Assembly: GCA_010671865.1 (NCBI GenBank)
Contig: GCA_010671865.1_4083.1
Source of the DNA: a phage
Direction: 5' to 3' (one strand)
Length of the DNA: 64,000 bases
This document shows, one piece after another, positions 1 through 64,000 of the stretch. The translations under genes and the position numbers were made by a program. Numbering within the stretch: the first letter of the stretch is position 1; every line of letters starts with the position of its first letter. The notes beneath the pieces are model-generated. The model was not told where the DNA came from and did no database searches. It saw nothing but the letters and a program-made list of their open reading frames with translations.

Positions 1-305
1 ACTGTCTGGTGGTGACCAACCCAAAAGATAGCTTTTGAGTTAATGTTATTACAACCCCATCCTTTCCCCATCTTTTGGTGAATAGCAAATACACAGGAAT
101 CATACAAATTAATGCTCAGACGTTCTTCGTCTGCATGGATAGTTACACCATCAATAGATAGTGTATATTTGAAATCCATAGCCCCCTCACTTCGTGCACG
201 AGAACTAAAGACCAGATATCGATGAATTATGGTATTGATTTTATCTGTCCATCCATCAACACATTTGGATGCACATAATGTAAAAAGATCATGATTGTAG
301 TTCAT
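1..305 (-). CDS. hypothetical protein (5' part only; gene runs off window start)
   Basis: minus-strand ATG near 305, frame open to position 1; co-directional with downstream array; hand-read, approximate. Confidence 0.4.
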   Translation of the reverse strand, partial: MNYNHDLFTLCASKCVDGWTDKINTIIHRYLVFSSRARSEGAMDFKYTLSIDGVTIHADEERLSINLYDSCVFAIHQKMGKGWGCNNINSKAIFWVGHHQT

Positions 306-366
306 AAAATTCTCCTTTAGGACAATGTATCATACAAAAATACCAGAGTCAACCCCTGGTACGAAT

Positions 367-948
367 TTAATCCATCATAAGTGGGATAATTGCCCATATC
401 TTTTTCATAATCATATCTTCAGTAAAAACAAATGTTTTAGGAGCAGTATATGATATTGACACACCAAATGGAAGTTTGATTGCATCATCAATTATATTAT
501 GAATATCAAACCATGTTTTAACATAATCATACGGTGGAAGTTCATGAATTGTACTTAACTGAAAGTAATTCTCTTCACCAAAATCACTATATTCAATTTC
601 ACAAATTTTAGTGAATTGATGATTCCATTTAGATATAATACTATTTTTATTATTGTACATAGTAGTTCTATGCATAAAACCATTTTTGCTAGTATGATTT
701 GATATTACGTTTTCTTCAATGTCAGTATCTATTTTAAAATTCATATCAAAGTTGTAGTACGGACTTGACGATTCTTTGAATTTTAAATGTAAATTGCGAT
801 TGTTATTAATTTCAATTTCAATACAAAACACATCTGAATCAAAACGATTAAACTTGTAATCGTTATCTTCCGGTAGATTCTGTATTTTTTTCATAATACT
901 AAGCATAGGGTGTACTACACTTTTAATAAAATCATTTGTTATTTTCAT
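367..948 (-). CDS. hypothetical protein, FQ-motif superfamily
   Basis: 193-aa ORF; motif ENYFQLSTIHE. Confidence 0.6.
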   Translation of the reverse strand: MKITNDFIKSVVHPMLSIMKKIQNLPEDNDYKFNRFDSDVFCIEIEINNNRNLHLKFKESSSPYYNFDMNFKIDTDIEENVISNHTSKNGFMHRTTMYNNKNSIISKWNHQFTKICEIEYSDFGEENYFQLSTIHELPPYDYVKTWFDIHNIIDDAIKLPFGVSISYTAPKTFVFTEDMIMKKIWAIIPLMMD

Positions 949-1441
949 AGTATTCCTTTAGAACTTTATATGATTCAACAATACTATCTTGTGTATAATT
1001 TGAACTATATACAACAGCACTTGTTTTAGTTGACCATAGATATGACATAAAGGTTATAACACTACTACATGGACTTAATGTATTGTTTTGAAATTCAATT
1101 TCTTCAATGTTATCAGTACTGGTATAGATGAATTGGAAAGTACCCATTGATTTATTGGACAGCGATACTATAGTAGAATCCGTACCAGGACTATACATGA
1201 ATGTCTCATTACTAATTGAACTATCATTAGTATATGATGGTTTGGGAATATAAATCAAACGCATGATATCGCGTTCAAGACCTGACTTATTACTTTCCAC
1301 CAAAGAAATCATATCTATATTTGATATATGTTCAACACTGACATGGAACTTTTTGTCGAGAATCACATCTCCATGAGAATTTTTATATGAAGACAAAATC
1401 TCATACATCTCAACTAATTCGCGTGCATTTAATAAACTCAT
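932..1441 (-). CDS. hypothetical protein (MSL-type N-terminus)
   Basis: 169-aa ORF; N-term MSLLNARELVEMYEIL resembles MSLQSALEKAK subfamily; motif degenerate. Confidence 0.55.
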   Translation of the reverse strand: MSLLNARELVEMYEILSSYKNSHGDVILDKKFHVSVEHISNIDMISLVESNKSGLERDIMRLIYIPKPSYTNDSSISNETFMYSPGTDSTIVSLSNKSMGTFQFIYTSTDNIEEIEFQNNTLSPCSSVITFMSYLWSTKTSAVVYSSNYTQDSIVESYKVLKEYYENNK

Positions 1442-1866
1442 GTTTTGTCTCTTAATGAAAGAATATCCTTAGTATAAACTGAAACAGAAATATGATTATA
1501 TTTCATCATTAATTTATACACATAAGAAGCTAGTACTAAATCGTAAATTAATTTAGTATTATACAGTACTTGGTATTGTAACGCAAGTGAATCAATATCA
1601 TCTTTACTTTCAATATCCAGAAATGTACCGAAAAATGTAGTACCGTAGAGATGAAAAGTGGAATTAATGCAATCAATGCATTCATTGTCCAATAGAGTAG
1701 ATGCTGATGCCCTCGGTGAATCCCAAATAGTCACTGCGTGTATGCCCTCAACGAACAAATCTATCCATATTTTGTGTCGTTGTCTTTTTTTTGTTTTATA
1801 ATTTTCTGGATTTGAAAGTGTAGTTTCAATTATATCCCATATGTACAAACAATCATCTCTTGTCAT
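1438..1866 (-). CDS. hypothetical protein
   Basis: 142-aa ORF, 4-nt overlap with neighbours; degenerate motif LALQYQVLYN. Confidence 0.5.
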   Translation of the reverse strand: MTRDDCLYIWDIIETTLSNPENYKTKKRQRHKIWIDLFVEGIHAVTIWDSPRASASTLLDNECIDCINSTFHLYGTTFFGTFLDIESKDDIDSLALQYQVLYNTKLIYDLVLASYVYKLMMKYNHISVSVYTKDILSLRDKT

Positions 1867-2444
1867 TGTAGCACCTTATCCATTGCTGCATTTAATGCGT
1901 TTAAACGATCAACATTCAAAGTATTGAAGATGTACGTTCCTAAAATGTGGAAATCGAATTGGTTCTTTTTGTATGTATGATAAATTAAACTACAAAAAAC
2001 AACAGTACTAAGAACCTCTTCAGGTATAACAGTGCTCATCTGGAACAGTTCTTCTTCAACTGTACTTGAATCTGGATTGATAGCTTTTAACACATACTCT
2101 TCATCACCGAATAGTACTTTAATATTATATAAAACACCAATAGTACTAATATGGAATGGGTGATGTGAAAAACTTCCATCATCCTTAATTTGTATATCGG
2201 TTCTAATCTCACACTCTTCATTACTTTTACTTTTATTTTTTACAATACAAATATTTCTGGCCCCAGAAATAGTAAGAATACCGTGGTCGTAATATTCATT
2301 TGACCAACATTTGGATGAAATTGATACATCACGGATGAGATATTGTTTTTCAATTTCTTTCGCACTACCAACAATTGATAGCATTTTTTTACTGATATCA
2401 TATAATAACTGATGGCGTTCTGTCATATAACTATAAGCGTTCAT
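1863..2444 (-). CDS. hypothetical protein, FQ-motif superfamily
   Basis: 193-aa ORF; motif EEELFQMSTVIP. Confidence 0.6.
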   Translation of the reverse strand: MNAYSYMTERHQLLYDISKKMLSIVGSAKEIEKQYLIRDVSISSKCWSNEYYDHGILTISGARNICIVKNKSKSNEECEIRTDIQIKDDGSFSHHPFHISTIGVLYNIKVLFGDEEYVLKAINPDSSTVEEELFQMSTVIPEEVLSTVVFCSLIYHTYKKNQFDFHILGTYIFNTLNVDRLNALNAAMDKVLQ

Positions 2445-3015
2445 ATTTTTCCTTAACAGATTCTATATTTTGAAGTAGTGTATTCAGAACATCAGTCTTG
2501 CAATTGATAAAATCATTGTACATAACTAGTTCACCACAATCAAGAATTTTTGCAGTATCGTAACAAAGCATTAAGTACTCGAATTCTTTGTAATTGTCCA
2601 ACAAGGATTTCTGGAAAATGAATGCATCTCGAATATCTTCACTTTGGTCTAATTCTGGTGGAACATCCAACCCAATAAAACCATCATCTTCACTGAAATT
2701 AGATTCTACAATTTTATTCATTTTTTCATGTAATGCATTCGCAAATACCATATTATAAGAAATAGAACCAATACGTTCACGATTTCTGGATGTGCGAATG
2801 TACATAGTAATCGTATCCCATGAACTTTTAATTTTTTTAGAAAATTCATAAGTTTTATATACATCCAACTGAACTGAACCAAAACGATGTTTGGATTTGT
2901 TTTCAATTTTCAGTCGATAATTATCAAATTCAACAATTTCTGTAATGTCATGAATCTCTGAAAGTTCTGCAATGTCATGCATGAGTCTCAAAATTTTAGT
3001 TCTGATATGGTTCAT
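2431..3015 (-). CDS. hypothetical protein, FQ-motif superfamily
   Basis: 194-aa ORF; motif DAFIFQKSLLD. Confidence 0.6.
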   Translation of the reverse strand: MNHIRTKILRLMHDIAELSEIHDITEIVEFDNYRLKIENKSKHRFGSVQLDVYKTYEFSKKIKSSWDTITMYIRTSRNRERIGSISYNMVFANALHEKMNKIVESNFSEDDGFIGLDVPPELDQSEDIRDAFIFQKSLLDNYKEFEYLMLCYDTAKILDCGELVMYNDFINCKTDVLNTLLQNIESVKEKYERL

Positions 3016-3590
3016 TGTGCATCCTCGAATTTAACAGGTACATGTTCATTAATGAAATTCTTAAGAGCCTGTACTAAATCCTCTAATTCTTTTGTACTGT
3101 ATTTTAAAATAGTTTTAAAGTGAATCAAATCTTTTCTTTCCATGATCTTTGGAATTTTATATGCTAACTCTAAACAGCGTACAGTACTGGCATCATACAA
3201 AAGGTTTGCGTTGAACATTAGAACATTGTATTCATCAGATGAAATTTTATAATTATATGTATCAATCACTTCATGTGTGTATAAATTCTTATACACAATT
3301 TTATTCTCACTGAAGTTTGAGCAAACACACAGATGATCGTTGTAAAATGAAGAACGATAATCTTGTTTACGTTGTACATCTGATATGATTTGTAATACTG
3401 TATATTTTTCTTCAGAATCCAACTCAATGTTAGCATAACTGCTTGCAGTTTCGGATGCAAGGATATTGATGTTATATTTCTCATTGACTTTAATGTACTG
3501 GCGGGAACCAGTATCAGGAATGAACTTAAAACAATGCTTCAGAAGTAATGTGACTTCTTTAATTAATTCAGTACTCATAGATTCCTCCAA
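3012..3590 (-). CDS. hypothetical protein
   Basis: 192-aa ORF in array; no clear family motif. Confidence 0.5.
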   Translation of the reverse strand: MEESMSTELIKEVTLLLKHCFKFIPDTGSRQYIKVNEKYNINILASETASSYANIELDSEEKYTVLQIISDVQRKQDYRSSFYNDHLCVCSNFSENKIVYKNLYTHEVIDTYNYKISSDEYNVLMFNANLLYDASTVRCLELAYKIPKIMERKDLIHFKTILKYSTKELEDLVQALKNFINEHVPVKFEDAQ

Positions 3591-3634
3591 CTCTATTTAA
3601 AATCAAGTATAACACACCTGAATGCTCTTGTAAA

Positions 3635-3667
3635 GCCATAAACACAAAAAGACCCATACGGGTCTTT
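3635..3667 (-). terminator. intrinsic terminator-like hairpin
   Basis: AAAGACCC-gtat-GGGTCTTT stem-loop overlapping stop of 3666..4232, followed on minus strand by U-rich run; approximate. Confidence 0.45.
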
Positions 3668-4232
3668 ATTTTGGTAAAACACTGTCAATGTACGCTAGAA
3701 CCTCATCTCGAAGGTACGTTCCATCTATAGTTAGGTAATAGTTCATGGGAATATCACTCCCAACCTTCTCATAAATTTTCATACATGATATCACATCTTC
3801 ATCACAAATGGTACTCAATTGAAAAAGAACTTCATCGGTTAACGGTACGATATCATGTTTAGATAGGGGATTTGTATTTTCATTCAACACAATATTAATC
3901 AAGTTAGGAGTATTCTTTGACGAAATATAACGATGCTTACTACGAATTACCATTCTCGATAGTGAAATACTGGAACTCCATCTTGGATCAACATCTTCAT
4001 ATGATAACGATATTAACATCTCGTGAAAATCTTGAAATTTCATTGACGCATAATATGTTTTATCCTCACCGTACATACCAAATGATTTAAATTCAATATC
4101 CCCTACTTTGTATGTATCGACATCATTATTTGAGAACTTTATTAAACTATTAATTAGTCTAATTAGAATATCATCTTTATCCATTCTTAAATAACTCCAA
4201 GTGCATGTCGTATAAATCTCTGAAGTCTTCAT
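3666..4232 (-). CDS. hypothetical protein, FQ-motif superfamily
   Basis: 188-aa ORF; motif EVLFQLSTICD; probable true start at internal Met near 4184 (GGAG RBS). Confidence 0.55.
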   Translation of the reverse strand: MKTSEIYTTCTWSYLRMDKDDILIRLINSLIKFSNNDVDTYKVGDIEFKSFGMYGEDKTYYASMKFQDFHEMLISLSYEDVDPRWSSSISLSRMVIRSKHRYISSKNTPNLINIVLNENTNPLSKHDIVPLTDEVLFQLSTICDEDVISCMKIYEKVGSDIPMNYYLTIDGTYLRDEVLAYIDSVLPK

Positions 4233-4740
4233 AGAAATCTTTTTCTTCCAGAATATCCTTTAAACTAGGAAACACTGCCATAATTTCTTCTATATCCGAT
4301 TCTATGAAAAACCCTGATGGATTATCGTAGTTTTGTAACAGATAACTGAAAGTAATAATGTAAAGAAGTTCATTAGGATTGTGAATTAAACTTAGCTGGA
4401 ACATAGCTGATTCTAAATCTGATTCAGTACTAAGATCAACCCAACGTGAATTTCTATAATCAATTCGCACTTGACTTGTATTTGGATTCCATGTGAAGCA
4501 ATGTGTACCAATATGACCTATACAACCAACCCTTGTACTGTCTCCGGTATCAACACTGATATCAACAAATAGTTCAATACCGATATCGGTTGATGTTACA
4601 CGACCTTTTTTCAGAAATAAATCATTATCCTTACGAAATTGTTTGGATGAAAGAGTGTCAATGATGCACATCAATGTTTTTGCAAATGCAACACAATGAC
4701 GAAATTCAAGCCTATGAAATTGGTAATCATTGATATTCAT
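4177..4740 (-). CDS. hypothetical protein, FQ-motif superfamily
   Basis: 187-aa ORF; motif ESAMFQLSLIHNP. Confidence 0.6.
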   Translation of the reverse strand: MNINDYQFHRLEFRHCVAFAKTLMCIIDTLSSKQFRKDNDLFLKKGRVTSTDIGIELFVDISVDTGDSTRVGCIGHIGTHCFTWNPNTSQVRIDYRNSRWVDLSTESDLESAMFQLSLIHNPNELLYIITFSYLLQNYDNPSGFFIESDIEEIMAVFPSLKDILEEKDFYEDFRDLYDMHLELFKNG

Positions 4741-5279
4741 AATTCAACCCTCAATATTTTATCAGCAATTGATATAACCTTATCATTGAATACATTACCA
4801 ATCTCAATCCTTATATACATAGCAGGTGGAATCTTTCCTTGTAGTGAATAATATGTTTGTATACCTAAGTACTCATTATCTGATAATGAAAATTTGATTC
4901 TCTCCATATCAATGTCTGTTACTGGTAAATCTATCATTTCATAATGGTAGTCAACGTTTTCAGTGTATATTTTATCGAAGTAATTTGAATAATCACTACT
5001 AATGTAGATGCTATCATCACGAATAATTACTTTATAATCAGAAGGTTCAAATTTATCTTTACAGGAAAAGAATGCATCATCTATTTTCTCTTCTCTTATA
5101 CCGAATAACATTTTACCATCATATTTTACATCAAGAATACTACCTAGTATATTAATGGTACAATGCTCATCAATATTATGATGTAATGAACGTTTTTTGT
5201 ATTTTGGGTTAATGAAAATTTTCATTAATTTTATACAAATGTCAGTAATGCATTTTACATTCTCATTTTCTATGTACAT
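4737..5279 (-). CDS. hypothetical protein
   Basis: 180-aa ORF, ATGA-type overlap with neighbours; no clear motif. Confidence 0.5.
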   Translation of the reverse strand: MYIENENVKCITDICIKLMKIFINPKYKKRSLHHNIDEHCTINILGSILDVKYDGKMLFGIREEKIDDAFFSCKDKFEPSDYKVIIRDDSIYISSDYSNYFDKIYTENVDYHYEMIDLPVTDIDMERIKFSLSDNEYLGIQTYYSLQGKIPPAMYIRIEIGNVFNDKVISIADKILRVEL

Positions 5280-5766
5280 TAAAAGCCCTCTTTAATTCTT
5301 TTACATTTTTAATGAATACTTTCATTGCAGAAATCTCAAAAGATAATGTATTAAATTTGCAGTACTTTTTAAAGTACGACATAATATATAACATTTTGAG
5401 TTCTTTTTCTGTATAAATTAAACTGTTTTGAAAGTAACTTTCTTCGGAAATGTCCGTAAGAAAAGAATAAAATGTATTTTGCTTGTGCACAATTTTAATA
5501 CTATCAGACCAAGATTTGTATGAAACGTAATCAGTACGTGCAAAATCATATAGTGAATTAGATGTATCTGTGTATGTTTCCGAGAACACAATCTTATATA
5601 TCTTATCTTGAATTCGAGAACATATGTACCTATGGTCATCTGTCTCACTGATTGCAATGTATCTATGGAGTAAATCTTTATGAGCATTGATGAACTCAAA
5701 CACTTCTAAACACTCCTTAGCGAACTTCATAGTTTCTCTGTACTTTCGGTTCATTAGTCTCTCCAA
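5263..5766 (-). CDS. hypothetical protein, FQ-motif superfamily
   Basis: 167-aa ORF; motif EESYFQNSLIYT. Confidence 0.6.
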   Translation of the reverse strand: MERLMNRKYRETMKFAKECLEVFEFINAHKDLLHRYIAISETDDHRYICSRIQDKIYKIVFSETYTDTSNSLYDFARTDYVSYKSWSDSIKIVHKQNTFYSFLTDISEESYFQNSLIYTEKELKMLYIMSYFKKYCKFNTLSFEISAMKVFIKNVKELKRAFNVHRK

Positions 5767-6167
5767 ACTTTACCAGGGAAGTGTTTCTCGTAGTACTCAT
5801 CATCACTTAACATATAATCAGGAGTTTCTACTTCTATGGTTTTGAAGATTGTTTCTGGAATGTGTGTGACTTTATTGGGTTGTACTTTATGTTCGCGTAA
5901 AACCTTCTGTATCGCTCCTAGACGTTGTAAATCGATACATGTAGGAAAGACTAAGCTGTACTGAAATAACTCATCAGGGGTCATTATAGACACATCTTTA
6001 GCTTGTTTGATTTGATAATTAGTACTAATGAATATATCAAATCCTTGTACAGCATTATAGCTTACATAGGTTGTTTTATTTTTGTCAATAGGAGCACTTA
6101 AACGATATCCATATATCCCGTGTTGGTCAACAAGACAGCGTTGCATAATTTTAATCATTTCTAACAT
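5754..6167 (-). CDS. hypothetical protein, FQ-motif superfamily
   Basis: 137-aa ORF; motif DELFQYSLVFP. Confidence 0.6.
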   Translation of the reverse strand: MLEMIKIMQRCLVDQHGIYGYRLSAPIDKNKTTYVSYNAVQGFDIFISTNYQIKQAKDVSIMTPDELFQYSLVFPTCIDLQRLGAIQKVLREHKVQPNKVTHIPETIFKTIEVETPDYMLSDDEYYEKHFPGKVWRD

Positions 6168-6513
6168 AATTTACCTCATATGTATTGTAACACCACGGTT
6201 TAACAATATCGATTTGTATATCATTTGCTTCATGAAAATGTTTAAGTACCTTCTGGTATTCCATTATTTCGTACACATCTTCAGTACTTATAGTGCTCTC
6301 CTGAAATAATTCCTCTTCTGATAAAGTACTATAATCAGGGATTTTTATTTCTGAATATATATCATTTATCTTTCCATTATATTGATAAATCTGGATATAA
6401 AATTGATTGTATTCTGGAATATAGGTTACATAATGGTTGTGGTTGATTACATATCTTGAAACAAAGTATTCAGTACCATCAGTCATGTACTGAATTGTTG
6501 TCGTATTTTGCAT
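6151..6513 (-). CDS. hypothetical protein, FQ-motif superfamily
   Basis: 120-aa ORF; motif EEELFQESTIST. Confidence 0.6.
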   Translation of the reverse strand: MQNTTTIQYMTDGTEYFVSRYVINHNHYVTYIPEYNQFYIQIYQYNGKINDIYSEIKIPDYSTLSEEELFQESTISTEDVYEIMEYQKVLKHFHEANDIQIDIVKPWCYNTYEVNYVRND

Positions 6514-6973
6514 TCAAATAATCCACGCATTTATAGTATACTGCTAAATCTAAAAAGAATCGTTGTTTGTATTTGTAATGATGAAGTAGTGCACCATAAA
6601 ATAACATAGCATTAAGTACTTTTGTATCATTAATCAATGATTTCTGAAAGTACATTTCCTCTGACATGAATACTAAATCATTATATGGAACTTGTACTGC
6701 TTCTCTAAATGTATCAATATTAATCTTCAAATCAGACCCAGGGCAATATGAAATGTATTCTGCTTTGTAATGAAAGTCATTATCATCAAAGTACTCCGCG
6801 TAGATTTGATTACCTCTACCATTAGTAAATGCTAGTCTTCCTTTAGATGAACTGAACTCATCGTATTGAAACATACCACCAAAAGGTTTAGGACTTCTGA
6901 ACTCCTTTGCAATGCGATAGATATTTTCTGCAAATTCTAAAACACCATCGTAATCATATTCTGTAGTAATCAT
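6479..6973 (-). CDS. hypothetical protein, FQ-motif superfamily
   Basis: 164-aa ORF; motif EEMYFQKSLIND. Confidence 0.6.
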   Translation of the reverse strand: MITTEYDYDGVLEFAENIYRIAKEFRSPKPFGGMFQYDEFSSSKGRLAFTNGRGNQIYAEYFDDNDFHYKAEYISYCPGSDLKINIDTFREAVQVPYNDLVFMSEEMYFQKSLINDTKVLNAMLFYGALLHHYKYKQRFFLDLAVYYKCVDYLNAKYDNNSVHD

Positions 6974-7446
6974 AAACCATTTTTCTCCAGGTACTCAATA
7001 ATACAATCGACATTGTTCAGGTCCAAGTAGAAATGATCACTATCGGAATTTAGTTCATTTTTAAGGGCTGTTAAAATCACTGAACTGAAAACAATCCTCT
7101 CTGGATACACAGTACTGTACTGGAAGAACTCTTCTTCAGTGTTAATTACAATCGTATCAAATGCTTCATTTATAAGAAGATGATTGTAGTATTTGAAATT
7201 ATCTGAACTTGGGAAATGGTATGAAATAAAATCACCACTTGGTACTTCATCAAGCACTCTAATACTACAAGTTGATTCATCTGAGCTATAGAGTAACCCA
7301 TCCATAAAGGAAAGATATCCATTTCGTTTAATAACTTTATTTTTATCAATTAAAAAATCTTCAGTAACATTCGCAAGGAATTTATAAACCCTGATAATGT
7401 CTTTTGCTATTTTTTGTGCATTGCTAAATGATAGGTCTTTGGACAT
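6970..7446 (-). CDS. hypothetical protein, FQ-motif superfamily
   Basis: 158-aa ORF; motif EEEFFQYSTVYP; N-term MSKDLSFSNAQKIAKDIIRVYKF. Confidence 0.6.
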   Translation of the reverse strand: MSKDLSFSNAQKIAKDIIRVYKFLANVTEDFLIDKNKVIKRNGYLSFMDGLLYSSDESTCSIRVLDEVPSGDFISYHFPSSDNFKYYNHLLINEAFDTIVINTEEEFFQYSTVYPERIVFSSVILTALKNELNSDSDHFYLDLNNVDCIIEYLEKNGL

Positions 7447-7505
7447 TGTGTTATAACCCTTTACAATTAATATAAAGGGATTATATCACAAAAAATCGGT
7501 GGGTG

Positions 7506-8090
7506 TCAAGAGTGGTTGCGAAGTTCTACCATTTCTTCCCAAACTAATTGGTAATCTTCTAAGTCCAGATAGAAGTCTTCATTCCAGTGCTCATGAAAGT
7601 ACTTATACATGAATAGAACTCCTAAATCGTATGCAGGAAACAATAATGATAGTTGAAAGTAGTATTCCTGATTTAAAACTATATCAATAAACTCTAATGT
7701 ACGTATGCCACCTTTCGATGAACGTATCTCAATGTGTGAGGTATCCTTCATACTGTAACACATGAAACCACCTCTAAATTCTGGATCATATTCACATTCG
7801 AACTGCTCACTGTTGTTATAGAAATCTCTCCCACTTTCTTGATCTTTCGGTCTACGTACTGATACATGAATATTTTTATCACGGTACATTGAACGATTTA
7901 GTATTTTCAAACATTTGAACTTATCTTCTTTAATGAACTTGATAATATCAATTATATCTTGTGCTGTACTGATAGCTGATTCGAATGTATCCAACTTAAG
8001 ATGATTATATTGGGTTCCAGAGTTCATTTTTTTATCTAACATATAAACCTCATAATTCATACATTTTTGATTTGAACTGCATATGACCAC
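7506..8090 (-). CDS. hypothetical protein, FQ-motif superfamily
   Basis: 194-aa ORF; motif QEYYFQLSLLFP; likely true start at internal Met near 8042. Confidence 0.55.
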   Translation of the reverse strand: MVICSSNQKCMNYEVYMLDKKMNSGTQYNHLKLDTFESAISTAQDIIDIIKFIKEDKFKCLKILNRSMYRDKNIHVSVRRPKDQESGRDFYNNSEQFECEYDPEFRGGFMCYSMKDTSHIEIRSSKGGIRTLEFIDIVLNQEYYFQLSLLFPAYDLGVLFMYKYFHEHWNEDFYLDLEDYQLVWEEMVELRNHS

Positions 8091-8391
8091 CTATTTCACA
8101 TGGATAACAATTCATAATTTTGTTCAATAGAATCTGGTATTTTTTAATAACTTCTATATCAATTTTTATATTACTATTAAAAACTAATGATTCTTGAAAT
8201 AATTCCCCCTCGTCAAGTGAAGTAAAATCATTTATCTTCAAGGGTATATTGTTGCATCGCAAGGAGAATGTATTTTCATCACGAATTAAAGTATAGAAAT
8301 CATTATGTTTTTTATTATAATCAAATTTAACAAGTAGTAGTTTAATATGAGTAGCGTACATTACTTTAACTAATTCAGATTCACGTCGCAT
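8050..8391 (-). CDS. hypothetical protein, FQ-motif superfamily
   Basis: 113-aa ORF; motif EGELFQESLVFN. Confidence 0.6.
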   Translation of the reverse strand: MRRESELVKVMYATHIKLLLVKFDYNKKHNDFYTLIRDENTFSLRCNNIPLKINDFTSLDEGELFQESLVFNSNIKIDIEVIKKYQILLNKIMNCYPCEIGGHMQFKSKMYEL

Positions 8392-8813
8392 ACAATACCT
8401 CTCTTATGATGCAAACATTCTTGCATAATGTGTTGTATTTTTCGTAACAGAAACACATCCAGTTCATTAAAAACAGTACTGTACTGGAACATCTCTTCTT
8501 CCCCGTACTCAGTTAAATCATCAATTTCATCTCTAGAAACAGCTACAATATTAAAACCACGTGTACTACAATAACCCTTAGTAAGATAATATATGTACTT
8601 GTACTCTCCGTTGATATCTAAGAGATCTTGTGTGATACAGAAGCTTTTGGGTGACAGTTTATCATCAGGAACCATATGCCTTGCTTGTACATAGCAACGG
8701 ATACCATCACCTATACTATATGTAATAACTTCAAATTCAATCTTCATAGGTGAATATAATCCTTTTATATTGCTCAGGTGCAGTACTGAAACGTTTGATT
8801 GGATAATTATCAA
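8370..8813 (-). CDS. hypothetical protein, FQ-motif superfamily
   Basis: 147-aa ORF; motif EEEMFQYSTVFN; likely true start near 8747. Confidence 0.55.
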   Translation of the reverse strand: MIIIQSNVSVLHLSNIKGLYSPMKIEFEVITYSIGDGIRCYVQARHMVPDDKLSPKSFCITQDLLDINGEYKYIYYLTKGYCSTRGFNIVAVSRDEIDDLTEYGEEEMFQYSTVFNELDVFLLRKIQHIMQECLHHKRGIVCDVNLN

Positions 8814-9099
8814 AGATTCTTTTCATTTCTTTCTGGATTAAACATAAGAAATCAAAGTTACAATCGTACTTATTATCCCATACTAAACTTTCTTGGAATA
8901 ACTCATCCTCTTGCATTAGTGTAGTGTCAATTACATCTTCACGGACATAGCTATATACTTCATAGCTCTTGAAGCCATCTTCTGATAATTCTAATTCATA
9001 TGCAGCCATATCAAACATATCATCATGGTTTGTCTTCAAAGATATTAAACAAGTAACTAATTTTTTAGTTGTATAGTATGTAATACTTAATGTGTTCAT
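8737..9099 (-). CDS. hypothetical protein, FQ-motif superfamily
   Basis: 120-aa ORF; motif EDELFQESLVWD. Confidence 0.6.
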   Translation of the reverse strand: MNTLSITYYTTKKLVTCLISLKTNHDDMFDMAAYELELSEDGFKSYEVYSYVREDVIDTTLMQEDELFQESLVWDNKYDCNFDFLCLIQKEMKRIFDNYPIKRFSTAPEQYKRIIFTYED

Positions 9100-9104
9100 T
9101 TGTT

Positions 9105-9641
9105 TTATACCTCAGTGTATAGCTTACAATAACTTTCATCGAAGTCACAAACACTTCTCAAGTACTGACACAGGTCATTGAAAATATTTACATTTGATAT
9201 ATATACATTATCAAATTCTGTTCGTTGAAAGAATGTATGCATAGAATTTGTAATATATCGCATTGCATCTTCACGTCCCATAGTTATATCATTTGTGAAC
9301 ATTGCATCTTCATCAGTACTGATGTGTTCTATTTTAAATGATTTCATAAATGGAATACTCTTTCCTAGGGCATAACCATCACCATATGATGCTTCTACTG
9401 CACCTTTGGAATAAAGGAATTGATATAAGTCCGAATCACGATTATAAAAAGTACGACATACGGAGGAACATAATTTATTATCTATATGAAATAAAAATCT
9501 TTTAGCATTTTTGTCTAATACTATTCGCAATGCATCACTCTCTAGAAATATATCACCATCAAGCATAAATGAGAACTGTACTAATGCTTTTTCTAAATCC
9601 GCTCGTTTGTGATAAATCATTTCCTGCATATATAATATCAT
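9105..9641 (-). CDS. hypothetical protein
   Basis: 178-aa ORF; degenerate motif DEDAMFTNDITM. Confidence 0.5.
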   Translation of the reverse strand: MILYMQEMIYHKRADLEKALVQFSFMLDGDIFLESDALRIVLDKNAKRFLFHIDNKLCSSVCRTFYNRDSDLYQFLYSKGAVEASYGDGYALGKSIPFMKSFKIEHISTDEDAMFTNDITMGREDAMRYITNSMHTFFQRTEFDNVYISNVNIFNDLCQYLRSVCDFDESYCKLYTEV

Positions 9642-9695
9642 TTGCTAATTTCTTAAAAAACAAATGCACATCTGCACTACAACATTTATTTGCAT

Positions 9696-10256
9696 TTATT
9701 GACATAATAGTTCCTTATACATATGATGTACTTTACAAATCTCATTATAGTATTTCATATCAATGTCATTTGTATTAAAAACGGAAACAGACAATACTGC
9801 TAACTTATCAATTAAGTAATTATTATCGGCGTACTGTTTTAACTTATTGAACATATAGATGCATTTTATGCTTAATTCATCATGCAACACACTGTTCTGA
9901 AAAATATTCTCTTCAGTATTAGGAGATAAGTAATCTTCAATTATATACGATAAACTACTATCGCAATCTTTATAGATTGAAATTGATGGATGTAATGTGT
10001 CATACATTACACTAAACAGAACACCGTCATATGTGGATATTAAACTATTATTGGAAACAGTAGGATGATAATATTTCAGTACTGAAAACTTTGAACAATC
10101 AGTGCAGTAAAAATGATCCATCCCTCGACGACTTTCGTATGAGAATAGTTTACTTGTATATTCAATCCCTTTGGTGCGACGGATTGTTTCATGCATTTCT
10201 GCACATTGCATTAAAATTACCATACGTTCAAACGCAATATCTAAATCATCGTACAT
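9696..10256 (-). CDS. hypothetical protein, FQ-motif superfamily
   Basis: 186-aa ORF; motif EENIFQNSVLHD. Confidence 0.6.
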   Translation of the reverse strand: MYDDLDIAFERMVILMQCAEMHETIRRTKGIEYTSKLFSYESRRGMDHFYCTDCSKFSVLKYYHPTVSNNSLISTYDGVLFSVMYDTLHPSISIYKDCDSSLSYIIEDYLSPNTEENIFQNSVLHDELSIKCIYMFNKLKQYADNNYLIDKLAVLSVSVFNTNDIDMKYYNEICKVHHMYKELLCQ

Positions 10257-10437
10257 AACGGATATCCTTCTTCAGCGAATTAATATATTCCAAAATAACT
10301 TGTTCCTGATATTGGGTTCCCAAGTACATCAGGACTTTCAACTCTTTGAATTCAGTACTATATGAGTCTGTTTGCATCATTCTAGTAGAATATATATTGA
10401 ATAGTTTAGCAATGTCATTTTGGTCTATTATTTTCAT
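10246..10437 (-). CDS. hypothetical small protein, family B (LGTNYQE-type)
   Basis: 63-aa ORF; motif LGTQYQEQV. Confidence 0.55.
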   Translation of the reverse strand: MKIIDQNDIAKLFNIYSTRMMQTDSYSTEFKELKVLMYLGTQYQEQVILEYINSLKKDIRYVR

Positions 10438-10636
10438 ATATTCTCTTCTGGATTAGTTCCTGTAAGTGCTGAATATAACCCTTCATTGCAACATCCTGTT
10501 TGTTAGAGCCAACGAAGAACAAGAGCTTAAAGTCATGGTAATCCATTTTTGGTTTAGTAGTGAACCATATGTCCCACACTGCACTCACAGTTCTCATGTA
10601 TTCAATTCGATTAAATGTTTTTGAATACTTCATCAA
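10415..10636 (-). CDS. hypothetical small protein, family B-like
   Basis: 73-aa ORF; motif VGSNKQDVA. Confidence 0.5.
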   Translation of the reverse strand: MMKYSKTFNRIEYMRTVSAVWDIWFTTKPKMDYHDFKLLFFVGSNKQDVAMKGYIQHLQELIQKRIYENNRPK

Positions 10637-11147
10637 TGTTAATCGCCAATAAGTTAATATACAAATTACTGTTAAATGCTATCTGCAATTCCATATAGAA
10701 CTGAATGATAGCATAGTCAGGGTCAGTACACGATAGTTGAAAACACTGTTCGTCAAATGCATTGTAATTGTACTTAGGGATGTGAATTTCACGCTTCAAA
10801 TCAGGTTGACCCCACTTCATCGCATACACACCAATGTTATTGTTCTTTTTCCTTTTCTTAAATGTTAATTGTTGAATATTTCCAGCGTTGTCTAGGAAAA
10901 TAGTATTATTCGACACAGGTGCACCAATAGAAAACAATGATGTATCAATTACGTGTGTCTCACGCACCTCACACTTCTGGAATGCCCCAGTACCCTGTAA
11001 TACATAATGAAAATTGTACTTCTCATTAACAACAGTACTAGGATCGATTAAACCAGTACTGCATTTTTTGAGTACTGGTACAATGGTGCGAATCTTTTTT
11101 GATAAATCTTGTAATGCATCAAAGTCATTGATGTTAACTTTCATCAC
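10611..11147 (-). CDS. hypothetical protein, FQ-motif superfamily
   Basis: 178-aa ORF; motif DEQCFQLSCTDP. Confidence 0.55.
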   Translation of the reverse strand: MMKVNINDFDALQDLSKKIRTIVPVLKKCSTGLIDPSTVVNEKYNFHYVLQGTGAFQKCEVRETHVIDTSLFSIGAPVSNNTIFLDNAGNIQQLTFKKRKKNNNIGVYAMKWGQPDLKREIHIPKYNYNAFDEQCFQLSCTDPDYAIIQFYMELQIAFNSNLYINLLAINIDEVFKNI

Positions 11148-11593
11148 TCGAATGTAGCCTCTTCAGTAGTAACAAAATTGGTTAGTGTATCCAGTTCAGC
11201 AGTGTCAAGATAAAATACATCTAGTACAGATTTCTGATATATTACACTGAATGTGCATAGATTGTCAAGTGTCCCTTGTTCATAAACAGTACTACCCTGG
11301 AAGTACCCTTCTTCAGTACTCAGGGATAAAATATCTGAAATTTTAAAAGATTCTTCAGTTGCATGTCTTTCTATATTAACTATATTGCCGTTTCGGTTCA
11401 ATGAAATATAATCGTATGCTAACTCAATTAGACTATAATTATCCGCATTAGTGTCAAATAAAGCGACAATTTTTCGTCTCAATCTCTCATCGTGATCATG
11501 GTTTTCATCAGCTAAGTATTCAGGATTTTCTTTGAAGAATTTAACGACGCGTAGAATATCATTTGCTTTCTTGATTGCACTTTCGTAACTCAT
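11144..11593 (-). CDS. hypothetical protein, FQ-motif superfamily
   Basis: 149-aa ORF; motif EEGYFQGSTVYE; MSxxSAIKKA N-terminus. Confidence 0.6.
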   Translation of the reverse strand: MSYESAIKKANDILRVVKFFKENPEYLADENHDHDERLRRKIVALFDTNADNYSLIELAYDYISLNRNGNIVNIERHATEESFKISDILSLSTEEGYFQGSTVYEQGTLDNLCTFSVIYQKSVLDVFYLDTAELDTLTNFVTTEEATFE

Positions 11594-11898
11594 AATAATT
11601 CAACCACTCCATCTCTAAAGTACATATAACTACCACCATTGGATACTGTGAATTCTATTGTCCCCAATAATATATTATATTTTTTTATTTCACATGTAGT
11701 ACTTGTAGTGTAAGGCTCACCATCTCCTAAGTACATTGACATATGACATAGAACTTTTCTACCAGCATATTTCTCTTCAAACGATTGTTCAAAACTATGC
11801 ATAATTTGATTTAAAGCTGAAATGTAATTAATAAAGTCAGGTATTTCTGTCAATGAATTATAAACCGTACAAAGTGAATCAAATTCATTTTTAGTCAT
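11590..11898 (-). CDS. hypothetical protein
   Basis: 102-aa ORF; 4-nt overlaps; no family motif. Confidence 0.5.
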   Translation of the reverse strand: MTKNEFDSLCTVYNSLTEIPDFINYISALNQIMHSFEQSFEEKYAGRKVLCHMSMYLGDGEPYTTSTTCEIKKYNILLGTIEFTVSNGGSYMYFRDGVVELL

Positions 11899-12212
11899 TA
11901 TATTTCTATCTCAATGTAATCCTGTGTGATTAAGTAATTCCAATGATACTTCACCTGCTTTTGTAATTCAATTAACGTAAAGAAGTTGATCGATTTATCC
12001 CACACGAGCGATTCCTGGAAAATAAATGATTCATGTTCATCGTAATAATCACACTCTAAAAAATCAGGTATATATTCACTATCGTGAATGTATTCAACAA
12101 ATGAACTAGCTTGGCATTTCTTTACTACTAGTAATAATGAATTATCATGATCAAACAGATACAATAAACTAATTTCACCAGGGACGTACTGAACACTGAA
12201 TAAGTTTTTCAT
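11898..12212 (-). CDS. hypothetical protein, FQ-motif superfamily
   Basis: 104-aa ORF; motif ESFIFQESLVWD. Confidence 0.6.
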   Translation of the reverse strand: MKNLFSVQYVPGEISLLYLFDHDNSLLLVVKKCQASSFVEYIHDSEYIPDFLECDYYDEHESFIFQESLVWDKSINFFTLIELQKQVKYHWNYLITQDYIEIEI

Positions 12213-12661
12213 TCTATACCTTCTGGATCTTTACGAAGTTCTTCGAAATCCAAATAAAATCGAGGACAGTTAACACTCTTTAAGTACCACATAATAACTA
12301 ATGCTTCAAGTACTTCATCATCGTAAACAGTACTGTTTTGGAAGTAATACTCTTCACTATCCCACGGACCTTCCAGTACTTCATAATTCAAAATTAATGG
12401 TTTTTTGCGATTAATAAAACGAATGCTACCATTTTCAACATAACTAATAAATTCTGCATCTCTATTGTATTCAGAAAACGATATAGGACTATTGGAATTC
12501 AACCCAAGAATAACCCTTACACCAACGGAGTTATTATACATTTCATCCTTGTAGTAGTTGCCGTTCTCGGCTTTGTACACTTCTTTGAACTTTCCTGCCT
12601 TTATATCGTCAAAGTATCCATGTAGTTCTTTTGCTTTTTCAAGAGCACTTTGTAATGACAT
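12209..12661 (-). CDS. hypothetical protein, FQ-motif superfamily, MSL subfamily
   Basis: 150-aa ORF; N-term MSLQSALEKAKELHGY; motif WDSEEYYFQNSTVYD...IMWYLK. Confidence 0.65.
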   Translation of the reverse strand: MSLQSALEKAKELHGYFDDIKAGKFKEVYKAENGNYYKDEMYNNSVGVRVILGLNSNSPISFSEYNRDAEFISYVENGSIRFINRKKPLILNYEVLEGPWDSEEYYFQNSTVYDDEVLEALVIMWYLKSVNCPRFYLDFEELRKDPEGIE

Positions 12662-13127
12662 TACCTTCTCCTACAGTATTCTCTACATATTCATAATCAA
12701 AATAGAAACTACTGGAGTCAATACTTTTGAAATACCACATAATTACAATAACATCTAATTCTTCTTCATTGTACAACGTACTATTCTGGAAGTAATATTC
12801 TTCACTATCCCACGGTCCTTCCAGTACTGAATAAGGAATGATAGTGTCATCAGCATCACTATCTGTGTTGTAGATGGTAATATCTTCATTACGACAATAA
12901 CTAATGTACTGATTGTACATATGATATTCACAGTTATCACTGTCACCAGTATCAGTGTGCAGTACTAATGTTTCTGCACATATCTCGGACTCGTCATAAT
13001 CGTCACGGTCTTTTACAAAAAATTCAGTATCAGATGTTTTATATACACCTGGTACTGAACCTTCCTGTACCATAATCATGTACTCATGAATCTTCTTTGC
13101 TTCTTTCAATGCACTTTGTAATGACAT
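12639..13127 (-). CDS. hypothetical protein, FQ-motif superfamily, MSL subfamily
   Basis: 162-aa ORF; N-term MSLQSALKEAKKIHEY; motif WDSEEYYFQNSTLYN. Confidence 0.65.
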   Translation of the reverse strand: MSLQSALKEAKKIHEYMIMVQEGSVPGVYKTSDTEFFVKDRDDYDESEICAETLVLHTDTGDSDNCEYHMYNQYISYCRNEDITIYNTDSDADDTIIPYSVLEGPWDSEEYYFQNSTLYNEEELDVIVIMWYFKSIDSSSFYFDYEYVENTVGEGNVITKCS

Positions 13128-13570
13128 TACAAATCCCCTGTACTTAAATATTCACATGCTCCCCAGTCAAGAAAGAATGGTTCAAAATTCAATTCCTTAA
13201 AGTACCACAACACAACCAAGGAATCAAGAATTTCTTGGTTAAAAATGAGACTCTGTTGGAAGTAATACTCTTCAGTACCCCACGGGCCATCAAGTACCCC
13301 GAAGTCAACAGGTGTATTTGTTGTGTCAAAAGTAATCTTAGTACCTGGAATATATACAAAAAAATTAGTATATTGACTACATGAAGAGTACTGTATAGTA
13401 TTGTCTTTATCCTGTCCCATAAGTAAAATATCATCAGAGTATGTCTTTATACCTGATAGATAATACTCATCACCAAATGCACTTACTTTATCACCATAGA
13501 ACCCACTTTTTATGTTATCGTGGAAGTGATGTATTCTGTGTGCTAGTTCAAGTGCACTTGCTAAACTCAT
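13127..13570 (-). CDS. hypothetical protein, FQ-motif superfamily, MSL subfamily
   Basis: 147-aa ORF; N-term MSLASALELAHRIHHF; motif WGTEEYYFQQSLIFN. Confidence 0.65.
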   Translation of the reverse strand: MSLASALELAHRIHHFHDNIKSGFYGDKVSAFGDEYYLSGIKTYSDDILLMGQDKDNTIQYSSCSQYTNFFVYIPGTKITFDTTNTPVDFGVLDGPWGTEEYYFQQSLIFNQEILDSLVVLWYFKELNFEPFFLDWGACEYLSTGDL

Positions 13571-14037
13571 ATATCCTCTTTAATAACTCGTAGTAGATCC
13601 AAGTCCAAATAGAAGCTAGGACAATCTGTATTATTAAAGTACCACAGAATGACAAGCTTGTCAAGTACATCTTCCTCGTAGATAGTATTCTGCTGGAAGT
13701 AGTACTCTTCACTTCCCCAGTCATTATCCAGTACTGAATACGGAAGATGTTTCTCTGCTGCACCAGATATAATGTCAGAATCTTGTATTAAAATATCAGC
13801 ATCACGACAGAAGTACATGTAATTATCTTCCAAATTAACATCACACCCATTGAGTGTTGTTTCAGAAGAATCTAAGTTTTCTTCATACATGTGAATGTAC
13901 TCACTACTGTCATCGTATCTCATTCGACAATATGATTTACCTTCCTTGAATAGATATCCATTAAGACAATTTGCTACAATTTCTTTGCTGCATAAATCAA
14001 TTAACTTCGCAATCTCTAATGCTCTTTCTAAACTCAT
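13567..14037 (-). CDS. hypothetical protein, FQ-motif superfamily, MSL subfamily
   Basis: 156-aa ORF; N-term MSLERALEIAKLIDLC; motif WGSEEYYFQQNTIYE. Confidence 0.65.
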   Translation of the reverse strand: MSLERALEIAKLIDLCSKEIVANCLNGYLFKEGKSYCRMRYDDSSEYIHMYEENLDSSETTLNGCDVNLEDNYMYFCRDADILIQDSDIISGAAEKHLPYSVLDNDWGSEEYYFQQNTIYEEDVLDKLVILWYFNNTDCPSFYLDLDLLRVIKEDI

Positions 14038-14038
14038 T

Positions 14039-14530
14039 TCAACCCCTGTTAATACCGTTATCTACAGTTTTCTTTACGTATTTGTAATCGAAATAGAAGT
14101 TCCCAGAACCAATACTTTTAAAGTACCACATAATTATAATAACATCAAGTACTTCATTATCATATACAGTACTTTGTTGGAAGTAATACTCTTCACTATC
14201 CCACGGACCTTCCAGTACTTCACTCGGAATTATAATGTCATTGGAATCGCTGTCAGTACTGTTGATGGTATCTGTATCATTAATATAGACCATGTACTCA
14301 TTATGCATATTAATGAAGCATTCATAATCATTAGGGTCGGTATCTAGTATGCACGTTTCTGTATCCAGTACACACGTTTCTGTATCTGAGTAGTCATTAT
14401 TAAGGAGGTTATCCGGCACATAATATTGAGTACTTGTGTCTTTGAAAACACCGTAAACTGAACCTTCTTTTACCATATTCATGTACTCATGAATCTTCTT
14501 TGCTTTTTCCAATGAACTCTGTAATGTCAT
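14039..14530 (-). CDS. hypothetical protein, FQ-motif superfamily, MSL subfamily
   Basis: 163-aa ORF; N-term MTLQSSLEKAKKIHEY; motif WDSEEYYFQQSTVYD; internal TETC[VI]LDT tandem repeat. Confidence 0.65.
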   Translation of the reverse strand: MTLQSSLEKAKKIHEYMNMVKEGSVYGVFKDTSTQYYVPDNLLNNDYSDTETCVLDTETCILDTDPNDYECFINMHNEYMVYINDTDTINSTDSDSNDIIIPSEVLEGPWDSEEYYFQQSTVYDNEVLDVIIIMWYFKSIGSGNFYFDYKYVKKTVDNGINRG

Positions 14531-14539
14531 TTTATAATC

Positions 14540-14899
14540 TCATATATTGAAATAATAATTATTCGTTCTTGATGGGGATGGATTAAATACGTTTTCTTTT
14601 TCAAATCTCTTCATTTCATTTTGCAAAGAAACCATTTCTTCAAATGTACAGGAGTACTTATTCTTATCAAACACTAATGCTTCCTGAAATAGTTCACCAT
14701 CGTCCAGTACTGTATAATCTATAAGACTCTCAGATTCATAGTCATAGTCGTCATGTGATACATGAATAAATTTAAAACAAGAATCTTTGTAATGCATATA
14801 TAAACTCAACTCATGTTCCGAGTCGCCCTTAATAAGATTACAGCACAAGTCCCATCCTTTAGGTAACTTATAATAGTACATAGAATAATCATATGTCAT
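14540..14899 (-). CDS. hypothetical protein, FQ-motif superfamily (LFQE-LVFDK subfamily)
   Basis: 119-aa ORF; motif DGELFQEALVFDKNKYSCTFEEMVSLQ. Confidence 0.65.
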   Translation of the reverse strand: MTYDYSMYYYKLPKGWDLCCNLIKGDSEHELSLYMHYKDSCFKFIHVSHDDYDYESESLIDYTVLDDGELFQEALVFDKNKYSCTFEEMVSLQNEMKRFEKENVFNPSPSRTNNYYFNI

Positions 14900-15252
14900 T
14901 CTTGAATTCCTAAATTGAATTTGTATTCTTGATTAATACTTGCATTGGGTTTATGCAAAGCAGCATACTCTTTCATTTCATTTTGTATTGCAATAACTTC
15001 TTCAAATGTACACAAGTACTTCTTATCAAATACTAATGATTCTTGGAATAGTTCTGCGGTATCCATTAATGTATAGTCCGGCATATCTTGGTGTGGATAC
15101 TGTAATGAACTGTAATCAATGAATGTAAATTTACCCTGAGTGTAATGAATATACTCATTTGCACTGTGCATTAAATCACCTTTGTTTAAATTACAAAAGT
15201 ACTGATAACTGTGCTTGAAAGTATGTACTGATATTAAAAAATCAAATTCCAT
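14896..15252 (-). CDS. hypothetical protein, FQ-motif superfamily (LFQE-LVFDK subfamily)
   Basis: 118-aa ORF; motif TAELFQESLVFDKKYLCTFEEVIAIQ. Confidence 0.65.
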   Translation of the reverse strand: MEFDFLISVHTFKHSYQYFCNLNKGDLMHSANEYIHYTQGKFTFIDYSSLQYPHQDMPDYTLMDTAELFQESLVFDKKYLCTFEEVIAIQNEMKEYAALHKPNASINQEYKFNLGIQE

Positions 15253-15623
15253 CAGTACTCAACCTCTACATAAATAGATTCAGGAAACTTAGTCATATAA
15301 TCTTCTGGATAGTTCTGCATTACTTTGATCATTTCTGCCTGTGTAGCACGGACGTATTCAATTGGTGCTCCTGGTAAATTCCAGACAGTACTTTCCTGAA
15401 AGAATTCCTCTTCTGACAGTACTGTCAGATTTACAAAATCATTACGGTAATTTTTTGAATCATCATATGTGAAGATTTTAAAAGACCCATTTTCATATAG
15501 TACAAGAACAAAATGGGAGAATTTTTGTAATGCACCACCAAGGCTTTCCACGACCGCATGATTCAGTGTACAGATGACCTCTCTTTTCCTCATACCGAAT
15601 TGAATTCTAATTTCTTTTTTCAT
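15252..15623 (-). CDS. hypothetical protein, FQ-motif superfamily
   Basis: 123-aa ORF; motif EEEFFQESTVWN. Confidence 0.6.
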   Translation of the reverse strand: MKKEIRIQFGMRKREVICTLNHAVVESLGGALQKFSHFVLVLYENGSFKIFTYDDSKNYRNDFVNLTVLSEEEFFQESTVWNLPGAPIEYVRATQAEMIKVMQNYPEDYMTKFPESIYVEVEY

Positions 15624-15781
15624 AAAATCTCCTTCAGATTAGTACTGAATTTGTACAGAATATTAGAACTGTATACAGCCTCTGTATCTGTATCCATAAT
15701 CAAATCACCTTTGTTTAAATTACAAAAGTACTGATAACTGTGCTTAAAAGAATGTACTGATATTAAAAAATCAAATTCCAT
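15620..15781 (-). pseudogene. truncated duplicate of the 5' end of gene 14896..15252
   Basis: ~85 bp at 15697-15781 nearly identical to 15170-15255, including start codon and ATGA junction; encodes MEFDFLISVHSFKHSYQYFCNLNKGDL then diverges to a stop. Confidence 0.55.
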
Positions 15782-16158
15782 CACACTTCCCCTAGATTGA
15801 AATGATTACAAAAATCATCTTCACCAGTACTGCACCAGATATCTATACATTCCCTGTGAATACATTTAATTCTACGCTGTAATTCAATCATCTCTTCTAA
15901 TGTACAGATGTACTTCTTATCAAATACTAATGCCGCCTGAAACAGTGCAGCATCATCAAGTACTGTATAGTCCAACATCTCGGTTGCTTTACCCCTAAAC
16001 CCAGTACTAAAATCCATCAAATAAAAGTCAGCATTCCAGTACTTTAAAATCTTGTCCCTAGCGTAGTTTAAATCACCCTTGTATAAGTTAGAGTGCGTAA
16101 CTAACTCACCAGTGTACATCCATGTCCTTGCACAAAATTCATTATATTTTATTTCCAT
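15781..16158 (-). CDS. hypothetical protein, FQ-motif superfamily (LFQE-LVFDK subfamily)
   Basis: track ORF 15781..16299 trimmed to internal Met (MEIKYNEF) matching paralog length; motif DAALFQAALVFDKKYICTLEEMIELQ. Confidence 0.5.
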   Translation of the reverse strand: MEIKYNEFCARTWMYTGELVTHSNLYKGDLNYARDKILKYWNADFYLMDFSTGFRGKATEMLDYTVLDDAALFQAALVFDKKYICTLEEMIELQRRIKCIHRECIDIWCSTGEDDFCNHFNLGEV

Positions 16159-16355
16159 CTTAATCTCTACTATAATTAATAAGGTAAACTCCAATATAAG
16201 GAGAACGTTCGGCGGCGGGGTATTTTTTGTTTCAAGAAACATGAACTGTACTCTGAAAAACACAATATAAAACTTTATATTAAACATATACCTTAGCATG
16301 TTTTTCAGCGGAAATTTTTTTGACCCCCCCTGCGGCCTGTCAAAATGAAACGTCT

Positions 16356-16580
16356 CTATTTATTCAGCCTAGAAACCTTGATTTCTTCAATCCTTTTCAT
16401 TGCACAAAGCCTTCGACTCGTCCTCTCGTATATATTCAATACTCGCTGTAATGCATTATCTGTATTATCTGCAACTGCAATCTGAACCAAATATGTATCC
16501 TTCAAAATAGAATCCATCATGAATTCAAAACCTTTCACACTAAAGCAATATGCCACTTCCGGCTCTTCAAACGTAATCAT
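16356..16580 (-). CDS. hypothetical protein
   Basis: 74-aa ORF; no family motif. Confidence 0.45.
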   Translation of the reverse strand: MITFEEPEVAYCFSVKGFEFMMDSILKDTYLVQIAVADNTDNALQRVLNIYERTSRRLCAMKRIEEIKVSRLNK

Positions 16581-16770
16581 AATTCCAATCCCCTATTCCC
16601 TCTAACCTTCTAAGATATCTTGCGTAAATTATTTCGAAATATCTGTGCAACGAAATTACGGATTGCTCATAATCATCATTCCTGTACATTGTGCATGTCA
16701 GAAAATCATTTAACCCAAAATCTAAACTGCACTTGAACTTCTCCTTAGCAACATCTCTAAAATTATTCAT
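16567..16770 (-). CDS. hypothetical protein
   Basis: 67-aa ORF overlapping 16356..16580 by 14 nt. Confidence 0.45.
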   Translation of the reverse strand: MNNFRDVAKEKFKCSLDFGLNDFLTCTMYRNDDYEQSVISLHRYFEIIYARYLRRLEGIGDWNYDYV

Positions 16771-16952
16771 AATATGTCCTCTGTACAGCGTAGGTGTACT
16801 GTGAACTCAGCACCACTAATAGGTAATCTATATTGTAAGCACGATTTCCTCGTTGACTAGCACGGCTGGAATAAAGAATATTATCCACATATGTATTGAA
16901 CTGATCTTCAAATAACTCTTTCATCAGCATTATACCATCACATAATCATACA

Positions 16953-17495
16953 TCATACATTAACAACTTTATCGATGTAATCTTCTAACATATCAATATA
17001 TCTGGTATTGGTTCTAACTAAAAGGTATGCAAATCCAGAAAACTCCTGTGTATAATGCTTTACAGCGTACATACAACGAAGCTTATCATTGTCATACATT
17101 GTACTGTACTGAAACAAACTCTCGTCTGATAGCTCTAATAACGCTTGGGCTTCACTTCTCGTGAACTTCATAGGGTCATGTACTGCATCACAAAAACAAA
17201 CCTGTGTCTCGCTATTGAAACCCTGTGATAGATATATACCTTCACACTCTGAACGCACCGATACTGCATTATAACTATGTGTTGCCCCCATCATATCTGA
17301 ACTCAAAACTAAAATCAACCCATTTTTATTTTTAATCAACAAATCTGACTTAAGGGATTTGATCTCCGTATGGGAAATATCACCAAATCTTCCTGGGACT
17401 TCAAACTTATCAACGTTGTATACAATCTTTTGTACTTGCTCTTTTAAACGCTTAATTGCACTTCTGTCTTTTTCTAATGTATCTAATAAACTCAT
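16953..17495 (-). CDS. hypothetical protein, FQ-motif superfamily
   Basis: track ORF 16953..17567 trimmed to Met with AAGGAAAG RBS (MSLLDTLEK); motif DESLFQYSTMYD. Confidence 0.55.
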   Translation of the reverse strand: MSLLDTLEKDRSAIKRLKEQVQKIVYNVDKFEVPGRFGDISHTEIKSLKSDLLIKNKNGLILVLSSDMMGATHSYNAVSVRSECEGIYLSQGFNSETQVCFCDAVHDPMKFTRSEAQALLELSDESLFQYSTMYDNDKLRCMYAVKHYTQEFSGFAYLLVRTNTRYIDMLEDYIDKVVNV

Positions 17496-17505
17496 TGTAC
17501 TTTCC

Positions 17506-17850
17506 TTACATATTTGTACCGAACAAAACGGAACTTTGAATGCCATTAATCGACACTTCATGTACATATATATTTTGTCTGAACAAAGGAACTAATTGAA
17601 CTAAACTCGTTTGCATAATAATATGCATATGTACATTGTCATATGCCGTTTCGTATTGGAATCGTGCAGCTTCATCTTCTATGAAATTCGGAACTTGGAC
17701 TGGATTCTCAAAATTTGTCCTTGTACTGAACTGTACATCATTGTCCTGTACCTTAATACCATATGAATTATCATTGTTATCAACTACATCAAATTCAATT
17801 AAACTACCATCTTTACTGACGTTTACTATATAAACCGAAAATCGACTCAT
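17506..17850 (-). CDS. hypothetical protein, FQ-motif superfamily (divergent)
   Basis: 114-aa ORF; motif DEAARFQYETAYD. Confidence 0.55.
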   Translation of the reverse strand: MSRFSVYIVNVSKDGSLIEFDVVDNNDNSYGIKVQDNDVQFSTRTNFENPVQVPNFIEDEAARFQYETAYDNVHMHIIMQTSLVQLVPLFRQNIYVHEVSINGIQSSVLFGTNM

Positions 17851-18362
17851 AAACCTATTTCCTCTAAATCTTTGACAAATGTATCATAATCCGATAATGA
17901 CAAAAATATGTCTGTACTGATGTTTTGACGTAATGTATTAAACAAATTATGTACCTGTAATAAATCAGGTGCATAAATCAGGGATTGCTGGAAATACGAT
18001 TCTTCTGTATCTAATATATCCCTGCACTCAATTTCACGAACTCGTTGGTATATTGAATTTAATAATACATTTTCATCTTTGAGCATTGGAAGGTATCGGA
18101 TGTACATGTTCTCCATCAACTCATCTTGGATTGAACCCCTGAACTGCAACACGTATTCAAAACACATCACTACATCTTGTAGGTAATTGGCACTGTACTG
18201 ATTACTATACACGATTTTATGACAACTGAACTCGGAATCATTTCTGAACCAATTGTTACCCTCTTTCCTGTACTTATGACTAAGCTTCCCATCCTCCAAC
18301 GCTCGAATGAACTTCATAATGTTAATTGCAAAATCATATGAATGATGCTTGTGTTGATGCAT
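17847..18362 (-). CDS. hypothetical protein, FQ-motif superfamily
   Basis: 171-aa ORF; motif EESYFQQSLIYA. Confidence 0.6.
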   Translation of the reverse strand: MHQHKHHSYDFAINIMKFIRALEDGKLSHKYRKEGNNWFRNDSEFSCHKIVYSNQYSANYLQDVVMCFEYVLQFRGSIQDELMENMYIRYLPMLKDENVLLNSIYQRVREIECRDILDTEESYFQQSLIYAPDLLQVHNLFNTLRQNISTDIFLSLSDYDTFVKDLEEIGL

Positions 18363-18370
18363 TTTTTACC

Positions 18371-18565
18371 TCAATTCTGTCCGAAAAAATAACCAAAATG
18401 TTTAAAGCAAGAAAGCATTACTATGTTCATCACTCTATCATCAAATTCATCTTGTGTTTCTGCACATAATGTTTCACAGATATTCAAATGTAATAATTCA
18501 AGCTGGAAACTGTCGGTGAACCAATCAAACTTACGGTATTTTTGTTTAACATCAACTGTAAGCAT
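18371..18565 (-). CDS. hypothetical protein
   Basis: 64-aa ORF; weak motif TDSFQLELLHL. Confidence 0.45.
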   Translation of the reverse strand: MLTVDVKQKYRKFDWFTDSFQLELLHLNICETLCAETQDEFDDRVMNIVMLSCFKHFGYFFGQN

Positions 18566-18566
18566 A

Positions 18567-19190
18567 CTATATATCCAACCCTTTTACAACATCTACGAAA
18601 TGTTCAAACACTTCTTTTGAAAAATAACCACCTTCACAAAAAAGCATACTAAACGGTGGCAGCATGTCCGATAACTCTTTAGCTAAATTGATTTCTGCTC
18701 TTAACTCTTGAACATCAATGATATCATGTACTAAAGATAATTGAAACATGAATGCATCTACATCTTCATTCATTTCTGAATTGTAATATAACTCTTCAGG
18801 GAATTTGTCGGTTTCGTAATAATAAAAAACTTTATTGTTGAACACACCACTAATAGGAACATCATTTTCATCTTTCTTTGAAATGTTTGTTTCCCATGAC
18901 TCTATATTATTAGGAACAAAAAAATCATAGGCTGATTTTGAACCCTGTACTGAATCCAACTTTATTCCATAATATTCCGTATCCATGTATTTCTGCTGTA
19001 ATGTAATACCACGTGTACTGACATTCACTTGGAATATATCATCTTTATCTGGAACACTAAATGGAATACATAACACTGAATTCTCAGGGTATTTGGCAAT
19101 GAATGCATCCAGCACTTTATTAAGCACTGGAATGGCAATTTTACTGTACTGCATCAAATCATACATTTTAATTCTGGTCATATCATTCAC
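18567..19190 (-). CDS. hypothetical protein, FQ-motif superfamily
   Basis: 207-aa ORF; motif DAFMFQLSLVHD. Confidence 0.6.
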   Translation of the reverse strand: MNDMTRIKMYDLMQYSKIAIPVLNKVLDAFIAKYPENSVLCIPFSVPDKDDIFQVNVSTRGITLQQKYMDTEYYGIKLDSVQGSKSAYDFFVPNNIESWETNISKKDENDVPISGVFNNKVFYYYETDKFPEELYYNSEMNEDVDAFMFQLSLVHDIIDVQELRAEINLAKELSDMLPPFSMLFCEGGYFSKEVFEHFVDVVKGLDI

Positions 19191-19710
19191 CTGTGTATGT
19201 TTTCACCCTTAGCGATTCAAAATCCCATACATCACTGATTGTACCATTGTGCCTGTAATCATAATATTCTACTAATACATTATACAATAACTTCAACGAT
19301 ACAAATTCATGATTCCACGGAGCTTTATTCTCATGAACACATTTGGTGATATAAGGTATAATATATAAACTAAACAACACTAATGGTGAATGTATACATT
19401 GCATTTGAAAATATTCTTCTTCTTGCATACAATGTTCAGGAATAATTAGATCATAATGTGTCTCAAATAAATGTAAACCTATTGTGGTTTTTTTCGTATC
19501 ACATGCGTACCATATTGTACTATCCGAAATAAATGGAATGATACCATTATTGTTTGCAATGTACATCATATGGTAAGAGCGATTTGTCTTGTTAAATATC
19601 TCGATACTTTCGATATTACTACAAATCATGTATTCAAGACAATCAATGATCTTATCTTTAAATGCACCAATTTCATTGAATGTCATTGATTTCTGCACGT
19701 CACTGCTCAT
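19183..19710 (-). CDS. hypothetical protein, FQ-motif superfamily
   Basis: 175-aa ORF; motif EEEYFQMQCIHS. Confidence 0.6.
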   Translation of the reverse strand: MSSDVQKSMTFNEIGAFKDKIIDCLEYMICSNIESIEIFNKTNRSYHMMYIANNNGIIPFISDSTIWYACDTKKTTIGLHLFETHYDLIIPEHCMQEEEYFQMQCIHSPLVLFSLYIIPYITKCVHENKAPWNHEFVSLKLLYNVLVEYYDYRHNGTISDVWDFESLRVKTYTGE

Positions 19711-20219
19711 ATGTTCTCCTTAAAAAAATTCAAATACTCTTCATTGAAAGCATATGTATCATCTTTTTTGTTATGCACCACATAATCATAAAGAGCTATG
19801 AATGCAGGGATTATGATCTTACATGATTTATTATTGTATTTGTACTGCTCCAAATCAACGGTATTCAATTTAGCAATAAGCATAGCAACAAAGATATCTT
19901 CATGGCGGTGTACTGTACTGTACTGAAAATATTCATCCTCTCCAATATCAGGATGATATAACGGTATATCCAAATTATTACGAATTGACATTTTATATTT
20001 TTGTAATGCAGCTAAATGCATGAACCACAATCTATCTTCATTGAAATATGGAAAAATAATTTGGTCTGTGCTAACAAAAATTTCCTCATTTTTATCGTAT
20101 TCCACAAGAGGTGCATACATTTTATTTTTTGCAGATCTAATAATTAAATTAAAAATATAATGAATCTTATGAACTGCACTTGATGCATCTTCGTATGTAC
20201 TTGGGATTATGAAACTCAC
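19707..20219 (-). CDS. hypothetical protein, FQ-motif superfamily
   Basis: track ORF 19707..20381 trimmed to in-frame GTG preceded by AAAGGAGAA RBS (alternative starts possible); motif EDEYFQYSTVHR. Confidence 0.45.
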   Translation of the reverse strand: MSFIIPSTYEDASSAVHKIHYIFNLIIRSAKNKMYAPLVEYDKNEEIFVSTDQIIFPYFNEDRLWFMHLAALQKYKMSIRNNLDIPLYHPDIGEDEYFQYSTVHRHEDIFVAMLIAKLNTVDLEQYKYNNKSCKIIIPAFIALYDYVVHNKKDDTYAFNEEYLNFFKENI

Positions 20220-20301
20220 TATATGTTCTCCTTTAAAATGATTACACATGATAACAGCTTTGCACTTCTTTGTCAATACCAAAACGAAAAAAGCCCATAT
20301 C

Positions 20302-20808
20302 TTACGATACAGGCGTGCTGGGCATGTTGATTTGAATTTCATTGTACAAATCATCAATATATAGACATGAAAAAAACACACTATCTTGTACTATATTGTT
20401 GTGATAAAGCATTTTAAATACTACATAAAAAAATAAATCAATATCATCGTGGACTAAATTCTGCTGGAACCACCACTCGTCTGTTAAATCTTGTGCATTA
20501 AAATCATCAGGAACTTCAATGAACGACATATCACAATCTTCTTTGTACTCAAACCACATGTCGTCATTCGGATAACGTTCATGCTTCTCTGGGTAACAAT
20601 TGCTGGGATTAAATGTTAAAATATTAAACCCCGTAGAGCAACGTTCTTTATTTAAAAATGTATTATTCCATACCTGATATTTTTCACCAACATCAAGCTC
20701 TTCTGTTACTGATTTTATTGCACATAATGTACTGTATATTGTTTCTATCTTGTGAACATATTTAAATGCAGCATCTAAGCTGAACTCTAAATCATACATG
20801 TACTGCAT
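20302..20808 (-). CDS. hypothetical protein, FQ-motif superfamily
   Basis: 168-aa ORF; motif DEWWFQQNLVHD. Confidence 0.6.
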   Translation of the reverse strand: MQYMYDLEFSLDAAFKYVHKIETIYSTLCAIKSVTEELDVGEKYQVWNNTFLNKERCSTGFNILTFNPSNCYPEKHERYPNDDMWFEYKEDCDMSFIEVPDDFNAQDLTDEWWFQQNLVHDDIDLFFYVVFKMLYHNNIVQDSVFFSCLYIDDLYNEIQINMPSTPVS

Positions 20809-21128
20809 AAAATTACCTCAACTAAAGCAAGAACTGTATTAAATTCAACTATACTTGTAATTCCTTGAAGGTACATGTACTTTGCTACTACATATTTCTG
20901 TACTAAATTATAATTATTAAATTCCTCAAAATTGTAATTTAGAACAAAATCTGTACTCAAAAATATCTTATGCATCTCTAATGCACTTTGATAATACGCG
21001 TACAACTCACGGATATCAATACTGGTTAAATTATATTGTTCATATCTATGATACGGGATGGCTTCAATTTCAATACTATAAAACCATTCTCTTAACTTAT
21101 TAATATCAAATGTATTATTCAGCTTCAT
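20787..21128 (-). CDS. hypothetical protein
   Basis: 113-aa ORF; no clear motif. Confidence 0.5.
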   Translation of the reverse strand: MKLNNTFDINKLREWFYSIEIEAIPYHRYEQYNLTSIDIRELYAYYQSALEMHKIFLSTDFVLNYNFEEFNNYNLVQKYVVAKYMYLQGITSIVEFNTVLALVEVILCSTCMI

Positions 21129-21681
21129 AACTCAATACCTCCATTAAACACTCATACACACCATCAATCGCATAAGCACAAAAATTGAAATTAATTTTGT
21201 GATTCTTGTGTAATGGACTATTGTGTACTGTACTCATTATGACATTATAAAATAACAAACGCACTGGTACAAGCATTGAACCTTGGAAAAATTCTTCCTC
21301 TGATTTATATGTATTGTACTCTATTGTTTTGTTCGTTTCTTTATCATATGTTACCATTACTAATGGGGAATTTTTATTATACCATGCGTACTCTAAATCA
21401 TTCTTTCCAATAACAGCACCAGGTGCGAAATCCAAAAGACCAATAACACTACGGGCATTTGGTATATCTGGTGTATTGAATCGTTTATCAAAATGACTCG
21501 TGCACGCAATATATGTATTGTACTTCGATGGAATAATACCAATACATTTGTGGAAATGACGCTTGTGATATTTCTGGGCATTATATAAGGATGCAACAAT
21601 ACAAGCTAACTTTTGTCCCATAAGGATTGCATTAGCGTAGGTGTACTGAATTTCATTGCTGGTACGGTACTTCGAGGTCAT
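21115..21681 (-). CDS. hypothetical protein, FQ-motif superfamily
   Basis: 188-aa ORF; motif EEEFFQGSMLVP. Confidence 0.6.
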   Translation of the reverse strand: MTSKYRTSNEIQYTYANAILMGQKLACIVASLYNAQKYHKRHFHKCIGIIPSKYNTYIACTSHFDKRFNTPDIPNARSVIGLLDFAPGAVIGKNDLEYAWYNKNSPLVMVTYDKETNKTIEYNTYKSEEEFFQGSMLVPVRLLFYNVIMSTVHNSPLHKNHKINFNFCAYAIDGVYECLMEVLSYEAE

Positions 21682-21964
21682 AATATTTCCTTTGCCATAT
21701 CATGGGCTTAAAATCAATAACAGCTTTCTGTATCTTTTTTAATAATAAGACATCATAACCACCCGTGTCAATCACTAATTGCTGTTGGAACAATTCTTCA
21801 TCGGATAATGTATTGAAATCTACAAAATAATCTGTAACTATCGAATCATTTAAATGTGCCATGTACCAACCTGAACTTCTTGAATAAATCAAATTCCACC
21901 CATCGTCATCATCTTCTAATTCAACATAAATCATATCTGGGGTATACATCATTTTATACTTCAT
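21653..21964 (-). CDS. hypothetical protein, FQ-motif superfamily
   Basis: 103-aa ORF; motif DEELFQQQLVID. Confidence 0.6.
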   Translation of the reverse strand: MKYKMMYTPDMIYVELEDDDDGWNLIYSRSSGWYMAHLNDSIVTDYFVDFNTLSDEELFQQQLVIDTGGYDVLLLKKIQKAVIDFKPMIWQRKYYDLEVPYQQ

Positions 21965-22460
21965 AACTATATCCTTGCATCAAAATATCATAAACGTTTG
22001 AAAGGTACGGAATTTTGATATAAAATTTAAAACCCTTAATTAAAGGATTCGCGTACAATGAACTGAATAACTTTAGATAATGTATTTGACGAGGACTGTA
22101 TAATAACGATTTCTGAAATAATTCAGAACTACAATCTGAACTAATATCAATTAAATCAATTCGTGCTTCTACTTCATCATTTTGTTTCAAATCATAAAAG
22201 AAATAATCGTTTGTGTTGACCCACAAATACCCTTCACTATTTTCGTATATAACAGGAGATGCTTGTTCTGGATTGCCTTGGGCAAATGCTGCAAAACAAA
22301 CTTTTGCATTACTTTCATCTTTAAACAAAAACGATAATTTATCATATCTATCTTCTATGCGTAAATCACCTATATAAATGTACTTATGCATAGAATGATT
22401 ATTCTTGAGCATAAGCATTACTGTACTAATCTTGTGTGCTAATAATTCTATCTCATTCAT
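21954..22460 (-). CDS. hypothetical protein, FQ-motif superfamily (tandem duplicate pair, copy 1)
   Basis: 168-aa ORF; N-term MNEIELLAHKIST, C-term PLIKGFKFYI...LMQGYSYEV; motif SSELFQKSLLYS. Confidence 0.65.
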   Translation of the reverse strand: MNEIELLAHKISTVMLMLKNNHSMHKYIYIGDLRIEDRYDKLSFLFKDESNAKVCFAAFAQGNPEQASPVIYENSEGYLWVNTNDYFFYDLKQNDEVEARIDLIDISSDCSSELFQKSLLYSPRQIHYLKLFSSLYANPLIKGFKFYIKIPYLSNVYDILMQGYSYEV

Positions 22461-22497
22461 ATATTATTACCTATTGATGGATGCATCATCTTCTAAT

Positions 22498-22542
22498 TCA
22501 ACATAAATCATATCTTGGGGTATACAACATTTTATACTTCAT
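22498..22542 (-). pseudogene. frameshifted duplicate of the 5' end of gene 21653..21964
   Basis: 22463-22542 duplicates 21895-21964 with a 1-nt insertion; reads MKYKMLYTPRYDLC-stop; approximate. Confidence 0.5.
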
Positions 22543-23080
22543 AACTATATCCTTGCATTAATAAATCATAAACTACATGGACTAAATTTAATTGAATATA
22601 AAATTTTAAACCTTTAATTAATGGATTCAAATGCATTGTACTGAATAACATTAGATACATCATCTCATGCGGTTTTGTGATTAATGATTTTTGAAATACT
22701 TCAGCTTCATCATAAGGGTCTATGAACTGAAATTTGTCTTCATCATAATTTGTATTGGAATGCTGATATATAAAATAATCATCATTGGTATTGTACCACA
22801 AATATCCTTCGAATCCTGTACTAACATCTTTGGTCAATGGGGATGCTGATACTGGATTTGAACTGATTAATGCACCTACATCAACAATCCCCGTTGTATC
22901 ATATTCGATTTCAACATCAATATCAATGTATTTCCTTGCGATATCTGCGTTTATGGACAAATATAAACTACCACCTGTCCTCTGACTCAGGATTCCATCT
23001 ATATGCGATATAGGATGGTTGTTATTGAGGATAAGCATTATTGTACTTATCTTGTGTGCTAATAACTCTATCTCATTCAT
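22532..23080 (-). CDS. hypothetical protein, FQ-motif superfamily (tandem duplicate pair, copy 2)
   Basis: 182-aa ORF; N-term MNEIELLAHKIST, C-term PLIKGLKFYI...LMQGYSYEV; motif EAEVFQKSLITK. Confidence 0.65.
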   Translation of the reverse strand: MNEIELLAHKISTIMLILNNNHPISHIDGILSQRTGGSLYLSINADIARKYIDIDVEIEYDTTGIVDVGALISSNPVSASPLTKDVSTGFEGYLWYNTNDDYFIYQHSNTNYDEDKFQFIDPYDEAEVFQKSLITKPHEMMYLMLFSTMHLNPLIKGLKFYIQLNLVHVVYDLLMQGYSYEV

Positions 23081-23280
23081 AATTTACCTATCGATGGATA
23101 CCTAGGATTTGTAGGATGTAAAATCCTGTCCTGTACTGAAAGGTGCTCAAATGTAATTAAACTCAAATAATAATCGTAATTATCAATACCACCCTTCAAA
23201 TGTATATTGTAATACATCTTAATACTATCTAATAATGAATCCTGTAATGCATTTAATGTTATCGTATTAATCTTTTGCAT
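23077..23280 (-). CDS. hypothetical protein
   Basis: 67-aa ORF with 4-nt overlap. Confidence 0.5.
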   Translation of the reverse strand: MQKINTITLNALQDSLLDSIKMYYNIHLKGGIDNYDYYLSLITFEHLSVQDRILHPTNPRYPSIGKL

Positions 23281-23441
23281 TAATGTTCTTCTCTTAAAAA
23301 TCGTTTGATAGCATAATCTAAATAAAATTCATAACACATGCTATCTCTGTTCTTTATCCATATTTTGTAATCGGATTTTATATTACGCAACAAATAATTT
23401 GTATTAATTGTGTAATAATCTAATCGCCCTAATCTTTCCAT
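23280..23441 (-). CDS. hypothetical small protein (53 aa)
   Basis: hand-translated MERLGRLDYYTINTNYLL...; 1-nt stop/start overlap with 23077..23280; below track cutoff; approximate. Confidence 0.35.
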   Translation of the reverse strand: MERLGRLDYYTINTNYLLRNIKSDYKIWIKNRDSMCYEFYLDYAIKRFLREEH

Positions 23442-23821
23442 TTAATAGGATACTCCTTTCCTTGTACTATATATGACAAAATCCATCCGTAATGAATAGG
23501 ATGATTTTTGTCTGAATCAGGAATAAAATATAAAGCTGTACTTGGATTATGACTGAATAAATCTTTATTGTCAAATGTAAAATGTGATAATATAATTTTC
23601 CTTGCACTTGGACGAATAACATTCTTAACACTGAACTCTGAACCTTTGTATTTCTCCGATAATTCAAATAATGCATCTGTAATTAAATCACTGATCTCTT
23701 GGATTACAAAATTCTGATAAAATGCATTAATCTCTTTTAACTCTGTATACAATTCACTTCTGGTATTCAAAAGAAATATTACTTTTTTAAGATCCTGAAC
23801 TATTTCTGGATTCATATTCAT
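23429..23821 (-). CDS. hypothetical protein
   Basis: 130-aa ORF. Confidence 0.5.
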   Translation of the reverse strand: MNMNPEIVQDLKKVIFLLNTRSELYTELKEINAFYQNFVIQEISDLITDALFELSEKYKGSEFSVKNVIRPSARKIILSHFTFDNKDLFSHNPSTALYFIPDSDKNHPIHYGWILSYIVQGKEYPIKWKD

Positions 23822-24053
23822 TTATCTCATTCTGTAACTTAAGCATCAAAATTTGCATATTAATTTTTTGTAAAAGGTGCTTGATAAATTTCTGTGCCAT
23901 TTCTTCTTGTTCTTTTGTACCAAGATAAAATAACAGATTAAATTCTGATAATCGCAAAGAAAAATCTTCATCACCACCCTTTAAACAAAAATCCCTGTAC
24001 TTTGTAGCGTACAAATATTGGTTTACCTTTTTATAATACCCTGTGTTTTGCAT
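23787..24053 (-). CDS. hypothetical small protein, family B
   Basis: 88-aa ORF; motif LGTKEQEEM. Confidence 0.55.
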   Translation of the reverse strand: MQNTGYYKKVNQYLYATKYRDFCLKGGDEDFSLRLSEFNLLFYLGTKEQEEMAQKFIKHLLQKINMQILMLKLQNEINEYESRNSSGS

Positions 24054-24241
24054 ACTATCTCCGTTCGCAACGAATTTATATAATAATGAACAAATTGTTC
24101 TTGTGAACGTGTTCCAAGAAAAATAAACATATCAAACTCTGTTGTTTTTAAATTCAATGCATCTTTTGTAAAACTCCTGTTGAATTCCCTGTACTTTTGG
24201 GTCTTCCATTCTTGATTAATTGTCTTGTATATCGATTTCAA
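24023..24241 (-). CDS. hypothetical small protein, family B
   Basis: 72-aa ORF; motif LGTRSQEQF. Confidence 0.55.
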   Translation of the reverse strand: MKSIYKTINQEWKTQKYREFNRSFTKDALNLKTTEFDMFIFLGTRSQEQFVHYYINSLRTEIVCKTQGIIKR

Positions 24242-24542
24242 TGATTCTCCCTGATGTACCTTGTATTAGCTTATCATACATATCGAGCATCACTTTTTGA
24301 ATACTAATTAGTACTGGCATCGTGCAAATATCAATGTCGTATATTAAGCTGTACTGGAATAATTCATCTTCCTGCATTTGTACTAAATTAGGTAAAGGAT
24401 AATTGTCTGCCTCTTCATCCTGGTACTTGAAATGCATAACACCATCCTTTTTGTACAAAAGAATGTCAATATCACCTAACTCTTCTGCATAACCAAAAAT
24501 ACATATACTCGATGTTTTTGCTATATTAAATTTCATCTCCAC
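24216..24542 (-). CDS. hypothetical protein, FQ-motif superfamily
   Basis: 108-aa ORF; motif EDELFQYSLIYD. Confidence 0.6.
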   Translation of the reverse strand: MEMKFNIAKTSSICIFGYAEELGDIDILLYKKDGVMHFKYQDEEADNYPLPNLVQMQEDELFQYSLIYDIDICTMPVLISIQKVMLDMYDKLIQGTSGRIIEIDIQDN

Positions 24543-24778
24543 CTCTCTCCGTCAGCACAAGAGTACTGGTACGTTGTCGTTAGGGTAGGGACCATGTTTG
24601 TAATGGGCATGTTGTTAACAATAACCGTAACAGGCATAAGAATCGTCTCTTCTCTACTCTGTCCTGTCCTTGTGCAATTCATCTTCTGCATTTCATCTGA
24701 ATCCATGAAATACAATACAAATGGTGCAATCCCAAGAACAATACACAAAACGATAAGGAAATTTAAAAAATTTAACAT
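24533..24778 (-). CDS. hypothetical small membrane protein
   Basis: 81-aa ORF; N-terminal hydrophobic helix FLNFLIVLCIVLGIAPFVLYF. Confidence 0.45.
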   Translation of the reverse strand: MLNFLNFLIVLCIVLGIAPFVLYFMDSDEMQKMNCTRTGQSREETILMPVTVIVNNMPITNMVPTLTTTYQYSCADGERWR

Positions 24779-24837
24779 AATTTTTACCCTATGATTAACG
24801 TTAGTGTACTATATCAGTAATGAAAAGTACTGTCAAG

Positions 24838-25242
24838 CTAGTATTGCACTGTTCTAATGAAAGTACCTGAACTCATGGATTTAAGCTTATGAACCTCTTC
24901 CTGCATACCCTTGATTAACCCTAAAGGTATAGGTACATCATGTACTAAGCTGTACTGAAAGTATTCTTCTTCAGATAAAGTACTAACATCTGGAACGCCA
25001 ATTTTAGTTATATAATCTTGATGTGTTGACCAATAAATTATATCTTCAGTAGAATTGTACTCCCCATATACTGAACAATATTGATGAATATCTTTCCTGT
25101 ACCCTTGAGCAATAAAGAACTTATCTACTGCATTACCAGCATTAATAGAATTCACTTCGATTGTCACAGTACTTGAGCTTGTATAACTCTTAGTATTATC
25201 AGTACTTTTAATACTCAACTGTGTGTTCTTCATAATCACCAT
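24838..25242 (-). CDS. hypothetical protein, FQ-motif superfamily
   Basis: 134-aa ORF; motif EEEYFQYSLVHD. Confidence 0.6.
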   Translation of the reverse strand: MVIMKNTQLSIKSTDNTKSYTSSSTVTIEVNSINAGNAVDKFFIAQGYRKDIHQYCSVYGEYNSTEDIIYWSTHQDYITKIGVPDVSTLSEEEYFQYSLVHDVPIPLGLIKGMQEEVHKLKSMSSGTFIRTVQY

Positions 25243-25552
25243 TAGGCTCCTGTTTAGATTCTTTCATTAGTACTATCATCTTATGTACTAATGGCATAGG
25301 AAACTCTAAATCCCATACTAATGATTCCTGAAAGTATTCCTCTGGTGATAAAGTACTTAAATCTTTAATATCAACGTGCTTGTATATTTTATTTTCGTAA
25401 TTAACAAATGATATATATAAATCACTAACATAAGAATCATAGGTAATTGTGAATGGCTTACCCTTGTAATCCATTACATCTCTACATAGACTACTTTTGA
25501 TATATGTATGTTCAAATGATTTATATACCTTGAGTTGTATATTAGTTTTCAT
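25208..25552 (-). CDS. hypothetical protein, FQ-motif superfamily
   Basis: 114-aa ORF; motif PEEYFQESLVWD. Confidence 0.6.
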   Translation of the reverse strand: MKTNIQLKVYKSFEHTYIKSSLCRDVMDYKGKPFTITYDSYVSDLYISFVNYENKIYKHVDIKDLSTLSPEEYFQESLVWDLEFPMPLVHKMIVLMKESKQEPNGDYEEHTVEY

Positions 25553-25817
25553 ATTTCTCTTTATTAGCTTGTTTGGTTTTATAGTGAATTAAATCTATTA
25601 ATGTAATCAAGTACAACGTCAAATAGTACTCTTGTTGATCTGTACCTAATGATACAAAGAACTTGTGCTCATAGATTAAAACCTGTTTCTCTTCAAATGG
25701 ACATTTAATCCTCTGTATAGGCTTAAGTAAATGATAGTACTTATTAAATCTATGATACATTTCTAGTTCTGTCAGTACTTTCATATTAAACACATACTCC
25801 ATTAGCAGTAGCATCAC
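25542..25817 (-). CDS. hypothetical small protein, family B
   Basis: 91-aa ORF; motif LGTDQQEYY. Confidence 0.55.
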   Translation of the reverse strand: MMLLLMEYVFNMKVLTELEMYHRFNKYYHLLKPIQRIKCPFEEKQVLIYEHKFFVSLGTDQQEYYLTLYLITLIDLIHYKTKQANKEKYEN

Positions 25818-26007
25818 GTAAAGCTGTCAAATACTTCTGTACGGCTTGCTCTTGCTTATTTGTACCTAAAAGTATATACATCCATAATTCACTGTAATGT
25901 ACATCTTGTGTATAAGGGTTGTTGTAACTTTTTGATAATATAGCATCAAATTCAGATGCATGAACCCTTGTGAACTTAAGAATATCTTGTTGTGTTATGA
26001 TTCTCAT
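25786..26007 (-). CDS. hypothetical small protein, family B
   Basis: 73-aa ORF; motif LGTNKQEQA. Confidence 0.6.
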   Translation of the reverse strand: MRIITQQDILKFTRVHASEFDAILSKSYNNPYTQDVHYSELWMYILLGTNKQEQAVQKYLTALRDATANGVCV

Positions 26008-26219
26008 ATCTTTTCCTGAACTATCTGCATAAGAATCCCTATGTGTGAATTAACAGTTCTCTCTTGATGCTGTGTTCCTAAGAGTGTCAGTACTATCATC
26101 TCTGAACGCAAAAGATTTTTTTCAAGTTCACTTATATCAGTTCTTGAATCAAGTGCCATATATTTGTGATTATTCTTCCTGAATAGTGCCAAGTACTCTT
26201 GGTTTGATATTATCTTCAT
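26004..26219 (-). CDS. hypothetical small protein, family B
   Basis: 71-aa ORF; motif LGTQHQERT. Confidence 0.6.
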   Translation of the reverse strand: MKIISNQEYLALFRKNNHKYMALDSRTDISELEKNLLRSEMIVLTLLGTQHQERTVNSHIGILMQIVQEKI

Positions 26220-26431
26220 AGTTTACTTTTAATTTCCATTAAAAGTGCTCTAATATGCTCATTGACAAATCTCTCTTGGGAATCTGTGTCTAGGGTGAGA
26301 AGCATTCTTAAATCGGAACCTCTGATGGTATATTCTAAATCATTCTTTGATTCTCGCATAAGTTTCTGAAAGGATGAGAAGTGTAATCCCATGAGTTCAA
26401 TGTATTCTGCTGTTCCTAGTGGTTTTGGCAT
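26216..26431 (-). CDS. hypothetical small protein, family B
   Basis: 71-aa ORF; motif LDTDSQERF. Confidence 0.6.
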   Translation of the reverse strand: MPKPLGTAEYIELMGLHFSSFQKLMRESKNDLEYTIRGSDLRMLLTLDTDSQERFVNEHIRALLMEIKSKL

Positions 26432-26649
26432 TTTAGTTCAATAGCTCGTTTAAGTGTATTAATATAATCTTTAATGTCGTGTTCTTGATAGTTCGTTCCA
26501 AGGGTAGCTAGAACATAGACTTCATTTCTCTTAATAATTTTATCCATATCTGGTATATCTGATGTGTTAATGACGAAGAGCTTCAAAAACAGTCCATTTA
26601 TGATTGTTAGGTATTCTACATCGGTAATGATTTTCATTTGCATTTGCAT
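26416..26649 (-). CDS. hypothetical small protein, family B
   Basis: 77-aa ORF; motif LGTNYQEHD. Confidence 0.6.
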   Translation of the reverse strand: MQMQMKIITDVEYLTIINGLFLKLFVINTSDIPDMDKIIKRNEVYVLATLGTNYQEHDIKDYINTLKRAIELKCQNH

Positions 26650-26855
26650 TTTCTCAGTACTGATTCTTTAAGTTCATTGATGTAGCACTCTACATATTCT
26701 TCTTGTAGGTTTGTTCCGATATGTAACAGTACTCTTAAATCTGCTCTCAGTACTTCTTTGTCATCTTCATCTATATCAGACAGTGTTATGTTTAAGAATT
26801 TACTTGAACTCTCTATAAGTAATATTACTGAATCACCTTTGCTTAAAATTTTCAT
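26634..26855 (-). CDS. hypothetical small protein, family B
   Basis: 73-aa ORF; motif IGTNLQEEY. Confidence 0.6.
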   Translation of the reverse strand: MKILSKGDSVILLIESSSKFLNITLSDIDEDDKEVLRADLRVLLHIGTNLQEEYVECYINELKESVLRKCKCK

Positions 26856-27063
26856 AATCTCTTTTTGCTTTCCTCGCCAAAAGGTACATATACGATTCTT
26901 CGTATTGTGCTTGGTAGTTTGTGTTTAAGAGTCGAAACAACTTCTGTTCTGCTAGAACGAGTTGCTTATCTTCATAACAACGATAGCGTATCAACTTTTT
27001 GTATTCGATGTTGATTACATCCATTACTATAAGCCCATGTTCATCATCTGTCAAGTGTTTCAT
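26833..27063 (-). CDS. hypothetical small protein, family B
   Basis: 76-aa ORF; motif LNTNYQAQY. Confidence 0.6.
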   Translation of the reverse strand: MKHLTDDEHGLIVMDVINIEYKKLIRYRCYEDKQLVLAEQKLFRLLNTNYQAQYEESYMYLLARKAKRDYENFKQR

Positions 27064-27302
27064 GCATTTTTTCTTTTTCTTATATGTTTAGTTAAAAGGT
27101 ATATTAGTTTTCTGATGTATTCTTCTTGATAGTTTGTTCCTAAGAGTGCAAGAAGTTTTGCTTCAACTAAAGCTAGTTGTCGTTCTTCGAATGTGTGTTC
27201 CAGTATGTACTTGGGGTTTGATTTTTTAGCGTAAGCACTATTAGTCTTCATTACAATCTTATGATATTCATTAGCTGTTAGGATTTTTAAATACTTGATC
27301 AT
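27060..27302 (-). CDS. hypothetical small protein, family B
   Basis: 80-aa ORF; motif LGTNYQEEY. Confidence 0.6.
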   Translation of the reverse strand: MIKYLKILTANEYHKIVMKTNSAYAKKSNPKYILEHTFEERQLALVEAKLLALLGTNYQEEYIRKLIYLLTKHIRKRKNA

Positions 27303-27522
27303 GTATCTTTTCCTTTATAGAGAATTTAAGATATCGAAGCATACTTTCAATGTAATACTCTTGTCTGTCAGTGCCAAGAAAGTACATGAGTTGAATGTAT
27401 AAAACTTCTGCACTCCTTTCCGCTGGAGACTTGTTTGTGTCGTTTGGAAGTTGATTTGTATGTTTTCTTGATTTAATTAGTCGTTCTTTTAACTCATCGT
27501 CTGTTAAGTATTTCATTTTCAT
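27271..27522 (-). CDS. hypothetical small protein, family B
   Basis: 83-aa ORF; motif LGTDRQEYY; close paralog of 27494..27748. Confidence 0.6.
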   Translation of the reverse strand: MKMKYLTDDELKERLIKSRKHTNQLPNDTNKSPAERSAEVLYIQLMYFLGTDRQEYYIESMLRYLKFSIKEKIHDQVFKNPNS

Positions 27523-27748
27523 TTACTTTTTCCTTAATAGTGATTTTAAGATATCTAATCATACGTGCAACATATTCCTCTTGTCTATCAGTTCCCAGAA
27601 GATATGGTAGTGATTGGAATAATACTTCTGCACTCCTTTCTGCTGGGGTTTGGTTTAGGTCAATTGGACGTTTATTGGTATATCTCTTGGCACGAACTAA
27701 TCTCTCGACGTATTCATTATAGGTTAAGTATATCATTTCATTTTGCAT
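27494..27748 (-). CDS. hypothetical small protein, family B
   Basis: 84-aa ORF; motif LGTDRQEEY. Confidence 0.6.
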   Translation of the reverse strand: MQNEMIYLTYNEYVERLVRAKRYTNKRPIDLNQTPAERSAEVLFQSLPYLLGTDRQEEYVARMIRYLKITIKEKVNENEILNRR

Positions 27749-27968
27749 TTACTTTTTCCTTAATACTCATTATAAGATGTTCAATCATATTTTGAACCAT
27801 AAATTCTTGTTTATCAGTTCCAAGAACGTATGGTAGCTTCTGAAACAATACATTTGCAGATACTTCAGATATTGATTGATTTGGAACGAACTTAAGAGTA
27901 ATGTTTTTGGTTTTTAACATCTTCTCTTGAAATTCTTCATTCGTTAAGTATATCATTTCATTTTGCAT
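27738..27968 (-). CDS. hypothetical small protein, family B
   Basis: 76-aa ORF; motif LGTDKQEFM. Confidence 0.6.
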   Translation of the reverse strand: MQNEMIYLTNEEFQEKMLKTKNITLKFVPNQSISEVSANVLFQKLPYVLGTDKQEFMVQNMIEHLIMSIKEKVNAK

Positions 27969-28184
27969 TTACATTCTCTCATATATATTTTGGGTTAAAA
28001 GGTCAATCCAGATTTCCACATATCGTTGTTGGTGTTGCGTCCCTAACAGTACACCCAACTTAGCTTCACACTCTAATAACAATCTGGTTTTGTATGGTAG
28101 ACTTTGGAATCCTATAGTAGCATCTAATTTGGTAATTGCATAGTTGATTCGGATGAATCTTTCTTGCAATGTGATGTTGATCAT
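27969..28184 (-). CDS. hypothetical small protein, family B
   Basis: 71-aa ORF; motif LGTQHQQRY. Confidence 0.6.
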   Translation of the reverse strand: MINITLQERFIRINYAITKLDATIGFQSLPYKTRLLLECEAKLGVLLGTQHQQRYVEIWIDLLTQNIYERM

Positions 28185-28471
28185 TTCTTAGTACACCTCA
28201 GTGGTTGGGTCATTTGATGAAAGTACAGCTTACCTCTGATTTCCAGTAGTAACTCCGCGATTAAGCGATTTACTTCTGTATCTTGATAGTTTGTTCCTAA
28301 GAATACACCCATCTTTAACTCACGCATCATAATCATTTTCTTACTGTGTTGAATTTCTGGGTTGTGATAGATTGTATTACGTTTGTGCGTAATTTTTGTC
28401 ATACGCTCGGTATATTCATCTTTACTTAAATTGATCATTTGCATGTTCATCAACCTCACATTTATTTTCAA
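28181..28471 (-). CDS. hypothetical small protein, family B
   Basis: 96-aa ORF; motif LGTNYQDTE. Confidence 0.6.
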   Translation of the reverse strand: MKINVRLMNMQMINLSKDEYTERMTKITHKRNTIYHNPEIQHSKKMIMMRELKMGVFLGTNYQDTEVNRLIAELLLEIRGKLYFHQMTQPLRCTKK

Positions 28472-28473
28472 TA

Positions 28474-28740
28474 CTATTCTTTAGTTTGTAGATATAGTTT
28501 TCTTCCAATATATCTCTTAAGTGCGATTATGTATTCATCTACATAATACTCCTGATAGTTTGTTCCTATGAATGCACCCACCTTTAACTCAAGTTTCATA
28601 ATCATCTTATTTCCGTGTTTAATGACTTCTCCGTGATGGATTTCATTAAGTCCAGGTGCAATTTTTACCAGGCGTTCTTTATATTTTGCTTGAGATAATT
28701 TAATCATTTTCATGTTAATTACCCTTACATTTATTTTCAA
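28474..28740 (-). CDS. hypothetical small protein, family B
   Basis: 88-aa ORF; motif IGTNYQEYY. Confidence 0.6.
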   Translation of the reverse strand: MKINVRVINMKMIKLSQAKYKERLVKIAPGLNEIHHGEVIKHGNKMIMKLELKVGAFIGTNYQEYYVDEYIIALKRYIGRKLYLQTKE

Positions 28741-28945
28741 TACTATTCATGAGTTCTATAAGATAGTTTTCTACCTTACCTTCCTGATAGTTAGTCCCTA
28801 GGAAGTTGCACAACACGGCTTCTATGATTTTGATTTTCCTGATATCAGGCTTCAATCTTTTGTTATTGAATATTTGAATCCTTATATCTCTGGATGCATT
28901 TAAACGTTTTTGATATTCATGGTAAGTTAAATGAATCATTTTCAT
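28715..28945 (-). CDS. hypothetical small protein, family B
   Basis: 76-aa ORF; motif LGTNYQEGK. Confidence 0.6.
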   Translation of the reverse strand: MKMIHLTYHEYQKRLNASRDIRIQIFNNKRLKPDIRKIKIIEAVLCNFLGTNYQEGKVENYLIELMNSIENKCKGN

Positions 28946-29160
28946 TTACGTTTAACCTCTCGCTGGAGGGCATCAATTAACATCAGTACAGCATTCTCTT
29001 GATAGTTTGTTCCTAAGACTGAAAGCATCTTTATCTCATTTACTAAAATCAACTTCTTTGAGGGTTCAATAATGTGACTATCATAAACGGCCTTACGTGC
29101 TGGATAAGTTTTCGCCAGTATAACATAAAATTCGTCTTTACTTAAATTAATCATTTGCAT
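28942..29160 (-). CDS. hypothetical small protein, family B
   Basis: 72-aa ORF; motif LGTNYQENA. Confidence 0.6.
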   Translation of the reverse strand: MQMINLSKDEFYVILAKTYPARKAVYDSHIIEPSKKLILVNEIKMLSVLGTNYQENAVLMLIDALQREVKRK

Positions 29161-29369
29161 TTACTTTTAACCTCTTTCTGTAGAGCGTCAATCCATAGAT
29201 CTACATACATTTGTTGATAGTTTGTGCCTAAGAGTGCACCTACATAGAGTTCAGTTACTAGTGCGTGCTTAAGGTTAGCTTGGATGCTCTTATCGCTTGA
29301 TATCATTCTCCTTCTGCTTCCACATGTTTTCAGGAGTCTGATGTATTCAAAGCCTTGTAAATTTCTCAT
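29151..29369 (-). CDS. hypothetical small protein, family B
   Basis: 72-aa ORF; motif LGTNYQQMY. Confidence 0.6.
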   Translation of the reverse strand: MRNLQGFEYIRLLKTCGSRRRMISSDKSIQANLKHALVTELYVGALLGTNYQQMYVDLWIDALQKEVKSKCK

Positions 29370-29581
29370 ATTTTGGATACCACCTTGTTACGTAAGGAAC
29401 TTAATAATACGTCAGTGTAGATGTTTTGATAGTTTGTCCCTACGAAAGCACCCAACTTCATTTCAGCTATTATAACACATTTGTCCTCTTGTGCAATAGA
29501 TTTGTTTAACACAATACTATACACTTTTGATTTGATAGTTTGTAACCTCCAATGATACTGATACTCATTAAGGATTATCAT
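29366..29581 (-). CDS. hypothetical small protein, family B
   Basis: 71-aa ORF; motif VGTNYQNIY. Confidence 0.6.
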   Translation of the reverse strand: MIILNEYQYHWRLQTIKSKVYSIVLNKSIAQEDKCVIIAEMKLGAFVGTNYQNIYTDVLLSSLRNKVVSKI

Positions 29582-29828
29582 TCTCTTTCCTCCAGATTTC
29601 GGTTCTCATGTGTTGGCAGTGTGCATCAATATATTGCTCTATCGATCTGGCGATTGCTGTTTTATCAGTGCCTGTCATCAGTACAAGCATCTCGGCCTCA
29701 CAGTGAAGTAAACGCATGATATCATAGGGTAATATTTCAGATACCGTGTCATAGTGTTTCTGTGCCAGTGTCTGCAATAGTTTACAATACATTTTGTGAT
29801 TTAGTCTTTGTCGCATTGTTTCTTCCAT
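29568..29828 (-). CDS. hypothetical small protein, family B (divergent)
   Basis: 86-aa ORF; degenerate motif TGTDKTAIA. Confidence 0.5.
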   Translation of the reverse strand: MEETMRQRLNHKMYCKLLQTLAQKHYDTVSEILPYDIMRLLHCEAEMLVLMTGTDKTAIARSIEQYIDAHCQHMRTEIWRKENDNP

Positions 29829-30073
29829 TCTCTTCTGGCTTGGCGGGTTTTATCTGATATTTCGTTTCTCAATGCAGAGATATATCGTAGAGTGAACAGT
29901 TCTTGATAGTTAGTCCCTATGAATTTATTAAGATATACATCAGCGTTGACGATATCAGCTTCACGGGAATTATAAAGTTTATTGTTAGTGCGAAGGGTGT
30001 TTAGAAGAGAGAAGAGGGCAGTCTGATACTCAGTGCTTGATAAAGTTTTCATATTTTTCCACAATTCGTTCAT
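29801..30073 (-). CDS. hypothetical small protein, family B
   Basis: 90-aa ORF; motif IGTNYQELF. Confidence 0.6.
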   Translation of the reverse strand: MNELWKNMKTLSSTEYQTALFSLLNTLRTNNKLYNSREADIVNADVYLNKFIGTNYQELFTLRYISALRNEISDKTRQARREWKKQCDKD

Positions 30074-30287
30074 TTAGTTTTATCTGTATAAGATCCATTA
30101 GTTGTTCAAGATAATCGGTACAATATTTCTCTTGATATTGGGTTCCCACAAAGTACAGCAACCATAGCTCATGAACTTTAACTTTCATCTCGTTCCATGA
30201 AAGTGCATCGTCATCGTAGATTACTCTTGCTTCTGGGGTGAGCTTTCGAATTCTAAGTGAATATTCATCGTCCGTCAAGTGTTTCAT
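30030..30287 (-). CDS. hypothetical small protein, family B
   Basis: 85-aa ORF; motif VGTQYQEKY. Confidence 0.6.
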   Translation of the reverse strand: MKHLTDDEYSLRIRKLTPEARVIYDDDALSWNEMKVKVHELWLLYFVGTQYQEKYCTDYLEQLMDLIQIKLNERIVEKYENFIKH

Positions 30288-30442
30288 TTACATTTATCCC
30301 TTATTAGATTTGTGAGTGCAACTATGTGTTCATGGATATAAAAATTTTGATGAGAAGTTCCAAGAAAGTACAGCATCCATCCCTCACTCTGCTCGACTTC
30401 TAGTTTAGTATCGAGTTGGTCAGATATGTTAATGAAAACCAT
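30284..30442 (-). CDS. hypothetical small protein, family B (52 aa)
   Basis: hand-translated ...LGTSHQNFYIHEHIVALTNLIRDKCK; ATGA overlaps with both neighbours; below track cutoff; approximate. Confidence 0.45.
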   Translation of the reverse strand: MVFINISDQLDTKLEVEQSEGWMLYFLGTSHQNFYIHEHIVALTNLIRDKCK

Positions 30443-30699
30443 TAGTTCTTTTCCTTTCTTTCTATTTGTTTCATAAGAACATCGATATACTCACCCGCAA
30501 ACCTATTCTGATACTGCGTCCCCATGAATTCCAACATCCATACTTCAGCAACCTTTTCTTCAATTTCAGTCCATTGTAAGTACATCATAGTGAAGTAAAT
30601 GGTGTTCTCTTTTTTTCTGGCACTCTTAGCACGGGCCTCGTATTCAAAGTTATTAATGATGTTCATTACATTTGTCCATAATGTAATTCTTGAGTGCAA
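30442..30699 (-). CDS. hypothetical small protein, family B
   Basis: 85-aa ORF; motif MGTQYQNRF. Confidence 0.6.
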   Translation of the reverse strand: MHSRITLWTNVMNIINNFEYEARAKSARKKENTIYFTMMYLQWTEIEEKVAEVWMLEFMGTQYQNRFAGEYIDVLMKQIERKEKN

Positions 30700-30880
30700 C
30701 TATGTGTGCAATAACATACTCTTCCTGGAAGTTCGTCCCCAGTACAGCCAACATGCGTACATCGGTGGTGTTTATCTTGTGTTCCAATCGAGTTAAACCT
30801 TTTATTTGTAAAAGGGTATCGTATTTGTTTAATGCATCAATGATAATTCTCATCTTCTCAATATTACTTAAATGTTTCAT
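30653..30880 (-). CDS. hypothetical small protein, family B
   Basis: 75-aa ORF; motif LGTNFQEEY. Confidence 0.6.
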   Translation of the reverse strand: MKHLSNIEKMRIIIDALNKYDTLLQIKGLTRLEHKINTTDVRMLAVLGTNFQEEYVIAHIVALKNYIMDKCNEHH

Positions 30881-31089
30881 AGTTTACTCTTAATGTAGTT
30901 CTGAAGTTCAATTAAGTATTTCCCTACATAATACTCCTGAAAGTCTGTATCCAAAAATGCACCCATAAGTAAATCCTTCTCCATTGCCCTTGATAAGTTA
31001 AGGTCTGCATTTGAAAGGTATATAAGTAATATTTCAGTCTGGACAGAATTAAAACGTTTCTTATATTCTTCAGGTGTTAATATAATCAT
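30877..31089 (-). CDS. hypothetical small protein, family B
   Basis: 70-aa ORF; motif LDTDFQEYY. Confidence 0.6.
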   Translation of the reverse strand: MIILTPEEYKKRFNSVQTEILLIYLSNADLNLSRAMEKDLLMGAFLDTDFQEYYVGKYLIELQNYIKSKL

Positions 31090-31301
31090 AATTTGCTCCT
31101 GATGTATTTCTCAAGAGATGACAAATACTTTTCCTCATAATACTCCTGATAGTCTGTTCCCAAGAATGCACCCAAAAGTATTTCATTTTCCAATACCTCG
31201 GCTAAGTTTAAATCAGACGTCTCTTCGTATATTATGAGGATTTCAAGTTGTCTGGCAGCGATGCGTTCAGTATATTGATATGAGTTTTCTATAATAATCA
31301 T
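31086..31301 (-). CDS. hypothetical small protein, family B
   Basis: 71-aa ORF; motif LGTDYQEYY. Confidence 0.6.
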   Translation of the reverse strand: MIIIENSYQYTERIAARQLEILIIYEETSDLNLAEVLENEILLGAFLGTDYQEYYEEKYLSSLEKYIRSKL

Positions 31302-31507
31302 ATTTTACTCTTAATATCTTCTATTAAAAATCGAATCCATTCTTCAACATAATCTTCCTGATGGTTTGTGTTCAGTACAGCCAACATGCGGATCTCTGCT
31401 CTTGCAACTTCAATTTCAGTTTTAGGCAGGTCTTTGCTGATATCCACCATTAAGTCCATGTATTTCAAGATAAGACCGTATGATTGGGTTCGTGTTATAG
31501 TTTTCAT
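31298..31507 (-). CDS. hypothetical small protein, family B
   Basis: 69-aa ORF; motif LNTNHQEDY. Confidence 0.6.
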   Translation of the reverse strand: MKTITRTQSYGLILKYMDLMVDISKDLPKTEIEVARAEIRMLAVLNTNHQEDYVEEWIRFLIEDIKSKI

Positions 31508-31704
31508 TGTTTCCTCGTGGACAATATTTTATTTTTCAATGTATCCATATATTGCCACACCCATCTACCCTGATAGTTTGTTCCCAATGTAATCAAAAGG
31601 TATAACTCCATTCGTTCTACGTGTGTGTCTGTGTTGTAAATCTTTACGTAGTTTTTACGTAACAGTGATTGATATTCTTCTTTATTTAAAATACGCATTT
31701 TCAT
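31504..31704 (-). CDS. hypothetical small protein, family B
   Basis: 66-aa ORF; motif LGTNYQGRW. Confidence 0.6.
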   Translation of the reverse strand: MKMRILNKEEYQSLLRKNYVKIYNTDTHVERMELYLLITLGTNYQGRWVWQYMDTLKNKILSTRKQ

Positions 31705-31898
31705 AGTTTACTCGTTATATCTTCAATTAAATACCAAATCCAATCGTTGACATACCTTTCCTGAAAGTTAGTTCCAATGAATAGTGCCATAATTAATTCA
31801 CGCTTATAGGCAATACCACGGTCATGGGACTTATACATTATCATAGCCATGTTATTGATAAGTCTTTCGTGGTGCTGTTCTTTAGTTAAAATACGCAT
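31701..31898 (-). CDS. hypothetical small protein, family B (first gene of array)
   Basis: track ORF 31701..31928 trimmed to Met preceded by AAGGGAG RBS (MRILTKEQ); motif IGTNFQERY. Confidence 0.55.
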   Translation of the reverse strand: MRILTKEQHHERLINNMAMIMYKSHDRGIAYKRELIMALFIGTNFQERYVNDWIWYLIEDITSKL

Positions 31899-31934
31899 AG
31901 GGACTCCCTTAAAATTAATATCAATCATATTTTA

Positions 31935-31965
31935 TACGATTCATATAAAAAGTCAATAACATTTT
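31935..31965 (-). promoter_or_regulatory. candidate sigma70-like promoter for the family B array
   Basis: minus strand reads TTGACT-16 nt-TAAAAT just upstream of RBS of 31701..31898; approximate. Confidence 0.35.
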
Positions 31966-32056
31966 ATTCGTAATACCCCTTTATCGAAGTCGCTAAGGTT
32001 ACCCGCCCTTTAGCCCCCTACGCATTTTGCCATAGTCCAATCCCTTTTATTTCAAA

Positions 32057-32125
32057 AAAGTCAAGGGATTACCTATGCATTTTTTTAACGCATAATTTTA
32101 AAAACGCCTTGACTTTTTTCTGAAT
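32057..32125. repeat. imperfect nested palindrome at module boundary
   Basis: GTCAAGG...TATGCAtttttttaacGCATA...CCTTGAC followed by T-run; lies between gene 32148..32357 and the family B array. Confidence 0.4.
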
Positions 32126-32147
32126 CAGTACTAGATCCCTTTACGCA

Positions 32148-32357
32148 TTAATCCTTCGTTACGCTAACGATTATCTGTGTATCCCCGTAGTCCTGCCATA
32201 CTTCCACGCCATCGGTCGCCCTGGTTAGTCGTGCTGTCATCTGCTTAATGGTCTTAGGCTTTAGTGGAACCTGTTGCAGTACTGTACGCATAGCATCATT
32301 GACGTTATCATGTACGCCTGCAATAGTACCTAGAACGCTGTATACTGTATAGAACAT
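32148..32357 (-). CDS. hypothetical protein
   Basis: 69-aa ORF; AGGAGGG RBS 7 nt upstream of ATG. Confidence 0.55.
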   Translation of the reverse strand: MFYTVYSVLGTIAGVHDNVNDAMRTVLQQVPLKPKTIKQMTARLTRATDGVEVWQDYGDTQIIVSVTKD

Positions 32358-32425
32358 ATGTATGCCCTCCTGATATAGTTAAGGCCGCTACAAGGCGGCC
32401 TATGATGTTTGGTGATGTGTAACGC

Positions 32426-32827
32426 TTACAGTCCTAAGATAGTGCGTGCTTCGTTACGTTCCGTACACAGCTGCATGATGTGAGCAAGTAAGTCCTTGCT
32501 AATGTATCCGGTGTTCATAGCTTCACGAATAGATACATCATAAGCACCGAACCCCGTGCGAACGATACGCACATCATTCAGGTTAGTATTATAGATACCG
32601 CCGAGATCAACGGCTTCGAATACTACATCAACAGAATATTCATTGTTGCCATCGTGGAAGTTTTCCAGTGCAATAGTATTGGATACCGCCCAACGTTTGC
32701 AGTTTCCAATGATGCGGCACTGTTCCGGTTGGATAGTACCATTACTTACAGCGTACTCCAGTGCATCTTTACCGAAAGTCCGAGCCAGTACTAAAACGTC
32801 AGCGAAGGAATTGATTGAGAAGGTCAT
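32426..32827 (-). CDS. hypothetical protein
   Basis: track ORF 32426..32860 trimmed to Met with AAGGAG RBS; upstream ATG lies inside the leader hairpin. Confidence 0.55.
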   Translation of the reverse strand: MTFSINSFADVLVLARTFGKDALEYAVSNGTIQPEQCRIIGNCKRWAVSNTIALENFHDGNNEYSVDVVFEAVDLGGIYNTNLNDVRIVRTGFGAYDVSIREAMNTGYISKDLLAHIMQLCTERNEARTILGL

Positions 32828-32839
32828 GATAAAACTCCT

Positions 32840-32912
32840 TAATTTAGGAGGGAGAACCATTTCCCCCTCTCTATGTAAAACATTATACTTGATTCTAAGT
32901 ACTATGCAAGTA
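32840..32912 (-). promoter_or_regulatory. promoter plus 5'-leader hairpin cassette
   Basis: minus strand: TTGCAT-16-TATAAT-GTTTTACAT then hairpin GAGGGGGAAATGGTTCTCCCTCC then AAGGAG RBS; approximate. Confidence 0.5.
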
Positions 32913-32916
32913 CTTT

Positions 32917-33249
32917 TTACATTTTAATACCTGGATTCAGGTAGCGGTGAGATCCATATTCTGGATCGGTTTCGGTCCAGTACTGTAAATCGATAGTACC
33001 TTTCGCGTTAATCTTGTCTACCAGCTTATTCATCTTAGTGTATACTACGTCAGCATCGATGCGTTTAAAGCCAGTAGCTTTAGTGAAGTAGTAGTGATTT
33101 GCTTCACTATCATTAAGGATATACCGAGCACCGTTTGCAGTCTGTGCGATAATGATTGAGTATTCTACTTCCCGATCCAGACCGTCGATGAATACAGATG
33201 AAACATTGGTACGGATGAAAGCTTTAACGATAGCGATTGAAGTACTCAT
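32917..33249 (-). CDS. hypothetical protein
   Basis: 110-aa ORF; AGGAG RBS. Confidence 0.55.
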   Translation of the reverse strand: MSTSIAIVKAFIRTNVSSVFIDGLDREVEYSIIIAQTANGARYILNDSEANHYYFTKATGFKRIDADVVYTKMNKLVDKINAKGTIDLQYWTETDPEYGSHRYLNPGIKM

Positions 33250-33332
33250 TTTGAATCTCCTAACTTTGTGGGCCGTCGCACCATTGCCGCCCTACGAGAT
33301 ACATTATTGCAGTACTGATATACTTTGTCAAT
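33250..33332 (-). promoter_or_regulatory. promoter plus leader hairpin cassette
   Basis: minus strand TTGACA-17-AATAAT then GC-rich hairpin before RBS of 32917..33249; approximate. Confidence 0.45.
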
Positions 33333-33453
33333 ACTTTTTTTATTAATAGTTTTCACCCCACCAGCAGATAGTTACTCACCGTTATTAACTATATATTTTA
33401 GATACACTCCTGCACCCAGTGGGCTAGTTTTTGTCTATGCGTATATAATAGCA

Positions 33454-33487
33454 AAGGGACTGACCGGAGTCAATCCCTTTTTTTATT
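33454..33487 (-). terminator. bidirectional intrinsic terminator (repeated element, copy 1)
   Basis: hairpin AAGGGACTGAC-CGGA-GTCAATCCCTT flanked by A-run and T-run; 17 nt downstream of stop of 33496..33696. Confidence 0.55.
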
Positions 33488-33495
33488 CTTTTTTG

Positions 33496-33696
33496 TTAGA
33501 TGATTCTCCAATCTTCTACGATCATGGTAAGATAACGGACCATCGATTCAAGTGATTCGAATTCCCGATAGTCTGCCGCTCCACCAGCGGTACAAGTACA
33601 GCCGATTAAACCATTTTGTAATTCCTTAATCTGTACATCGATAAGGTTGGCTTTAGCTTCTTTCAGTACTTCAACCAGGGCGAGAGCGATAGACAT
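33496..33696 (-). CDS. hypothetical protein
   Basis: 66-aa ORF; GGAG RBS; own promoter cassette. Confidence 0.55.
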   Translation of the reverse strand: MSIALALVEVLKEAKANLIDVQIKELQNGLIGCTCTAGGAADYREFESLESMVRYLTMIVEDWRII

Positions 33697-33699
33697 AAT

Positions 33700-33780
33700 G
33701 TTTTACTCCAAACTATTGGCGGGAGAACTATTCCCCCGCTCTATGTAAAACATTATACATTACTGGTTAGTACTGTCAAA
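33700..33780 (-). promoter_or_regulatory. promoter plus leader hairpin cassette
   Basis: minus strand TTGACA-16-TATAAT-GTTTTACAT, hairpin GAGCGGGGGAATAGTTCTCCCGCC; approximate. Confidence 0.5.
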
Positions 33781-33786
33781 TAGTTT

Positions 33787-34044
33787 TTATGAAATATCTT
33801 CGATGTAGTCGGCCCATTTCATTTTTTCAGTACTGTCAATGGCTACCGGATTATTTGGATCAAACCATTCACCATTACCGCAATACATACCAACGGCTAC
33901 GGTTTTATAGCCATCCTGGGCAGTACACCACGACATTGCACGATAGATATGGCCTTTAACTGGTTGCAGTACTGGTAACGTTTTATGGTCTTCTACGTAG
34001 GCCATAGCTTGAGGATTTACCCGATATTGTGTGAACTGTTCCAT
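33787..34044 (-). CDS. hypothetical protein
   Basis: 85-aa ORF; AAGGGG RBS. Confidence 0.55.
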   Translation of the reverse strand: MEQFTQYRVNPQAMAYVEDHKTLPVLQPVKGHIYRAMSWCTAQDGYKTVAVGMYCGNGEWFDPNNPVAIDSTEKMKWADYIEDIS

Positions 34045-34120
34045 TATGTTTCCCCTTGTAGTTAGTAAAGTTATTACATCAGTACTATCAAGCTATGTCA
34101 ATAGTACTGAAATAAAACTT

Positions 34121-34345
34121 TTAGATTAGATTATTGAGGCCGTCAATGGTAGACTCACTTTCTTCTTTCTCCCATTGTCGGTAGTACTTCCATGCTTCAT
34201 GATAGGTGGCGATTAGTTCATCTTTTTGATCCTGGTTACATGCCAGTACTGAATCACGGTGAGCGGTGTTATAGATAGAATCGAATGATTTCTTCTCTTC
34301 TGCCAGGTTAGCTACTTCCCGCATCAGTTCATCAAAGTTAGCCAT
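34121..34345 (-). CDS. hypothetical protein
   Basis: 74-aa ORF; AAGGAG RBS. Confidence 0.55.
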   Translation of the reverse strand: MANFDELMREVANLAEEKKSFDSIYNTAHRDSVLACNQDQKDELIATYHEAWKYYRQWEKEESESTIDGLNNLI

Positions 34346-34422
34346 TTTATTACTCCTTTTAGTGGGGGAGGATATATCCCCCTATGCAAAACATTATACT
34401 TTGTTTTAGTTATTATGCAAGT
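34346..34422 (-). promoter_or_regulatory. promoter plus leader hairpin cassette
   Basis: minus strand TTGCAT-16-TATAAT-GTTTTGCAT, hairpin GGGGGATATATCCTCCCCC; approximate. Confidence 0.5.
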
Positions 34423-34676
34423 ACTTTTTTCATATAAACATTATATTCTACACCGCCGTAACCTTCCACGATGATATGTTTTGCGTTATCACGTTTGCAC
34501 ATAGTGAAACCATCGTTTACGTGTTTTGCATTTTCCAGGGCGACATCACCGATAGCGGCACATACTGAACTAATAACGATATTCCGCAAAGTACTGGTAT
34601 CATTAGCGGTCATAGTAGTTTGCAGTACTACGTTGTCGTATACGTGTGCATTGATAGTGATTTCGATAGTGTTCAT
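34413..34676 (-). CDS. hypothetical protein
   Basis: track ORF 34413..34730 trimmed to MNTIEIT; the upstream MFYIERGKWFPL is a translation of the promoter/hairpin cassette. Confidence 0.55.
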   Translation of the reverse strand: MNTIEITINAHVYDNVVLQTTMTANDTSTLRNIVISSVCAAIGDVALENAKHVNDGFTMCKRDNAKHIIVEGYGGVEYNVYMKKVLA

Positions 34677-34758
34677 GGTGTATCTCCTGGACTTGAGGGG
34701 AAACCATTTCCCCCTCTCGATATAAAACATTATACGTTAATCTAACTACAATGCAAGT
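34677..34758 (-). promoter_or_regulatory. promoter plus leader hairpin cassette
   Basis: TTGCAT-16-TATAAT-GTTTTATATC, hairpin GGGGAAATGGTTTCCCC; approximate. Confidence 0.5.
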
Positions 34759-34763
34759 ACTTT

Positions 34764-34955
34764 TTAAATTTTATTTCCGATATAGTCCGGCCTATTCTTT
34801 TCGGTCATACGCTTTGCTAATGTTTGCATATAGCTTATCGCGTTTAAGGTGTCTTCCTCCAGGGATGAATCAACATAATCAGGATCATTCTTCACCTTGC
34901 AATGATTATGATAGCGTAGTACTGCCAGTACTTTTTTAACTTCTTCAACTGTCAT
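34764..34955 (-). CDS. hypothetical protein
   Basis: 63-aa ORF; ATGA overlap with upstream gene. Confidence 0.5.
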   Translation of the reverse strand: MTVEEVKKVLAVLRYHNHCKVKNDPDYVDSSLEEDTLNAISYMQTLAKRMTEKNRPDYIGNKI

Positions 34956-35224
34956 AATAAGTATTCCACTTCGTTAGCTTTCAGGTTAGTATCAATCATC
35001 AGTGGTTTTTTGTAGTCCACAAAACGATTAGTTTTCTCGATAGCGAAGCCCATATAATCCAGCTTGCTTACAGTACATTCATTCTTAAAAACTTCTTTCG
35101 CGGCATTGATGGCTGATTCAATTGATAACCGACCATCTAAGTTAATGTTACCAAATGATCCACCAGCAGAAGTAGGATTACCGTTCATATCTTTAATAAT
35201 CATAGTAGCGGAGTAGCTGGACAT
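34952..35224 (-). CDS. hypothetical protein
   Basis: 90-aa ORF; AAGGAAAC RBS. Confidence 0.55.
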   Translation of the reverse strand: MSSYSATMIIKDMNGNPTSAGGSFGNINLDGRLSIESAINAAKEVFKNECTVSKLDYMGFAIEKTNRFVDYKKPLMIDTNLKANEVEYLL

Positions 35225-35308
35225 AATTTTGTTTCCTTTTATTGGTGGGGAGAACTATTCTCCCCCTTGATGTAAACTATTATACAGTACTGATATACTT
35301 TGTCAATA
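35225..35308 (-). promoter_or_regulatory. promoter plus leader hairpin cassette
   Basis: TTGACA-16-TATAAT, hairpin GGGGGAGAATAGTTCTCCCCACC; approximate. Confidence 0.5.
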
Positions 35309-35309
35309 C

Positions 35310-35531
35310 TTAATTACGGATAAAGTGATAAAGACCATTATCATCATTAACGCCCCATACTGATTTACCATTTAAACCAGTGAAGCCGGATTGCAATTCA
35401 ATATGGAAACCGTTAGCATCAACGACGAAAACTTTTTTATTTTCATCCCGATAGCATTGATATTCTTCACCTGCTTTAAATGCTGCATCATTCAGAAGAT
35501 TTGAAGCGTGAACGCAGGTCATAGTAGCCAT
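35310..35531 (-). CDS. hypothetical protein
   Basis: track ORF 35310..35588 trimmed to MATMTCVHAS (AAGGAA RBS); upstream part is cassette read-through. Confidence 0.55.
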   Translation of the reverse strand: MATMTCVHASNLLNDAAFKAGEEYQCYRDENKKVFVVDANGFHIELQSGFTGLNGKSVWGVNDDNGLYHFIRN

Positions 35532-35616
35532 CGTCTTGATTCCTTTTAGTACCAGGGGGAACCATTTCCCCCTCTCGATATAAAACATTATACGCTCATT
35601 GAGATAGTTTGCAAGT
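35532..35616 (-). promoter_or_regulatory. promoter plus leader hairpin cassette
   Basis: TTGCAA-17-TATAAT-GTTTTATATC, hairpin GGGGGAAATGGTTCCCCC; approximate. Confidence 0.5.
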
Positions 35617-35717
35617 ACTTTTTATCAAATAGTTTTCAGTACTGAATACTTATATAATAGATACACTTCCGCACCCTATGGGTCAGTGAGTTATCTCTCA
35701 ATGAATATATAATAGCA

Positions 35718-35748
35718 AAGGGACTGACTGGAGTCAATCCCTTTTTTA
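35718..35748 (-). terminator. bidirectional intrinsic terminator (repeated element, copy 2)
   Basis: hairpin AAGGGACTGACTGGAGTCAATCCCTT plus T-run; just downstream of stop of 35756..36340. Confidence 0.55.
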
Positions 35749-35755
35749 ATCTTTT

Positions 35756-36340
35756 TTATCGTGTTATAGTTATCGCGTTAACATCACGTTTTTTATAGTA
35801 CTGATTCCAGATATTGCGGGTTAAACCGTAATCAAGTACTTTAATCAAGCCGTTGCGATCCTGGCCGATATTCTGTTTTCTGATATCTCTTATCGTTAGT
35901 GTGGATAATGTATCATCAACGTGATTGAGAGCATCAGCGAAATGGTGTTGGCGTTCTACCGTATTACGTTTAATATTGTACTTTAACTCATTGCACGCGT
36001 TTACATGCTTTACACTGCCTTTGCTTGCAGTACTCAAACGATCCATAACAATAAACAGATTATCAGGATCGCATAAATGCATATGCACCTTGGCAAAGAA
36101 CTGTTTAAGGTGCGGACGGTCATAATCTAAAAAATTCCATACCTTACATTCAGTTTCATTTTGTTCTACACCCGCATCACAATTCGCGACCTTAATCACT
36201 AACCGATCATTTAAAGCGAATACAATACGGGAAGAACCCGCACCGACGATCTCCAGTCCAGCTAACCGACAAGCTGAAAGGATCTCTTTGTTGGTTTCCA
36301 TTGCATGAAGTGAACGGATGAATTTAGTATAGTTACGCAT
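35756..36340 (-). CDS. putative protein kinase-like protein
   Basis: trimmed to MRNYTKF (AAGGAG RBS); motifs in canonical order: Gly-rich GAGSSRIVF, VIKV, catalytic-loop-like IRDIRKQN, DFG-like LDYG. Confidence 0.4.
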   Translation of the reverse strand: MRNYTKFIRSLHAMETNKEILSACRLAGLEIVGAGSSRIVFALNDRLVIKVANCDAGVEQNETECKVWNFLDYDRPHLKQFFAKVHMHLCDPDNLFIVMDRLSTASKGSVKHVNACNELKYNIKRNTVERQHHFADALNHVDDTLSTLTIRDIRKQNIGQDRNGLIKVLDYGLTRNIWNQYYKKRDVNAITITR

Positions 36341-36371
36341 TGTGTTGACTCCTTGAGTTAATGAAACTATA

Positions 36372-36614
36372 TTACAGTACTTTACTATCAATGGCAACTA
36401 CTTTTTTTACTTGAACTGCGTGGAATACTTCACGCGTATTTTTAGTACTGAATACTTTTGCCGTACCTTGTTCGACCGCAATACGATATCGACCGTTAAC
36501 GTCCACCATGTTGATAAAGTCCGGTGTACTGAATGGAGTTACCCGGCATTTAAGAACGGTTAACAGTTCCACCAGCGTTGTAGTCTCTTTGATACGTTTT
36601 TCTAAAGTAATCAT
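36372..36614 (-). CDS. hypothetical protein
   Basis: track ORF 36372..36671 trimmed to MITLEKR; upstream MTVLKCFSTMYAYQ is promoter read-through. Confidence 0.5.
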   Translation of the reverse strand: MITLEKRIKETTTLVELLTVLKCRVTPFSTPDFINMVDVNGRYRIAVEQGTAKVFSTKNTREVFHAVQVKKVVAIDSKVL

Positions 36615-36671
36615 TTTGTTTTCCCCGTGTTGGTATGCGTACATAGTACTAAAACATTTGAGTACTGTCAA

Positions 36672-36890
36672 TTAGATAATAGAATATTTCTTTAGTGATA
36701 ATGCGTCTTCTGTCGGTTGATATTCTACACCGTTCCCGTTATCAACCTTAGTGAGTAAACCTTTATCAATGAGTTTTTTGATGGTACGGTTTCCCTGTTG
36801 AAAACTGGTGAAGTGTGAATCATTACGAAAGGTATAACCGTGCTTCACTGCTTCATCAATAGTTTTCTTTTCGATTTTAGATAATTTCAT
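36672..36890 (-). CDS. hypothetical protein
   Basis: track ORF 36672..36950 trimmed to MKLSKIEK; same promoter type as 36372..36614. Confidence 0.5.
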   Translation of the reverse strand: MKLSKIEKKTIDEAVKHGYTFRNDSHFTSFQQGNRTIKKLIDKGLLTKVDNGNGVEYQPTEDALSLKKYSII

Positions 36891-36946
36891 TTTGTTTCTC
36901 TCTCTGTGTTGGTATAGATACATAATACTAAAACAATTGAGTACTG

Positions 36947-37201
36947 TCAACGTGATATTAGTTTTATTTTTTTATTGTATTGTTGGTGTTCATATAGATT
37001 AATTTTTCCAGTACTCTCAATTACTATTCTATTGTTAGTGTCTACATCGATAACACGTAGTTTCCCGTTGCTTAACTTCCTGGGTAATAGACTACCATTA
37101 ATAAACTCATTAGCAAGCTGTACGGCCTTTGTGATGATTCTCTGTGGTGCTTTATAGTGTACCCGCAAGATATTATCTTTAGATAGTTGTACCTTCATCA
37201 T
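36947..37201 (-). CDS. hypothetical protein
   Basis: 84-aa ORF. Confidence 0.5.
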   Translation of the reverse strand: MMKVQLSKDNILRVHYKAPQRIITKAVQLANEFINGSLLPRKLSNGKLRVIDVDTNNRIVIESTGKINLYEHQQYNKKIKLISR

Positions 37202-37214
37202 TTTAGTTTATCCT

Positions 37215-37243
37215 ATAAAAAAAGGCGGGAACTGAACCCGCCG
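37215..37243 (-). terminator. intrinsic terminator
   Basis: minus strand GGCGGGTTCAGTTCCCGCC hairpin followed by TTTTTTT; downstream of 37266..37661. Confidence 0.6.
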
Positions 37244-37265
37244 TGTTGTTAGTACTGCAAAGTTT

Positions 37266-37661
37266 TTAGATAACCTGGCGGCGTTTACTGTATACTGTTA
37301 CACGGTTTCCTTTACGGTCATGACGGATCTCTTTCTGGTTACGAATCAGTTCACTTGGACGCTTAAGGTTTGCCAGGTGATCCGCGTGAGTCCATGCATT
37401 TGCGTTAACTGTAACTTCAATATCAGAACCTTTCAAAAAGTCATCTTGAGCGTTCAGTACTTCAGCCAGTTCTTGAGCTTGCTTTAGTTCTGCTTCAGTA
37501 AGTACAGGCTCAGGTGAATTCACAATATCAGAGATCTCTTTGAACTGTACCGCCCAGCGTTGTCCTTTCGGTGCATCTTTGCCCATGTCTTTAAATGTTT
37601 CACCTTCTTCACGAGCAACGATGCGAGCTTGTTCACGGGTAGCGAAGAATTTAGTAATCAT
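37266..37661 (-). CDS. hypothetical protein (paralog of 49170..49436)
   Basis: track ORF trimmed to MITKFFATREQ; shares FATREQARI...FKDMG...DRKGNRVTVY with 49170..49436. Confidence 0.55.
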   Translation of the reverse strand: MITKFFATREQARIVAREEGETFKDMGKDAPKGQRWAVQFKEISDIVNSPEPVLTEAELKQAQELAEVLNAQDDFLKGSDIEVTVNANAWTHADHLANLKRPSELIRNQKEIRHDRKGNRVTVYSKRRQVI

Positions 37662-37760
37662 GGTGTACATCCTATTAGTTAAGTTAATTAGTACTACAAG
37701 TTAGAGTCTATTATAAAGTACTATCTGGGCAATGTCAAATAGTACTTTAAATGGATTCTA

Positions 37761-38084
37761 TTACATGTCTTTTTTACGTTTTACATCGTAGTAACGAACT
37801 GTAATTTCTTTGTTGATCTCATCCTCAATTCTGTGTAGTACTTTCTCTTTCGGGTTGAAACCTATTACAGTTTCTTTAATGATCTCCAAGCCCGTGTATT
37901 CGCCTTGTGTACCGTAACCGTAAGTAAAGGTTTCATGTCCCAGGTCTTCCCAGCGGTCACCAATCAATGCAGACACGTAGCATGAGTGGTAAGTATTGCC
38001 GTGGCTATCAGTCCACCGATTAACTTTAATGTCAAAGGAAGTTACAATTTTCATTTCTACTTTCTGGGCAAGGATCATAGTCAT
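37761..38084 (-). CDS. hypothetical protein (paralog of 43890..44213)
   Basis: 107-aa ORF; shares RWTDSHGNTYHSC...FTYGY...RKKD with 43890..44213. Confidence 0.6.
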   Translation of the reverse strand: MTMILAQKVEMKIVTSFDIKVNRWTDSHGNTYHSCYVSALIGDRWEDLGHETFTYGYGTQGEYTGLEIIKETVIGFNPKEKVLHRIEDEINKEITVRYYDVKRKKDM

Positions 38085-38170
38085 TTTAATTTCTCTCTTT
38101 TTGTTAGGAAGGGAACCATTCCCCTCACTTGATGTAAACTATTATACAGTACTAAGATACTTTGTCAATA
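38085..38170 (-). promoter_or_regulatory. promoter plus leader hairpin cassette
   Basis: TTGACA-16-TATAAT, hairpin GGGGAATGGTTCCC; approximate. Confidence 0.5.
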
Positions 38171-38171
38171 C

Positions 38172-38447
38172 TTAAGTATTGTAAATGTCGTGAATAGTGA
38201 TAAAGTTTTTACGACCGTAAACATGTAAATCAGTATCAATGTAGTGCTTATCAAGTACATCCTCGACGCTTAAAGCCGTGTCGTGAATATCTTCATAGAA
38301 TTGTGGATCTACAATCTTACTTAAATCATCCGGCGTTAACTTATCATTGAGCCATTGCACCGCCTGGATATCTGCATCACGTTTCCAGTCTTCCAGGTTA
38401 GTAGTCAGTACTTGCTCGATTTCGTTAGCTGTCAGTAGAATCCGCAT
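38172..38447 (-). CDS. hypothetical protein
   Basis: 91-aa ORF. Confidence 0.55.
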   Translation of the reverse strand: MRILLTANEIEQVLTTNLEDWKRDADIQAVQWLNDKLTPDDLSKIVDPQFYEDIHDTALSVEDVLDKHYIDTDLHVYGRKNFITIHDIYNT

Positions 38448-38528
38448 TTTAATTTCTCTCTTTGTTAGGTGGGGAACTATTCCCCACTTGATGTAAAATA
38501 TTATACAGTACTAAAAACTATTGTCAAA
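38448..38528 (-). promoter_or_regulatory. promoter plus leader hairpin cassette
   Basis: TTGACA-16-TATAAT, hairpin GTGGGGAATAGTTCCCCAC; approximate. Confidence 0.5.
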
Positions 38529-38536
38529 CTATTTTA

Positions 38537-38737
38537 TCAAATTGTTTCCCATTTCATGTTACCCGCTTTACGCTGTGAAACAGGAATAAACATGTTATTA
38601 ATGTTACTAATATAACCGACCTGTAAGTCACGCTGTGAACCATACGCCCGACTTGCTGCATTTTTAGCACCGCGTTCTGATTTATAAACGCCGCTGGATA
38701 CTGTAAAGCCTACTACACCGAAAGTAAAATGTTTCAT
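38537..38737 (-). CDS. hypothetical protein
   Basis: 66-aa ORF; long leader with tandem promoters. Confidence 0.5.
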   Translation of the reverse strand: MKHFTFGVVGFTVSSGVYKSERGAKNAASRAYGSQRDLQVGYISNINNMFIPVSQRKAGNMKWETI

Positions 38738-39020
38738 TTTGTATTCCTCTTTGTGGTTGATGTAAGTATTATACTCGTTTAATTTCTATTGTCAAACTAT
38801 TTTATCAGGGGAGGTTTTCGTATGTCTTACTCCTGGACTACTTAACGGGGTTACTTATTTCGTTCCCCGTCCTGATGTAAAACATTATACTTGATTCTAA
38901 GTACAATGCAAGTACTTTTTAAAAATAGTTTTCAGTACTTGATAGTACTAGCCACCAGCAAACAATAGATACATTTATGCACCCTGTGGGCTGATTTGTT
39001 TCTATGCGTATATAATAGCA

Positions 39021-39049
39021 AAGGGACTGACCGGAGTCAATCCCTTTTT
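39021..39049 (-). terminator. bidirectional intrinsic terminator (repeated element, copy 3)
   Basis: hairpin AAGGGACTGACCGGAGTCAATCCCTT plus T-run. Confidence 0.55.
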
Positions 39050-39058
39050 CAATTATTT

Positions 39059-39208
39059 TTAAACTTGTTTCGGGTTGCGATAGGTGATAGCGTTCGGGTA
39101 CATTTGTTTAATGTTATTCCATGCCTGGTTAACATTGTAACCACTTGAGCGAATCAGTTGGTTACTACCGACACCTTGAAACACTACTTCGAATAAGAAT
39201 TCTTTCAT
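39059..39208 (-). CDS. hypothetical small protein (49 aa)
   Basis: hand-translated MKEFLFEVVFQGVGSNQLIRSSGYNVNQAWNNIKQMYPNAITYRNPKQV; GAGGTG RBS; approximate. Confidence 0.4.
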   Translation of the reverse strand: MKEFLFEVVFQGVGSNQLIRSSGYNVNQAWNNIKQMYPNAITYRNPKQV

Positions 39209-39378
39209 GCTTTCACCTCGCTATCTGCTTTACCTTTACGCCAGGACATTACTAATTGTTCGCGTTGCCATAAGTCGAGTGATACAAAAAGTTTTGCGGT
39301 ATCACTTTTAGGATACTCGCCAGTAGTACCTAACCGATAAAACAGATCTTTCAGTACTGATAATTCTACTTGAATCAT
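39205..39378 (-). CDS. hypothetical small protein (57 aa)
   Basis: hand-translated MIQVELSVLKDLFYRLGTTGEYPKSDTAKLFVSLDLWQREQLVMSWRKGKADSEVKA; AGGAG RBS; ATGA overlap downstream; approximate. Confidence 0.4.
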   Translation of the reverse strand: MIQVELSVLKDLFYRLGTTGEYPKSDTAKLFVSLDLWQREQLVMSWRKGKADSEVKA

Positions 39379-39467
39379 TTTATTACTCCTGATTGCGTTA
39401 ATACTTCTACTATTGCATGAATGATCATAAGTACAGCTAAAACAATAATCATCGGATTCATTTGCAT
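39375..39467 (-). CDS. hypothetical small hydrophobic peptide (~30 aa)
   Basis: rough hand translation MQMNPMIIVLAVLMIIHAIVEVLTQSGVIK; AGGAG RBS; coordinates and sequence approximate. Confidence 0.3.
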   Translation of the reverse strand: MQMNPMIIVLAVLMIIHAIVEVLTQSGVIK

Positions 39468-39484
39468 AAGCTGTACTCCTTATA

Positions 39485-39697
39485 TTAATCTTTCAGCCAA
39501 TGATCCTGAATGAATTTTTCGCCGGAACCTTGCTGCATTGATTGTAACAGACGTTCACGATGAGCGGCGGCGAATTGCTCAGTACTATGCGTTACGCCAG
39601 GCTGATAACGTGATACCCCATCCGGTCCGATGTATTGTACATCCCACGGTTTTTCGTTAGTATCAGACCATTTACGAACGATTAGTTGACCTTGCAT
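39485..39697 (-). CDS. hypothetical protein
   Basis: 70-aa ORF; GAGGAAAG RBS. Confidence 0.55.
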   Translation of the reverse strand: MQGQLIVRKWSDTNEKPWDVQYIGPDGVSRYQPGVTHSTEQFAAAHRERLLQSMQQGSGEKFIQDHWLKD

Positions 39698-39775
39698 TTT
39701 TCTTTCCTCTCAGTGGGGAGAATCATTTCTCCCCTTCATGTAACTTATTATACAGTACTAGATTATCTTGTCAAT
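39698..39775 (-). promoter_or_regulatory. promoter plus leader hairpin cassette
   Basis: TTGACA-16-TATAAT, hairpin GGGGAGAAATGATTCTCCCC; approximate. Confidence 0.5.
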
Positions 39776-39780
39776 AGTTT

Positions 39781-40104
39781 TTATTCACCTTGTTTGAATT
39801 TAGTTTTCTCCATTGATTCCATGATTGCAACCAATACGCTGTGGATCTCGCTTAACGCGGAATCACTGAAAGCATTAATGAATAGTCGATCATTCTCGCG
39901 AATATTTTTAATGTACTTTTCAGCAGTAGTTGCGAATTCATTCAACGGTAGATCAAATGCTTTATCCCATGATGGATGGCGTAATTGTAACAGTACTGGA
40001 TTATCACGATCACCAGGGGAAAACGTACCAGTGATGAAACATACGCCCGGAATACTTTCGAACTGGCAACGGACTTCCTTTGTGATAGTAGTATGAATGT
40101 ACAT
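39781..40104 (-). CDS. hypothetical protein
   Basis: 107-aa ORF; GAGGA RBS. Confidence 0.55.
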   Translation of the reverse strand: MYIHTTITKEVRCQFESIPGVCFITGTFSPGDRDNPVLLQLRHPSWDKAFDLPLNEFATTAEKYIKNIRENDRLFINAFSDSALSEIHSVLVAIMESMEKTKFKQGE

Positions 40105-40131
40105 TTATTGTTATCCTCTATTAAATTAATA

Positions 40132-40326
40132 TTACAGTTTATGAATCAATTCTTTATCTAAGCGATAGCGTACATTATTAATAGTAACGGCATTGTTTTT
40201 AATGCTACGCTGTACAGGTCCACCAGCAATAACAAATGTTGCTTTATTACCCCGAACAATGATAGCACTTCCAGGATTACCGAAATCATCTTGTACTAAA
40301 ATACTTGATAAGTTTTCCATTTTCAT
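40132..40326 (-). CDS. hypothetical protein
   Basis: 64-aa ORF; true start may be the second Met (MENLSS) by RBS spacing. Confidence 0.5.
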   Translation of the reverse strand: MKMENLSSILVQDDFGNPGSAIIVRGNKATFVIAGGPVQRSIKNNAVTINNVRYRLDKELIHKL

Positions 40327-40401
40327 TTCCTCTTAGTAGGGGAAGATGTTTCCCCTTGATGTAAGTACTATAACACTACTGGATAGTACTGTCAATACTT
40401 T

Positions 40402-40659
40402 TTATCTCATAGATCTATGCCAACAATTACGCGGGGGACGTTTAAAAGTACTATCATGATCCTCCTGGCAAGTTATGCAGTACTTACATCCCTTAACAGC
40501 CCGGCGGCGATTCTCAGGGATTTTATCGCCACAGTCGAGGCAATGTATCAGTGATTCTATTTGTGCGTTAATTTGCTTTCTAGCGTGGTTTACGGCGGCC
40601 TGAATCACTGCGTTAATCTCGTCTTGTTCGGCCCCGTCTTTCGCGAATCCTACAGCCAT
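40402..40659 (-). CDS. DksA/TraR-family C4 zinc-finger protein
   Basis: 85-aa ORF with C-x2-C-x17-C-x2-C and hallmark CLDCGDKIPENRRRAVKG...CITCQ. Confidence 0.6.
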   Translation of the reverse strand: MAVGFAKDGAEQDEINAVIQAAVNHARKQINAQIESLIHCLDCGDKIPENRRRAVKGCKYCITCQEDHDSTFKRPPRNCWHRSMR

Positions 40660-40856
40660 TATTTTAACCTTTTTCTATCATTAATTAATGCTTTCAGTAC
40701 TATACTAATAACTTGCAATGATTCATCAATGACTATAAAATTATTTTCTTTCATTAGATGATAGTTACCATTGATATTATATTCTAACGAGTACTGTTTA
40801 CGTTTAATTTTTGATAATGTTTCTATTTGTTTTTGTACTGATTTCATGCTAATCAT
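40659..40856 (-). CDS. hypothetical protein
   Basis: 65-aa ORF; 1-nt stop/start overlap with 40402..40659. Confidence 0.5.
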   Translation of the reverse strand: MISMKSVQKQIETLSKIKRKQYSLEYNINGNYHLMKENNFIVIDESLQVISIVLKALINDRKRLK

Positions 40857-40961
40857 TGTTAAACGTCCTGTAACGCATTCTAACGAGATAAACGGTTTAG
40901 TACTGGCATTGTATAGGGTAATGAATTAAAGCCCACCAGCGTTAACCAGTGGGCTATAATC

Positions 40962-41105
40962 TTACATCTTGCGGATAATCTTAACAGTATCTTTCACCGA
41001 TTTACCGTTTTGCTGACATTGTTCGATCATCGCGTATTGTTCTGCGGTCAGATCCTCGCCAGTTTTTGCCAGTACTGCATCGATGAATGAATCTAGTGCG
41101 ATCAT
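40962..41105 (-). CDS. hypothetical small protein (~47 aa)
   Basis: rough hand translation MIALDSFIDAVLAKTGEDLTAEQYAMIEQCQQNGKSVKDTVKIIRKM; approximate. Confidence 0.3.
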   Translation of the reverse strand: MIALDSFIDAVLAKTGEDLTAEQYAMIEQCQQNGKSVKDTVKIIRKM

Positions 41106-41204
41106 TTTGTTTCTCTCTTAGGTTAAGTTAACTACTGTTTATAAAACTTATTATACAGTACTATCAAACTATGTCAATATCTTTAATAGTACTGGTAATA
41201 TATT

Positions 41205-41447
41205 TTAGCGGTAGTCGTCGTATGCTTTATTCACCTGTCGAATGTAACTTTCAAAGGCTTCGTCTACCGTTTCATACTCCCGAACATAATCACCATAGGA
41301 AACTACATACATCCCTTTTTGATCTTCAAACGTCATGATGATAGAATCCAGGCCGATGATTTCAGTTTTTGCGATGATAGCCATTTTTAATTCCTTAGTA
41401 GTGTAGTTGATAAAACTTATTATGCCAGTACTATCAATCTTTGTCAA
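41205..41447 (-). CDS. hypothetical protein
   Basis: 80-aa ORF; promoter TTGACA-17-CATAAT without hairpin. Confidence 0.55.
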   Translation of the reverse strand: MTKIDSTGIISFINYTTKELKMAIIAKTEIIGLDSIIMTFEDQKGMYVVSYGDYVREYETVDEAFESYIRQVNKAYDDYR

Positions 41448-41466
41448 TAGTACTGTGATAATATTT

Positions 41467-41679
41467 TTAGTTAATGATAGTCAGTGTAAAATTGTAATCC
41501 CCTGCCTGGTATAGTACTTTGTCGCCGAACGTACCAACACGTTTCATATTGCAATAGATACCCATAACACTTTTTACATCTTTGATATTCCGAACGCCAG
41601 TGATATCCTTGTTGAAATTTTCATGATCAGAAAATAAAACTTGTTTTGCATTTTTCAGTACAGTGCAGATATTAGCCAT
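41467..41679 (-). CDS. hypothetical protein
   Basis: 70-aa ORF. Confidence 0.55.
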   Translation of the reverse strand: MANICTVLKNAKQVLFSDHENFNKDITGVRNIKDVKSVMGIYCNMKRVGTFGDKVLYQAGDYNFTLTIIN

Positions 41680-41762
41680 TTTGTTTTCTCTTTGTTAGTG
41701 GGGAGAATCATTTCTCCCCTTCATGTAACTTATTATACAGTACTATAATCTATTGTCAAACT
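41680..41762 (-). promoter_or_regulatory. promoter plus leader hairpin cassette
   Basis: TTGACA-16-TATAAT, hairpin GGGGAGAAATGATTCTCCCC; approximate. Confidence 0.5.
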
Positions 41763-41773
41763 ATTTTTTAATA

Positions 41774-42115
41774 TTATTCAAAATCTTCTGGACCGGACTG
41801 ATAATCATCTTCACCGTATGCACTTTCTAACTTCTCGCCAGTGTGATCATCAGTTAGTGAGTCATCCTCATAGTTCACGTCTACGCCTACAATGTAAAAC
41901 TGGCTATCGTCTGGATCATTGAAATTAATTTTCTGAATGTTTACAATAACGGTATTGATGCCCAGGACACCGCCATCAGCAGTTACAAAGTACTGATAGT
42001 TTTCACAACCGCCTGAATTGAAACCGTAATTAATTTCGGCCCGACCATCATTTAAACGCAGTACCTGGGCGATGATTTCGTTTTCAAAGTTAGATTGAGC
42101 AATTGAGATAGTCAT
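41774..42115 (-). CDS. hypothetical protein (acidic C-terminus)
   Basis: 113-aa ORF; C-terminal DDHTGEKLESAYGEDDYQSGPEDFE. Confidence 0.55.
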   Translation of the reverse strand: MTISIAQSNFENEIIAQVLRLNDGRAEINYGFNSGGCENYQYFVTADGGVLGINTVIVNIQKINFNDPDDSQFYIVGVDVNYEDDSLTDDHTGEKLESAYGEDDYQSGPEDFE

Positions 42116-42200
42116 GATTCGTTTCCTTATTACCAGGGGAAACCATTTCCCCTTGCGATGTAAAACATTATACGCTTATTGAGATAGTTTGCAAGTACTT
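42116..42200 (-). promoter_or_regulatory. promoter plus leader hairpin cassette
   Basis: TTGCAA-16-TATAAT-GTTTTACATC, hairpin GGGGAAATGGTTTCCCC, then TGGTAATAAGGAAAC RBS; approximate. Confidence 0.5.
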
Positions 42201-42296
42201 TTTAAAAATAGTTTTCAGTACTCAATACTTATATAATAGATACACTTATGCACCCTGTGGGCTAGTGAGCTATCTCTCAATGAATATATAATAGCA

Positions 42297-42327
42297 AAAT
42301 GGCTGACCGGAGTCAACCACTTTTTTT
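42297..42327 (-). terminator. bidirectional intrinsic terminator (repeated element, copy 4, with compensatory stem changes)
   Basis: hairpin TGGCTGAC-CGGA-GTCAACCA plus T-run; stem differs from copies 1-3 by paired substitutions. Confidence 0.55.
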
Positions 42328-42464
42328 CATTTATTTTTAGCTTTTAGAATCGCCGCCTTTCGTGTCATTCCTTGTTTGATGTACTCCTTTACTTTCGCTT
42401 TACGTGCTTTCGCTTTATCTGCTTTCGTTTTAGGAGTACTGTAAATTATACCGTTAGGATTCAT
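42327..42464 (-). CDS. hypothetical small lysine-rich basic protein (45 aa)
   Basis: hand-translated codon by codon: MNPNGIIYSTPKTKADKAKARKAKVKEYIKQGMTRKAAILKAKNK; approximate coordinates. Confidence 0.4.
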   Translation of the reverse strand: MNPNGIIYSTPKTKADKAKARKAKVKEYIKQGMTRKAAILKAKNK

Positions 42465-42554
42465 TTAAATCACCATAAAGAATAGATAGGTTACTAACAA
42501 TGCCGCGATCAATGCACCGACCAGGGCCGAACTGTAATAAGCCAATGATTTCAT
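42465..42554 (-). CDS. hypothetical small hydrophobic peptide (~29 aa)
   Basis: rough hand translation MKSLAYYSSALVGALIAALLVTYLFFMVI; ATGA overlap with upstream ORF; approximate. Confidence 0.3.
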   Translation of the reverse strand: MKSLAYYSSALVGALIAALLVTYLFFMVI

Positions 42555-42703
42555 TTTTTAGCCTGAAAATAGTGTTTAATTTGAGCGGCGGTCAGTGCAC
42601 AATTACGCAGGAAGTTTTCTGTATAACTGCGTCGAGTACTGAAAGAAAATTGACCTTTGCCGTTACCGATAGTAACATCAAACCGAGCATTATATTGTTT
42701 CAT
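42551..42703 (-). CDS. hypothetical small protein (~50 aa)
   Basis: rough hand translation MKQYNARFDVTIGNGKGQFSF...; AGGAG RBS; approximate. Confidence 0.35.
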   Translation of the reverse strand: MKQYNARFDVTIGNGKGQFSFSTRRSYTENFLRNCALTAAQIKHYFQAKK

Positions 42704-42817
42704 TTTGTTTCTCCTGATAGTGGGGAGTACTATTTCTCCCCTTCATGTAAAACATTATACAGTACTGAAAACTAATTGCAAGTATTATTTTTTAGATTTA
42801 CGCAAACTTTCTACCAT

Positions 42818-42931
42818 CTCAGGAGTAAGGCCCGGCGGGTAGGAAACCACTTCATCAACGAAACGTAAAGGGAATACCCCAGCGAAAGGTGAACATGCTT
42901 TCTTAGTATTACTCTTTTTTGATGCTTTCAT
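42818..42931 (-). CDS. hypothetical small protein (~37 aa)
   Basis: hand-translated MKASKKSNTKKACSPFAGVFPLRFVDEVVSLPAGPYS; AAGGAA RBS; own promoter/hairpin; approximate. Confidence 0.3.
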
Positions 42932-43000
42932 TTCATATTCCTTAATTAGTGGGGAGTACTATTTCTCCCCTTCATGTAAAACATTATACAGTACTGAAAA

Positions 43001-43210
43001 CTAATTGCAAGTACTATTTGAAAGTAAATGCTCATACGCTGCATTAACTACATTTTCAATAACCGACTGTACAGAAAGATCCCCCACGTCCTGGCTATAG
43101 TAGAAATTGCTTACAGTGGTGTCATCGTATGCAAATACTTTACCAGGTACGGCATCAATCACATACATATTAACCTTTAAGATGTCGATCTTATCCTGTA
43201 CAGTAAGCAT
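43001..43210 (-). CDS. hypothetical protein
   Basis: 69-aa ORF. Confidence 0.55.
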   Translation of the reverse strand: MLTVQDKIDILKVNMYVIDAVPGKVFAYDDTTVSNFYYSQDVGDLSVQSVIENVVNAAYEHLLSNSTCN

Positions 43211-43215
43211 ATTAA

Positions 43216-43488
43216 TTAACCTTTTAAGTACTGGCTTAAGTAGTCTTTTTGTTCTTCGGTGATTGCAGTCATCTTCCCTAGTACTGGATTGATGATATAA
43301 TCCCCTGTAACGTCCTGTACTGCGTTTTCAGGCTGTTTAACGGCAGGGGTAGCCATAGCCATAGCCTGGACTTGTTCCACACTGTAACGCTCATAAAGGC
43401 GGCATTCTTCCGGTGTTAACATAGCATCAGTACGCTTCATCGGTTTAATGATGCTTTCGATCTCATTCAGTACTTGATTAACGTTCAT
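43216..43488 (-). CDS. hypothetical protein
   Basis: 90-aa ORF. Confidence 0.55.
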   Translation of the reverse strand: MNVNQVLNEIESIIKPMKRTDAMLTPEECRLYERYSVEQVQAMAMATPAVKQPENAVQDVTGDYIINPVLGKMTAITEEQKDYLSQYLKG

Positions 43489-43539
43489 GGTATAATCCCC
43501 AATATAAGCGGCCTAAATCGACCGCTAACGATGTTTTGA

Positions 43540-43809
43540 TTAATAGGTGTATGGTTGACGCTCAAACAATGATTGTACGCTGTACGCCCCGCTAATGGGC
43601 TTCGCTGGTAAATCAATTTTATATTGCTCACGCTTAAAGATAATAAAACGGCAATTGTTTTTAACATCAAAATTGATTGAACGTTCCAGGAGTTTACCAT
43701 CGTGAACAAATACAAGATAACCACTTGGTACTTGTTTTGTAGTACTGGTTGCAACCATAGACCGACGAACATGTGTACCTGCATCGATTAAAGTACTGAT
43801 ATTTTTCAT
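43540..43809 (-). CDS. hypothetical protein
   Basis: 89-aa ORF; preferred over overlapping alternative frame 43485..43784. Confidence 0.5.
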   Translation of the reverse strand: MKNISTLIDAGTHVRRSMVATSTTKQVPSGYLVFVHDGKLLERSINFDVKNNCRFIIFKREQYKIDLPAKPISGAYSVQSLFERQPYTY

Positions 43810-43889
43810 TTTACTTTCCTCTTAAGTTGATTTAATTTCTTTCCCCTATGCAGACACTATATCAAAGTATCTGCATAAAGTAAAGCTAA

Positions 43890-44213
43890 TTAAAGATCTT
43901 TTTTGCGTTTAACATTCTGTACAGTACAATGCAACGGGATATTAAGATCATTGCACAAACGATAGAGGGAGGTTTCAACAGTATCAAGCCCGTCTACTGA
44001 TTCCTTTAAGAGTGATACCGCCGTTTGTTGATATGCATCCTCATAGCCATAAGTAAATGATTCAACCGCCAGATCATTCAAGCCGTTATCCAGTTCAACG
44101 CTTACATGACAAGAATGATAAGTATTGCCATATGAATCAGTCCAACGTTTACCGTCAACATTGATTGCATGGATTGCAGCCAGGGAAACGGTGTTGATGA
44201 TAGTTTTAGCCAT
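43890..44213 (-). CDS. hypothetical protein (paralog of 37761..38084)
   Basis: 107-aa ORF; shares RWTDSYGNTYHSC...FTYGY...KRKKDL. Confidence 0.6.
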   Translation of the reverse strand: MAKTIINTVSLAAIHAINVDGKRWTDSYGNTYHSCHVSVELDNGLNDLAVESFTYGYEDAYQQTAVSLLKESVDGLDTVETSLYRLCNDLNIPLHCTVQNVKRKKDL

Positions 44214-44299
44214 TTTAGTATTCCTTAAATTAATATGTGTCGTCTTGATAAAATCTATTATGCCAGTACTATCAAACTATGTCAATAGTACTGTGATAA

Positions 44300-44448
44300 T
44301 ATTTTTTACTTACTTTTTGCTTTCTTTGCTGCTTCCACCTGGTCGGCCCATTCTTTACCCCATACTTGTAAATTATAATGGTACTGGCAAAGTGCAACGC
44401 CCCGCTTTAAACCCGTAATAGATTTCTGACCACATTGACAAGTTTTCA
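44300..44448 (-). CDS. hypothetical small Cys-containing protein (~47 aa)
   Basis: rough hand translation MKTCQCGQKSITGLKRGVALCQYHYNLQVWGKEWADQVEAAKKAKSK; approximate. Confidence 0.3.
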
Positions 44449-44534
44449 TATTAGTTTCCTTGTAGTGGGGAGAATCATTTCTCCCCTTGATGTAATGTAT
44501 TATACTTTATTCGATTTACTTTGCAAGTACTTTT

Positions 44535-44762
44535 TTAATTTAATTCATCCAGGCAAAGGATACGTTCCACACCAAGATCCGTTAAACTAATGGTCGGTAC
44601 TTGATAGGTTTCAATGTATGCTACACTTGCCCACTGACCGAACTCATTAACGGCCCAGGTATTCATTGCATTTTGCAATTCCACACCTTCCTTGTTGGTA
44701 ATGACTGCAACTACTTGTTCGTTGCCAGTAGTACCAGATACGCGAGTAATGATAATAGCCAT
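44535..44762 (-). CDS. hypothetical protein
   Basis: 75-aa ORF; promoter TTGACA-17-CATAAT. Confidence 0.55.
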   Translation of the reverse strand: MAIIITRVSGTTGNEQVVAVITNKEGVELQNAMNTWAVNEFGQWASVAYIETYQVPTISLTDLGVERILCLDELN

Positions 44763-44837
44763 TTTTTAATTCCTATTCAGTAGTTGATGTATGTATTATG
44801 TCAGTACTTAAAACTATTGTCAAACTATTTTTTAAAG

Positions 44838-44985
44838 TTTATCAATGATTGATGCCGTTTCATTGATAGTCTTGCCGTGTTTTGCACACGCGATAACTGC
44901 TTTAAATTCCTTTGATGACCAATCTTTCTTGCTGCATACTGACATTACTTGTAAAGTAAAACAATCCAGTTCATAAGTATTCATC
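44838..44985 (-). CDS. hypothetical small protein (~49 aa)
   Basis: rough hand translation MNTYELDCFTLQVMSVCSKKDWSSKEFKAVIACAKHGKTINETASIIDKL; approximate. Confidence 0.3.
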
Positions 44986-45209
44986 TTTAAATCCTCAGTT
45001 AGTTAAGGTGTCTCGCCTTGATGTAATTAATTATACGCTAATCTCTTAATCGTGCAAGTACTTTTTATTACTTTTTGCAAAATACTTTAAACGCTCTCAA
45101 TCGCATTCTAACGGCCTTCACGCCACCAGCTAGGGCAATGCATCAGATAATCAGTTTAATGCGTTAGAATCGATTCTATCGGGTGCTAGTGGACTGGTAA
45201 ACGATAGAT

Positions 45210-45238
45210 ACAAAAAAGCCCACTGTTTAAGGTGGGCT
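45210..45238 (-). terminator. intrinsic terminator
   Basis: minus strand AGCCCACCTTAAACAGTGGGCT hairpin followed by TTTTTTG; downstream of 45260..45742. Confidence 0.6.
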
Positions 45239-45259
45239 AGTGATTCAGTACTTTAATTG

Positions 45260-45742
45260 TTATGCTTCAACTTTGCGATGAGCTTCGATCCATTCCTCGC
45301 GAGTCATACCGCTTTCTTTGATAGCGTCCAGTACTACCGCAATGCAGTTACCGCGTACAGGAATCATATGTTCTTCCCCGTTATCAAGTACTACAGTAAC
45401 ACGTTCTTGAATCCATTTTTTAGGTTTAGATTCTGGCTTATCTTCACCATACTTAACCGCCAGGGCTTTATGTGCCATTTCTACAACTACTTCCAGATCC
45501 AATCCAGACACCGCCGCCTGGATACTTTCGATTGTTGCTTGTAGTTCTGCTTCACGGGCTTTTTTCTGTTCTTCCAGTTCTGCTACCTTTTTGGCTTGCA
45601 GTTCTTTAGCTTCACTGTACGCAATGTTAAAATTGTTGCGTACTGCTTTCATGGTATCGTTATCCAGGTCAGCCAACAATTCAGCAGCAATAACAGTATC
45701 GTTTGAAATCAGTGCTTTCAGGAATGATTTTACATTAGCCAT
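45260..45742 (-). CDS. hypothetical protein with predicted coiled-coil segment
   Basis: track ORF trimmed to MANVKSF (GAGGA RBS); heptad-like KELQAKKVAELEEQKKAREAELQATIESIQAA. Confidence 0.55.
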   Translation of the reverse strand: MANVKSFLKALISNDTVIAAELLADLDNDTMKAVRNNFNIAYSEAKELQAKKVAELEEQKKAREAELQATIESIQAAVSGLDLEVVVEMAHKALAVKYGEDKPESKPKKWIQERVTVVLDNGEEHMIPVRGNCIAVVLDAIKESGMTREEWIEAHRKVEA

Positions 45743-45939
45743 TTTATAAATCCTCAATTAAAGTTTAGTTTACGTTTATTAGTGTATCAAAGTTTTATCG
45801 ACGTGTCCAGTTTTTCGTTCGACTTACTGGCGGTCTACTTAGTGCTCCCCGTCTTGATGTAATACATTCTACGCCTTTTTGTGGTAATGTCAACTACTAT
45901 TTTAAAACTATTTTTAAAGTATGCAGTACTACGATACTA

Positions 45940-45973
45940 CAAAAACAAAAAAGCCCACTGTTTAAGGTGGGCT
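45940..45973 (-). terminator. intrinsic terminator (same hairpin sequence as 45210..45238)
   Basis: identical AGCCCACtgtttaaGGTGGGCT hairpin with A/T runs; downstream of 45991..46290. Confidence 0.6.
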
Positions 45974-45990
45974 AGTGATTCAGTACTATA

Positions 45991-46290
45991 TTATAAACAG
46001 TTAATTACTCCGGTGTGCGTTACTTTCTCAGTATCCATAACAGTGACCGAACCGCGTTTAGTACTTGCATCGTAATAAATTGTCGTGCTACCTTTTTCGT
46101 CTTCTTCATGGAACGGCCCGTTTTTAAATGCTTCTGGCTGGATCTCTAAATCCTTTAAAACAATCTCGCCAGTACTTTCATTGGTCATCGCTACAGTGCA
46201 CTGAATGAATTTTTCACTACTTACATCTAACGACGCATTAACAGCGAAAGAGGAAACAGATAAAGCCAGGGCGATGATTGCAACTTTCAT
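45991..46290 (-). CDS. hypothetical secreted/periplasmic protein
   Basis: 99-aa ORF; N-terminal signal-peptide-like MKVAIIALALSVSSFAVNA with A-x-A cleavage context. Confidence 0.5.
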   Translation of the reverse strand: MKVAIIALALSVSSFAVNASLDVSSEKFIQCTVAMTNESTGEIVLKDLEIQPEAFKNGPFHEEDEKGSTTIYYDASTKRGSVTVMDTEKVTHTGVINCL

Positions 46291-46375
46291 TAGTATATCC
46301 TTAGTTACCAGGGGGGAACCGCTCCCCCTTGCGATGTAAAATATTGTACAGTACTAAAAACTAATTGCAAGTACT
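46291..46375 (-). promoter_or_regulatory. promoter plus leader hairpin cassette
   Basis: TTGCAA-16-TGTACAATAT, hairpin GGGGGAGCGGTTCCCCCC then TGGTAACTAAGGA RBS; approximate. Confidence 0.45.
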
Positions 46376-46612
46376 TTATGATTTTTTATAAAACATTTCG
46401 GCAGTGATATTTTTACCCGTTGGTTGTACTTTATCCAGAATTTTTTGATGCCCTGGCCGTCCAAATGAATATGATCCGTAAACCGTAAACCAGTAGTTAC
46501 CCTCAGTGTTTACATGTACAGCACAATAGGGAACGCCCCGCGATTCATCACTAGTAAAGTGTGCTACCGTTCCCGTTACATTCGAAGACGTTGATTTGAT
46601 TTGTTCGACCAT
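46376..46612 (-). CDS. hypothetical protein
   Basis: 78-aa ORF. Confidence 0.55.
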   Translation of the reverse strand: MVEQIKSTSSNVTGTVAHFTSDESRGVPYCAVHVNTEGNYWFTVYGSYSFGRPGHQKILDKVQPTGKNITAEMFYKKS

Positions 46613-46720
46613 TTTCTTATTCCTTAGTTACCAGGGGAACCGCTCCCCCTATGCAAAACATTATACGCGTTTAAAAACTAATTGCAAGTATTTTAATAAA
46701 AAGTATTTGAAAAATAATTG

Positions 46721-46749
46721 TTGACAAGTGCATCCAGTACTGGCATAAT
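46721..46749 (+). promoter_or_regulatory. candidate plus-strand promoter (antisense or small-RNA transcript)
   Basis: TTGACA-17 nt-CATAAT on plus strand in a minus-strand gene region; a palindromic hairpin lies ~80 nt downstream. Confidence 0.4.
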
Positions 46750-46819
46750 TACTACATCAAGACGAAACAGTCACTAACCCACCGGGTGCCGAGATCCGTC
46801 TATTAAATGATTCAGTACT

Positions 46820-46848
46820 GAAAAAAGAAAGGGGATCAATTGATCCCC
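46820..46848. terminator. bidirectional terminator (perfect palindrome)
   Basis: GGGGATCAATTGATCCCC flanked by A-run and T-rich run; downstream of minus gene 46855..47076. Confidence 0.55.
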
Positions 46849-46854
46849 TCGTTG

Positions 46855-47076
46855 TTATTTTGTAAGGTATAAACAGAAGTCACCTTTATTTGCTACGCCG
46901 CCAGTGTAACGCGAGGAATAGTTAGAAACGTCCTGGACTTCTGCTATTACCAGGGTATCATCATTCAATTCGTCGCAGAAGCAAACGGCTGGATCTTGTA
47001 CGCCGATTTTGTCGGCATGTTCCCGCATAGATTTAACCAGTGCTTCCAGTTGGGAAAGAGTAGTGATATTAGCCAT
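46855..47076 (-). CDS. hypothetical protein
   Basis: track ORF trimmed to MANITTL (GAGGAAA RBS). Confidence 0.55.
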   Translation of the reverse strand: MANITTLSQLEALVKSMREHADKIGVQDPAVCFCDELNDDTLVIAEVQDVSNYSSRYTGGVANKGDFCLYLTK

Positions 47077-47160
47077 TTTATTTTCCTCATTACCAGGGAG
47101 AACCATTTCTCCCTTGATGTAAACTATTATACAGTACTGAAAACTAATTGCAAGTACTTT
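47077..47160 (-). promoter_or_regulatory. promoter plus leader hairpin cassette
   Basis: TTGCAA-16-TATAAT, hairpin GGGAGAAATGGTTCTCCC then TGGTAATGAGGAAA RBS; approximate. Confidence 0.5.
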
Positions 47161-47161
47161 T

Positions 47162-47422
47162 TCAATATTGTTTGTCGTCGTCTTCCTCGATGAATTGACC
47201 GACGAAATGATCTACTTTCGCTTTGAGGCTTTTATAATCTTCTTCTACTTCCGTTAAACGTTCCTGGTAGTATTCCAGTGCCTCAAGATACGCCGCCTCA
47301 GCAGTTTTTGCACGCATAGCTAAATTCATTCCACGCGTTTCATCAAATAGCCAATAACCATCGGTGCAATGACTGATAGATAATGACTTGCTTAGTACTG
47401 TATAGTTAATTACTTTACTCAT
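47162..47422 (-). CDS. hypothetical protein
   Basis: track ORF trimmed to MSKVINY; upstream part reads through the leader hairpin. Confidence 0.5.
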   Translation of the reverse strand: MSKVINYTVLSKSLSISHCTDGYWLFDETRGMNLAMRAKTAEAAYLEALEYYQERLTEVEEDYKSLKAKVDHFVGQFIEEDDDKQY

Positions 47423-47480
47423 TAGATAAACCCTCAATAAAGGCGGGAACCATTCCCCGCCATTGTTACAGTACTGAATA

Positions 47481-47720
47481 TTACATTCCAACCATTGCAG
47501 CACGGATCGCAGTAGTGCTATACTTAAAGCCGTCCGGCGTTGTAGTAGTACCGTTGGCTTTTAATCTGCGGTACATGCATTCCGCTGCAATATCTTTAGT
47601 TCTACTTTGTGCGATACAACTTTGTGCAAGCCGATACAATGACTCACCGTTATTAATCCATAAGGAAACATTCCAATGAGTTTTGTTTTTGTGCCCGTTG
47701 TAAGTTTTAGTACTAGCCAT
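47481..47720 (-). CDS. hypothetical protein (mosaic paralog of 49523..49762)
   Basis: 79-aa ORF; conserved GHKNKTHWNVSLWINN and TPDGFKYSTTAIRAAMVGM termini, divergent centre. Confidence 0.6.
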   Translation of the reverse strand: MASTKTYNGHKNKTHWNVSLWINNGESLYRLAQSCIAQSRTKDIAAECMYRRLKANGTTTTPDGFKYSTTAIRAAMVGM

Positions 47721-47812
47721 TTTTTTTAATCCTCGTTTGAGCGGGGAACCATTCCCCGCCTCGATATAAAGTATTATACGCTTTTAAACTTAGTTTGCAA
47801 GTACTTTTTAAA

Positions 47813-48424
47813 TTAATATTCGATTGATTCTACTACACCATCAATGACATTGAATTGATATTCGTTACCCTCAATCAGTGCCGTAATGTTTTCAGTAGTG
47901 AATTGATCCTCATATGCATTCTCTAAATCACGGTACAACTTGCGGGATAATTCACGAATAGTTTCAGTGAGTAGTTCCTCAAGCTCATTAACTAACGTTT
48001 CTTGTTTTGCGGTTAAATCAGTGTAAGCCGATTCAATGTACCCGCTTACAGTATTCTCATGCGAGTAGTGGGAGTGAGAACGCTTTACACTCATCGGCAA
48101 ATCATCTTCATTCAGCAGGTGACGGATTGAGCGATACTTAGTTAATGCTCTTACCTTGCGTAAAAACTTCACTGCGTCAACGTGGTCAGTACTGATTGAT
48201 GCACCGTCACCCTGGGACCAAAAACCACTGAATTGTATTTCAGCGTCATTAATGCCATATTCCGGCAATACTGTTTCTTTATAGTGTTCAATTTCACTTT
48301 CAGAAAAATAATCGTCGTTTGAGTTTTTTTCACGTTCCCGAACTAGTTCGATAGCTGACGTTTTTTGTTCTGCGTTCAATTCAGAAAAAGCCATAACATA
48401 AGTAGTAGTAGTGATAGTTTTCAT
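47813..48424 (-). CDS. hypothetical protein
   Basis: 203-aa ORF; GAGGG RBS; long leader with tandem promoters. Confidence 0.55.
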   Translation of the reverse strand: MKTITTTTYVMAFSELNAEQKTSAIELVREREKNSNDDYFSESEIEHYKETVLPEYGINDAEIQFSGFWSQGDGASISTDHVDAVKFLRKVRALTKYRSIRHLLNEDDLPMSVKRSHSHYSHENTVSGYIESAYTDLTAKQETLVNELEELLTETIRELSRKLYRDLENAYEDQFTTENITALIEGNEYQFNVIDGVVESIEY

Positions 48425-48647
48425 TTTGTAACCCTCATTCAGTAGTTTATGTAAGTATTATACGCTTTTAAAAACAATTGTCAAACTATTTTATCAGGGG
48501 AGTTTTTCGTGTGCCTTACTCCTGGGCTACTTAACGGGAAGTTACTTATTTCGTTCCCCGTCCTGATGTAAAACATTATACGCCTTTAAACATAGTTTGC
48601 AAGTACTTTTTAAAAATAGTTTTCAGTACTGAATAGTAAAAAAAAGT

Positions 48648-48676
48648 ATTGACAGCATTATCAAGTACTGGCATAA
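48648..48676 (+). promoter_or_regulatory. candidate plus-strand promoter
   Basis: TTGACA-17 nt-CATAAT on plus strand; same AGTACTGGCATAAT core as 46721..46749. Confidence 0.4.
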
Positions 48677-48851
48677 TATACCCCATGACAACAGCTAACC
48701 CACCGGGTGCACAATTGTAACTATACTAAACTACTTTTTCTATAGATACACTCCCGCACCCTATGGGCTACGGCTTATCTGCCAATGAATACATTATGCC
48801 AGTACTGACAAAATAAGTCAATACCGGCAATTGTAAAGATTTGTAAACTGC

Positions 48852-49082
48852 TTATACTGCAATCGCGTCCAGGCTATAATAATAATAAGTGCCGTATTGG
48901 TGTACTTTATTACCTTTTATTTCAGTACTGAATGAATCCGAACGGTTTGCATATGATGTTAATTTAAAGTACTTTGATTTGCTGATACGTTGCCATACAC
49001 CGCAGATCCGCTGTAAGTAAGTAGTTTTATTCGTGGTAGTATCTTTTACGGTTTTAACTTCAGTCATATACATATTAGTCAT
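48852..49082 (-). CDS. hypothetical protein
   Basis: 76-aa ORF. Confidence 0.5.
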   Translation of the reverse strand: MTNMYMTEVKTVKDTTTNKTTYLQRICGVWQRISKSKYFKLTSYANRSDSFSTEIKGNKVHQYGTYYYYSLDAIAV

Positions 49083-49169
49083 TTTTATTACTCCAGGTTA
49101 TAGGCGGGAAGTGTTCCCGCTCTCGATGTAAAACATTATACGCCATTAAACATAGTTTGCAAGTACTTT

Positions 49170-49436
49170 TTATTCAAGTACTGCAATCTTTTTAGTACGG
49201 TACACGGTCACGCGGTTGCCCTTTCGGTCGAGCTTTATTTCTACCACTCGACGCGATACACTATCGGGACTTTTTAACGCCGCTAACCAGTACTGTAATG
49301 ATCTGGCGGTACTACGCTTTACAATGGCCCAACGTTCACCACTTGCCGATCCCGCTCCCATATCTTTAAACGTTGCCCCGTCCTGGCGTGCGGCGATCCG
49401 AGCTTGTTCACGCGTCGCAAAATACTTAATATTCAT
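49170..49436 (-). CDS. hypothetical protein (paralog of 37266..37661)
   Basis: track ORF trimmed to MNIKYFATREQ; shares FATREQARI...FKDMG...DRKGNRVTVY. Confidence 0.55.
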   Translation of the reverse strand: MNIKYFATREQARIAARQDGATFKDMGAGSASGERWAIVKRSTARSLQYWLAALKSPDSVSRRVVEIKLDRKGNRVTVYRTKKIAVLE

Positions 49437-49522
49437 GCTGTTACCCTTATCGTTGGTGTATGAATAAAACACTATTATAAAGTACTATCGCAAAAAAATG
49501 ATAGTACTTTAAATAAATTCTA

Positions 49523-49762
49523 TTACATTCCAACCATCGCCGCACGGATCGCAGTAGTGCTATATTTGAATCCGTCCGGTGTTTTATCTTGTCCAGTCTG
49601 TTCTAAAAATAGCATCATATGACGGGCCGCATCATTGCGATTTGTGCTATCGTTAATAAAGTCCTGGGCCAACCGGTATAATGATTCATCGTTATTAATC
49701 CAAAGGCTTACATTCCAATGAGTTTTGTTTTTGTGACCTAAGAACATTTTTGATTTAGCCAT
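49523..49762 (-). CDS. hypothetical protein (mosaic paralog of 47481..47720)
   Basis: 79-aa ORF; identical C-terminal 19 aa and conserved N-terminal block. Confidence 0.6.
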   Translation of the reverse strand: MAKSKMFLGHKNKTHWNVSLWINNDESLYRLAQDFINDSTNRNDAARHMMLFLEQTGQDKTPDGFKYSTTAIRAAMVGM

Positions 49763-49857
49763 TTTTTTTTAATCCTCTTATATAGTGGGGAACTATTCCC
49801 CACCTGATAGAAAGTATTATACGCCTTTAAACTTACTTTGCAAGTACTTTATTAAAC

Positions 49858-50220
49858 TTATTCGTAAATCTTGCCACTGTCAGCCCATACCAGGAAACGA
49901 GGCATATTATCCCATGCATCTTGTTTTAAGTTTAAGCCGTGCAATACTTCTGTACTTTCCATTCCTGGTACTGGCTTGCTATACACTGCAAACATTTCGC
50001 CCATGTACTGATAAGCCATCGTTAAATCAGTCTGGATCATCTTATGGATCATTGCATCCAGCATTGCAGTAGCGGCGTACTGTTCACGCTTAAGCGGCAA
50101 CATTGCAATAAGTTCCCGATAAGCTGAAATGTGAATTTTTACCGTTTCTGCCGGAAGATCTTTCATCTCGTCGCGGAAGTTAACCAGGTTAGCAATAATT
50201 TTATTGATTTGAGTCGCCAT
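49858..50220 (-). CDS. hypothetical protein
   Basis: track ORF trimmed to MATQINK; upstream MFYIESG is promoter/hairpin read-through. Confidence 0.55.
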   Translation of the reverse strand: MATQINKIIANLVNFRDEMKDLPAETVKIHISAYRELIAMLPLKREQYAATAMLDAMIHKMIQTDLTMAYQYMGEMFAVYSKPVPGMESTEVLHGLNLKQDAWDNMPRFLVWADSGKIYE

Positions 50221-50300
50221 CGTTTTAATCTCTCTTAATGTGTAGCGGGAAGTGTTCCCGCTCTCGATGTAAAACATTATACGCTTTTAAACATAGTTTG
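50221..50300 (-). promoter_or_regulatory. promoter plus leader hairpin cassette
   Basis: TTGCAA-16-TATAAT-GTTTTACATC, hairpin GAGCGGGAACACTTCCCGC; approximate. Confidence 0.5.
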
Positions 50301-50557
50301 CAAGTACTTTCTACATGTACTTTTAAAATAGTTTTCTTTCTATATAGGAGTACTATTATTCAGTACTACCAACAACCAGGGGAACTATCTTTCAGTACTG
50401 AATCAACCAAATCACTACTACACCCCATAAAACGGCCTCAGACGCATTCTAACGCATTAATACACCTAAGCTATACATTTGCACCGCCACCAGCTAACCA
50501 GGGCTTTACAGACCGTTTAAACGCGTTAAATTATTTTCAATTATTTTGTTTTTAGCT

Positions 50558-50586
50558 ATTGACTCAGTACTAAAAAAGCGTATAAT
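50558..50586 (+). promoter_or_regulatory. candidate plus-strand promoter
   Basis: TTGACT-17 nt-TATAAT; downstream transcript start resembles that after 46721..46749 (TACTACAT-GACG-GA-AG...CCGAGATCCGTC). Confidence 0.4.
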
Positions 50587-51022
50587 TACTACATAGACGC
50601 GAGAAAGCGGATACCCCAGGGGGTGCCGAGATCCGTCCAAAATTCATAAAATTTAAAAAGAATACACTCCCGCACCCTAGCAGGTCAACGCACTTTCTCA
50701 GTACTGAATTATAGTACCATAGTACGGCCCAGGATAGCAAGCAAATTAATTAAAACTTTTTTCATCCAGGGTATTGCTTTATTTTTCCAGTACTGTATAA
50801 TAGTTCCATCAAGTCGAGAAAGACTCCAGCCCACCGGGTGCATAGTTACGCCCAAAATTCAGTACTGAAAAAATTTTTAAAAATATCCGTCCAGGCCGTT
50901 GACATTGCCCCCAGTTTATAAGATAATGATTCCAGATTCAGAAAAATCTAACTCCAGATACTGCGGGGAAACTATCCCCACGCGGTAGGGGAACTATTGG
51001 AAAAAACAAAATAAAATTTTGA

Positions 51023-51097
51023 TTTAGCCGTTTAGCCGTCCAAACGTCTAGCCATCCAGAAATCTAGCCGTTTAGCCGTCTAGATGGATAGCCATCT
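51023..51097. repeat. tandem octamer direct repeats (iteron-like), unit yTAGCCrT
   Basis: TTAGCCGT TTAGCCGT CCAAACGT CTAGCCAT CCAGAAAT CTAGCCGT TTAGCCGT CTAGATGG ATAGCCAT in strict 8-bp register. Confidence 0.6.
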
Positions 51098-51722
51098 TTA
51101 CTTCCAGACTTCTGGAGGGCTAGACATATCTACGTCCAAAATCCATCCAGGGTAACTACGCCCAAAATCCGTCAGTACTATACCATAGATCTATCTTTTG
51201 AAAGGGAGTATTCAGTACTGCCATCATAGCCCTCACTATGTTACCCTAGGAGGATGAAGACTATCATGTAGTACTGAATACTGTTAGAGGGAACCCACCA
51301 GCACAAGCTGGTGGCATAATGATTTAGATTAAAATCAGTACTGACACCATTCTGTTAATATCAGTACTGTTATTACGATTTTCATATGAGGTTCAAAAAG
51401 ATGTACCACCACAGGAGGAACTATCTTTTCTGTACTGTCTCACGACAGGAGGTAGAGTAAATGAATTGTTCGCAGCAACTCATCACCCTATGTAGAACAT
51501 TATACAGTACTGAATCATAATGTCAATAGCTTTCTTTCATTATTCAGTACTGATATTCTTGAGAACTACCCGACTACAAACATCATTATATCCCACAAAT
51601 CATAAACGTCCCAACGTAAATTTCAACTTTCGAAGATCCAACTTTTATTTCATAGGTACTCCAAAATTTTTAGGATCGAGATTTAGGATGGAGTACTAAC
51701 CAACTTTTTGCTGGAGCCTCAA

Positions 51723-51743
51723 GGGGTAATGGAATTTTACCCC
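51723..51743. repeat. hairpin GGGGTAA-tggaatt-TTACCCC followed by GGGTAA repeats
   Basis: 7-bp perfect inverted repeat; GGGTAAAGGGGTAATTGAAATT downstream. Confidence 0.45.
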
Positions 51744-51949
51744 GAAGGGTAAAGGGGTAATTGAAATTAAGGTGAAAGTAATAATTCAGTACTAATCATT
51801 GCGTGATTACTTTTGATTACATTTGATGTAATTTGCAAAATGGAAAAGGAGCTTGGAAACTACAAAGTACGGCAGACTTCCTCTGCCTACTTAGTGGCAT
51901 ATCAGTACTGCTACGTTCTTGATTAAACGTGAACATTCCTGTACTCTAG

Positions 51950-52040
51950 TACTCACTACTGTTCACTACTGATCACTACAGTGATTATAAATGATTACTT
52001 AAATGTTTATATATGATTACTTATGACTACCTATGATTAC
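51950..52040. repeat. tandem short direct repeats (CACTACTG x3 and ATGATTAC x4)
   Basis: cACTACTGttCACTACTGatCACTACagtg then ATGATTACttaaatgtttatatATGATTACttATGAcTACctATGATTAC. Confidence 0.55.
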
Positions 52041-52154
52041 GGGGTTTAGCCTGGGGAGAATCCTAGTGATCGCATTTGTCCAGGCTGAATTTTAACAATT
52101 CGCCTGTACATAAAGGTTGTTCACTAGGAGCTTCCCCTGTCTCTATGTGTTTAA

Positions 52155-52346
52155 TTACTTTCTATATATAAGCATTAAGATATAGTAGTACTGATTATAC
52201 TGTACATTCTCTTTAATATTATAAGGGTCTATAGCAATCTCGGTACATCTGTTAAATGCATATCTATTAAATGCCAGTGGAATTATAGATCTAATCCATA
52301 CTTGTTCATTTTCTTTTAGTTTACTTATATAGAAGTTTTTATACAT
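52155..52346 (-). CDS. hypothetical small protein, family C
   Basis: 63-aa ORF; C-term YYYILMLIYRK. Confidence 0.55.
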   Translation of the reverse strand: MYKNFYISKLKENEQVWIRSIIPLAFNRYAFNRCTEIAIDPYNIKENVQYNQYYYILMLIYRK

Positions 52347-52361
52347 AGTATTCTCTATTAA

Positions 52362-52544
52362 TTAATATGATAGTACTAGTGTTAGTACTGAGCACAATTG
52401 TTCTTTATAGTTCTTAGGGTATATAGAATCTTTTATGCACTCATTGAAGTGCCATAGGTATAATCTTGGGTCGCATTCTTTATATATTCTTACGGGGACG
52501 AATGTTAGTTTTCGTATATAGAATTCTTTATGTTCTTTATTCAT
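52362..52544 (-). CDS. hypothetical small protein, family C
   Basis: 60-aa ORF; N-term MNKEHKEFYIRKL, C-term VLTLVLSY. Confidence 0.55.
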   Translation of the reverse strand: MNKEHKEFYIRKLTFVPVRIYKECDPRLYLWHFNECIKDSIYPKNYKEQLCSVLTLVLSY

Positions 52545-52549
52545 ATTAG

Positions 52550-52735
52550 TTAGTGTCTGTATATAAGTAATAGTAAGAATACGTATTGCACATCTTCATC
52601 TTTAGTATTGAGTACTGTACGTATTGCGTCATTAAACAAGAATATAGTACTTGGGTCATGAGAATTTAAAGGGGTTCTGGGTACGGCATGTTTGTAGTTC
52701 CCTTTAACAAATTGTGTGTAGTATTCTCTATGCAT
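52550..52735 (-). CDS. hypothetical small protein, family C
   Basis: 61-aa ORF; N-term MHREYYTQF, C-term FLLLLIYRH. Confidence 0.6.
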   Translation of the reverse strand: MHREYYTQFVKGNYKHAVPRTPLNSHDPSTIFLFNDAIRTVLNTKDEDVQYVFLLLLIYRH

Positions 52736-52736
52736 A

Positions 52737-52922
52737 TTAGTACCTATATATTAGGGCGAGAATGTAGTACAATTCATATGGAATGTAATTTGGGGTGATC
52801 GCACACTGTGTATGGTAAATGAATTGTTCGGTATTTTTCTTATCCTTGATATCTATTGGGATTTGTGGTATAAGCATTTGGGAGTTTAGATCGAGATGGC
52901 TTAAGTAGAATTCTTTATGCAT
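52737..52922 (-). CDS. hypothetical small protein, family C
   Basis: 61-aa ORF; N-term MHKEFYLSHL, C-term YILALIYRY. Confidence 0.6.
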   Translation of the reverse strand: MHKEFYLSHLDLNSQMLIPQIPIDIKDKKNTEQFIYHTQCAITPNYIPYELYYILALIYRY

Positions 52923-52931
52923 ATTGTTCTT

Positions 52932-61508: not shown

Positions 61509-62657
61509 ATGTTACCTTTTGTAAGAATGATGAATTATGGGAATATTGCCCCTGGTAAGGATAGGCGTTTTAAAATATATTCAAGTGATTCTATGTATCT
61601 TCATGATACTTATACTAATAAGTTGTATGCATCTTCTTCGACGAATTGGGGTACTGGTACAGGTGTAGCATCGAGTAAATTTATTCTTTGTGCGGAGAAT
61701 GTTAAACGAGTTCTATTGGAAGATAACAGTAGTAGGTGTCAATTGTATGAAGAGAAAGGTACTGGAAAAGTTTTTATCACTGGTAACACGAAGGCATTCA
61801 CTGGTGTAACTGATACAAAAACTTTGTGGACGGACTGTACTACGTGGATAACATCAGGTGGTATTAATGTTTCTGATATAAAATACATGAGTAGTTTTAA
61901 TGATATGAAGGTGAATTTGATAACAAACGATGGTACGTTGTATTGTTGTGGAGTTAACAATAACTCGAACCTATCATCATTTGGTGATGGTACAAACATT
62001 AATTCTTTTAACACATTCAAAAGGGTAGATACTATAACTTCGGTTAAAAAGGCAGTTGGTAACATATACCTAAAAGAAGATAATACTTTATGGGGTTGTG
62101 GTTTTAACTATTACTATCAGTTAGGTACAGGTAATCAAACTTCTATTACTGGGGTGACGATGATTGCTTCGGATGTTATAGATTTTGATGTAAGTTATCA
62201 AAGTACATTTTTTATTAAATCGGATAATAATTTGTACGCTTGTGGTAAACAGTTCGGTGCACAATACGGGAACGAATTTGGCACAGGTGGTACTTCTTCA
62301 TCTACCGATATACAATACAAAACTCCGACATTATTGAGTTCAGGAGTTTATACTCTATATACGTGTGTTAGTAACATGGCATCACATATAGCTAAAGGTG
62401 ATGAAGTTCTATACGCATCTGGGTCGAATGGATTTGGTCAATTAGGTGTTGGTAATAATATTAATCAGTACTCATATACTCCTTCGTATACTTCGTTTAA
62501 TAGTTCGTGTAATTTGGTACGCACTCCATCTGGTTCACTTATACTTACGGACACTGAGCAATTATATTATTGTGGGTATGCTATGGTAGTAATGGGGGGA
62601 ATTGCTGGACAAAACATTCTTAGTTATACAGAAGTTGATATGTCATTTATACAATGA
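61509..62657 (+). CDS. RCC1-like repeat (beta-propeller) protein, paralog 5
   Basis: 382-aa ORF; N-term MLPFVRMMNYGNIAPG. Confidence 0.65.
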   Translation: MLPFVRMMNYGNIAPGKDRRFKIYSSDSMYLHDTYTNKLYASSSTNWGTGTGVASSKFILCAENVKRVLLEDNSSRCQLYEEKGTGKVFITGNTKAFTGVTDTKTLWTDCTTWITSGGINVSDIKYMSSFNDMKVNLITNDGTLYCCGVNNNSNLSSFGDGTNINSFNTFKRVDTITSVKKAVGNIYLKEDNTLWGCGFNYYYQLGTGNQTSITGVTMIASDVIDFDVSYQSTFFIKSDNNLYACGKQFGAQYGNEFGTGGTSSSTDIQYKTPTLLSSGVYTLYTCVSNMASHIAKGDEVLYASGSNGFGQLGVGNNINQYSYTPSYTSFNSSCNLVRTPSGSLILTDTEQLYYCGYAMVVMGGIAGQNILSYTEVDMSFIQ

Positions 62658-62663
62658 TTTAAT

Positions 62664-62693
62664 GCCAGTACTTGATACTGGCTTTCTTATTTG
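62664..62693 (+). terminator. intrinsic terminator between RCC1-like paralogs
   Basis: GCCAGTActtgaTACTGGC hairpin then TTTCTTATTTG. Confidence 0.6.
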
Positions 62694-62728
62694 TATTAAA
62701 TATAGTATAATGAATAAAGGAGGAATTT

Positions 62729-63916
62729 ATGTTACCTTTTGCAAGAATGATGAATTATGGGAATATTGCCCCAGTACCACTTCAAATTAAGAAAATAATC
62801 CCAACTGATTTAGATGTTGTGGTTCTGTATACGGATGGTCAACTATATGCACGTGGGAATAATAGTTTTGGGAAATTCGGTAGAGGAAACAACACTGCAT
62901 TAAAATCATGGACATTAATTAGAGAAAACGTTAACGATTGCTGGCTTACACAAGGAACTTTATTAGTAAAAGACAATGACTCAAATTATTATTACTGTGG
63001 ATATGGTAGTCATATTGGTTTATCAACTAGTACTACTACGTTTTTAAGTTATAACCAATATATTCAAAATTTGTACACACAAAGTTCAAGTACTTCAATT
63101 AAACAGATGTATGGAGGTACTACGTGGTTTACTTTCTTAATGGACAATAATACAATATGGAGTACAGGGTGGAACAGTGCTAGACAATTCGCCGATGGAA
63201 CGGGAACTACTTATGAAATAACCGATGGTTCATTTGTAAAAGCGGTCACACCTAATGTTGATATTGCACAAATACAGTCAACAAATAACTGTGTATTGTT
63301 GTTTGATAAACAAAATAATTTATATATTGGTGGTGTTACATCCGGTATAAGTTCCGCGACTACATGGACTTCATATAATCAATATACTTTATATCAACCA
63401 AATACAACATACACAAAAACGTTACAATACACAGGATGCTCAACTGGTGCAGTAAGTGCTTTAGTTGAAAATCCAAATACAGGAGCACGTCAGTTCCTTG
63501 TCGGTGGGTTAGCTAATAATGGGGCATGGGGAAATAACACTACATCTAGCTCTGTTAATGGAGTTTTAGGAAATAACAGTACGACGTTACCACCCGGTAC
63601 TTTGTATTCAATTCATACTGGATACCCACCACAATCTAGTATACTAATTACGAGTACTGGTGTATATGCAACTGGTTTAAATGCCAGTAGTTATGCTGGT
63701 TCATTGGGTATTGGTACTAGTGCAACTGTTGGTAAGTTTACTGCATGTCCAATGCCTACACAAATAACATATTCTATGTATGATAAAATAAAAATATATA
63801 GAGGTTCATATCGTACATTTCTAACTGATATGAAAAATATATATTCAACCGGAACTTATGATGATGGTGGTCCTAGTACAACTAGATATGTACTAGATAC
63901 ACCCCGACAATTATAA
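62729..63916 (+). CDS. RCC1-like repeat (beta-propeller) protein, paralog 6
   Basis: 395-aa ORF; N-term MLPFARMMNYGNIAPV. Confidence 0.65.
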   Translation: MLPFARMMNYGNIAPVPLQIKKIIPTDLDVVVLYTDGQLYARGNNSFGKFGRGNNTALKSWTLIRENVNDCWLTQGTLLVKDNDSNYYYCGYGSHIGLSTSTTTFLSYNQYIQNLYTQSSSTSIKQMYGGTTWFTFLMDNNTIWSTGWNSARQFADGTGTTYEITDGSFVKAVTPNVDIAQIQSTNNCVLLFDKQNNLYIGGVTSGISSATTWTSYNQYTLYQPNTTYTKTLQYTGCSTGAVSALVENPNTGARQFLVGGLANNGAWGNNTTSSSVNGVLGNNSTTLPPGTLYSIHTGYPPQSSILITSTGVYATGLNASSYAGSLGIGTSATVGKFTACPMPTQITYSMYDKIKIYRGSYRTFLTDMKNIYSTGTYDDGGPSTTRYVLDTPRQL

Positions 63917-63923
63917 TATAATA

Positions 63924-63953
63924 GCCAGTACTTTGTACTGGCTTTCTTATTTG
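63924..63953 (+). terminator. intrinsic terminator between RCC1-like paralogs
   Basis: GCCAGTACtttGTACTGGC hairpin then TTTCTTATTTG; approximate. Confidence 0.55.
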
Positions 63954-63987
63954 TATTAAATATAGTATAATGAATAAAGGAGGAATT

Positions 63988-64000
63988 ATGTTACCTTTTG
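63988..64000 (+). CDS. RCC1-like paralog 7 (first 4 codons only; runs off window end)
   Basis: identical cassette then ATGTTACCTTTTG (MLPF...). Confidence 0.5.

Follow-up and report, generated by a model that had tools for sequence, protein, structure and literature searches.

Do very short reading frames in the early region of a large phage encode proteins, and what would such proteins do? The question is posed by three overlapping frames of 30, 57, and 49 codons in a stretch of phage DNA of 64,000 nucleotides, the whole of which we call the window. The window belongs to an Asteriusvirus jumbo coliphage (PBECO4/121Q/G17 group); it shares 91–98% DNA identity with Asteriusvirus genomes, among them PBECO4, 121Q, G17, Sharanji, and JP4. 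A preliminary description of this DNA had presented the three frames as a translationally coupled trio; the sizes and coordinates it gave are exact, and the strand, which it left unstated, is minus. We find that the trio is the distal part of a longer unit: four minus-strand genes, in the order 70-30-57-49 amino acids (aa), lie between a promoter and a hairpin terminator. We refer to these genes and their products as p70, p30, p57, and p49. The features of the unit, in the order of transcription, are the following:

39747..39774, minus strand: sigma-70 promoter of the four-gene unit (TTGACA, 16 nt, TATAAT), a 12/12 consensus match in a scan
39715..39734, minus strand: stem-loop GGGGAGAAATGATTCTCCCC in the 5' leader, shortly after the probable start of transcription, from reading of the sequence
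39485..39697, minus strand: p70, the 70-aa gene, first in the unit, PHROG 13428 (ORF list, profile match)
39375..39467, minus strand: p30, the gene of a 30-aa single-helix membrane peptide (ORF list, hydropathy)
39205..39378, minus strand: p57, the 57-aa gene, PHROG 10572, a predicted three-helix protein (ORF list, profile, AF2)
39059..39208, minus strand: p49, the 49-aa gene, PHROG 37188, a predicted beta-beta-alpha-beta mini-domain (ORF list, profile, AF2)
39020..39047, minus strand: terminator hairpin AAAGGGATTGACTCCGGTCAGTCCCTTT, 12 pairs, at the end of the unit (scan; a terminator is annotated in G17)

The junctions between these genes are tight. A Shine-Dalgarno site precedes the start of p70, and only 17 nt separate its stop from the start of p30; AAGGAG lies inside this gap, 8 nt before the p30 ATG. 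The remaining two junctions are ATGA overlaps: p57 follows p30 with AGGAG inside the p30 ORF, 7 nt before the p57 ATG, and p49 follows p57 with GAGGTG inside the p57 ORF, 5 nt before the p49 ATG. Overlapping stop and start codons together with an internal Shine-Dalgarno site, the sequence signature of translational coupling, are therefore present at both of these junctions, and the coupled arrangement proposed earlier stands. The overlaps are kept in G17, JP4, 121Q, and slurp01; A4 and Turkey5 retain only the overlap of the 57- and 49-aa genes, and their peptide ORF ends a few nucleotides before, or abuts, the 57-aa start. At the leader position, other copies of the promoter cassette as well as relatives carry a GC-rich hairpin whose arms are different but complementary. 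At the opposite end, the U-tract of the terminator is poor (TTTGCTATTATAT), and some transcripts may read through it.

The terminator belongs to a module that is present in three minus-strand copies, at 33443–33475, 39010–39042, and 42286–42318, each together with about 60 nt downstream. Its hairpin contains TTGACT; 17 nt later, TGcTATTAT provides a good extended −10 promoter match, and a conserved box, AGCCCACAGGGTGCATAAGTGTATCTA, follows about 25 nt beyond that match. From these motifs, the module may serve both to terminate transcription and to restart it.

Short ORFs are common in AT-rich DNA, and a 30-codon ORF is by itself within chance at a GC content of about 34%. The case that the frames are coding is one of comparison: we took the unit from 12 genomes, nine of Asteriusvirus and three of more distant phages, and estimated dN/dS by the method of Nei and Gojobori. 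All four genes are under purifying selection (dN/dS 0.02–0.3), with values of about 0.1 for p70 and 0.2–0.3 for p57 against several relatives, and 0.02–0.17 for p49, which differs from its 121Q counterpart by 9 synonymous and 0 non-synonymous changes. For p30, the comparison with 121Q gives a dN/dS of 0.09 (5 synonymous and 2 non-synonymous changes), and comparisons with A4 and Turkey5 give 0.2–0.3 at saturated dS. Binomial tests of the synonymous excess return P = 0.007 for p30 against 121Q, 0.004 for p57, and 4e-7 for p49. The p30 ORF thus stands above chance because it is conserved, with the same frames in more than 20 independent phage genomes and with synonymous-biased substitutions.

The same comparison bears on the opposite view: that the frames arose by chance, or are fragments of a single larger gene that sequencing frameshifts have split. 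The one record with frameshifts at the locus is CMSTMSU, an unverified, low-quality assembly, and it is the only observation besides the abundance of short ORFs that would favor this view. Against it, more than 20 independent genomes share one and the same arrangement of frames, stop codons crowd both alternative frames of the p30 segment in all genomes, each frame is under purifying selection, and other genera carry the genes apart from one another and in a different order. We regard a broken gene or chance frames as refuted by the comparative data and give this view next to no credence. Sequencing-error frameshifts, which the preliminary description had named as the outcome that would count against its proposal, are excluded by the recurrence of the same three frames in independently sequenced genomes, and dN/dS values well below 1 bear out its claim that the ORFs are coding. 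We conclude, with a probability of about 85%, that these are real, co-transcribed, and coupled early genes. Any specific function for them is held with much less confidence, and we consider a role as accessory early host-takeover proteins the most likely.

The word “early” derives from the position of the unit. The four genes are located within a direct terminal repeat of about 21 kb, which we delimit by mapping the window to the ends of the G17 record: window positions 29000–34000 correspond to G17 347154–352153, the trio corresponds to G17 7518–7926 (7.5–7.9 kb of that record), and positions 50000–54744 correspond to G17 18523–23539. This mapping places the repeat at about 31.5–52.6 kb of the window. 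Direct terminal repeats of 20.7–21.5 kb have been reported in relatives, and a terminal repeat is annotated in the records of vB_Ec-M-J, Muenster, and CBB. Since the region is inside the repeat, the 30-aa protein occurs twice in G17 (G17_00022 and G17_00635), and two copies of the genes are also found in other records that include the terminal repeat.

The repeat is densely supplied with promoters. About 26 copies of a promoter cassette, all on the minus strand and the promoter of the four-gene unit among them, are spread over window positions 32866–51504, and this array coincides with the direct terminal repeat. The cassette has a fixed order: a −35 box, TATAAT, 6 nt, CAT, a GC-rich 5' stem-loop, a Shine-Dalgarno site, and ATG. 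The hairpin arms vary from copy to copy yet remain complementary, a pattern that suggests selection on a 5' mRNA structure. In location and promoters the genes fit a T5-like arrangement of early genes: they lie in a direct terminal repeat and behind host-type consensus promoters. In the related phage CBB, a stretch of short genes behind RpoD-like promoters, which extends into the terminal repeat, has been interpreted as an early host-takeover region (PMC5259590). A search of the literature on Asteriusvirus and RaK2-like phages found no expression, ribosome-profiling, proteome, or transcriptome data for the genes.

Other elements share this early block. Two minus-strand paralogues of 107 aa, at 37761–38084 and 43890–44213, have the common motif W/RWTDS(H/Y)GNTYHSC.VS...FTYGYG, and the pair indicates, at the level of sequence, gene duplication inside the terminal repeat. 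A CxxC...CxxC pattern marks an 85-aa minus-strand ORF at 40402–40659, which is annotated in relatives as a C4 zinc-finger protein of the DksA/TraR type; its product may modulate host RNA polymerase. Two copies, about 95% identical, of an ORF-less segment of 81–83 nt are found on the minus strand at ~38805–38885 and ~48495–48577. Each copy has its own promoter upstream and a second consensus promoter directly after it, and the surrounding promoter spacers have diverged; the segments have a folding z of about −2.5 and a predicted closing stem between their 5' and 3' ends, and they have no Rfam match. We take this segment as a candidate for either a small RNA or a structured leader. The JP4 record has plus-strand CDS annotations in the ORF-poor stretch that holds it. 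A scan of the whole window against Rfam returned no match.

The 30-aa product, MQMNPMIIVLAVLMIIHAIVEVLTQSGVIK, is predicted to form one hydrophobic helix, as had been suspected: the 19-residue Kyte-Doolittle maximum is 2.67, in a segment long enough to span the membrane, and the A4 and Turkey5 alleles reach 2.15–2.69. Across all 64 kb of the window, the minus strand, which carries the genes, has no small hydrophobic ORF other than p30 that starts with ATG behind a strong Shine-Dalgarno site. The peptide has no PHROG match at all. It is present in 22 phage records by tblastn, is annotated as G17_00022, G17_00635, and 121Q gp298, and is absent from 15 of the 37 close records; because the gene is missing from these, any role it plays is non-essential.

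Comparison of the relatives resolves the junction between the 70- and 57-aa genes into three forms. In the window, G17, JP4, 121Q, and slurp01, a Shine-Dalgarno site is followed by a 30-aa gene that overlaps the 57-aa gene. In A4 and Turkey5, a complete promoter-hairpin cassette precedes a 29-aa allele of only 45–48% identity (MHMNPFIVVIAIIMAVQAVLVYLSKAGVI). The third form, found in ph0011, WPEC5, and CMSTMSU, consists of the promoter-hairpin cassette without a peptide gene. The peptide alleles are separated by a dS of 1.4–1.8, against 0.26–0.43 for the flanking 70-aa gene, and this excess divergence points to cassette exchange at the junction. The membrane peptide is dispensable and exchangeable, with a promoter cassette in its place in part of the genus, and these properties fit an accessory, host-specific role.

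The peptide also extends beyond the genus. In the Klebsiella phages RaK2, Muenster, and KP13-7 (Alcyoneusvirus), ORF348 and ORF349 correspond to the 70- and 57-aa genes, and between them lies a 27-aa homologue of the peptide, MY(M/I)PIIIPLAVLLIAAVICE(Q/H)YHLLGM, preceded by a Shine-Dalgarno site of its own. The Klebsiella-phage and coliphage peptides have in common an MxM..P start, an LAVL core, and a mid-helix Glu. The homologue is annotated in K64-1 and unannotated in RaK2 (1914–1997 of the extracted segment), Muenster, and KP13-7 (~914–997 in both of the latter two extracted segments).

This distribution could be taken to mean that the 30-aa ORF is a translated spacer, which delivers ribosomes to the 57-aa gene and yields a peptide without a function of its own. 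The Shine-Dalgarno site for the 57-aa gene does fall within its last codons; where the ORF is absent, in the same 15 of 37 records, a promoter cassette with a Shine-Dalgarno site substitutes for it; and the 57-aa gene stands alone in GAP32, CBB, fHe-Yen9-04, and EJP2. Against this reading, changes in p30 favor synonymous sites: 5 of 7 changes against 121Q are synonymous (P 0.007), and the low dN/dS against A4 and Turkey5, although at saturated dS, runs in the same direction. Between Asteriusvirus and Alcyoneusvirus, the MxM(N)P N-terminus, the length of 27–30 aa, and the hydrophobic helix are all kept, as is the mid-helix Glu in most variants. Moreover, A4 and Turkey5 keep a peptide gene despite its own promoter. 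We consider a mere spacer improbable, and continue with p30 as a probable functional peptide of the membrane.

A second cluster of small genes, about 3 kb away in the same block, repeats the layout of the first: promoter and hairpin, small genes, and terminator, over 42781–42296 on the minus strand. Its features are:

42754..42781, minus strand: promoter of the second cluster (TTGCAA, 16 nt, TATAAT), from a scan; a hairpin follows
42551..42703, minus strand: 50-aa gene, PHROG 7119, first of the cluster (pN/pS 0–0.26)
42465..42554, minus strand: 29-aa hydrophobic peptide gene, with an ATGA overlap with the 50-aa gene (ORF list, hydropathy)
42327..42464, minus strand: 45-aa lysine-rich gene (net charge +12), PHROG 29913, starting directly after the stop of the 29-aa ORF
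42296..42323, minus strand: terminator hairpin of the second cluster, a nearly identical, paralogous copy of the 39.0-kb module (scan)

Each of the three genes is conserved, and the substitutions in them favor synonymous sites. The 29-aa ORF is 93–100% conserved in five relatives, and between 121Q and G17 it shows 5 synonymous and 1 non-synonymous changes (P = 0.004); it is unannotated in 121Q, G17, A4, Turkey5, and ph0011 and annotated in phAPEC6, fEgEco12, and SD-1_S14. The second cluster (50, 29, and 45 aa; 42327–42703) is as real as the first. Two of its members had been pointed out in the preliminary description, and both agree with what was said of them: the 45-aa product is lysine-rich (14 K+R), and the 29-aa product is hydrophobic (Kyte-Doolittle maximum 2.69). 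With the trio and this cluster both conserved, a 60-aa ORF track indeed shows fewer genes than the block contains. The first member of each unit, p70 and the 50-aa gene, and the near-identical terminator modules with which both clusters end are additions to that account. Paralogy of the 29- and 30-aa membrane peptides was considered and rejected, as inspection reveals no sequence similarity.

A layout of small protein, membrane peptide, and small protein recurs in the two clusters, which are independent of each other; each has one very hydrophobic helix of 29–30 aa behind a strong promoter, and this invites comparison with membrane-damaging toxins. The peptides would then be Hok/Gef- or holin-like, acting in host shut-off or lysis timing, and the neighboring small proteins would be their modulators. 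We judge this highly improbable. The peptides sit in the early block of the terminal repeat and not in a lysis cassette, an idea that we reject; they match no holin or toxin family, and the 30-aa peptide has only one charged residue at its terminus. An early, constitutive pore-former would kill the host before phage production. To our knowledge, peptides of 29–30 aa are also shorter than the known holins. Accessory early proteins, with p30 in the membrane, are the reading that we carry forward to the other three products.

These three are conserved proteins that belong to families of unknown function. Scans of the proteins of the unit against Pfam, NCBIfam, and PHROGs found no family of known function, a PDB sequence search gave chance-level matches only, and word-indexed homologue searches recovered close relatives only. 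p57 matches PHROG 10572 (E 1.6e-27, residues 1–56 of 57) and is found in 54 phage records from 5 genera, 37 of them Escherichia and Salmonella phages. An exhaustive profile search of 1.8 billion representatives places 14 in its family; all are 53–59 aa long, all are unnamed stand-alone mini-proteins, and the family motif is M[IV][QH]V[DE]L...[FW]Y..G...LD.WQ[RK].EL. The AF2 model of p57 has three helices (pLDDT 86, confident in only 1 of 5 models), and a Foldseek search of the model against the PDB returned nothing below E = 2 and no structural neighbor. In GAP32, CBB, fHe-Yen9-04, and EJP2, the p57 homologue has no peptide gene upstream, and it has its own promoter in the first three.

p49 matches PHROG 37188 (E 3.6e-40, residues 1–49) and is present in 45 phage records. 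Its AF2 model is a beta-beta-alpha-beta mini-domain of high confidence (pLDDT 93.6). Foldseek against the PDB yields weak neighbors (E at or above 0.18): a crAss001 virion protein, the archaeal ribosomal protein LX, and T7 Gp2. Against BFVD, the significant matches are the relatives of p49 itself, and the weaker ones are many uncharacterized phage mini-proteins; a 49-aa CBB protein is among the significant matches and extends the family to that genus. The RaK2 homologue (48 aa, 58% identical, 1435–1581 of the extracted RaK2 segment) is unannotated in RaK2 and KP13-7; it is placed upstream of the 70-aa homologue and not downstream of the 57-aa gene. p70 matches PHROG 13428 (E 5.3e-33, residues 1–70) and has homologues in RaK2 (ORF348) and the Yersinia phage fHe-Yen9-04. 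The gene order 70-30-57 is common to Asteriusvirus and the RaK2-like Klebsiella phages; with p49 included, the order is 70-30-57-49 in Asteriusvirus and 49-70-30-57 in the RaK2-like phages.

How might such a unit work? Host RNA polymerase would transcribe it immediately after DNA entry, and the 5' hairpin would stabilize the message. Ribosomes finishing one ORF would restart on the next, and the small proteins would be made together and in similar amounts. Bacterial and phage membrane mini-proteins usually act by modulating membrane proteins or processes. The 30-aa peptide would insert in the inner membrane, with a C-in orientation favored because its single Lys is at the C-terminus (positive-inside rule), and may there modulate a host membrane protein or process, or exclude other phages. 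The 57- and 49-aa proteins would be soluble accessory host-takeover factors. A bolder proposal is that 70-30-57-49 is a functionally linked module across two jumbo-phage genera, in which a membrane-tethered early complex disables a host envelope or defense function and p49 is a Gp2-like binder of a host enzyme; we hold this to be a long shot.

The genes themselves are already known as annotated hypothetical proteins, a limit on novelty and not on correctness. Each of the four is annotated as a hypothetical protein in some relatives: the trio is G17_00020 to G17_00022 and 121Q gp300, gp299, and gp298, and the whole unit is G17_00020–23 and 121Q gp297–300. What the finding mainly confirms is that genuine genes in the early regions of phages escape an ORF track whose floor is 60 aa, and it shows that membrane peptides of 27–30 aa are annotated inconsistently even among closely related genomes. 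In addition, the genes are candidate host-takeover, exclusion, or anti-defense mini-proteins in a phage group that is used in therapy studies.

The closest comparison is with the annotated genes of other Asteriusvirus phages. Those of 121Q (gp297–300) and G17 (G17_00020–23) are the same genes, with 75–100% protein identity and the same order and overlaps. The records differ in completeness: A4 and slurp01 omit the 30-aa gene, several omit the 29-aa gene, and JP4 has the 49-aa region mis-annotated on the opposite strand.

For the membrane peptide, the nearest described family is NCBIfam NF033695 (KPN_01571 family), a 30-aa transporter-adjacent peptide. Four p30 variants align with it from the third residue; they score 15.3–19.7 bits, far under the 35-bit cut-off for membership, and the RaK2 variant gives no match. 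The p30 locus is without an adjacent transporter gene, and a literature search for KPN_01571 found nothing. The sub-threshold match, repeatable across variants, is a lead from sequence and not membership. In size and form, p30 also resembles the bacterial small membrane proteins of the AcrZ, MgtS, and MgrB class, which likewise have about 30 aa and one hydrophobic helix.

For p49, the comparison is with Gp2 of phage T7, a small protein that inhibits the host RNA polymerase. The two are of similar size, the predicted fold of p49 resembles the compact beta-beta-alpha-beta topology of Gp2 (TM 0.59–0.68, rmsd 2.5), and Gp2 is an early phage protein, as is p49. The Foldseek E is 0.36–2.6 at an identity of 9–12%, values that other small folds better and unrelated ones about equal. 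Gp2 is an acidic protein, whereas p49 has a net charge of +3. The fold is a generic small one, and we do not assign p49 to the Gp2-type RNA polymerase inhibitors, given its net charge and the lack of any Pfam or PDB sequence match.

At the level of the whole block, the likeness is to the pre-early genes of phage T5 and the immediate-early genes of phage T4. Both sets are dense in very small genes, mostly of unknown function, behind strong host-type promoters, and both serve host takeover and exclusion; the T5 pre-early genes are located in a long direct terminal repeat. No sequence relationship between the genes described here and these early genes was found, and the likeness is one of genes and promoters. 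T5 and T4 serve as a working analogy for the dense small genes, one that in T5 includes their position in a terminal repeat. Large lytic phages are well known to carry tiny early genes in arrays, and the unit holds nothing unexpected for a phage of this kind.

Follow-up and report, generated by a model that had tools for sequence, protein, structure and literature searches.

The minus-strand gene at 40402..40659 of the window (the whole 64,000-nt stretch of phage DNA analysed here) raises the question of whether a protein of 85 aa, encoded among ORFans, can act on the host RNA polymerase (RNAP), and which member of the TraR/DksA family it would resemble in doing so.

The gene and its family

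The ORF starts with the ATG at 40659, ends with the TAA at 40402-40404 (the stop codon being within the coordinates) and comprises 85 codons. Its full product is MAVGFAKDGAEQDEINAVIQAAVNHARKQINAQIESLIHCLDCGDKIPENRRRAVKGCKYCITCQEDHDSTFKRPPRNCWHRSMR, which contains CLDCGDKIPENRRRAVKGCKYCITCQ. According to the ORF list and the translation, the coordinates and the protein string quoted in the preliminary description are both exact; the strand, which was absent from it, is minus. The start codon is confirmed by the N-terminus of the family, which aligns from residue 1, and the ORF list, Pfam, PHROG and dN/dS results identify a CDS for a YbiI-like zinc-finger protein of the TraR/DksA family.

Between the window and phage ph0011 the gene shows 11 synonymous differences and one non-synonymous difference (dN/dS 0.02), and full-length homologues of the protein are present in hundreds of phage records. 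In the comparison with T4-like homologues, codons 1-12 carry no non-synonymous changes even though the synonymous sites are saturated. Likewise, the last nine codons specify an unchanged protein despite synonymous substitutions, including the replacement of the Ser codon TCT by AGC. Because synonymous changes are present inside both termini, the constraint on them acts at the level of the protein and not of the nucleic acid; the same changes rule out a DNA or RNA constraint on the C-terminal tail RNCWHRSMR. The locus is a genuine gene under strong purifying selection. In addition, a six-frame translation of the window contains the C-x2-C-x17-C-x2-C pattern a single time, and its mean in 300 composition-matched simulated windows was 0.033 per window, with at least one occurrence in 10 of the 300; the longer CxxCGxxIPxxRR pattern appeared in none of them. 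No second C4 zinc-finger gene or paralogue was found elsewhere in the window.

The preliminary description had taken the product for a DksA/TraR-type protein, and Pfam, PHROG 54, NCBIfam, solved structures, profile-profile comparison and fold all agree on this point. In the HMM search that it proposed, residues 39-68 matched Pfam PF01258 (zf-dskA_traR) at 45.5 bits (E = 7.3e-12), well past the curated gathering score of 24.9 bits. PHROG 54, 'DksA-like zinc-finger protein', was matched with E = 6.7e-19. Among NCBIfam models the best was the YbiI-type NF008243 (PRK11019) with 82.1 bits, a score under its equivalog cut-off of 96 bits; the TraR and DksA equivalogs scored far lower, the DksA equivalog NF033459 giving 16.6 bits against a cut-off of 105 bits. 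A sequence search of solved structures placed Escherichia coli YbiI (2KGO) first with E = 2.7e-12, while F-plasmid TraR (5W1S/6N57) was matched at approximately 5e-6. Meanwhile, hhalign of a 52-homologue profile against a TraR-family profile returned a probability of 98.9%, pairing residues 18-73 with TraR residues 15-70.

The AlphaFold2 model, of moderate confidence (mean pLDDT 70.7, below 50 at residues 1-6 and 80-82), consists of a helix at residues 6-29 (40573..40644, minus strand), zinc knuckles with the finger at residues 40-64, a second helix at residues 62-71 and a low-confidence tail. The TraR-type architecture, i.e. an N-terminal helix, a zinc globule and a C-terminal helix within ~70-90 aa, is present in the model. 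In Foldseek comparisons the model matched the RNAP-bound TraR chain 6N57_M with a TM score of 0.68 and 2.5 Å over 66 columns, and its N-terminal helix superposes on that of TraR. Generally, the model groups with YbiI and RNAP-bound TraR, and DksA chains are matched weakly (E ~0.2-0.5). DksA proper is marked by ~150 aa, a two-helix coiled coil, residues that bind ppGpp and an equivalog score, whereas the phage protein has 85 aa and one helix. It belongs to the TraR/DksA family, within the YbiI-like subfamily rather than with TraR proper. PADLOC defence models and anti-defence models gave no match for it.

The phage origin of the gene, also claimed in the preliminary description, is borne out by the 95-97% identity of the window to Asteriusvirus genomes; the surrounding 3.5 kb are identical to the same extent to Asteriusvirus jumbo coliphages (PBECO4, ph0011, BF17, G17, SD-2_S15 and others). 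Orthologues in ph0011, BF17, JP4, WPEC3 and other phages have already been annotated, under the labels 'DksA C4-type domain-containing protein', 'DksA-like zinc-finger protein' and 'TraR/DksA C4-type zinc finger protein'. Since near-identical orthologues carry such labels, the identity of the gene is already known at the annotation level, and our finding confirms the existing database annotation. In the literature, we found no paper treating a DksA-like gene in the Asteriusvirus/PBECO4 group or in jumbo phages. The 'TraR/DksA' label of CDS711 of WPEC3 is a mislabel, this 70-aa protein having two cysteines only and no C4 finger motif; the CDS (L006 36274-36486, in the second copy of the terminal repeat) is the homologue of window 41467-41679, and its label has apparently been misplaced.

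The phage clade of the gene is carried by Asteriusvirus and by several T4-like Straboviridae genera, in which it sits in the tk-rI hyperplastic region. In the T4-like phages Ursula (L003 1527-1910) and UP19 (L004 1597-1980), an ORF labelled 'starvation-inducible transcriptional regulator' (PHROG 858) adjoins rI, and two to three genes further downstream comes the zinc-finger gene. Two putative stringent- or starvation-related regulators would thus be close together in these two phages.

Zinc finger, tip motif and termini

The C4 zinc finger, C40-x2-C43-x17-C61-x2-C64, is encoded at 40468..40542 (minus strand). The C-x2-C-x17-C-x2-C pattern with the CGxxIPxxRR hallmark was correctly recognised in the preliminary description, and the ligands C40, C43, C61 and C64 are invariant in an alignment of 52 homologues; C58 is an additional cysteine that is not conserved. 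Also invariant in the 52 homologues are I47, P48, R51 and R52, which correspond to TraR I44, P45, R48 and R49, and E49, the equivalent of TraR E46, is nearly so (at least 90%). At the position of TraR K50 the window protein has R53 and most relatives have Q. In TraR, P45, E46 and R48 contact the beta-prime rim helices and R49 contacts beta-prime Si3 (PMC9239242, PMC6970531). The globular-domain contact set of TraR-type regulators is found in the window protein as P48, E49, R51 and R52. The C-terminal helix is predicted to have 10 residues (62-71) and aligns to TraR 59-68, although it is short and differs in sequence; it is followed by a proline-containing linker and then by a tail of nine residues.

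At the other end of the protein, the YbiI-like alignment and the spacing to the finger point to codons D8-G9-A10 (40630..40638, minus strand) as a probable tip half-motif, which is probably the counterpart of TraR D6-x-A8 and DksA D74-x-A76. D74 and A76 of DksA are functionally critical tip residues (PMC4010833). The first Asp of the DxxDxA motif is replaced by F5 in the window protein and by F or W across the YbiI-like subfamily. Among 89 intact YbiI-like representatives, none has the full DxxDxA, while 75 have D at position 8 and 62 have D.A at positions 8-10. The distance from this D to the first Cys is 31 in 61 of the 75 representatives, as it is in TraR (D6-C37) and in VP882 Orf61, an experimentally validated TraR homologue (PMC9239242); the window protein has a spacing of 32 and the P2-like PSP3 homologue one of 29. 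The first 17 residues were aligned by neither phmmer nor hhalign, and with the ungapped hhalign register (offset 3) carried on toward the N-terminus, D8/A10 fall one residue out of phase with TraR D6/A8.

A subfamily scan of 1.84 billion representative proteins gave 2,539 relatives at E <= 1e-3 and one representative at E <= 1e-30. Because only this one representative was recovered at the stricter threshold, the phage clade forms a single 50%-identity cluster. The YbiI-like group as a whole is characterised by the N-terminus MAxG[WF]AxDGAVQ[DE]QID, an IPxxRR finger and the tail [YF]NRRGSKDSQLR, and the MAxG[WFY] start is found in 80 of the 89 representatives. With MAVGFAKDGA, the window protein conforms to the N-terminal signature MAxG[WF]AxDGA, and its clade retains the YbiI-like N-terminus (MAVGFAKDGAEQ); at the C-terminus, however, it has the invariant RNCWHRSMR instead of the YbiI-like tail.

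This tail, R77-N-C-W-H-R-S-M-R85 (40405..40431, minus strand), is specific to the phage clade in the homologue alignment and is without a TraR counterpart. Intermediate tails exist (NRKVWHRSMR in P0181, with others in P0204 and P0217), which suggests that RNCWHRSMR arose by divergence as a homologue of the bacterial NRRGSKDSQLR tail and is not a new module. Slopekvirus phages have a bacterial-type tail. A frameshift between the two tails was ruled out on reading the other frames, and the intermediates point to ordinary divergence. The tail was also considered as a separate module (phrog_25948, with the PhAPEC2 match H65), but the locus concerned is a decayed 3' gene remnant fused to another ORF. 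In PhAPEC2 (Mosigvirus; L002 1390-1580), the zinc-finger gene remnant reads ...VIYCVGCQSMHDEIFKREPRN and is then frameshifted and joined to the N-terminus of an unrelated ORF, and PHROG 25948 represents this chimera.

Transcription unit and terminal-repeat block

Directly upstream of the zinc-finger gene, the ORF list contains a 65-aa ORFan (phrog_36844; 40659..40856, minus strand), annotated likewise in ph0011. The stop codon of this ORF (TAA) and the zinc-finger ATG overlap as TAATG, and because of this overlap the two genes are probably co-transcribed and translationally coupled. The order upstream of the zinc-finger gene is a promoter (41177-41150), a 47-aa ORF, a hairpin and the 65-aa ORF. 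The promoter, TTGACA-16-TATAAT (41150..41177, minus strand), matches the sigma-70 consensus at 12 of 12 positions, is the nearest upstream one in the promoter scan and probably gives rise to the transcript that extends into the zinc-finger gene. The sequence immediately before the two-gene unit yielded no promoter, and for this reason its timing would depend on read-through from the 41177 promoter. The hairpin, read from the sequence as AGCCCAC-N12-GTGGGCT followed by TTAATTCATT (40930..40955, minus strand), lies between the 47-aa ORF, the first of the unit, and the 65-aa ORF and is possibly an attenuator. It was not scored as a terminator in the terminator scan, and the same stem recurs in terminator-like sites at 45973 and 45238.

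On the other side of the gene, a cassette composed of TTGACA-17-TATAGT and an AGGGGAA/TTCCCCT hairpin (40332..40395, minus strand) starts 7 nt past the zinc-finger stop; this PeSL-like cassette would drive the next gene (40326..40132) and mark the 3' boundary of the unit. Cassettes of this kind are repeated in the window. They are ~73 nt long and consist of TTGACA or TTGCAA, a spacer of 16-17 nt, TATAAT and an A+T-rich discriminator, with a GGGG...CCCC stem-loop preceding the RBS; further examples on the minus strand are 41759-41696, 39774-39711 and 42781-42718. In their make-up they appear to fit the PeSL elements described in T4-type phages (PMC2839356, PMC4122927). PeSL elements are thought to mediate cassette shuffling of ORFans. 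In ph0011 (L001 6323-6679) and WPEC3 (8838-9194), a 118-aa N-acetyltransferase-like ORF lies directly downstream of the zinc-finger gene; the window is without it at ~40,327-40,401, where the next gene is a 64-aa ORFan (40132-40326), and its presence or absence amounts to a cassette indel at the PeSL-like element. The idea of a conserved upstream partner gene did not hold: Ursula, UP19 and phiKp_11 each have a different ORF upstream, with no relationship among the three or to the ORF of the window, and in WPEC3 an extra ORF is inserted between the two genes. An Rfam search and a tRNA scan of the window found nothing.

On a larger scale, the minus strand has 32 near-consensus sigma-70 promoters at 23.5-51.5 kb, with 29 concentrated in 33.8-51.5 kb, and only two are on the plus strand; most of those on the minus strand have A+T-rich discriminators, and most belong to the ~73-nt cassettes. 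Window 31,996-51,903 is colinear (89-97% identity) with a block of 22,503 bp of which the Escherichia phage WPEC3 record (PV611058.1) has two 100% identical copies, one at each end. Judged by this colinearity, the segment can be taken as the homologue of a long direct terminal repeat, and it coincides with the promoter-dense, putatively early region. The WPEC3 zinc-finger gene is inside the terminal repeat, 9.3 kb from the end, and a second copy of it in WPEC3 is the terminal repeat and not a paralogue. The neighbours of the zinc-finger gene are all ORFans. From this context we infer early expression by the host sigma-70 RNA polymerase. The early terminal-repeat location and the YbiI-type termini are only mildly new points.

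Other features of the window concern different genes. Six ORFs of 376-433 aa follow one another at 56,639-63,916 (plus strand) and are all paralogous to each other (15 of 15 pairs with E < 1e-5, 24-38% identity); this tandem family is on the strand opposite to the rest of the window, and all three members scanned against Pfam (56639-57835, 60136-61437 and 62729-63916) contain RCC1-like beta-propeller repeats. An unbroken run of 34 ORFs of 137-224 aa, whose stop and start codons often overlap, occupies 367-23,080 (minus strand); the five ORFs tested gave no Pfam match, and BLASTP resolved the run into paralogue groups of 8 and 3 only, the others being singletons. A 213-aa ORF at 35,756-36,397 (minus strand) has weak protein-kinase matches of 18.6 and 17.3 bits, below the Pfam gathering scores. 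Its ph0011 orthologue is annotated as 'protein kinase domain-containing protein', and the ORF is possibly an early host-modifying kinase.

Proposed function and comparison with known systems

The reading that we favour, with a confidence a little above even, is that the protein acts as a TraR-like, ppGpp-independent secondary-channel factor of RNAP, which would depress unstable host promoters and spare the consensus promoters of the phage. According to this proposal, the small YbiI-like protein would be made early in Asteriusvirus infection and would bind the host RNA polymerase without DNA binding. The N-terminal helix 6-29 would reach into the secondary channel and bring the D8-G9-A10 tip close to the active site, P48, E49, R51 and R52 would seat the zinc globule on the beta-prime rim helices and Si3, and the short C-terminal helix 62-71 would extend toward the beta lobe and Si1. 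Open complexes at short-lived host promoters (those of rRNA and ribosomal-protein genes) would then be destabilised independently of ppGpp, in the manner of TraR and lambda Orf73, while the phage early promoters, with their consensus -35/-10 hexamers and A+T-rich discriminators, would be spared, and the net result would be a shift of polymerase and resources to the phage. We infer the binding to RNAP, the direction of the effect and the promoter selectivity, set beside the family, fold, contact residues, selection and early-region context described above. A redirection of host transcription, as the preliminary description suggested, would be reasonable, with the caveats that of the DxxDxA tip only D-x-A is kept and that the protein is of the YbiI type. 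All five phage TraR homologues that have been tested bind RNAP and inhibit rRNA promoters, and the authors emphasise that a C4 protein of the DksA/TraR type need not work like DksA (PMC9239242). As for YbiI, its high expression rescues the auxotrophy of a dksA deletion ('data not shown'), and the authors who tested it favoured an iron-related role (PMC2613031). Further points that speak against the proposal are the Phe in place of the first Asp of DxxDxA, the one-residue shift of D8/A10 in the extended register, the short C-terminal helix with its linker and tail, the moderate confidence of the model and the dependence of the timing on read-through.

If the proposed function is right, a ~20-kb ORFan block of a 350-kb phage would have in this gene one of its few host-takeover genes that can be assigned. 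Moreover, TraR-type, ppGpp-independent reprogramming of RNAP, a paradigm of plasmids and temperate phages, would then also apply to virulent jumbo and T4-like phages. Mutagenesis would have a cheap and well-defined target in the YbiI-type termini, which could also clarify the role of E. coli YbiI.

An incomplete DxxDxA throughout the subfamily, together with the retention of the TraR-like fold and the rim-helix contacts, would also suit a protein that occupies the channel without TraR-like activity. Such an occupant would exclude DksA (with ppGpp site 2), GreA and GreB and have no effect of its own on open-complex kinetics, so that the host stringent response would be blunted and rRNA and tRNA synthesis kept running for the phage; competition between secondary-channel factors is established, for example with Rnk (PMC9239242). 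However, conserved residues of the subfamily probably correspond to D74 and A76, which are critical in DksA (PMC4010833), YbiI was reported to rescue and not to mimic a dksA deletion (PMC2613031), and 12 N-terminal residues fully constrained at the protein level are unexpected for an inert plug. We consider this alternative to the TraR-like factor unlikely.

Similarly unlikely, in our estimate, is that the phage clade with its invariant MAVGFAKDGAEQ and RNCWHRSMR forms a functionally distinct immediate-early host-takeover factor whose output differs from that of TraR. The tail and the aromatic, non-acidic first tip residue might give such a different regulatory output; for example, the access of DksA or Gre factors could be blocked, a partner recruited or a different surface of RNAP used. 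If this were true, virulent phages would have a mode of exploiting the secondary channel that has yet to be described.

Conservation is higher at the two termini than in the core, neither terminus aligns to TraR, and the RNCWHRSMR or YbiI-type tail is a hallmark of the subfamily. A YbiI-type function that is not centred on initiation by RNAP could be read from this. Either MAVGFAKDGAEQ and RNCWHRSMR would attach to some other target or to a partner protein of the phage, with the zinc finger as a scaffold, or the protein would act only within a complex, as VP882 TraR does with QisA (bioRxiv 10.64898/2026.07.27.740977). The probable translational coupling to the small upstream ORF and the iron-related role thought more likely by the YbiI authors (PMC2613031) are in line with this. 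Nevertheless, the equivalents of the RNAP-contact residues of TraR are invariant, none of the upstream ORFs compared above is a conserved partner gene, and the defence and anti-defence models were not matched; we rate this explanation as less probable than either of the preceding two. Finally, a spurious ORF, or a pseudogene in decay, with an accidental cysteine pattern, which the very short frame in an ORFan region and the decayed remnant in PhAPEC2 might bring to mind, has practically no likelihood and is refuted by the conservation data, given profile matches far over threshold (Pfam, PHROG and NCBIfam), the low dN/dS, the abundance of full-length phage homologues and a cysteine motif not expected by chance in the simulations.

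Among known systems, the best match of the TraR/DksA-family protein in both sequence and fold is E. coli YbiI (2KGO), with 36-38% identity and 88 aa against 85 aa. The two proteins share the MAxG[FW]AxDGA start, the IPxxRR-containing C4 finger and, past the TraR-type helix, a basic C-terminal extension that is conserved. Unlike YbiI, the phage protein scores under the equivalog cut-off (82.1 versus 96 bits), has E and not V at position 11 and ends in RNCWHRSMR, whereas the YbiI-type tail is NRRGSKDSQLR; its gene lies in the putative early region of a virulent phage, whereas that of YbiI is at a chromosomal iron-related locus. With DksA, it has in common the zinc-finger domain and probably the D-x-A tip (DksA D74 and A76; PMC4010833), but it is about half the size, has one helix in place of a coiled coil and is devoid of a ppGpp-binding region. 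The phage protein and F-plasmid TraR (5W1S, 6N57) are members of the same Pfam family and share the three-element architecture, the P45/E46/R48/R49 equivalents and probably the tip D-x-A, and both are carried by mobile elements of gammaproteobacteria. In contrast to TraR and the tested phage homologues, with which its identity is 26-29%, the phage protein has Phe in place of the first Asp of DxxDxA; compared with TraR, it has two more residues at the N-terminus and nine more at the C-terminus. The tested homologues (lambda Orf73, VP882 Orf61, P2 Orf82 and VHML Orf8) come from lysis-lysogeny regions of temperate phages or from plasmids, whereas the window gene belongs to a virulent jumbo phage and has its relatives in T4-like phages.

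Follow-up and report, generated by a model that had tools for sequence, protein, structure and literature searches.

What does a jumbo phage do with a small protein that starts with a classical signal peptide? The question is raised by a reading frame of 99 amino acids on the minus strand (45991..46290) of a 64,000-nucleotide stretch of phage DNA (which we refer to as the window), whose product begins with MKVAIIALALSVSSFAVNA followed by SLDV. Jumbo phages of the Rak2/PBECO4 group are under development for therapy, and over 80% of their genes have no annotation. A preliminary description of the locus had taken the DNA to be that of a phage, and the gene to be an isolated one with its own promoter, hairpin and terminator, encoding an exported product unlike those of its neighbours. 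The phage origin is supported, as the window belongs to an Asteriusvirus (PBECO4/121Q-type) jumbo coliphage.

A tandem cassette array in a region matching a terminal repeat

Read along the minus strand, the locus opens with a strong sigma-70-type promoter (46343..46375) found by consensus scan, in which a conserved core, AGTACTTGCAA (46375..46365), includes the −35 element TTGCAA (46370..46365) and is followed, after a 16-nt spacer, by the −10 element TACAAT (46348..46343). The stretch upstream of the promoter is A/T-rich. Just 3′ of the −10 element the 5′-UTR holds a GC-rich stem-loop (GGGGGA...UCCCCC, 46308..46332, −12.9 kcal/mol), and inspection of the sequence places a Shine-Dalgarno motif, TAAGGA (46298..46303), 7 nt 5′ of the ATG and the stop codon TAA at 45991..45993. 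A terminator scan recovered an intrinsic terminator at 45942..45973 on the same strand, composed of the stem-loop AGCCCACCUUAAACAGUGGGCU and then UUUUUUGUUUUU, its stem lying at 45973..45952 with the T-run after it (−11.9 kcal/mol, z = −1.8). An identical stem-loop occurs at 45238..45217, and in phage G17 the homologous site carries a terminator annotation. The gene itself is under purifying selection, with dN/dS of 0.06–0.19 against five orthologues, which shows that it is real. A scan of the whole window with Rfam returned no family above its threshold.

Taken alone, the 5′-UTR hairpin is no stabler than shuffled sequence (z = −0.34); at least nine other cassettes have a hairpin at the same position, differing in sequence, and we accept it as real because of this recurrence. 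It has no T-run and is thus not a terminator, and is probably a 5′ stabiliser or a translation-modulating element. The promoter, hairpin and terminator of the preliminary description are therefore all present, but they do not set the gene apart. The promoter core recurs along the minus strand, with 19 copies between 32.9 and 50.3 kb where 1.7 would be expected, and was assigned to the repeat families D1–D7; the gene is one unit among at least 15 near-identical promoter/hairpin cassettes arranged in tandem, so that it is not really isolated. The terminator is common to the signal-peptide gene and the 78-aa gene upstream, and the terminator scan found none between the two, so transcriptional read-through from the promoter of the 78-aa gene is likely.

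The inferred left end of the genome is about 5.6 kb from the gene, which is found inside a region that matches a 21-kb direct terminal repeat. The cassette array is confined to the region aligning to the 20,993-bp terminal repeat of phage fEgEco12 (PMC13070987); the first position of the fEgEco12 genome falls at window position 51891, and g10, the orthologue there, occupies 5,284–5,583. In the related phage CBB, RpoD-like promoters stand before short open-reading frames, reach into the terminal repeat and were read as marking an early region (PMC5259590). From promoter type and genome position we infer an accessory gene in an early region that would be read by host RNA polymerase. Its product is probably non-structural; the phAPEC6 orthologue, gp530c, is unnamed in the paper on the virion proteome of that phage.

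A conserved leader predicts export

The predicted signal peptide spans codons 1–19 (46234..46290, minus strand), with cleavage predicted after Ala19 (VNA, then S). Its n-region has a charge of +1, with a lysine at residue 2 (M-K), and its h-region, VAIIALALSV, is an uncharged run of 10 residues with a mean KD of 2.96. The A-x-A cleavage context named in the preliminary description takes the form of V at −3 and A at −1 in the c-region (SSFAVNA/SLD, the slash marking the predicted cut), in agreement with the −3/−1 (AXA) rule, and the +1 residue is not proline; the n-/h-region and the c-region both conform to what is expected of Sec proteins cleaved by signal peptidase I. When a crude signal-peptide filter was applied to the 267 six-frame ATG open-reading frames of at least 40 aa, five passed, and this gene had the most hydrophobic 10-residue window among them. 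The other four comprised three plus-strand frames without conservation and one marginal case, so the contrast with the neighbours drawn earlier stands.

Conservation of the leader points the same way. It is kept in all orthologues, with the cleavage site reading ATA/S in phage EJP2, and all 21 family members compared, at identities down to 27%, have a positive n-region, a hydrophobic core and either an AXA-type site or a lipobox, the latter as L(S/T)GC in four relatives. The homologue gp039 in the Klebsiella phage Muenster is annotated as a ‘putative secreted protein’ from InterPro SignalP regions. The signal peptide with its hydrophobic core is thus borne out in silico, and, on signal-peptide rules and family conservation, the product is very probably an exported early periplasmic protein.

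A leader that stays uncleaved would instead anchor a bitopic protein in the inner membrane with its beta domain in the periplasm, similar to exclusion proteins of that membrane such as T4 Imm or the HK97 gp15 type, or would belong to a lysis regulator. If the SS pair is tolerated, the hydrophobic stretch VAIIALALSVSSFAV extends over 15 residues; residues 1–25 have a pLDDT below 50 in the full-length AF2 model and are without structure there, and in prophages some family members are located close to the late/terminase region, a frequent site of lysis genes. We regard such a signal-anchor as improbable, as the h-core is only about 10 residues long and is followed by a polar c-region and the VNA/S site (ATA/S in EJP2), and the lipoboxes of the relatives imply that the leader is processed. 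PHROG spanin matches were at the level of the signal peptide only, and no holin, endolysin or spanin family was found among the prophage neighbours, which also disposes of a lysis cassette in that context.

A family shared by virulent phages, prophages and an island

The window protein matches phrog_31669 over its full length (E = 8.6e-63, residues 1–99 against positions 1–99 of the 99 in the profile) and matches that family alone at E ≤ 0.01; all 17 aligned relatives match it too. This uncharacterised family is the protein's own: members such as 121Q gp276, PBECO4 AGC34948, phAPEC6 gp530c and Muenster gp039 share its length, leader, cysteine pair and motifs, with no substantive difference. 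Orthologues are present in 41–51 phage records, and all relatives have a signal peptide or a lipobox. Among phages these relatives come from the Rak2-like jumbo and the rV5-like groups; others sit in prophages of Escherichia and Citrobacter and in an integrative island of Enterobacter. Net charge within the family ranges from +0.9 to −6.2, so negative charge is not a conserved property. Scanned against Pfam, NCBIfam and PADLOC, 17 members gave at most sub-threshold, leader-driven matches (BhsA, YgiW, lipoproteins), and none of the 17 matched a PADLOC model of anti-phage defence at E ≤ 1.

In E. coli and E. fergusonii prophages the gene belongs to a run of two or three exported proteins and lipoproteins just upstream of terminase; in the Citrobacter prophage it is again just upstream of terminase, and about 1.6 kb upstream of it comes a gene for a phage lipoprotein. 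The Enterobacter/Klebsiella copy adjoins a lipoprotein gene in an island of roughly 10 kb, which has serine recombinases at its borders and carries the conflict-system domains CTD10/MC6 and a methyltransferase. Two products encoded upstream of family members, a lipoprotein of 101 aa at the Enterobacter locus and a secreted protein of 131 aa at the E. coli prophage locus, look similar in architecture to the family, though hhalign did not support homology in either case.

A predicted six-stranded domain outside the Spackle and MliC families

The mature domain of 80 aa (45994..46233, minus strand) is acidic, with a pI of 4.58 and a charge of −7. AF2 models the mature protein (pLDDT 91.5, pTM 0.75) with high confidence as six antiparallel beta strands and one 4-residue helix. 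Cys31 and Cys98, invariant in the family alignment, fall where strand 1 begins and where strand 6 ends; judging from strand topology the two would lie near each other, a placement that could close a barrel. The C-terminal half is highly conserved, and the family retains the motifs HEED-x-(T/K)GSTT and K/R-G-S-x-T-x-MD. Sequence searches of the PDB, whether with the single protein or with the family profile, gave no meaningful match, and Foldseek with the full-length and mature models found nothing in the PDB at E < 0.001. Small barrels of a generic kind, Cap15 and one designed de novo, gave the best TM-scores (0.52–0.57), LolA and lipocalins came up with E-values around 0.03–0.3, and matches in BFVD were exclusively to uncharacterised phage proteins. 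The fold has no solved relative, and a structure would therefore be new.

T4 Spackle (gp61.3) inhibits the gp5 tail lysozyme in the periplasm and thereby mediates superinfection exclusion. Its name is attached to this family once, in GenBank PP777464.1, where the 96%-identical fEgEco12 orthologue g10 is called ‘protein spackle’. The physical likeness is considerable: both are small early phage genes (early timing being a prediction here) encoding a Sec leader, two cysteines and an acidic product (pI about 4.6), with a precursor of 99 aa here against 97 in Spackle and a mature protein of 80 aa against 75 (PMC7677548). Sequence similarity is confined to the leader, and the predicted structure is all-beta with six strands, whereas Spackle is an alpha-helical bundle (PMC7677548). 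The weak match to the PHROG ‘spackle periplasmic’ (phrog_1586, E = 0.16), which together with the GenBank label would speak for homology, spans residues 1–40 alone. With hhalign, the family profile aligned to T4 Spackle over 14 leader residues at 24% probability, the same score that an unrelated exported prophage protein receives, and BLASTP gave no alignment at all. PF25676 matches T4 Spackle (1.6e-44) and neither the window protein nor the fEgEco12 orthologue at E ≤ 10, Spackle chains are absent from the top 50 PDB Foldseek matches listed, and the fEgEco12 paper does not mention Spackle (PMC13070987). We conclude that the similarity is that of signal peptides only and that true homology to Spackle is refuted by sequence and predicted fold, leaving it a vanishingly small probability. 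Nor can a Spackle-like electrostatic mode be a family trait, since net negative charge is not conserved. The ‘protein spackle’ annotation is hereby corrected; it would otherwise propagate through the databases.

Inhibition of lysozyme could also be reached from a different scaffold. The protein would then be a functional analogue of Spackle or of MliC/PliC, a periplasmic inhibitor of phage tail-associated or T4-type (GH24) lysozyme that blocks cell-wall penetration by a superinfecting phage, and as such a sub-case of exclusion. MliC and PliC have eight antiparallel strands in a barrel that a disulfide closes, against six strands predicted in the window protein, and are likewise periplasmic beta-barrel domains (the barrel being a prediction here) with about 65–67 residues between two cysteines. 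The window protein has about 67, along with a conserved S/G-rich loop and then a K-G motif, in the order seen in E. coli MliC, and the family has soluble and lipoprotein versions as PliC/MliC do. Its precursor and mature sizes, two-cysteine disulfide layout and pI of about 4.6 give it the physical format of Spackle, and Asteriusviruses encode a basic (pI 9.2) GH24 T4-type lysozyme (PMC12805682). We regard this reading as unlikely. The Spackle similarity is restricted to the signal peptide, on an all-beta rather than a helical fold; PF09864 (MliC) matches none of the 17 members at E ≤ 1; acidity varies across the family; and the Enterobacter island has no phage tail of its own to guard against. 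The MliC/PliC lead, an order of Cys, S/G loop, K-G and Cys seen by eye, was supported neither by Pfam nor by single-sequence or profile-profile hhalign, both of which aligned the leader alone; the profile test is a weak one because the MliC profile consisted of 14 sequences of narrow range (at least 74% identity). MliC/PliC structures are also missing from the top 50 Foldseek matches.

A possible role in closing the cell to incoming phages

In the mechanism that we propose, the precursor would be exported via SecYEG and cleaved after Ala19, and DsbA would then oxidise Cys31–Cys98, a bond that would staple strand 1 to strand 6 and so close a small barrel. The protein, soluble and acidic, would build up in the periplasm in the first minutes after the DNA has entered, whilst the lipobox-bearing relatives would be tethered to a membrane instead, and the face formed by the invariant HEED-x-GSTT and K-G-S-x-T-x-MD motifs would bind a conserved target on the envelope side. 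The most likely outcome would be that further phages are kept out of the infected (or lysogenic) cell by superinfection or entry exclusion, in a role analogous, and not homologous, to those of T4 Spackle, T5 Llp and phi80 Cor. As the family occurs in unrelated phage types and in a non-phage island, a component of the host envelope, or an entry function that many phages share, is favoured as the target over a part specific to the window phage.

The roles put forward in the preliminary description, superinfection exclusion or envelope modification, are plausible. A periplasmic role in entry exclusion or at the envelope is our best guess from genomic context, which consists of a host-type promoter in a terminal-repeat early region and the presence of the family in an integrative island and in prophage clusters of exported ‘moron’-type genes. 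BLASTP, HMM, hhalign and Foldseek comparisons showed no sequence or fold similarity to characterised exclusion proteins, lysozyme inhibitors or defence proteins. Against exclusion, the purifying selection and the conserved C-terminal half are unlike the arms-race signature that is frequent in proteins binding phage parts. We hold the account as a whole, an exported early protein most likely closing the cell to incoming phage, at slightly below even confidence, and entry exclusion as the function more tentatively.

T5 Llp and the Cor proteins of phi80 and N15 are further systems for comparison; each is a small lipoprotein that is exported and blocks the receptor FhuA. Like the window gene these are early or accessory (‘moron’-type) phage genes for small envelope-located proteins, that location being predicted here, and four phrog_31669 members are lipoproteins by their lipobox. 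The window protein differs in having no lipobox (L-x-x-C). There was no significant HMM match to the Cor or Llp families, phrog_1119 (Cor) reaching E = 0.002 with two relatives at the level of the leader. The Pfam ‘Phage_lipoprotein’ gene near the Citrobacter prophage copy gives a weak, leader-only match to Cor.

The same export and early expression would serve a protein that aids the phage's own infection by binding or inhibiting a host periplasmic or outer-membrane component. Candidate targets include a murein hydrolase, a protease, a nuclease, an envelope-stress sensor or the phage's own receptor, with the effect of stabilising the envelope, prolonging the long jumbo-phage cycle or keeping progeny off debris; T5 Llp has a second role of the last kind, in that it stops progeny adsorbing to debris. 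A conserved putative binding face and a low dN/dS suit a conserved host target, as does the spread of the family over very different mobile elements, all in Enterobacteriaceae. Pfam, NCBIfam and Foldseek showed no homology to MliC, Ivy-type, Inh/Omp19, ecotin or other inhibitors, and the prophage and island copies, where no lytic cycle is running, suit protection by a resident somewhat better, such that we consider an own-infection role possible but doubtful.

More broadly, phrog_31669 could be a hitherto unrecognised family of disulfide-stapled, six-stranded mini-beta-barrels, periplasmic and lipoprotein, with no PDB match, which would bring about entry exclusion or inhibit a step at the cell wall or receptor through a mechanism distinct from those of Spackle, Llp/Cor, Imm and Sim. 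Its members would be traded among virulent jumbo phages, where they lie in the terminal-repeat early region, rV5-like phages, temperate prophages and the integrative islands found in Enterobacteriaceae. This broader reading is speculative and rather unlikely as a whole; if it is true, the family would be a new structural class of phage-versus-phage envelope defence. Exported small phage proteins of unknown function are common, and current understanding is not overturned. The gene becomes a candidate for how jumbo phages, and lysogens that carry relatives, shut out competitors, which is relevant to the design of phage cocktails. One terminal-repeat early gene is placed, by prediction, in the periplasm and in a family shared with prophages and an integrative island, and homologues are also present within the terminal repeats annotated for Muenster, fENko-Kae01 and vB_Ec-M-J.

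A conserved gene for a predicted exported protein

The gene is a 99-codon open-reading frame on the minus strand at 45991..46290, running from an ATG at 46290 to a TAA at 45993..45991, and its translation begins MKVAIIALALSVSSFAVNA followed by SLDVSSE, exactly the N-terminus that the preliminary description had reported. The window DNA shares 94–97% identity with PBECO4-like Escherichia jumbo phages (PBECO4, G17, UB, fEgEco12 and others; Asteriusvirus), and 300-nt orthologues are annotated in all PBECO4-like phages compared, with more diverged orthologues in 121Q (81% protein identity to the window protein) and EJP2 (67%). Pairwise Nei-Gojobori dN/dS against five orthologues was 0.06–0.19, hence the frame genuinely encodes a protein and the plus-strand frames that overlap it are noise. 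The gene itself is already known, with many deposits as ‘hypothetical protein’ and one homologue already flagged as secreted, that of Klebsiella phage Muenster, which is annotated ‘putative secreted protein’ on the basis of InterPro SignalP regions.

The product had been credited with a classical signal peptide, and every element of one is present: an n-region carrying Lys2 (M-K), a hydrophobic h-region, VAIIALALSV (Kyte-Doolittle mean 2.96), and a polar c-region, SSFAVNA, with A at −1 and V at −3. Of the window's 267 six-frame ATG ORFs (all those ≥40 aa), five passed a crude rule-based signal-peptide filter; among these five the 99-codon ORF has the most hydrophobic core and is the sole convincing conserved gene, so the claimed contrast with cytoplasmic-looking neighbours holds. 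A profile run exhaustively against 1.84 billion representatives recovered 15 proteins and a second search four more, all of 96–153 aa except a 1099-aa protein matched over a 28-residue stretch only. The leader layout is kept across the family: all 21 members examined retain the positive n-region and hydrophobic core, followed by an L(S/T)GC lipobox in four and an AXA-type site in the rest. This conservation outweighs any single-sequence rule as evidence of export, which as a sequence-based prediction is well supported, short of proof, and the product is very probably an exported early periplasmic protein.

The codons of the signal peptide (1–19; 46234-46290) show synonymous divergence far below that of the mature part, with pS of 0.13 vs. 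0.65 against 121Q and 0.32 vs. 0.77 against EJP2. This suggests that the nucleotide sequence close to the start codon is under an additional constraint, through translation initiation or mRNA structure, or alternatively homogenisation with the adjacent cassette.

Transcription unit and early region

The promoter, hairpin and terminator ascribed to the gene were all found on the minus strand: a promoter core, AGTACTTGCAA, including the −35 TTGCAA (46370..46365), a −10 TACAAT after a 16-nt spacer (46348..46343), a GC-rich stem-loop 5′ of the gene (46332..46308), a Shine-Dalgarno TAAGGA (46303..46298) preceding the ATG and, after the stop codon, a terminator with a 7-bp GC-rich stem and U-run (45973..45942). 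The cassette is, however, of a generic kind. Transcripts from the upstream 78-aa gene (46612..46376) meet no terminator before the promoter of the 99-codon gene and probably read through into it as well. The promoter core occurs in 19 copies on the minus strand at 32.9–50.3 kb (1.7 expected by chance), most of them TTGCA(A/T)-16-TATAAT with a hairpin at a fixed position downstream, its sequence varying from copy to copy.

These copies make up an array of ca. 19 near-identical cassettes (32900-50310, minus strand), each laid out as an A/T-rich stretch, the core AGTACTTGCA(A/T), the spacer and TATAAT, most with ‘ACATC’ and a GC-rich 5′ stem-loop a few nucleotides past the −10. The stems differ between cassettes (e.g. 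GCGGGAAC..CCCGC, GUGGGGAA..CCCCAC and GGGGAG..CUCCCC), thus structure is conserved whilst sequence is variable.

The first 24 kb of fEgEco12, a phage with an experimentally confirmed left end and a direct terminal repeat of 20,993 bp (PMC13070987), were aligned to the window. The left end maps to 51891 and the terminal-repeat equivalent runs from there down to ~31–32 kb, coinciding with the cassette array, which places the gene ~5.6 kb inside this region, transcribed away from the terminus. The terminal repeats annotated in Muenster, fENko-Kae01 and vB_Ec-M-J likewise contain homologues. In the related phage CBB, RpoD-like promoters before short ORFs reach into the terminal repeat, interpreted as an early host-takeover region (PMC5259590), and the paper on the 62-protein virion proteome of phAPEC6 makes no mention of that phage's orthologue, gp530c. 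We infer that the gene is non-structural and transcribed early by host RNA polymerase.

Several minor features accompany the gene. A 55-nt direct repeat (91% identity; 45201-45255 and 45936-45990) holds two identical terminator stem-loops (AGCCCACCTTAAACAGTGGGCT plus T-run; 45238..45217 and 45973..45952) and brackets a 160-aa gene (45260..45742), a sequence arrangement that may offer a ready recombination substrate for gene-cassette gain or loss. An extra 231-nt gene (g11/gp529c) sits between the orthologue and the next gene in fEgEco12, phAPEC6 and others and is missing from the window (~45960-45998 vs. fEgEco12 locus L020 5576-5852), whilst PBECO4-type records carry a ~500-bp insertion elsewhere in the 1-kb neighbourhood instead, which marks the early array as a hot spot for insertions and deletions. 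On the plus strand, antisense to the all-minus-strand gene array, two strong promoter-like elements (46721-46749 and 48649-48677; 78% identity over 40 nt) read TTGACA-17-(TG)CATAAT, matching at 11/12 positions, the first with a hairpin downstream (46830..46849). By their sequence they could be antisense or small-RNA promoters; Rfam returned no matches for them.

Predicted fold and relation to known families

The mature 80-aa product has a pI of 4.58 and a net charge of −7 at pH 7. AlphaFold2 left residues 1–25 unstructured and modelled the remainder with high confidence (mature-only model: pLDDT 91.5, pTM 0.75) as one short helix and six consecutive antiparallel strands. Only Cys31, Gly94 and Cys98 are invariant family-wide, with (Y/F)HEED-x-(T/K)GSTT and (K/R)G-S-x-T-x-MD as strongly conserved motifs. 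In the model one cysteine of the pair opens strand 1 and the other closes strand 6; a disulfide between them would pin the edges of the sheet together as a small closed barrel, a putative arrangement that fits oxidative folding in the periplasm. Neither model gave a Foldseek match in the PDB at E < 0.001, the best TM-scores (0.52–0.57) being to generic small barrels, and BFVD returned uncharacterised phage proteins only. Pfam, NCBIfam, PADLOC and PDB sequence searches gave nothing significant; the only real family match is phrog_31669 (E = 8.6e-63), which has no assigned function. A confident all-beta model without PDB match, and the terminal-repeat early context of the gene, are new here.

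The fEgEco12 orthologue g10 (~96% identity; locus L001 3530-3829, PP777464.1, XBS49092.1) carries the GenBank name ‘protein spackle’; the fEgEco12 paper does not discuss Spackle (PMC13070987). BLASTP gave no alignment between the window protein and T4 gp61.3, and Pfam T4_Spackle matched neither the window protein nor g10 even at E ≤ 10, whereas T4 Sp scores 1.6e-44. The PHROG ‘spackle periplasmic’ model reached E = 0.16 over residues 1–40 only, and hhalign of the family profile to T4 Sp aligned 14 leader residues at 24% probability, a score that an unrelated exported prophage protein equalled. T4 Spackle is moreover an alpha-helical bundle (PMC7677548), whereas the window protein is predicted to be all-beta. 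With any likeness limited to the leader and a differing predicted fold, we reject homology; the name is a signal-peptide-driven mis-annotation, corrected here, that could propagate to other Asteriusvirus records. Both proteins are small, early, exported and acidic (pI ~4.6) with two cysteines, a resemblance in kind, not family membership.

A lysozyme inhibitor is a minor alternative, drawn from E. coli MliC: its inter-cysteine domain of ~65 residues is comparable in length, its S/G-rich loop and K-G motif are ordered identically, and MliC/PliC proteins likewise have soluble and lipoprotein versions. The lead failed, as Pfam MliC matched none of 17 family members at E ≤ 1, hhalign to MliC and to a (narrow) MliC alignment paired the leader alone, and no MliC structure was among the top Foldseek matches.

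Distribution and proposed role

Outside Asteriusvirus, tblastn located the family in Alcyoneusvirus (Muenster), the Salmonella jumbo phages Munch, 7t3 and SE_PL, Klebsiella phage fENko-Kae01, Erwinia phage Hallingskeid and ~140-kb phages (the Vequintavirinae phage UPEC06; also A5-4, W70, A73 and SSBI34). Bacterial copies occur in large-serine-recombinase-integrated prophages of E. coli, E. fergusonii and Citrobacter, and in Enterobacter and Klebsiella within a ~10-kb island between two serine recombinases, beside CTD10/MC6 conflict-system genes, an Xre-type regulator and an N6/N4 DNA methyltransferase. All three prophage clusters closely precede the small and large terminase genes, a position typical of accessory (‘moron’) genes, and no neighbour of these copies matched a holin, endolysin or spanin family. 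The E. coli/E. fergusonii copy is a lipoprotein version directly after another secreted protein and near a further lipoprotein. This family definition, including lipoprotein members and prophage and island contexts, is also new.

Computation thus establishes the expression signals, a conserved Sec leader and a beta domain predicted with confidence and bearing two invariant cysteines, in a family of solely exported or lipidated proteins carried by diverse Enterobacteriaceae mobile elements; the window protein is one of the small exported accessory proteins of phages. Host RNA polymerase would transcribe the gene early, the precursor would be exported via SecYEG and cleaved after Ala19, and the mature protein, its disulfide formed in a DsbA-dependent manner, would accumulate in the periplasm, where the conserved HEED/GSTT-KGS face may bind an envelope-side target; the likeliest purpose would be to close the cell to incoming phage. 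Such entry exclusion, for which the preliminary description had also allowed, is a tentative assignment that would be analogous to Spackle and Llp/Cor, and also to P1 Sim. Because unrelated phage types and a non-phage island all carry the family, a host or broadly shared target is favoured over a part specific to the window phage. The main rival, in which the protein modulates some component of the host envelope to the advantage of the phage itself, we consider rather unlikely, and it is doubtful that the family forms a new structural class of exclusion protein.

Neighbourhoods of the homologues

Organism names for the prophage and Klebsiella island loci are taken from cluster names. The E. 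coli-type prophage (L021 9043-10459) and that of E. fergusonii (L024 9624-10462, CP079884.1) are integrated beside an operon for a molybdate-type ABC transporter, as judged by Pfam families, and in them a run of exported proteins precedes the terminase. The E. coli run is made up of a lipoprotein of 126 aa, a secreted protein of 131 aa with a Cys...Cys layout and the lipoprotein family member itself (152–153 aa); PHROG and Pfam gave no assignment for any of them. In the Klebsiella quasipneumoniae island (L005/L006 9699-10375; close variants in Enterobacter) a 124-aa homologue overlaps a 101-aa lipoprotein gene (lipobox LTGC) by 4 nt, indicating translational coupling; the two share a similar Cys...Cys, beta-rich layout, for which hhalign gave no support as homology. 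A RelE/ParE-superfamily toxin-like gene lies within one or two genes of the family member in two distant jumbo-phage early arrays, annotated YafQ-like in Muenster (L010 3908-4156) and matching Pfam ParE_like in the other (L017 4498-4779).

Follow-up and report, generated by a model that had tools for sequence, protein, structure and literature searches.

Why would a phage place near-consensus promoters so that they read against all the genes around them? The question arises at position 46721 of the stretch of phage DNA that we analyzed (64,000 nucleotides, called the window here), in an intergenic gap (46613-46854) with a small leftward gene on either side. All genes from window position 1 to about 56,500 point leftward, and the promoters proposed from the sequence at 46721, 48648, and 50558 lie on the plus strand, so they do oppose the surrounding genes. 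The original prediction took them for sources of antisense or small RNAs. By its sequence, the window can be assigned to a jumbo coliphage of the Asteriusvirus type: 41 phage records match the 801 bases around the flagged site at 92-98% identity, and all of them are Escherichia coli or Salmonella jumbo phages of the 121Q/PBECO4/G17/phAPEC6 type, genus Asteriusvirus. The closest record, vB_Ec-M-J, has an annotated direct terminal repeat (DTR) of 21,525 bp, and its position 1 is window position 51891 in reverse orientation. From this correspondence, the DTR equivalent should span about 31,990-51,891, and the plus strand of the window should face the physical left end of the genome. The flagged region lies inside this equivalent of the ~21-kb DTR.

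The terminal repeat has several features of its own. There are several intrinsic terminators between its small genes, including two identical ones, AGCCCACCTTAAACAGTGGGCT, at 45217-45238 and 45952-45973, and non-coding repeats (cgcattctaacg, gccaccagcta) are common to 44985-45259 and 50400-50500. Almost every small DTR gene is preceded by what we call a class A cassette, in which AAAAAGTAC and TTGCAA-16-TATAAT are followed by a 5' UTR with a GC-rich hairpin and by a Shine-Dalgarno sequence. There are 11-13 copies of this cassette in 41696-51535 (e.g., 46651-46701 and 47090-47162). The E. coli Chi sequence GCTGGTGG occurs 11 times in the window, for 0.52 expected, always in the DTR equivalent (33358-51314). 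Ten copies are on the minus (gene) strand; the eleventh, at 51307 on the plus strand, is paired in inverted orientation with the one at 51295, at a distance of about 590 bp from the physical left end. This array may provide oriented protection of the linear ends against RecBCD.

Are the opposing promoters real? A consensus promoter scan found TTGACA-17-CATAAT at 46721 on the plus strand (46721-46749, score 11/12), just as proposed. The other two exist with small corrections: the TTGACA-17-CATAAT placed at 48648 is off by one and occupies 48649-48677, and the promoter placed at 50558 with a 17-bp spacer is TTGACT-16-TATAAT, at 50559-50586, with a spacer of 16 bp. All three score 11/12 and have sigma-70 (RpoD) hexamers with a spacer in the 16-18 bp range, and those at 46721 and 48649 carry a TG extension two bases 5' of the -10 box. 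The plus strand of the DTR equivalent (31990-51891) has four promoters scoring at least 11/12, whereas 200 dinucleotide shuffles gave 0.53 +/- 0.79 (highest shuffle count, 5). Chance promoters were rejected on this comparison of 4 sites with 0.53 expected. We therefore regard the three sites as genuine host sigma-70 promoters in their sequence, and we infer that transcription starts from them. We found no transcriptome of this phage group in the literature; the papers on CBB and related phages report RpoD-like promoters and no transcribed motif. The original prediction missed a fourth plus-strand unit, with its -10 box at 50796-50801, as well as five minus-strand units, including a twin that converges with the 48649 unit.

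What these promoters share extends into the DNA that follows them. Each is part of what we call a class B cassette, a near-consensus sigma-70 promoter fused to a predicted RNA leader of about 50 nt, and these cassettes form an undescribed family. The real signature of the family is CCACNGGGTGC. Its plus-strand occurrences are at 46779, 48700, and 50831 (plus a variant at 50616), and its minus-strand occurrences are at 33412, 35671, 38979, 42250, and 48756. Every copy in the window is 20-27 nt after a -10 box. The invariant motif, CCCAYNGGGTGC, has 14 window matches at no more than 2 mismatches, compared with 2.6 expected. The motifs that had been noticed in common between the 46721 and 50558 units were recovered as well: TACTACAT follows the -10 box in both the 46721 and the 50559 units, and the window has just two occurrences of CCGAGATCCGTC, at 46789 and 50626. 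In total, the window has nine copies, of which the plus strand carries four and the minus strand five (Table 1).

Table 1. Positions and composition of the class B units in the window
Feature	Position	Strand	Promoter and predicted start	Leader and surroundings
U1, class B promoter	46721..46749	+	-35 TTGACA 46721-26; 17-bp spacer with CAGTACTG; TG-extended -10 CATAAT 46744-49	
U1, predicted RNA of ~100 nt	46756..46861	+	from the A of the invariant CAT	to the T-rich tail after the hairpin
U1, hairpin 1	46761..46772	+		GAC-GAAACA-GUC; 5 nt from the predicted 5' end; family covariation
U1, hairpin 2 and GC	46777..46789	+		A-CCC-ACC-GGG-U-GC; invariant core of the family
CAGTACTG palindrome	46813..46820	+		AGTACTG invariant between leader and terminator in all solo units
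Bidirectional terminator hairpin	46830..46849	both		common to leftward gene 46855-47106 and U1
U2	48649..48726	+	promoter 48649-48677; predicted start A48685	core 12-mer 48699-48710; no clear hairpin 1
Convergent twin of U2	48740..48821	-	TTGACT-17-CATAAT 48821-48793; predicted start A48786	hairpin 1 UGGC-AGAUAA-GCCG; core 48767-48756
U3	50559..50642	+	TTGACT-16-TATAAT; predicted start A50593	hairpin 1 CGC-GAGAAA-GCG; variant core CCCCAGGGGGTGC, then CCGAGATCCGTC
U4	50774..50867	+	TTGCTT-16-TATAAT; predicted start A50808	hairpin 1 AGUC-GAGAAA-GACU; core 50830-41; CAGTACTG 50860-67
Co-oriented unit	42234..42323	-	-35 TTGACT (42316-11) within upstream-gene terminator hairpin 42323-42296; -10 TATTAT	leader 42289-42234; class A gene promoter next
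Co-oriented unit	38963..39040	-	-35 box 39040-35 within terminator-like hairpin	Chi site 38959-52 next
Co-oriented unit	35655..35737	-	-35 box 35737-32	hairpin 1 UGAG-AGAUAA-CUCA
Co-oriented unit	33396..33473	-	-35 box 33473-68	

The covariance-model search that had been suggested as a check was run with a model built from seven copies, counting hits at E < 0.05, and gave 57 copies in six phages of three genera. Besides the window, the search covered the DTR, or the region corresponding to it, in each of five phages: vB_Ec-M-J, EJP2, the Klebsiella phages Muenster and K64-1 (Alcyoneusvirus), and the Pectobacterium phage CBB (Mimasvirus). All five show this arrangement. Regular expressions and the covariance model together found 9 copies in the window, 10 in vB_Ec-M-J, 7 in EJP2, 9 in Muenster, 10 in K64-1, and 12 in CBB. 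Rak2-like jumbo phages have about 9-13 copies per terminal repeat, and all family copies are in or adjoining DTRs; the covariance model found no copy in the window outside 33.4-50.9 kb. A promoter-less 12-mer, CCCACTGGGTGC, is present at the Muenster end (also listed: L006 25153), and none is present at the vB_Ec-M-J end. In IMG/VR, all matches of an exact-pattern scan for the motif came from jumbo-phage contigs (345-378 kb) or a few metagenome fragments, at one or two loci per genome. The E. coli genomes had no copy of the cassette, and neither did 185,579 bacterial and archaeal species genomes have a confirmed one by exact-pattern scan, which is narrower than the covariance model. An origin in the host or in prophages was rejected, since the lone pattern match among these species genomes was discarded by the covariance model. 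Rfam 15 gave no match at gathering thresholds over the whole window and only noise at E up to 5 in 46.5-52 kb, and ARAGORN found no tRNA or tmRNA genes. Hence, the small family of noncoding transcripts that had been proposed does exist as a family, but it is larger, occupies both strands, and consists of predicted transcripts.

Is the conserved part of the cassette an RNA structure? All 57 copies have a TTGAC-like -35 box and, at a constant distance, a -10 box; an invariant CAT comes next, and its A is at the expected position of the transcription start. The predicted RNA begins with AU and 0-3 nt, such that hairpin 1 starts 2-5 nt in. This hairpin has a stem of 3-5 bp and a purine-rich loop of 6-8 nt (AGAUAA, AGAACAA, GAGAAA, GCGAAA), and a linker of 3-5 nt separates it from hairpin 2, (R)CCC-N3-4-GGG(U), after which come GC, five variable nucleotides, and the semi-conserved UGUAUCUA or a variant of it. 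In a model-guided alignment, where helices are short (3-5 bp) and orthologous, non-independent copies are included, helix 1 shows compensatory changes in 4/4 pairs. Pairing reaches 90.8% of cells, against 20-52% when the partner column is slid, and the covariation score of 0.361, compared with 0.122 in shuffles, was exceeded in 0/500 of them. A second alignment, likewise fitted to the model, of 35 copies from other phages and metagenome contigs gave 91.9% paired cells and a covariation of 0.437 versus 0.158. A model-free positional test detected a hairpin of at least 3 bp in 34/47 distinct copies, in 21 different combinations of stem and loop; shuffles gave 12.7 +/- 2.9. Helix 2 varies little: its CCC/GGG pairs are invariant, and the closing pair is G-U in some copies and A-U in others. 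A single compensatory change to U-A is found in CBB, and rare copies have a compensatory CCU/AGG change or a 4-nt loop. The wobble pairs and the fixed orientation relative to the promoter indicate that it is the sense strand, i.e., the RNA, that would fold. Folded singly, the sequences show no significant gain in stability over shuffles (z between -0.1 and -2.0; U1, z = -1.57), and the minimum-energy fold of U1 replaces hairpin 1 by an alternative outer stem (AGACG/CGUCU).

Other structures and resemblances were considered and set aside. A pseudoknot between the loop of hairpin 1 and a downstream UGUAUCU was rejected, with 67% of cells paired and 2/5 positions mostly unpaired. An outer stem around the core (AGAYR/YRUCU) can be seen in some copies, but it is missing in K64-1 and CBB and is therefore not a feature of the family. 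Compared by eye, the leader gave no convincing match to a Racr CRISPR-repeat mimic, the ops/RfaH site, the consensus pause element, or parts of RNase P RNA and tmRNA.

The unit at 46721 (U1) has the clearest gene-like layout. Its start site, A46756, was placed by its distance to the -10 box. The perfect palindrome that had been described at the end of the unit is indeed there: GGGGATCAATTGATCCCC, of 18 nt, at 46831-48, ~95 nt from this predicted start. It is contained in a hairpin that is annotated as a terminator in G17 and would serve both strands. Since the U-tract is good on the minus strand and interrupted on the plus strand, the palindrome is probably, in the first place, the terminator of the opposing gene 46855-47106, and termination of U1 may be leaky (CUCGUUGUUAUUUU). 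In K64-1, Muenster, and other solo homologues, the plus-strand U-tract is clean. In vB_Ec-M-J, which is 98% identical to the window, the palindrome is swapped for GGGGAG...CUCCCC at the same position; thus, what counts is a hairpin structure and not a sequence-specific palindrome. The U1 RNA contains no ORF longer than 4 codons, and a role as a small peptide was rejected: the sole ORF, the 4-codon ATGATTCAGTACTGA, is not retained by the Klebsiella homologue. With its own promoter, no ORF, and a hairpin terminator ~100 nt downstream, U1 looks like a stand-alone gene for a non-coding RNA of ~100 nt, as predicted from these elements. The whole unit is kept in the Klebsiella phages K64-1 and Muenster at 70-82% identity (BLAST), and its conservation extends beyond that of the flanks with structure-preserving changes, as expected of an sRNA gene. 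Homologues in another phage genus have the same anatomy, with terminator stems of different sequence. The small-RNA candidate has its own promoter, a candidate terminator, and conservation across genera, with the reservation that the terminator is primarily that of the opposing gene. The promoter of U1 and the class A promoter that serves the next gene (46687-46660) are arranged back-to-back, and the unit covers just the terminator and 3' UTR of gene 46855-47106, so that overlap with its coding region would need read-through.

The CAGTACTG of U1 belongs to a palindrome that is not restricted to the cassettes. AGTACT occurs 258 times in the whole window, for ~20 expected, and CAGTACTG occurs 55 times, for 0.75. 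Coding and non-coding DNA both contain such sites; some immediately precede the -10 box, within promoter spacers, and others lie a short way 5' of class A -35 boxes (examples of the type are at 46735, 46813, 50788, and 50860). They are missing from ~16-24 kb and 27-32 kb. The core of the palindrome equals that of the E. coli SlmA-binding site.

Across the family, the cassettes occur in three contexts: co-oriented with the genes, inverted and solo, or in convergent pairs. The co-oriented copies (33396, 35655, 38963, and 42234, all minus) have their -35 box within the terminator hairpin of the upstream gene, and between their leader and the class A gene promoter that follows are an AU-rich spacer, CAGTACTG, and an A-rich stretch. 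As these copies have no terminator, the production of short RNAs cannot be the whole story. Directly upstream of the cassette at 42234-42323 there is a 45-aa ORF (42327-42464, minus) with a net charge of +12, possibly a nucleic-acid-binding peptide. In the inverted solo unit U1, the leader is followed by an AU-rich spacer, CAGTACTG, an A-run, and then the hairpin that also terminates gene 46855-47106. At least six phages contribute to the 13 solo units, whose extracted lengths are 96-106 nt; each unit has the invariant AGTACTG, the A-run, and a GC hairpin, and six different stem sequences are found overall. In the convergent pair 48649/48821, the predicted starts are ~100 nt apart and the predicted RNAs overlap by ~100 nt; since the two face each other, each RNA would carry the 12-mer and, downstream, its complement. 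Such pairs are also found in vB_Ec-M-J, EJP2, Muenster, and K64-1, and CBB has three, so that they span three genera. The 48649 unit is half of such a pair and not a lone gene. Nor is antisense orientation a mark of the family: 5/9 copies in the window, and more than half of the 57, point with the genes as upstream leaders. The interpretation as small RNAs is supported in part, because the promoters form a real family and the solo layout of U1 is kept in Klebsiella phages.

The two units U3 (50559) and U4 (50774) are in the 1.76-kb non-coding head of the genome and are aimed at its physical end. The same head contains an array with an 8-bp period at 51022-51109 (TTTAGCCG / TCTAGCCG / TCCAAACG and similar), downstream of a plus-strand TTGACA-17-GATAAT promoter at 50899 that is without the family leader. 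This array looks like iterons and may relate to replication or packaging.

What could such a cassette do? The explanation that we favor, and to which we give an even chance, is a role at the level of RNA, in which the 5' domain is a handle for a protein or RNA polymerase and the inverted and convergent copies produce short, abundant, insulating ncRNAs. The terminal repeat is the home of the early, host-takeover genes, and its intergenic gaps have cassettes in either orientation. A co-oriented cassette would restart transcription inside the upstream terminator and supply a structured 5' leader. An inverted cassette, such as that of 46721, would fire head-on against the end of the preceding operon and stop ~100 nt on, at the shared terminator, and at 48649 two cassettes would face each other. 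The 5' domain of the RNA would be the functional part, putatively the binding handle for a protein or RNA polymerase, and the inverted copies could yield abundant short ncRNAs, antisense to terminator read-through, that insulate neighboring early transcription units. We infer the transcription, the 5' and 3' ends, the binding partner, and the insulating effect in this scheme from the promoters, the family, its covarying structure, and the solo-gene anatomy, which are observed here together with their conservation.

Known phage RNAs offer partial precedents for such transcripts. The lambda OOP RNA is a 77-nt antisense RNA opposite the cII-O region. Like U1, as predicted, it is a short constitutive sigma-70 transcript that runs against the surrounding operon, ends at an intrinsic terminator, and is complementary to the 3' end or the read-through of the opposing mRNA. 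Unlike OOP, U1 has an overlap with the opposing gene that is limited to its terminator and 3' UTR, and it belongs to a multi-copy family with a conserved 5' domain, many members of which are not antisense. The DTR of the Pseudomonas jumbo phage PA5oct, a distant relative, encodes ncRNA001 and ncRNA002, which are abundant in RNA-seq, measure 236 and 451 nt, and are co-oriented with the genes (PMC7318152). They resemble the predicted class B transcripts in being non-coding and in coming from the long terminal repeat of a related jumbo phage. The covariance model and a motif search found no copy of the cassette in the PA5oct DTR, and homology with its ncRNAs was rejected.

The leader could also act as a promoter-coupled functional RNA of another kind, a possibility that we hold only tentatively. 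It could, as HK022 put does, reprogram the RNA polymerase of the host at its exit from a special subclass of early promoters, or it could be a decoy, with the invariant, multi-copy CCC-N3-GGGUGC hairpin capturing a conserved enterobacterial or phage protein during host takeover and the inverted and convergent copies supplying the RNA in trans. Another possibility, which seems to us quite improbable, is that the leader is a cis signal for processive antitermination like lambda nut or HK022 put: the transcribed leader, alone or with a small phage protein, would make polymerase resist the DTR terminators, and the inverted copies would give short terminated RNAs at first and later long antisense transcripts that silence early genes. 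Lambda nut consists of boxA (consensus CGCUCUU(U)A) and boxB, a 5-bp stem with a GNRA-like pentaloop bound by the arginine-rich N protein. As in nut and put, the class B element is a sense-strand RNA element close to an early promoter (always within ~50 nt of a strong one), with a small hairpin with a purine-rich loop (GAGAAA, GCGAAA, AGAACAA) and a conserved motif that are loosely like boxB and boxA; the restart of transcription inside a terminator by co-oriented copies and the several intrinsic terminators between small DTR genes would also suit antitermination. However, neither boxA, by the above consensus, nor a boxA-like sequence is in any aligned copy, the geometry differs (stems of 3-5 bp and loops of 6-8 nt), and there are 9-13 copies per repeat instead of two. 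No Rfam antitermination family matched, and no DTR ORF has an N-terminal arginine-rich motif; the search for an N-like protein in the DTR found none convincing, and the very basic 45-aa ORF at 42327-42464 is only a lead. Furthermore, the 13 solo units, in several genera, keep a conserved terminator ~20 nt after the leader, which would be odd for an element that makes polymerase ignore terminators.

A different view, unlikely in our judgment, is that these are mobile promoter-terminator modules, spread and inverted by recombination, in which the leader merely stabilizes the 5' ends of early mRNAs and the inverted and convergent copies are tolerated by-products without a function of their own. 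A 5' stem-loop protects RNA against 5'-end-dependent decay, and a hairpin 1 that starts 2-5 nt from the predicted 5' end would fit this. The model for such modules is the PeSL cassette of T4-like phages, a terminator stem-loop with a sigma-70-like early promoter (PMC2839356, Arbiol et al. 2010; PMC4122927, Comeau et al. 2014). Both families are composites of a terminator stem-loop and a near-consensus sigma-70 early promoter, repeated between small ORFan early genes, and both are associated with indels between close relatives; here, a 316-bp indel that includes one cassette separates vB_Ec-M-J from the window. The co-oriented copies have precisely the PeSL form (e.g., hairpin 42323-42296 with its -35 box), whereas the inverted solo copies lack it. 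The class B promoter also leads into a conserved, covarying, structured leader with an invariant 12-mer, occurs in both orientations, solo and terminated or convergent, and is confined to the long terminal repeat, while PeSLs are defined by DNA repeats and not by RNA structure. Against by-products, the solo layout (length, AGTACTG, and terminator) has survived between genera, at 70-82% identity, next to flanks that diverge, and three genera have convergent pairs. Almost every copy has the same 12-mer core, an invariance that neither a stabilizer nor a recombination repeat needs, and recombination repeats should retain sequence identity rather than show covarying stems. The invariance of this core across hosts and genera could instead mean that the RNA is functionless and that the 12-mer, CCCAYNGGGTGC, acts as an operator in double-stranded DNA, where a phage or host protein, bound at about +22 to +33, blocks elongation from these strong promoters. 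The promoter-less CCCACTGGGTGC within 30 bp of the PhageTerm-predicted left end of Muenster (positions 17-29) would agree with this, as would the use of DNA words by these genomes, exemplified by AGTACT at 258 occurrences against 20 expected. We consider an operator very improbable, as the motif is no true DNA palindrome (CCCA..GGGT needs G-T pairing at the alternating A/G closing position), its orientation relative to the promoter is fixed in 57/57 copies, the adjacent helix 1 covaries as a single-stranded fold would, and the loop changes from 3 to 4 nt with the stem kept.

In sum, we classify the cassettes as phage early promoter-terminator cassettes that include a conserved structured RNA. 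Rak2-like jumbo phages depend on the host RNA polymerase and have their host-takeover genes in a terminal repeat of ~20 kb. The promoter-fused RNA module, conserved across phages of E. coli, Klebsiella, and Pectobacterium, is a concrete entry to the layout of early transcription in these repeats. With it come transcription units that can be tested, an RNA that may bind a protein, and a covariance model for annotating these phages. If it acts in antitermination or as a decoy RNA, it would be a new regulatory device in jumbo phages that are candidates for therapy.

Follow-up and report, generated by a model that had tools for sequence, protein, structure and literature searches.

An intergenic hairpin in the early region of an Asteriusvirus-type coliphage reads as the remnant of a mobile promoter-hairpin cassette

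The hairpin at 47461..47442 (minus strand; hereafter hairpin 2), which lies between two small early genes, geneB and geneC, of the 64,000-nt phage stretch analysed here (the window; contig GCA_010671865.1_4083.1), appears from comparison with related phages to be what is left of a promoter-hairpin cassette at a cassette-swap junction. We favour the explanation that it belongs, as the stem-loop, to a mobile early-gene cassette present in repeated copies and combines a sequence-independent structural role in RNA with DNA-level homology for cassette swaps, and judge the case for this evenly balanced. For the family of hairpins to which it belongs, a transcribed structural hairpin with a role at the RNA level is reasonably supported by the pattern of sequence change. 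The initial annotation had argued for an RNA-level role on other grounds, namely that the hairpin occurs between co-transcribed genes and, in two places, without an adjacent promoter. The intergenic copy is real, but the second copy is not promoterless, hairpin 2 is itself preceded by a decayed promoter, and the argument from co-transcribed junctions is weak when the whole family is counted.

By sequence similarity, the window can be assigned to an Asteriusvirus-type jumbo coliphage (PBECO4/121Q/phAPEC6 group). A 3-kb stretch around hairpin 2 is 93–97% identical to Asteriusvirus jumbo coliphages (~350 kb), among them Ecwhy_1, phAPEC6, PBECO4, 121Q, and G17, and its counterpart in vB_Ec-M-J is annotated within the direct terminal repeat. 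The fEgEco12 paper gives terminal repeats of ~21 kb for the genus and reports a phage sigma factor only, with no phage RNA polymerase. The early genes around hairpin 2 are minus-strand genes for small proteins without a known function; Pfam and PHROG searches with the four neighbouring proteins returned solely families of unknown function. Almost every small gene between 32.8 and 50.3 kb has its own promoter, and geneC lacks a consensus promoter of its own. The relevant features are as follows.

32800..50303, minus strand: early-gene array, with the family hairpin at 22 of 34 promoter-like sites, 9–15 nt past the −10 box
47813..48424, minus strand: upstream gene, 203 aa, phrog_5162, unknown function
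47773..47800, minus strand: promoter P1, with TTGCAA (47800..47795), a 16-nt spacer, TATAAT (47778..47773), and an upstream AAAAAGTAC tract
47741..47759, minus strand: hairpin 1, GCGGGGAA-UGG-UUCCCCGC, 13 nt after the P1 −10 box, centroid energy −15.8 kcal/mol
47481..47720, minus strand: geneB, 79 aa, DUF7249 / phrog_871, with Shine-Dalgarno sequence GAGGA at 47734..47730
47462..47491, minus strand: decayed promoter remnant, with TTGGAA (47491..47486), an 18-nt spacer, and TG-n-AACAAT (47470..47462)
47442..47461, minus strand: hairpin 2, with 5' arm GGCGGGGA (47461..47454), loop AUGG (47453..47450), and 3' arm UUCCCGCC (47449..47442)
47436..47441, minus strand: UUUAUU tract directly 3' of hairpin 2, of weakly terminator-like appearance
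47162..47435, minus strand: geneC with its Shine-Dalgarno sequence GAGGG (47435..47431), ATG at 47422, 86 aa, phrog_19040, weak DUF1033 match
47095..47153, minus strand: next full cassette, with TTGCAA-16-TATAAT (47153..47126) and hairpin AGGGAGAA-AUGG-UUCUCCCU (47114..47095)

The intergenic region between geneB and geneC (47480..47423, 58 nt, minus strand) reads UAUUCAGUACUGUAACAAUG-GGCGGGGAAUGGUUCCCGCC-UUUAUUGAGGGUUUAUCUA and is followed by the geneC ATG. Within it, hairpin 2 (GGCGGGGAATGGTTCCCGCC, 47461..47442) lies just past the geneB stop codon and has a GC-rich stem of 8 pairs, 6 of them GC and one a wobble (G47455.U47448), with a centroid energy of −14.4 kcal/mol in the predicted fold. 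Against shuffled sequences this single copy reaches a z-score of merely −1.3, so that one copy of the hairpin proves nothing, and it is the enrichment of the family that carries weight. Some particulars given initially need correction: the 5' arm of the intergenic copy is GGCGGGGA and not GGGGAGAAA; hairpins 1 and 2 both end 6 nt before the Shine-Dalgarno sequence, not 8–15 nt upstream of it; and the copy upstream of 47481..47720, described as having no promoter, starts 13 nt past the −10 box of a TTGCAA-16-TATAAT promoter (47800..47773).

The anatomy of the cassettes is regular. An UP-like tract (AAAAAGTAC) is followed by TTGCAA or TTGACA, a 16-nt spacer, TATAAT, and ~12 nt of the form gttttACATCGAG, after which come a GC-rich hairpin of 7–9 pairs, an A-rich spacer of 5–10 nt, the Shine-Dalgarno sequence, and the ATG; the 5' arm of the stem is purine-rich and the 3' arm pyrimidine-rich. 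In 61 promoter-linked copies, the hairpin begins 9–15 nt past the −10 box, most often 12 nt. The core motif GRRWATGGTTYYC was matched 14 times, always on the minus strand, against an expectation of 1.8. When sites were ascertained by their promoters, 24 of 44 folded at −9 kcal/mol or below within 35 nt downstream of the −10 box, compared with 3–5% of random 35-mers. The family hairpin is found at 22 of the 34 promoter sites in the array versus 2 of the 12 (~12) promoterless junctions (Fisher p = 0.0065), which makes it a promoter-linked element and not a general feature of co-transcribed junctions. The only promoterless family-like copies are hairpin 2 and 37242..37224; the latter is followed by a run of seven T (T7), shares the stem GGCGGG/CCCGCC with hairpin 2, and has a similar upstream sequence (CAGTACT..AACAAC). 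A T-run follows none of the promoter-linked family hairpins, and clear terminators in the same array carry runs of T6–T7. Rfam 15, searched at gathering score over the whole window, gave zero matches.

The array also contains strong promoters of a second class, which lack the hairpin. They carry TTGACA, a 17-nt spacer, and an extended −10 box (TGnCATAAT; the class sequence is ACTATTGACA..TGATAGTACTGnCATAAT), followed by TTATCAA, and the hairpin class on the minus strand of the same 32.8–50.3 kb has the 16-nt spacer, TATAAT, ACATCRAG, and then the hairpin. The flanks and spacers of either class repeatedly contain AGTACT, and Salmonella phage Munch shows the same two-class split. Since strong promoters exist without it, the hairpin is dispensable for early expression and may hitch-hike in one lineage of modules.

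The promoter half of a cassette is still recognisable directly upstream of hairpin 2. Its TTGGAA (47491..47486) overlaps the last codons of geneB, its 18-nt spacer keeps the TTCAGTACTG of the consensus module, and its −10 region reads TAACAAT, and ~12 nt of initially transcribed sequence, present in ordinary modules, are missing. In G17, TTGCAT-16-TATAAT-ACTTTATATCGAG stands directly before the same hairpin, Shine-Dalgarno sequence, and geneC. BLAST homology between the window and G17 stops at 47738, 3 nt past hairpin 1, and restarts with the opening base of hairpin 2 (47461), with unrelated genes between the two hairpins in the two phages; breaks at the hairpin edges indicate that the segment between the near-identical hairpins was exchanged as a cassette. 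Two extra small genes are inserted in Ecwhy_1, flanked by a 46-nt promoter repeat. The order geneB-hairpin-geneC, with the same decayed promoter, is found also in the Vequintavirinae phages W70 and A7_1, whose flanking genes are ~77–83% identical to those of the window, and this retention suggests that the hairpin has long outlived its promoter. Among W70, A7_1, and the window, the outer six pairs of hairpin 2 are invariant and every change falls in the loop or a bulge; with no compensatory change in the promoterless copy, RNA- and DNA-level selection are indistinguishable at that place.

The neighbouring gene is mobile as well: geneB is a cassette gene that W70 and A7_1 also possess. A7_1 has two paralogues of it (L005 3298-3537 and L005 1480-1731; window 47481-47720), one of which, 89.6% identical in DNA to the jumbo-phage copy, stands behind a hairpin-free promoter; unrelated phage groups thus seem to have traded early gene cassettes recently. 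In Ecwhy_1 (L002 2152-2465), two promoter modules keep ...TATAATACTTTATATCGAG and run without a hairpin straight into TTAACACTATCCAGGAG, so that clean loss of the hairpin from a cassette is evidently possible.

A decayed promoter next to a hairpin with a U-rich tract also admits the reading that hairpin 2 is a composite resembling the promoter-early stem-loop (PeSL) elements, in which the hairpin partially terminates or attenuates the geneB transcript and a weak extended −10 promoter (TGTAACAAT; TGAGATAAT in Ecwhy_1) re-initiates in or past the 5' arm, yielding geneC transcripts without the hairpin. We regard this as unlikely, although several observations fit it. A terminator-like scan lists 47461..47442 (8 pairs, 6 GC, tail TTTATTGAGG), ARNOLD annotates the G17 ortholog as a terminator (−14.6), and the other promoterless copy shares the stem and has the T7 run; TG-n-AACAAT, moreover, retains the A at −11 and the T at −7, reads GATAAT in Ecwhy_1, and could be a weak extended −10 promoter. 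The tract behind hairpin 2, however, is UUU followed by A, C, or G in four lineages, as opposed to the T6–T7 of clear terminators. In G17, a strong promoter stands 13 nt ahead of the identical hairpin and its UUUACU, and a terminator there would abort that promoter's own transcripts; in W70 the −10 box is unusable (ATCAAT) and geneC has nonetheless been kept, which requires read-through across the hairpin. Across the family, the absence of U-runs from promoter-linked copies and the position behind the gene's own promoter argue against terminators in general, and geneC needs read-through.

Evidence for selection on the RNA comes from the promoter-linked copies. Because these copies were partly chosen by pairing, percentages of paired positions are circular; a MAFFT alignment of all hairpins, in addition, placed copies with 3-nt and 4-nt loops out of register, and the loop classes were analysed apart. 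In the 3-nt and 4-nt loop classes, 5–6 of the 8–9 stem positions had changed on both sides, with a covariation score well above that of slid controls. Loop length among the 63 unique hairpins ranged widely (3 nt, n = 23; 4 nt, n = 25; 5 nt, n = 11; 6–8 nt, n = 4), and loop bases varied freely even between near-orthologous copies. Using a detector with equal penalty for G.T and A.C mismatches, we counted 14 G.U against 6 A.C pairs on the sense strand of the unique promoter-linked hairpins (one-sided p = 0.058), and 13 against 2 in the Asteriusvirus-type copies alone, matching metagenome contigs included (p = 0.004); the excess was reversed in the few Vequintavirinae and Stephanstirmvirinae cases. 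Single stem transitions among near-orthologous copies comprised 5 G.U and 0 A.C. This bias gives moderate support to selection for pairing on the transcribed strand. The compensatory changes, the variable loops, the preference for G.U over A.C, and the absence of U-tracts after promoter-linked copies together favour an RNA role for the family, so that the role proposed initially stands reasonably well family-wide, on evidence other than the co-transcribed junctions from which it was argued.

The same data bear on the opposite possibility, that the palindrome has no function in RNA and persists through duplication or gene conversion of the promoter module, serving as a patch of DNA homology or a recombination hotspot as PeSLs do in T4-like phages, for which there is precedent (PMC2839356, PMC4122927). 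The breakpoints described above, at the exact hairpin edges in G17 and inside the promoter repeat in Ecwhy_1, agree well with such a history, as do the working of the second promoter class without any hairpin and the presence of the module in unrelated phage groups among which the flanked genes are shuffled. Yet the stems diverge by paired changes and not by random decay, recombination homology would favour identity over pairing kept in divergent sequence, and pure DNA homology predicts no bias of the tolerated single changes towards G.U on the transcribed sense. On this evidence we find a purely DNA-level explanation improbable, if still worth weighing.

Under the explanation that we favour, a mobile cassette with a structural leader hairpin, host sigma70 RNA polymerase would start ~7–8 nt past the −10 box, as inferred from promoter geometry, and the hairpin would occupy about +5 to +25 in the leader of each early mRNA. 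By folding on itself, the hairpin would lock away G-rich and C/U-rich (anti-Shine-Dalgarno-like) stretches, and the A-rich spacer and Shine-Dalgarno sequence would stay single-stranded regardless of the sequence upstream; in the predicted folds, the real Shine-Dalgarno sequence is unpaired. A stable helix 5' of a cistron, or 3' of the upstream cistron after processing, would slow decay, and the near-identical promoter/hairpin repeats would offer homology in the DNA for the swapping of gene cassettes. At hairpin 2, the promoter half would have decayed where geneB was joined, by mutation of the −10 box and deletion of the initial transcribed region, and geneC would now depend chiefly on the P1 transcript, as its second cistron. 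The function that seems most likely for the hairpin is that of a stabilising or insulating leader.

Stem-loops that stabilise messages from the 5' end include hp1 of E. coli ompA and the leader of phage T7 gene 10 (GGGAGACCACAACGGUUUCCC), and hairpins of this type begin at +1 to about +3. The family is like them in being GC-rich with a purine-rich 5' arm and in lying near the mRNA start, upstream of an unstructured Shine-Dalgarno sequence, and its stem sequence resembles that of the T7 leader (GGGAGA...UCCC). Unlike them, it has a predicted unpaired 5' tail of 4–6 nt, which should weaken that mechanism; the ompA work of Emory, Bouvet, and Belasco reportedly found a tail of this length too long for classical 5'-terminal stem-loop protection. 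The protective 5'-end hairpin of the initial annotation is thus possible, although with such a tail the family does not clearly have what classical protection requires. Scanning RNase E, for its part, readily bypasses simple stem-loops (PMC9943677). Hairpin 2 can also be likened to intercistronic or REP-type 3' stabilisers and intrinsic terminators, as it is GC-rich, lies past a stop codon, precedes UUUAUU, and is called by ARNOLD in G17; unlike these, the family follows promoters and not stop codons, its promoter-linked copies are without U-runs, and the downstream gene needs read-through.

The initial annotation had also raised an operator for an RNA-binding regulator. As an operator through which a phage or host regulator shuts off this class of early genes, the hairpin would bind either an RNA-binding protein 6–9 nt 5' of the Shine-Dalgarno sequence, blocking the 30S subunit, or a dimeric DNA repressor just past the start site. 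That only one promoter class has the hairpin would suit class-specific control; across three phage groups, A-U closing pairs and a ~AAURGU loop consensus come back on differing outer stems, and the hairpin falls inside the upstream portion of the footprint of a bound 30S subunit. Even so, we consider an operator quite unlikely: the 63 unique hairpins share neither a fixed geometry nor a recognition sequence conserved in loops or half-sites, with loops of 3–8 nt whose bases change freely between near-orthologous copies, which disfavours any sequence-specific version, and the varying spacing of half-sites argues strongly against a DNA-binding dimer. No candidate regulator was found, the neighbours being proteins of unknown function.

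That the purine arm GGGGAGAA serves as a decoy or standby Shine-Dalgarno sequence is very improbable: GGAG or GAGA does occur in the arm of many copies, and the loop often contains an AUG at which GenBank starts are called, but the arm is locked in a GC-rich stem (8 pairs in hairpin 2; −12 to −16 kcal/mol), that of hairpin 2 (GGCGGGGA) is a poor Shine-Dalgarno sequence, the spacing from arm to loop AUG is 0–2 nt, stems of relatives such as GGCGGCA/UGCCGCC look nothing like one, and the true Shine-Dalgarno sequence is predicted to be single-stranded, making a standby site needless. We rejected an N4-type DNA hairpin promoter (the phage papers report a sigma factor only, and the hairpin lies behind a consensus sigma70 promoter), an RNase III site (the stems have just 7–9 pairs), and a CsrA site (GGA is absent from the loops).

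An AUG in or beside the hairpin is the annotated gene start in several GenBank relatives, at positions corresponding to 47106 (in the loop of 47114..47095) and 47463..47434 of the window, L001 3011, and L005 1749; examples are XMR00915 of Turkey3 and A71_227 of A7_1, the latter taking as its start the AUG that immediately precedes hairpin 2. The AUG in this position in the window gives a mini-ORF of only 9 codons. These starts are probably mis-annotated, as they have no properly spaced Shine-Dalgarno sequence and a canonical Shine-Dalgarno sequence with an ATG lies downstream. Hairpins of this kind therefore mislead annotation twice, through ARNOLD terminator calls and through GenBank gene starts placed at the loop AUG.

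The same promoter-hairpin-Shine-Dalgarno module is present in Vequintavirinae (A7_1, W70) and Stephanstirmvirinae (phAPEC8), with different stems (e.g. GGCGGCA/UGCCGCC and GGGGGAA/UUCCCCC), at 7 of ~35 promoters of Salmonella phage Munch, and on metagenomic jumbo-phage contigs. In Klebsiella phage fENko-Kae01, the promoter half matches (query bases 2–70 of 92), within the terminal repeat. An exact-pattern scan of IMG/VR with TATAATNNTTTACATCRAG returned 59 loci, of which only ~10 were relevant, the rest being mostly chance AT-rich matches. In the literature searched on promoters, hairpins, and start sites of Asteriusvirus and Vequintavirinae (with phAPEC6, PBECO4, 121Q, and rV5), neither a description of the hairpin nor a transcriptome was found; of the module, only the sigma70-like promoters are described in the papers on CBB and CB7.

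Among described systems, the PeSL cassette of T4-like phages (Arbiol et al. 2010, PMC2839356; Comeau et al. 2014, PMC4122927) comes nearest; it pairs a strong early promoter with a stem-loop, is found in hyperplastic regions, and mediates gene shuffling. Like PeSLs, the present modules are repeated between genes among small early ORFan genes and consist of an AT-rich upstream tract, a near-consensus sigma70 promoter (decayed in the case of hairpin 2), a G-run/C-run stem-loop, and a Shine-Dalgarno sequence with ATG; breakpoints of insertion or replacement fall within them in two cases, the hairpin edges in G17 and the 46-nt repeat in Ecwhy_1. The PeSL stem-loop, however, is placed 5' of the promoter, between its −35 and −10 boxes, or over them, terminates upstream transcription, and is absent from the transcript of its own gene (PMC2839356, PMC4122927), whereas the present one lies in the predicted 5' UTR of the gene without a U-tract, 9–15 nt downstream of the −10 box in the 61 promoter-linked copies. 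The hosts of the module also differ, being Asteriusvirus, Vequintavirinae, and Stephanstirmvirinae and not T4-like phages.

Other repeated elements were seen in the window. Four 12-pair hairpins on the minus strand, AAAGGGATTGAC-tccg-GTCAGTCCCTTT (33453-33480, 35717-35744, 39020-39047, and 42296-42323), enclose a TTGACT −35 box and are followed by GCTATTATAT, which is the true PeSL arrangement, the stem-loop being over the promoter. After each come ~40 conserved nt (GATAGCTCACTAGCCCACAGGGTGCATAAGTGTATC), a possible small RNA; slurp01 and Munch have similar elements. Behind three hairpin-class promoters (~48575-48490, 38884-38800, and 45866-45790, minus strand) lies a conserved non-coding stretch of ~75 nt (ACGGGGAACGAAATAAGTAAC..CCCGTTAAGTAGCCCAGGAGTAAGGCACACGAAAAACTCCCCTGATAAAATAG), a candidate small RNA or leader that runs into the next promoter and is present in A7_1 and W70. 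From 57840 to 63943, hairpins of the form GCCAGTAC-nnn-GTACTGGC, followed on the plus strand by TTTCTTATTTGT, recur every ~1.2 kb and look like terminators between tandem paralogous genes of ~1.1–1.2 kb, an array annotated in slurp01 as PSLUR01_00140-151.

Taken by itself, one promoterless copy is an ordinary evolutionary remnant and says little about a role at the RNA level. The family of leader hairpins belongs to a modular phage regulatory cassette, and its sequences give moderate support to a structural role in RNA. A wider proposal, which we offer only tentatively, is that unrelated E. coli and Salmonella myoviruses (Asteriusvirus, Munch-like, Vequintavirinae, and Stephanstirmvirinae) share a previously undescribed mobile cassette of promoter, leader hairpin, and ribosome-binding site, PeSL-like with a post-transcriptional role, in which the hairpin would be both a selected immediate-early RNA element and a crossover point within and between groups. 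If the leader hairpin is functional, it would form part of a compact, portable expression cassette for host-takeover genes in several groups of large coliphages, in some Asteriusvirus genomes within an early region carried in the terminal repeat, and the notion developed for PeSLs, that regulatory cassettes carry gene shuffling, would reach beyond T4-like phages.
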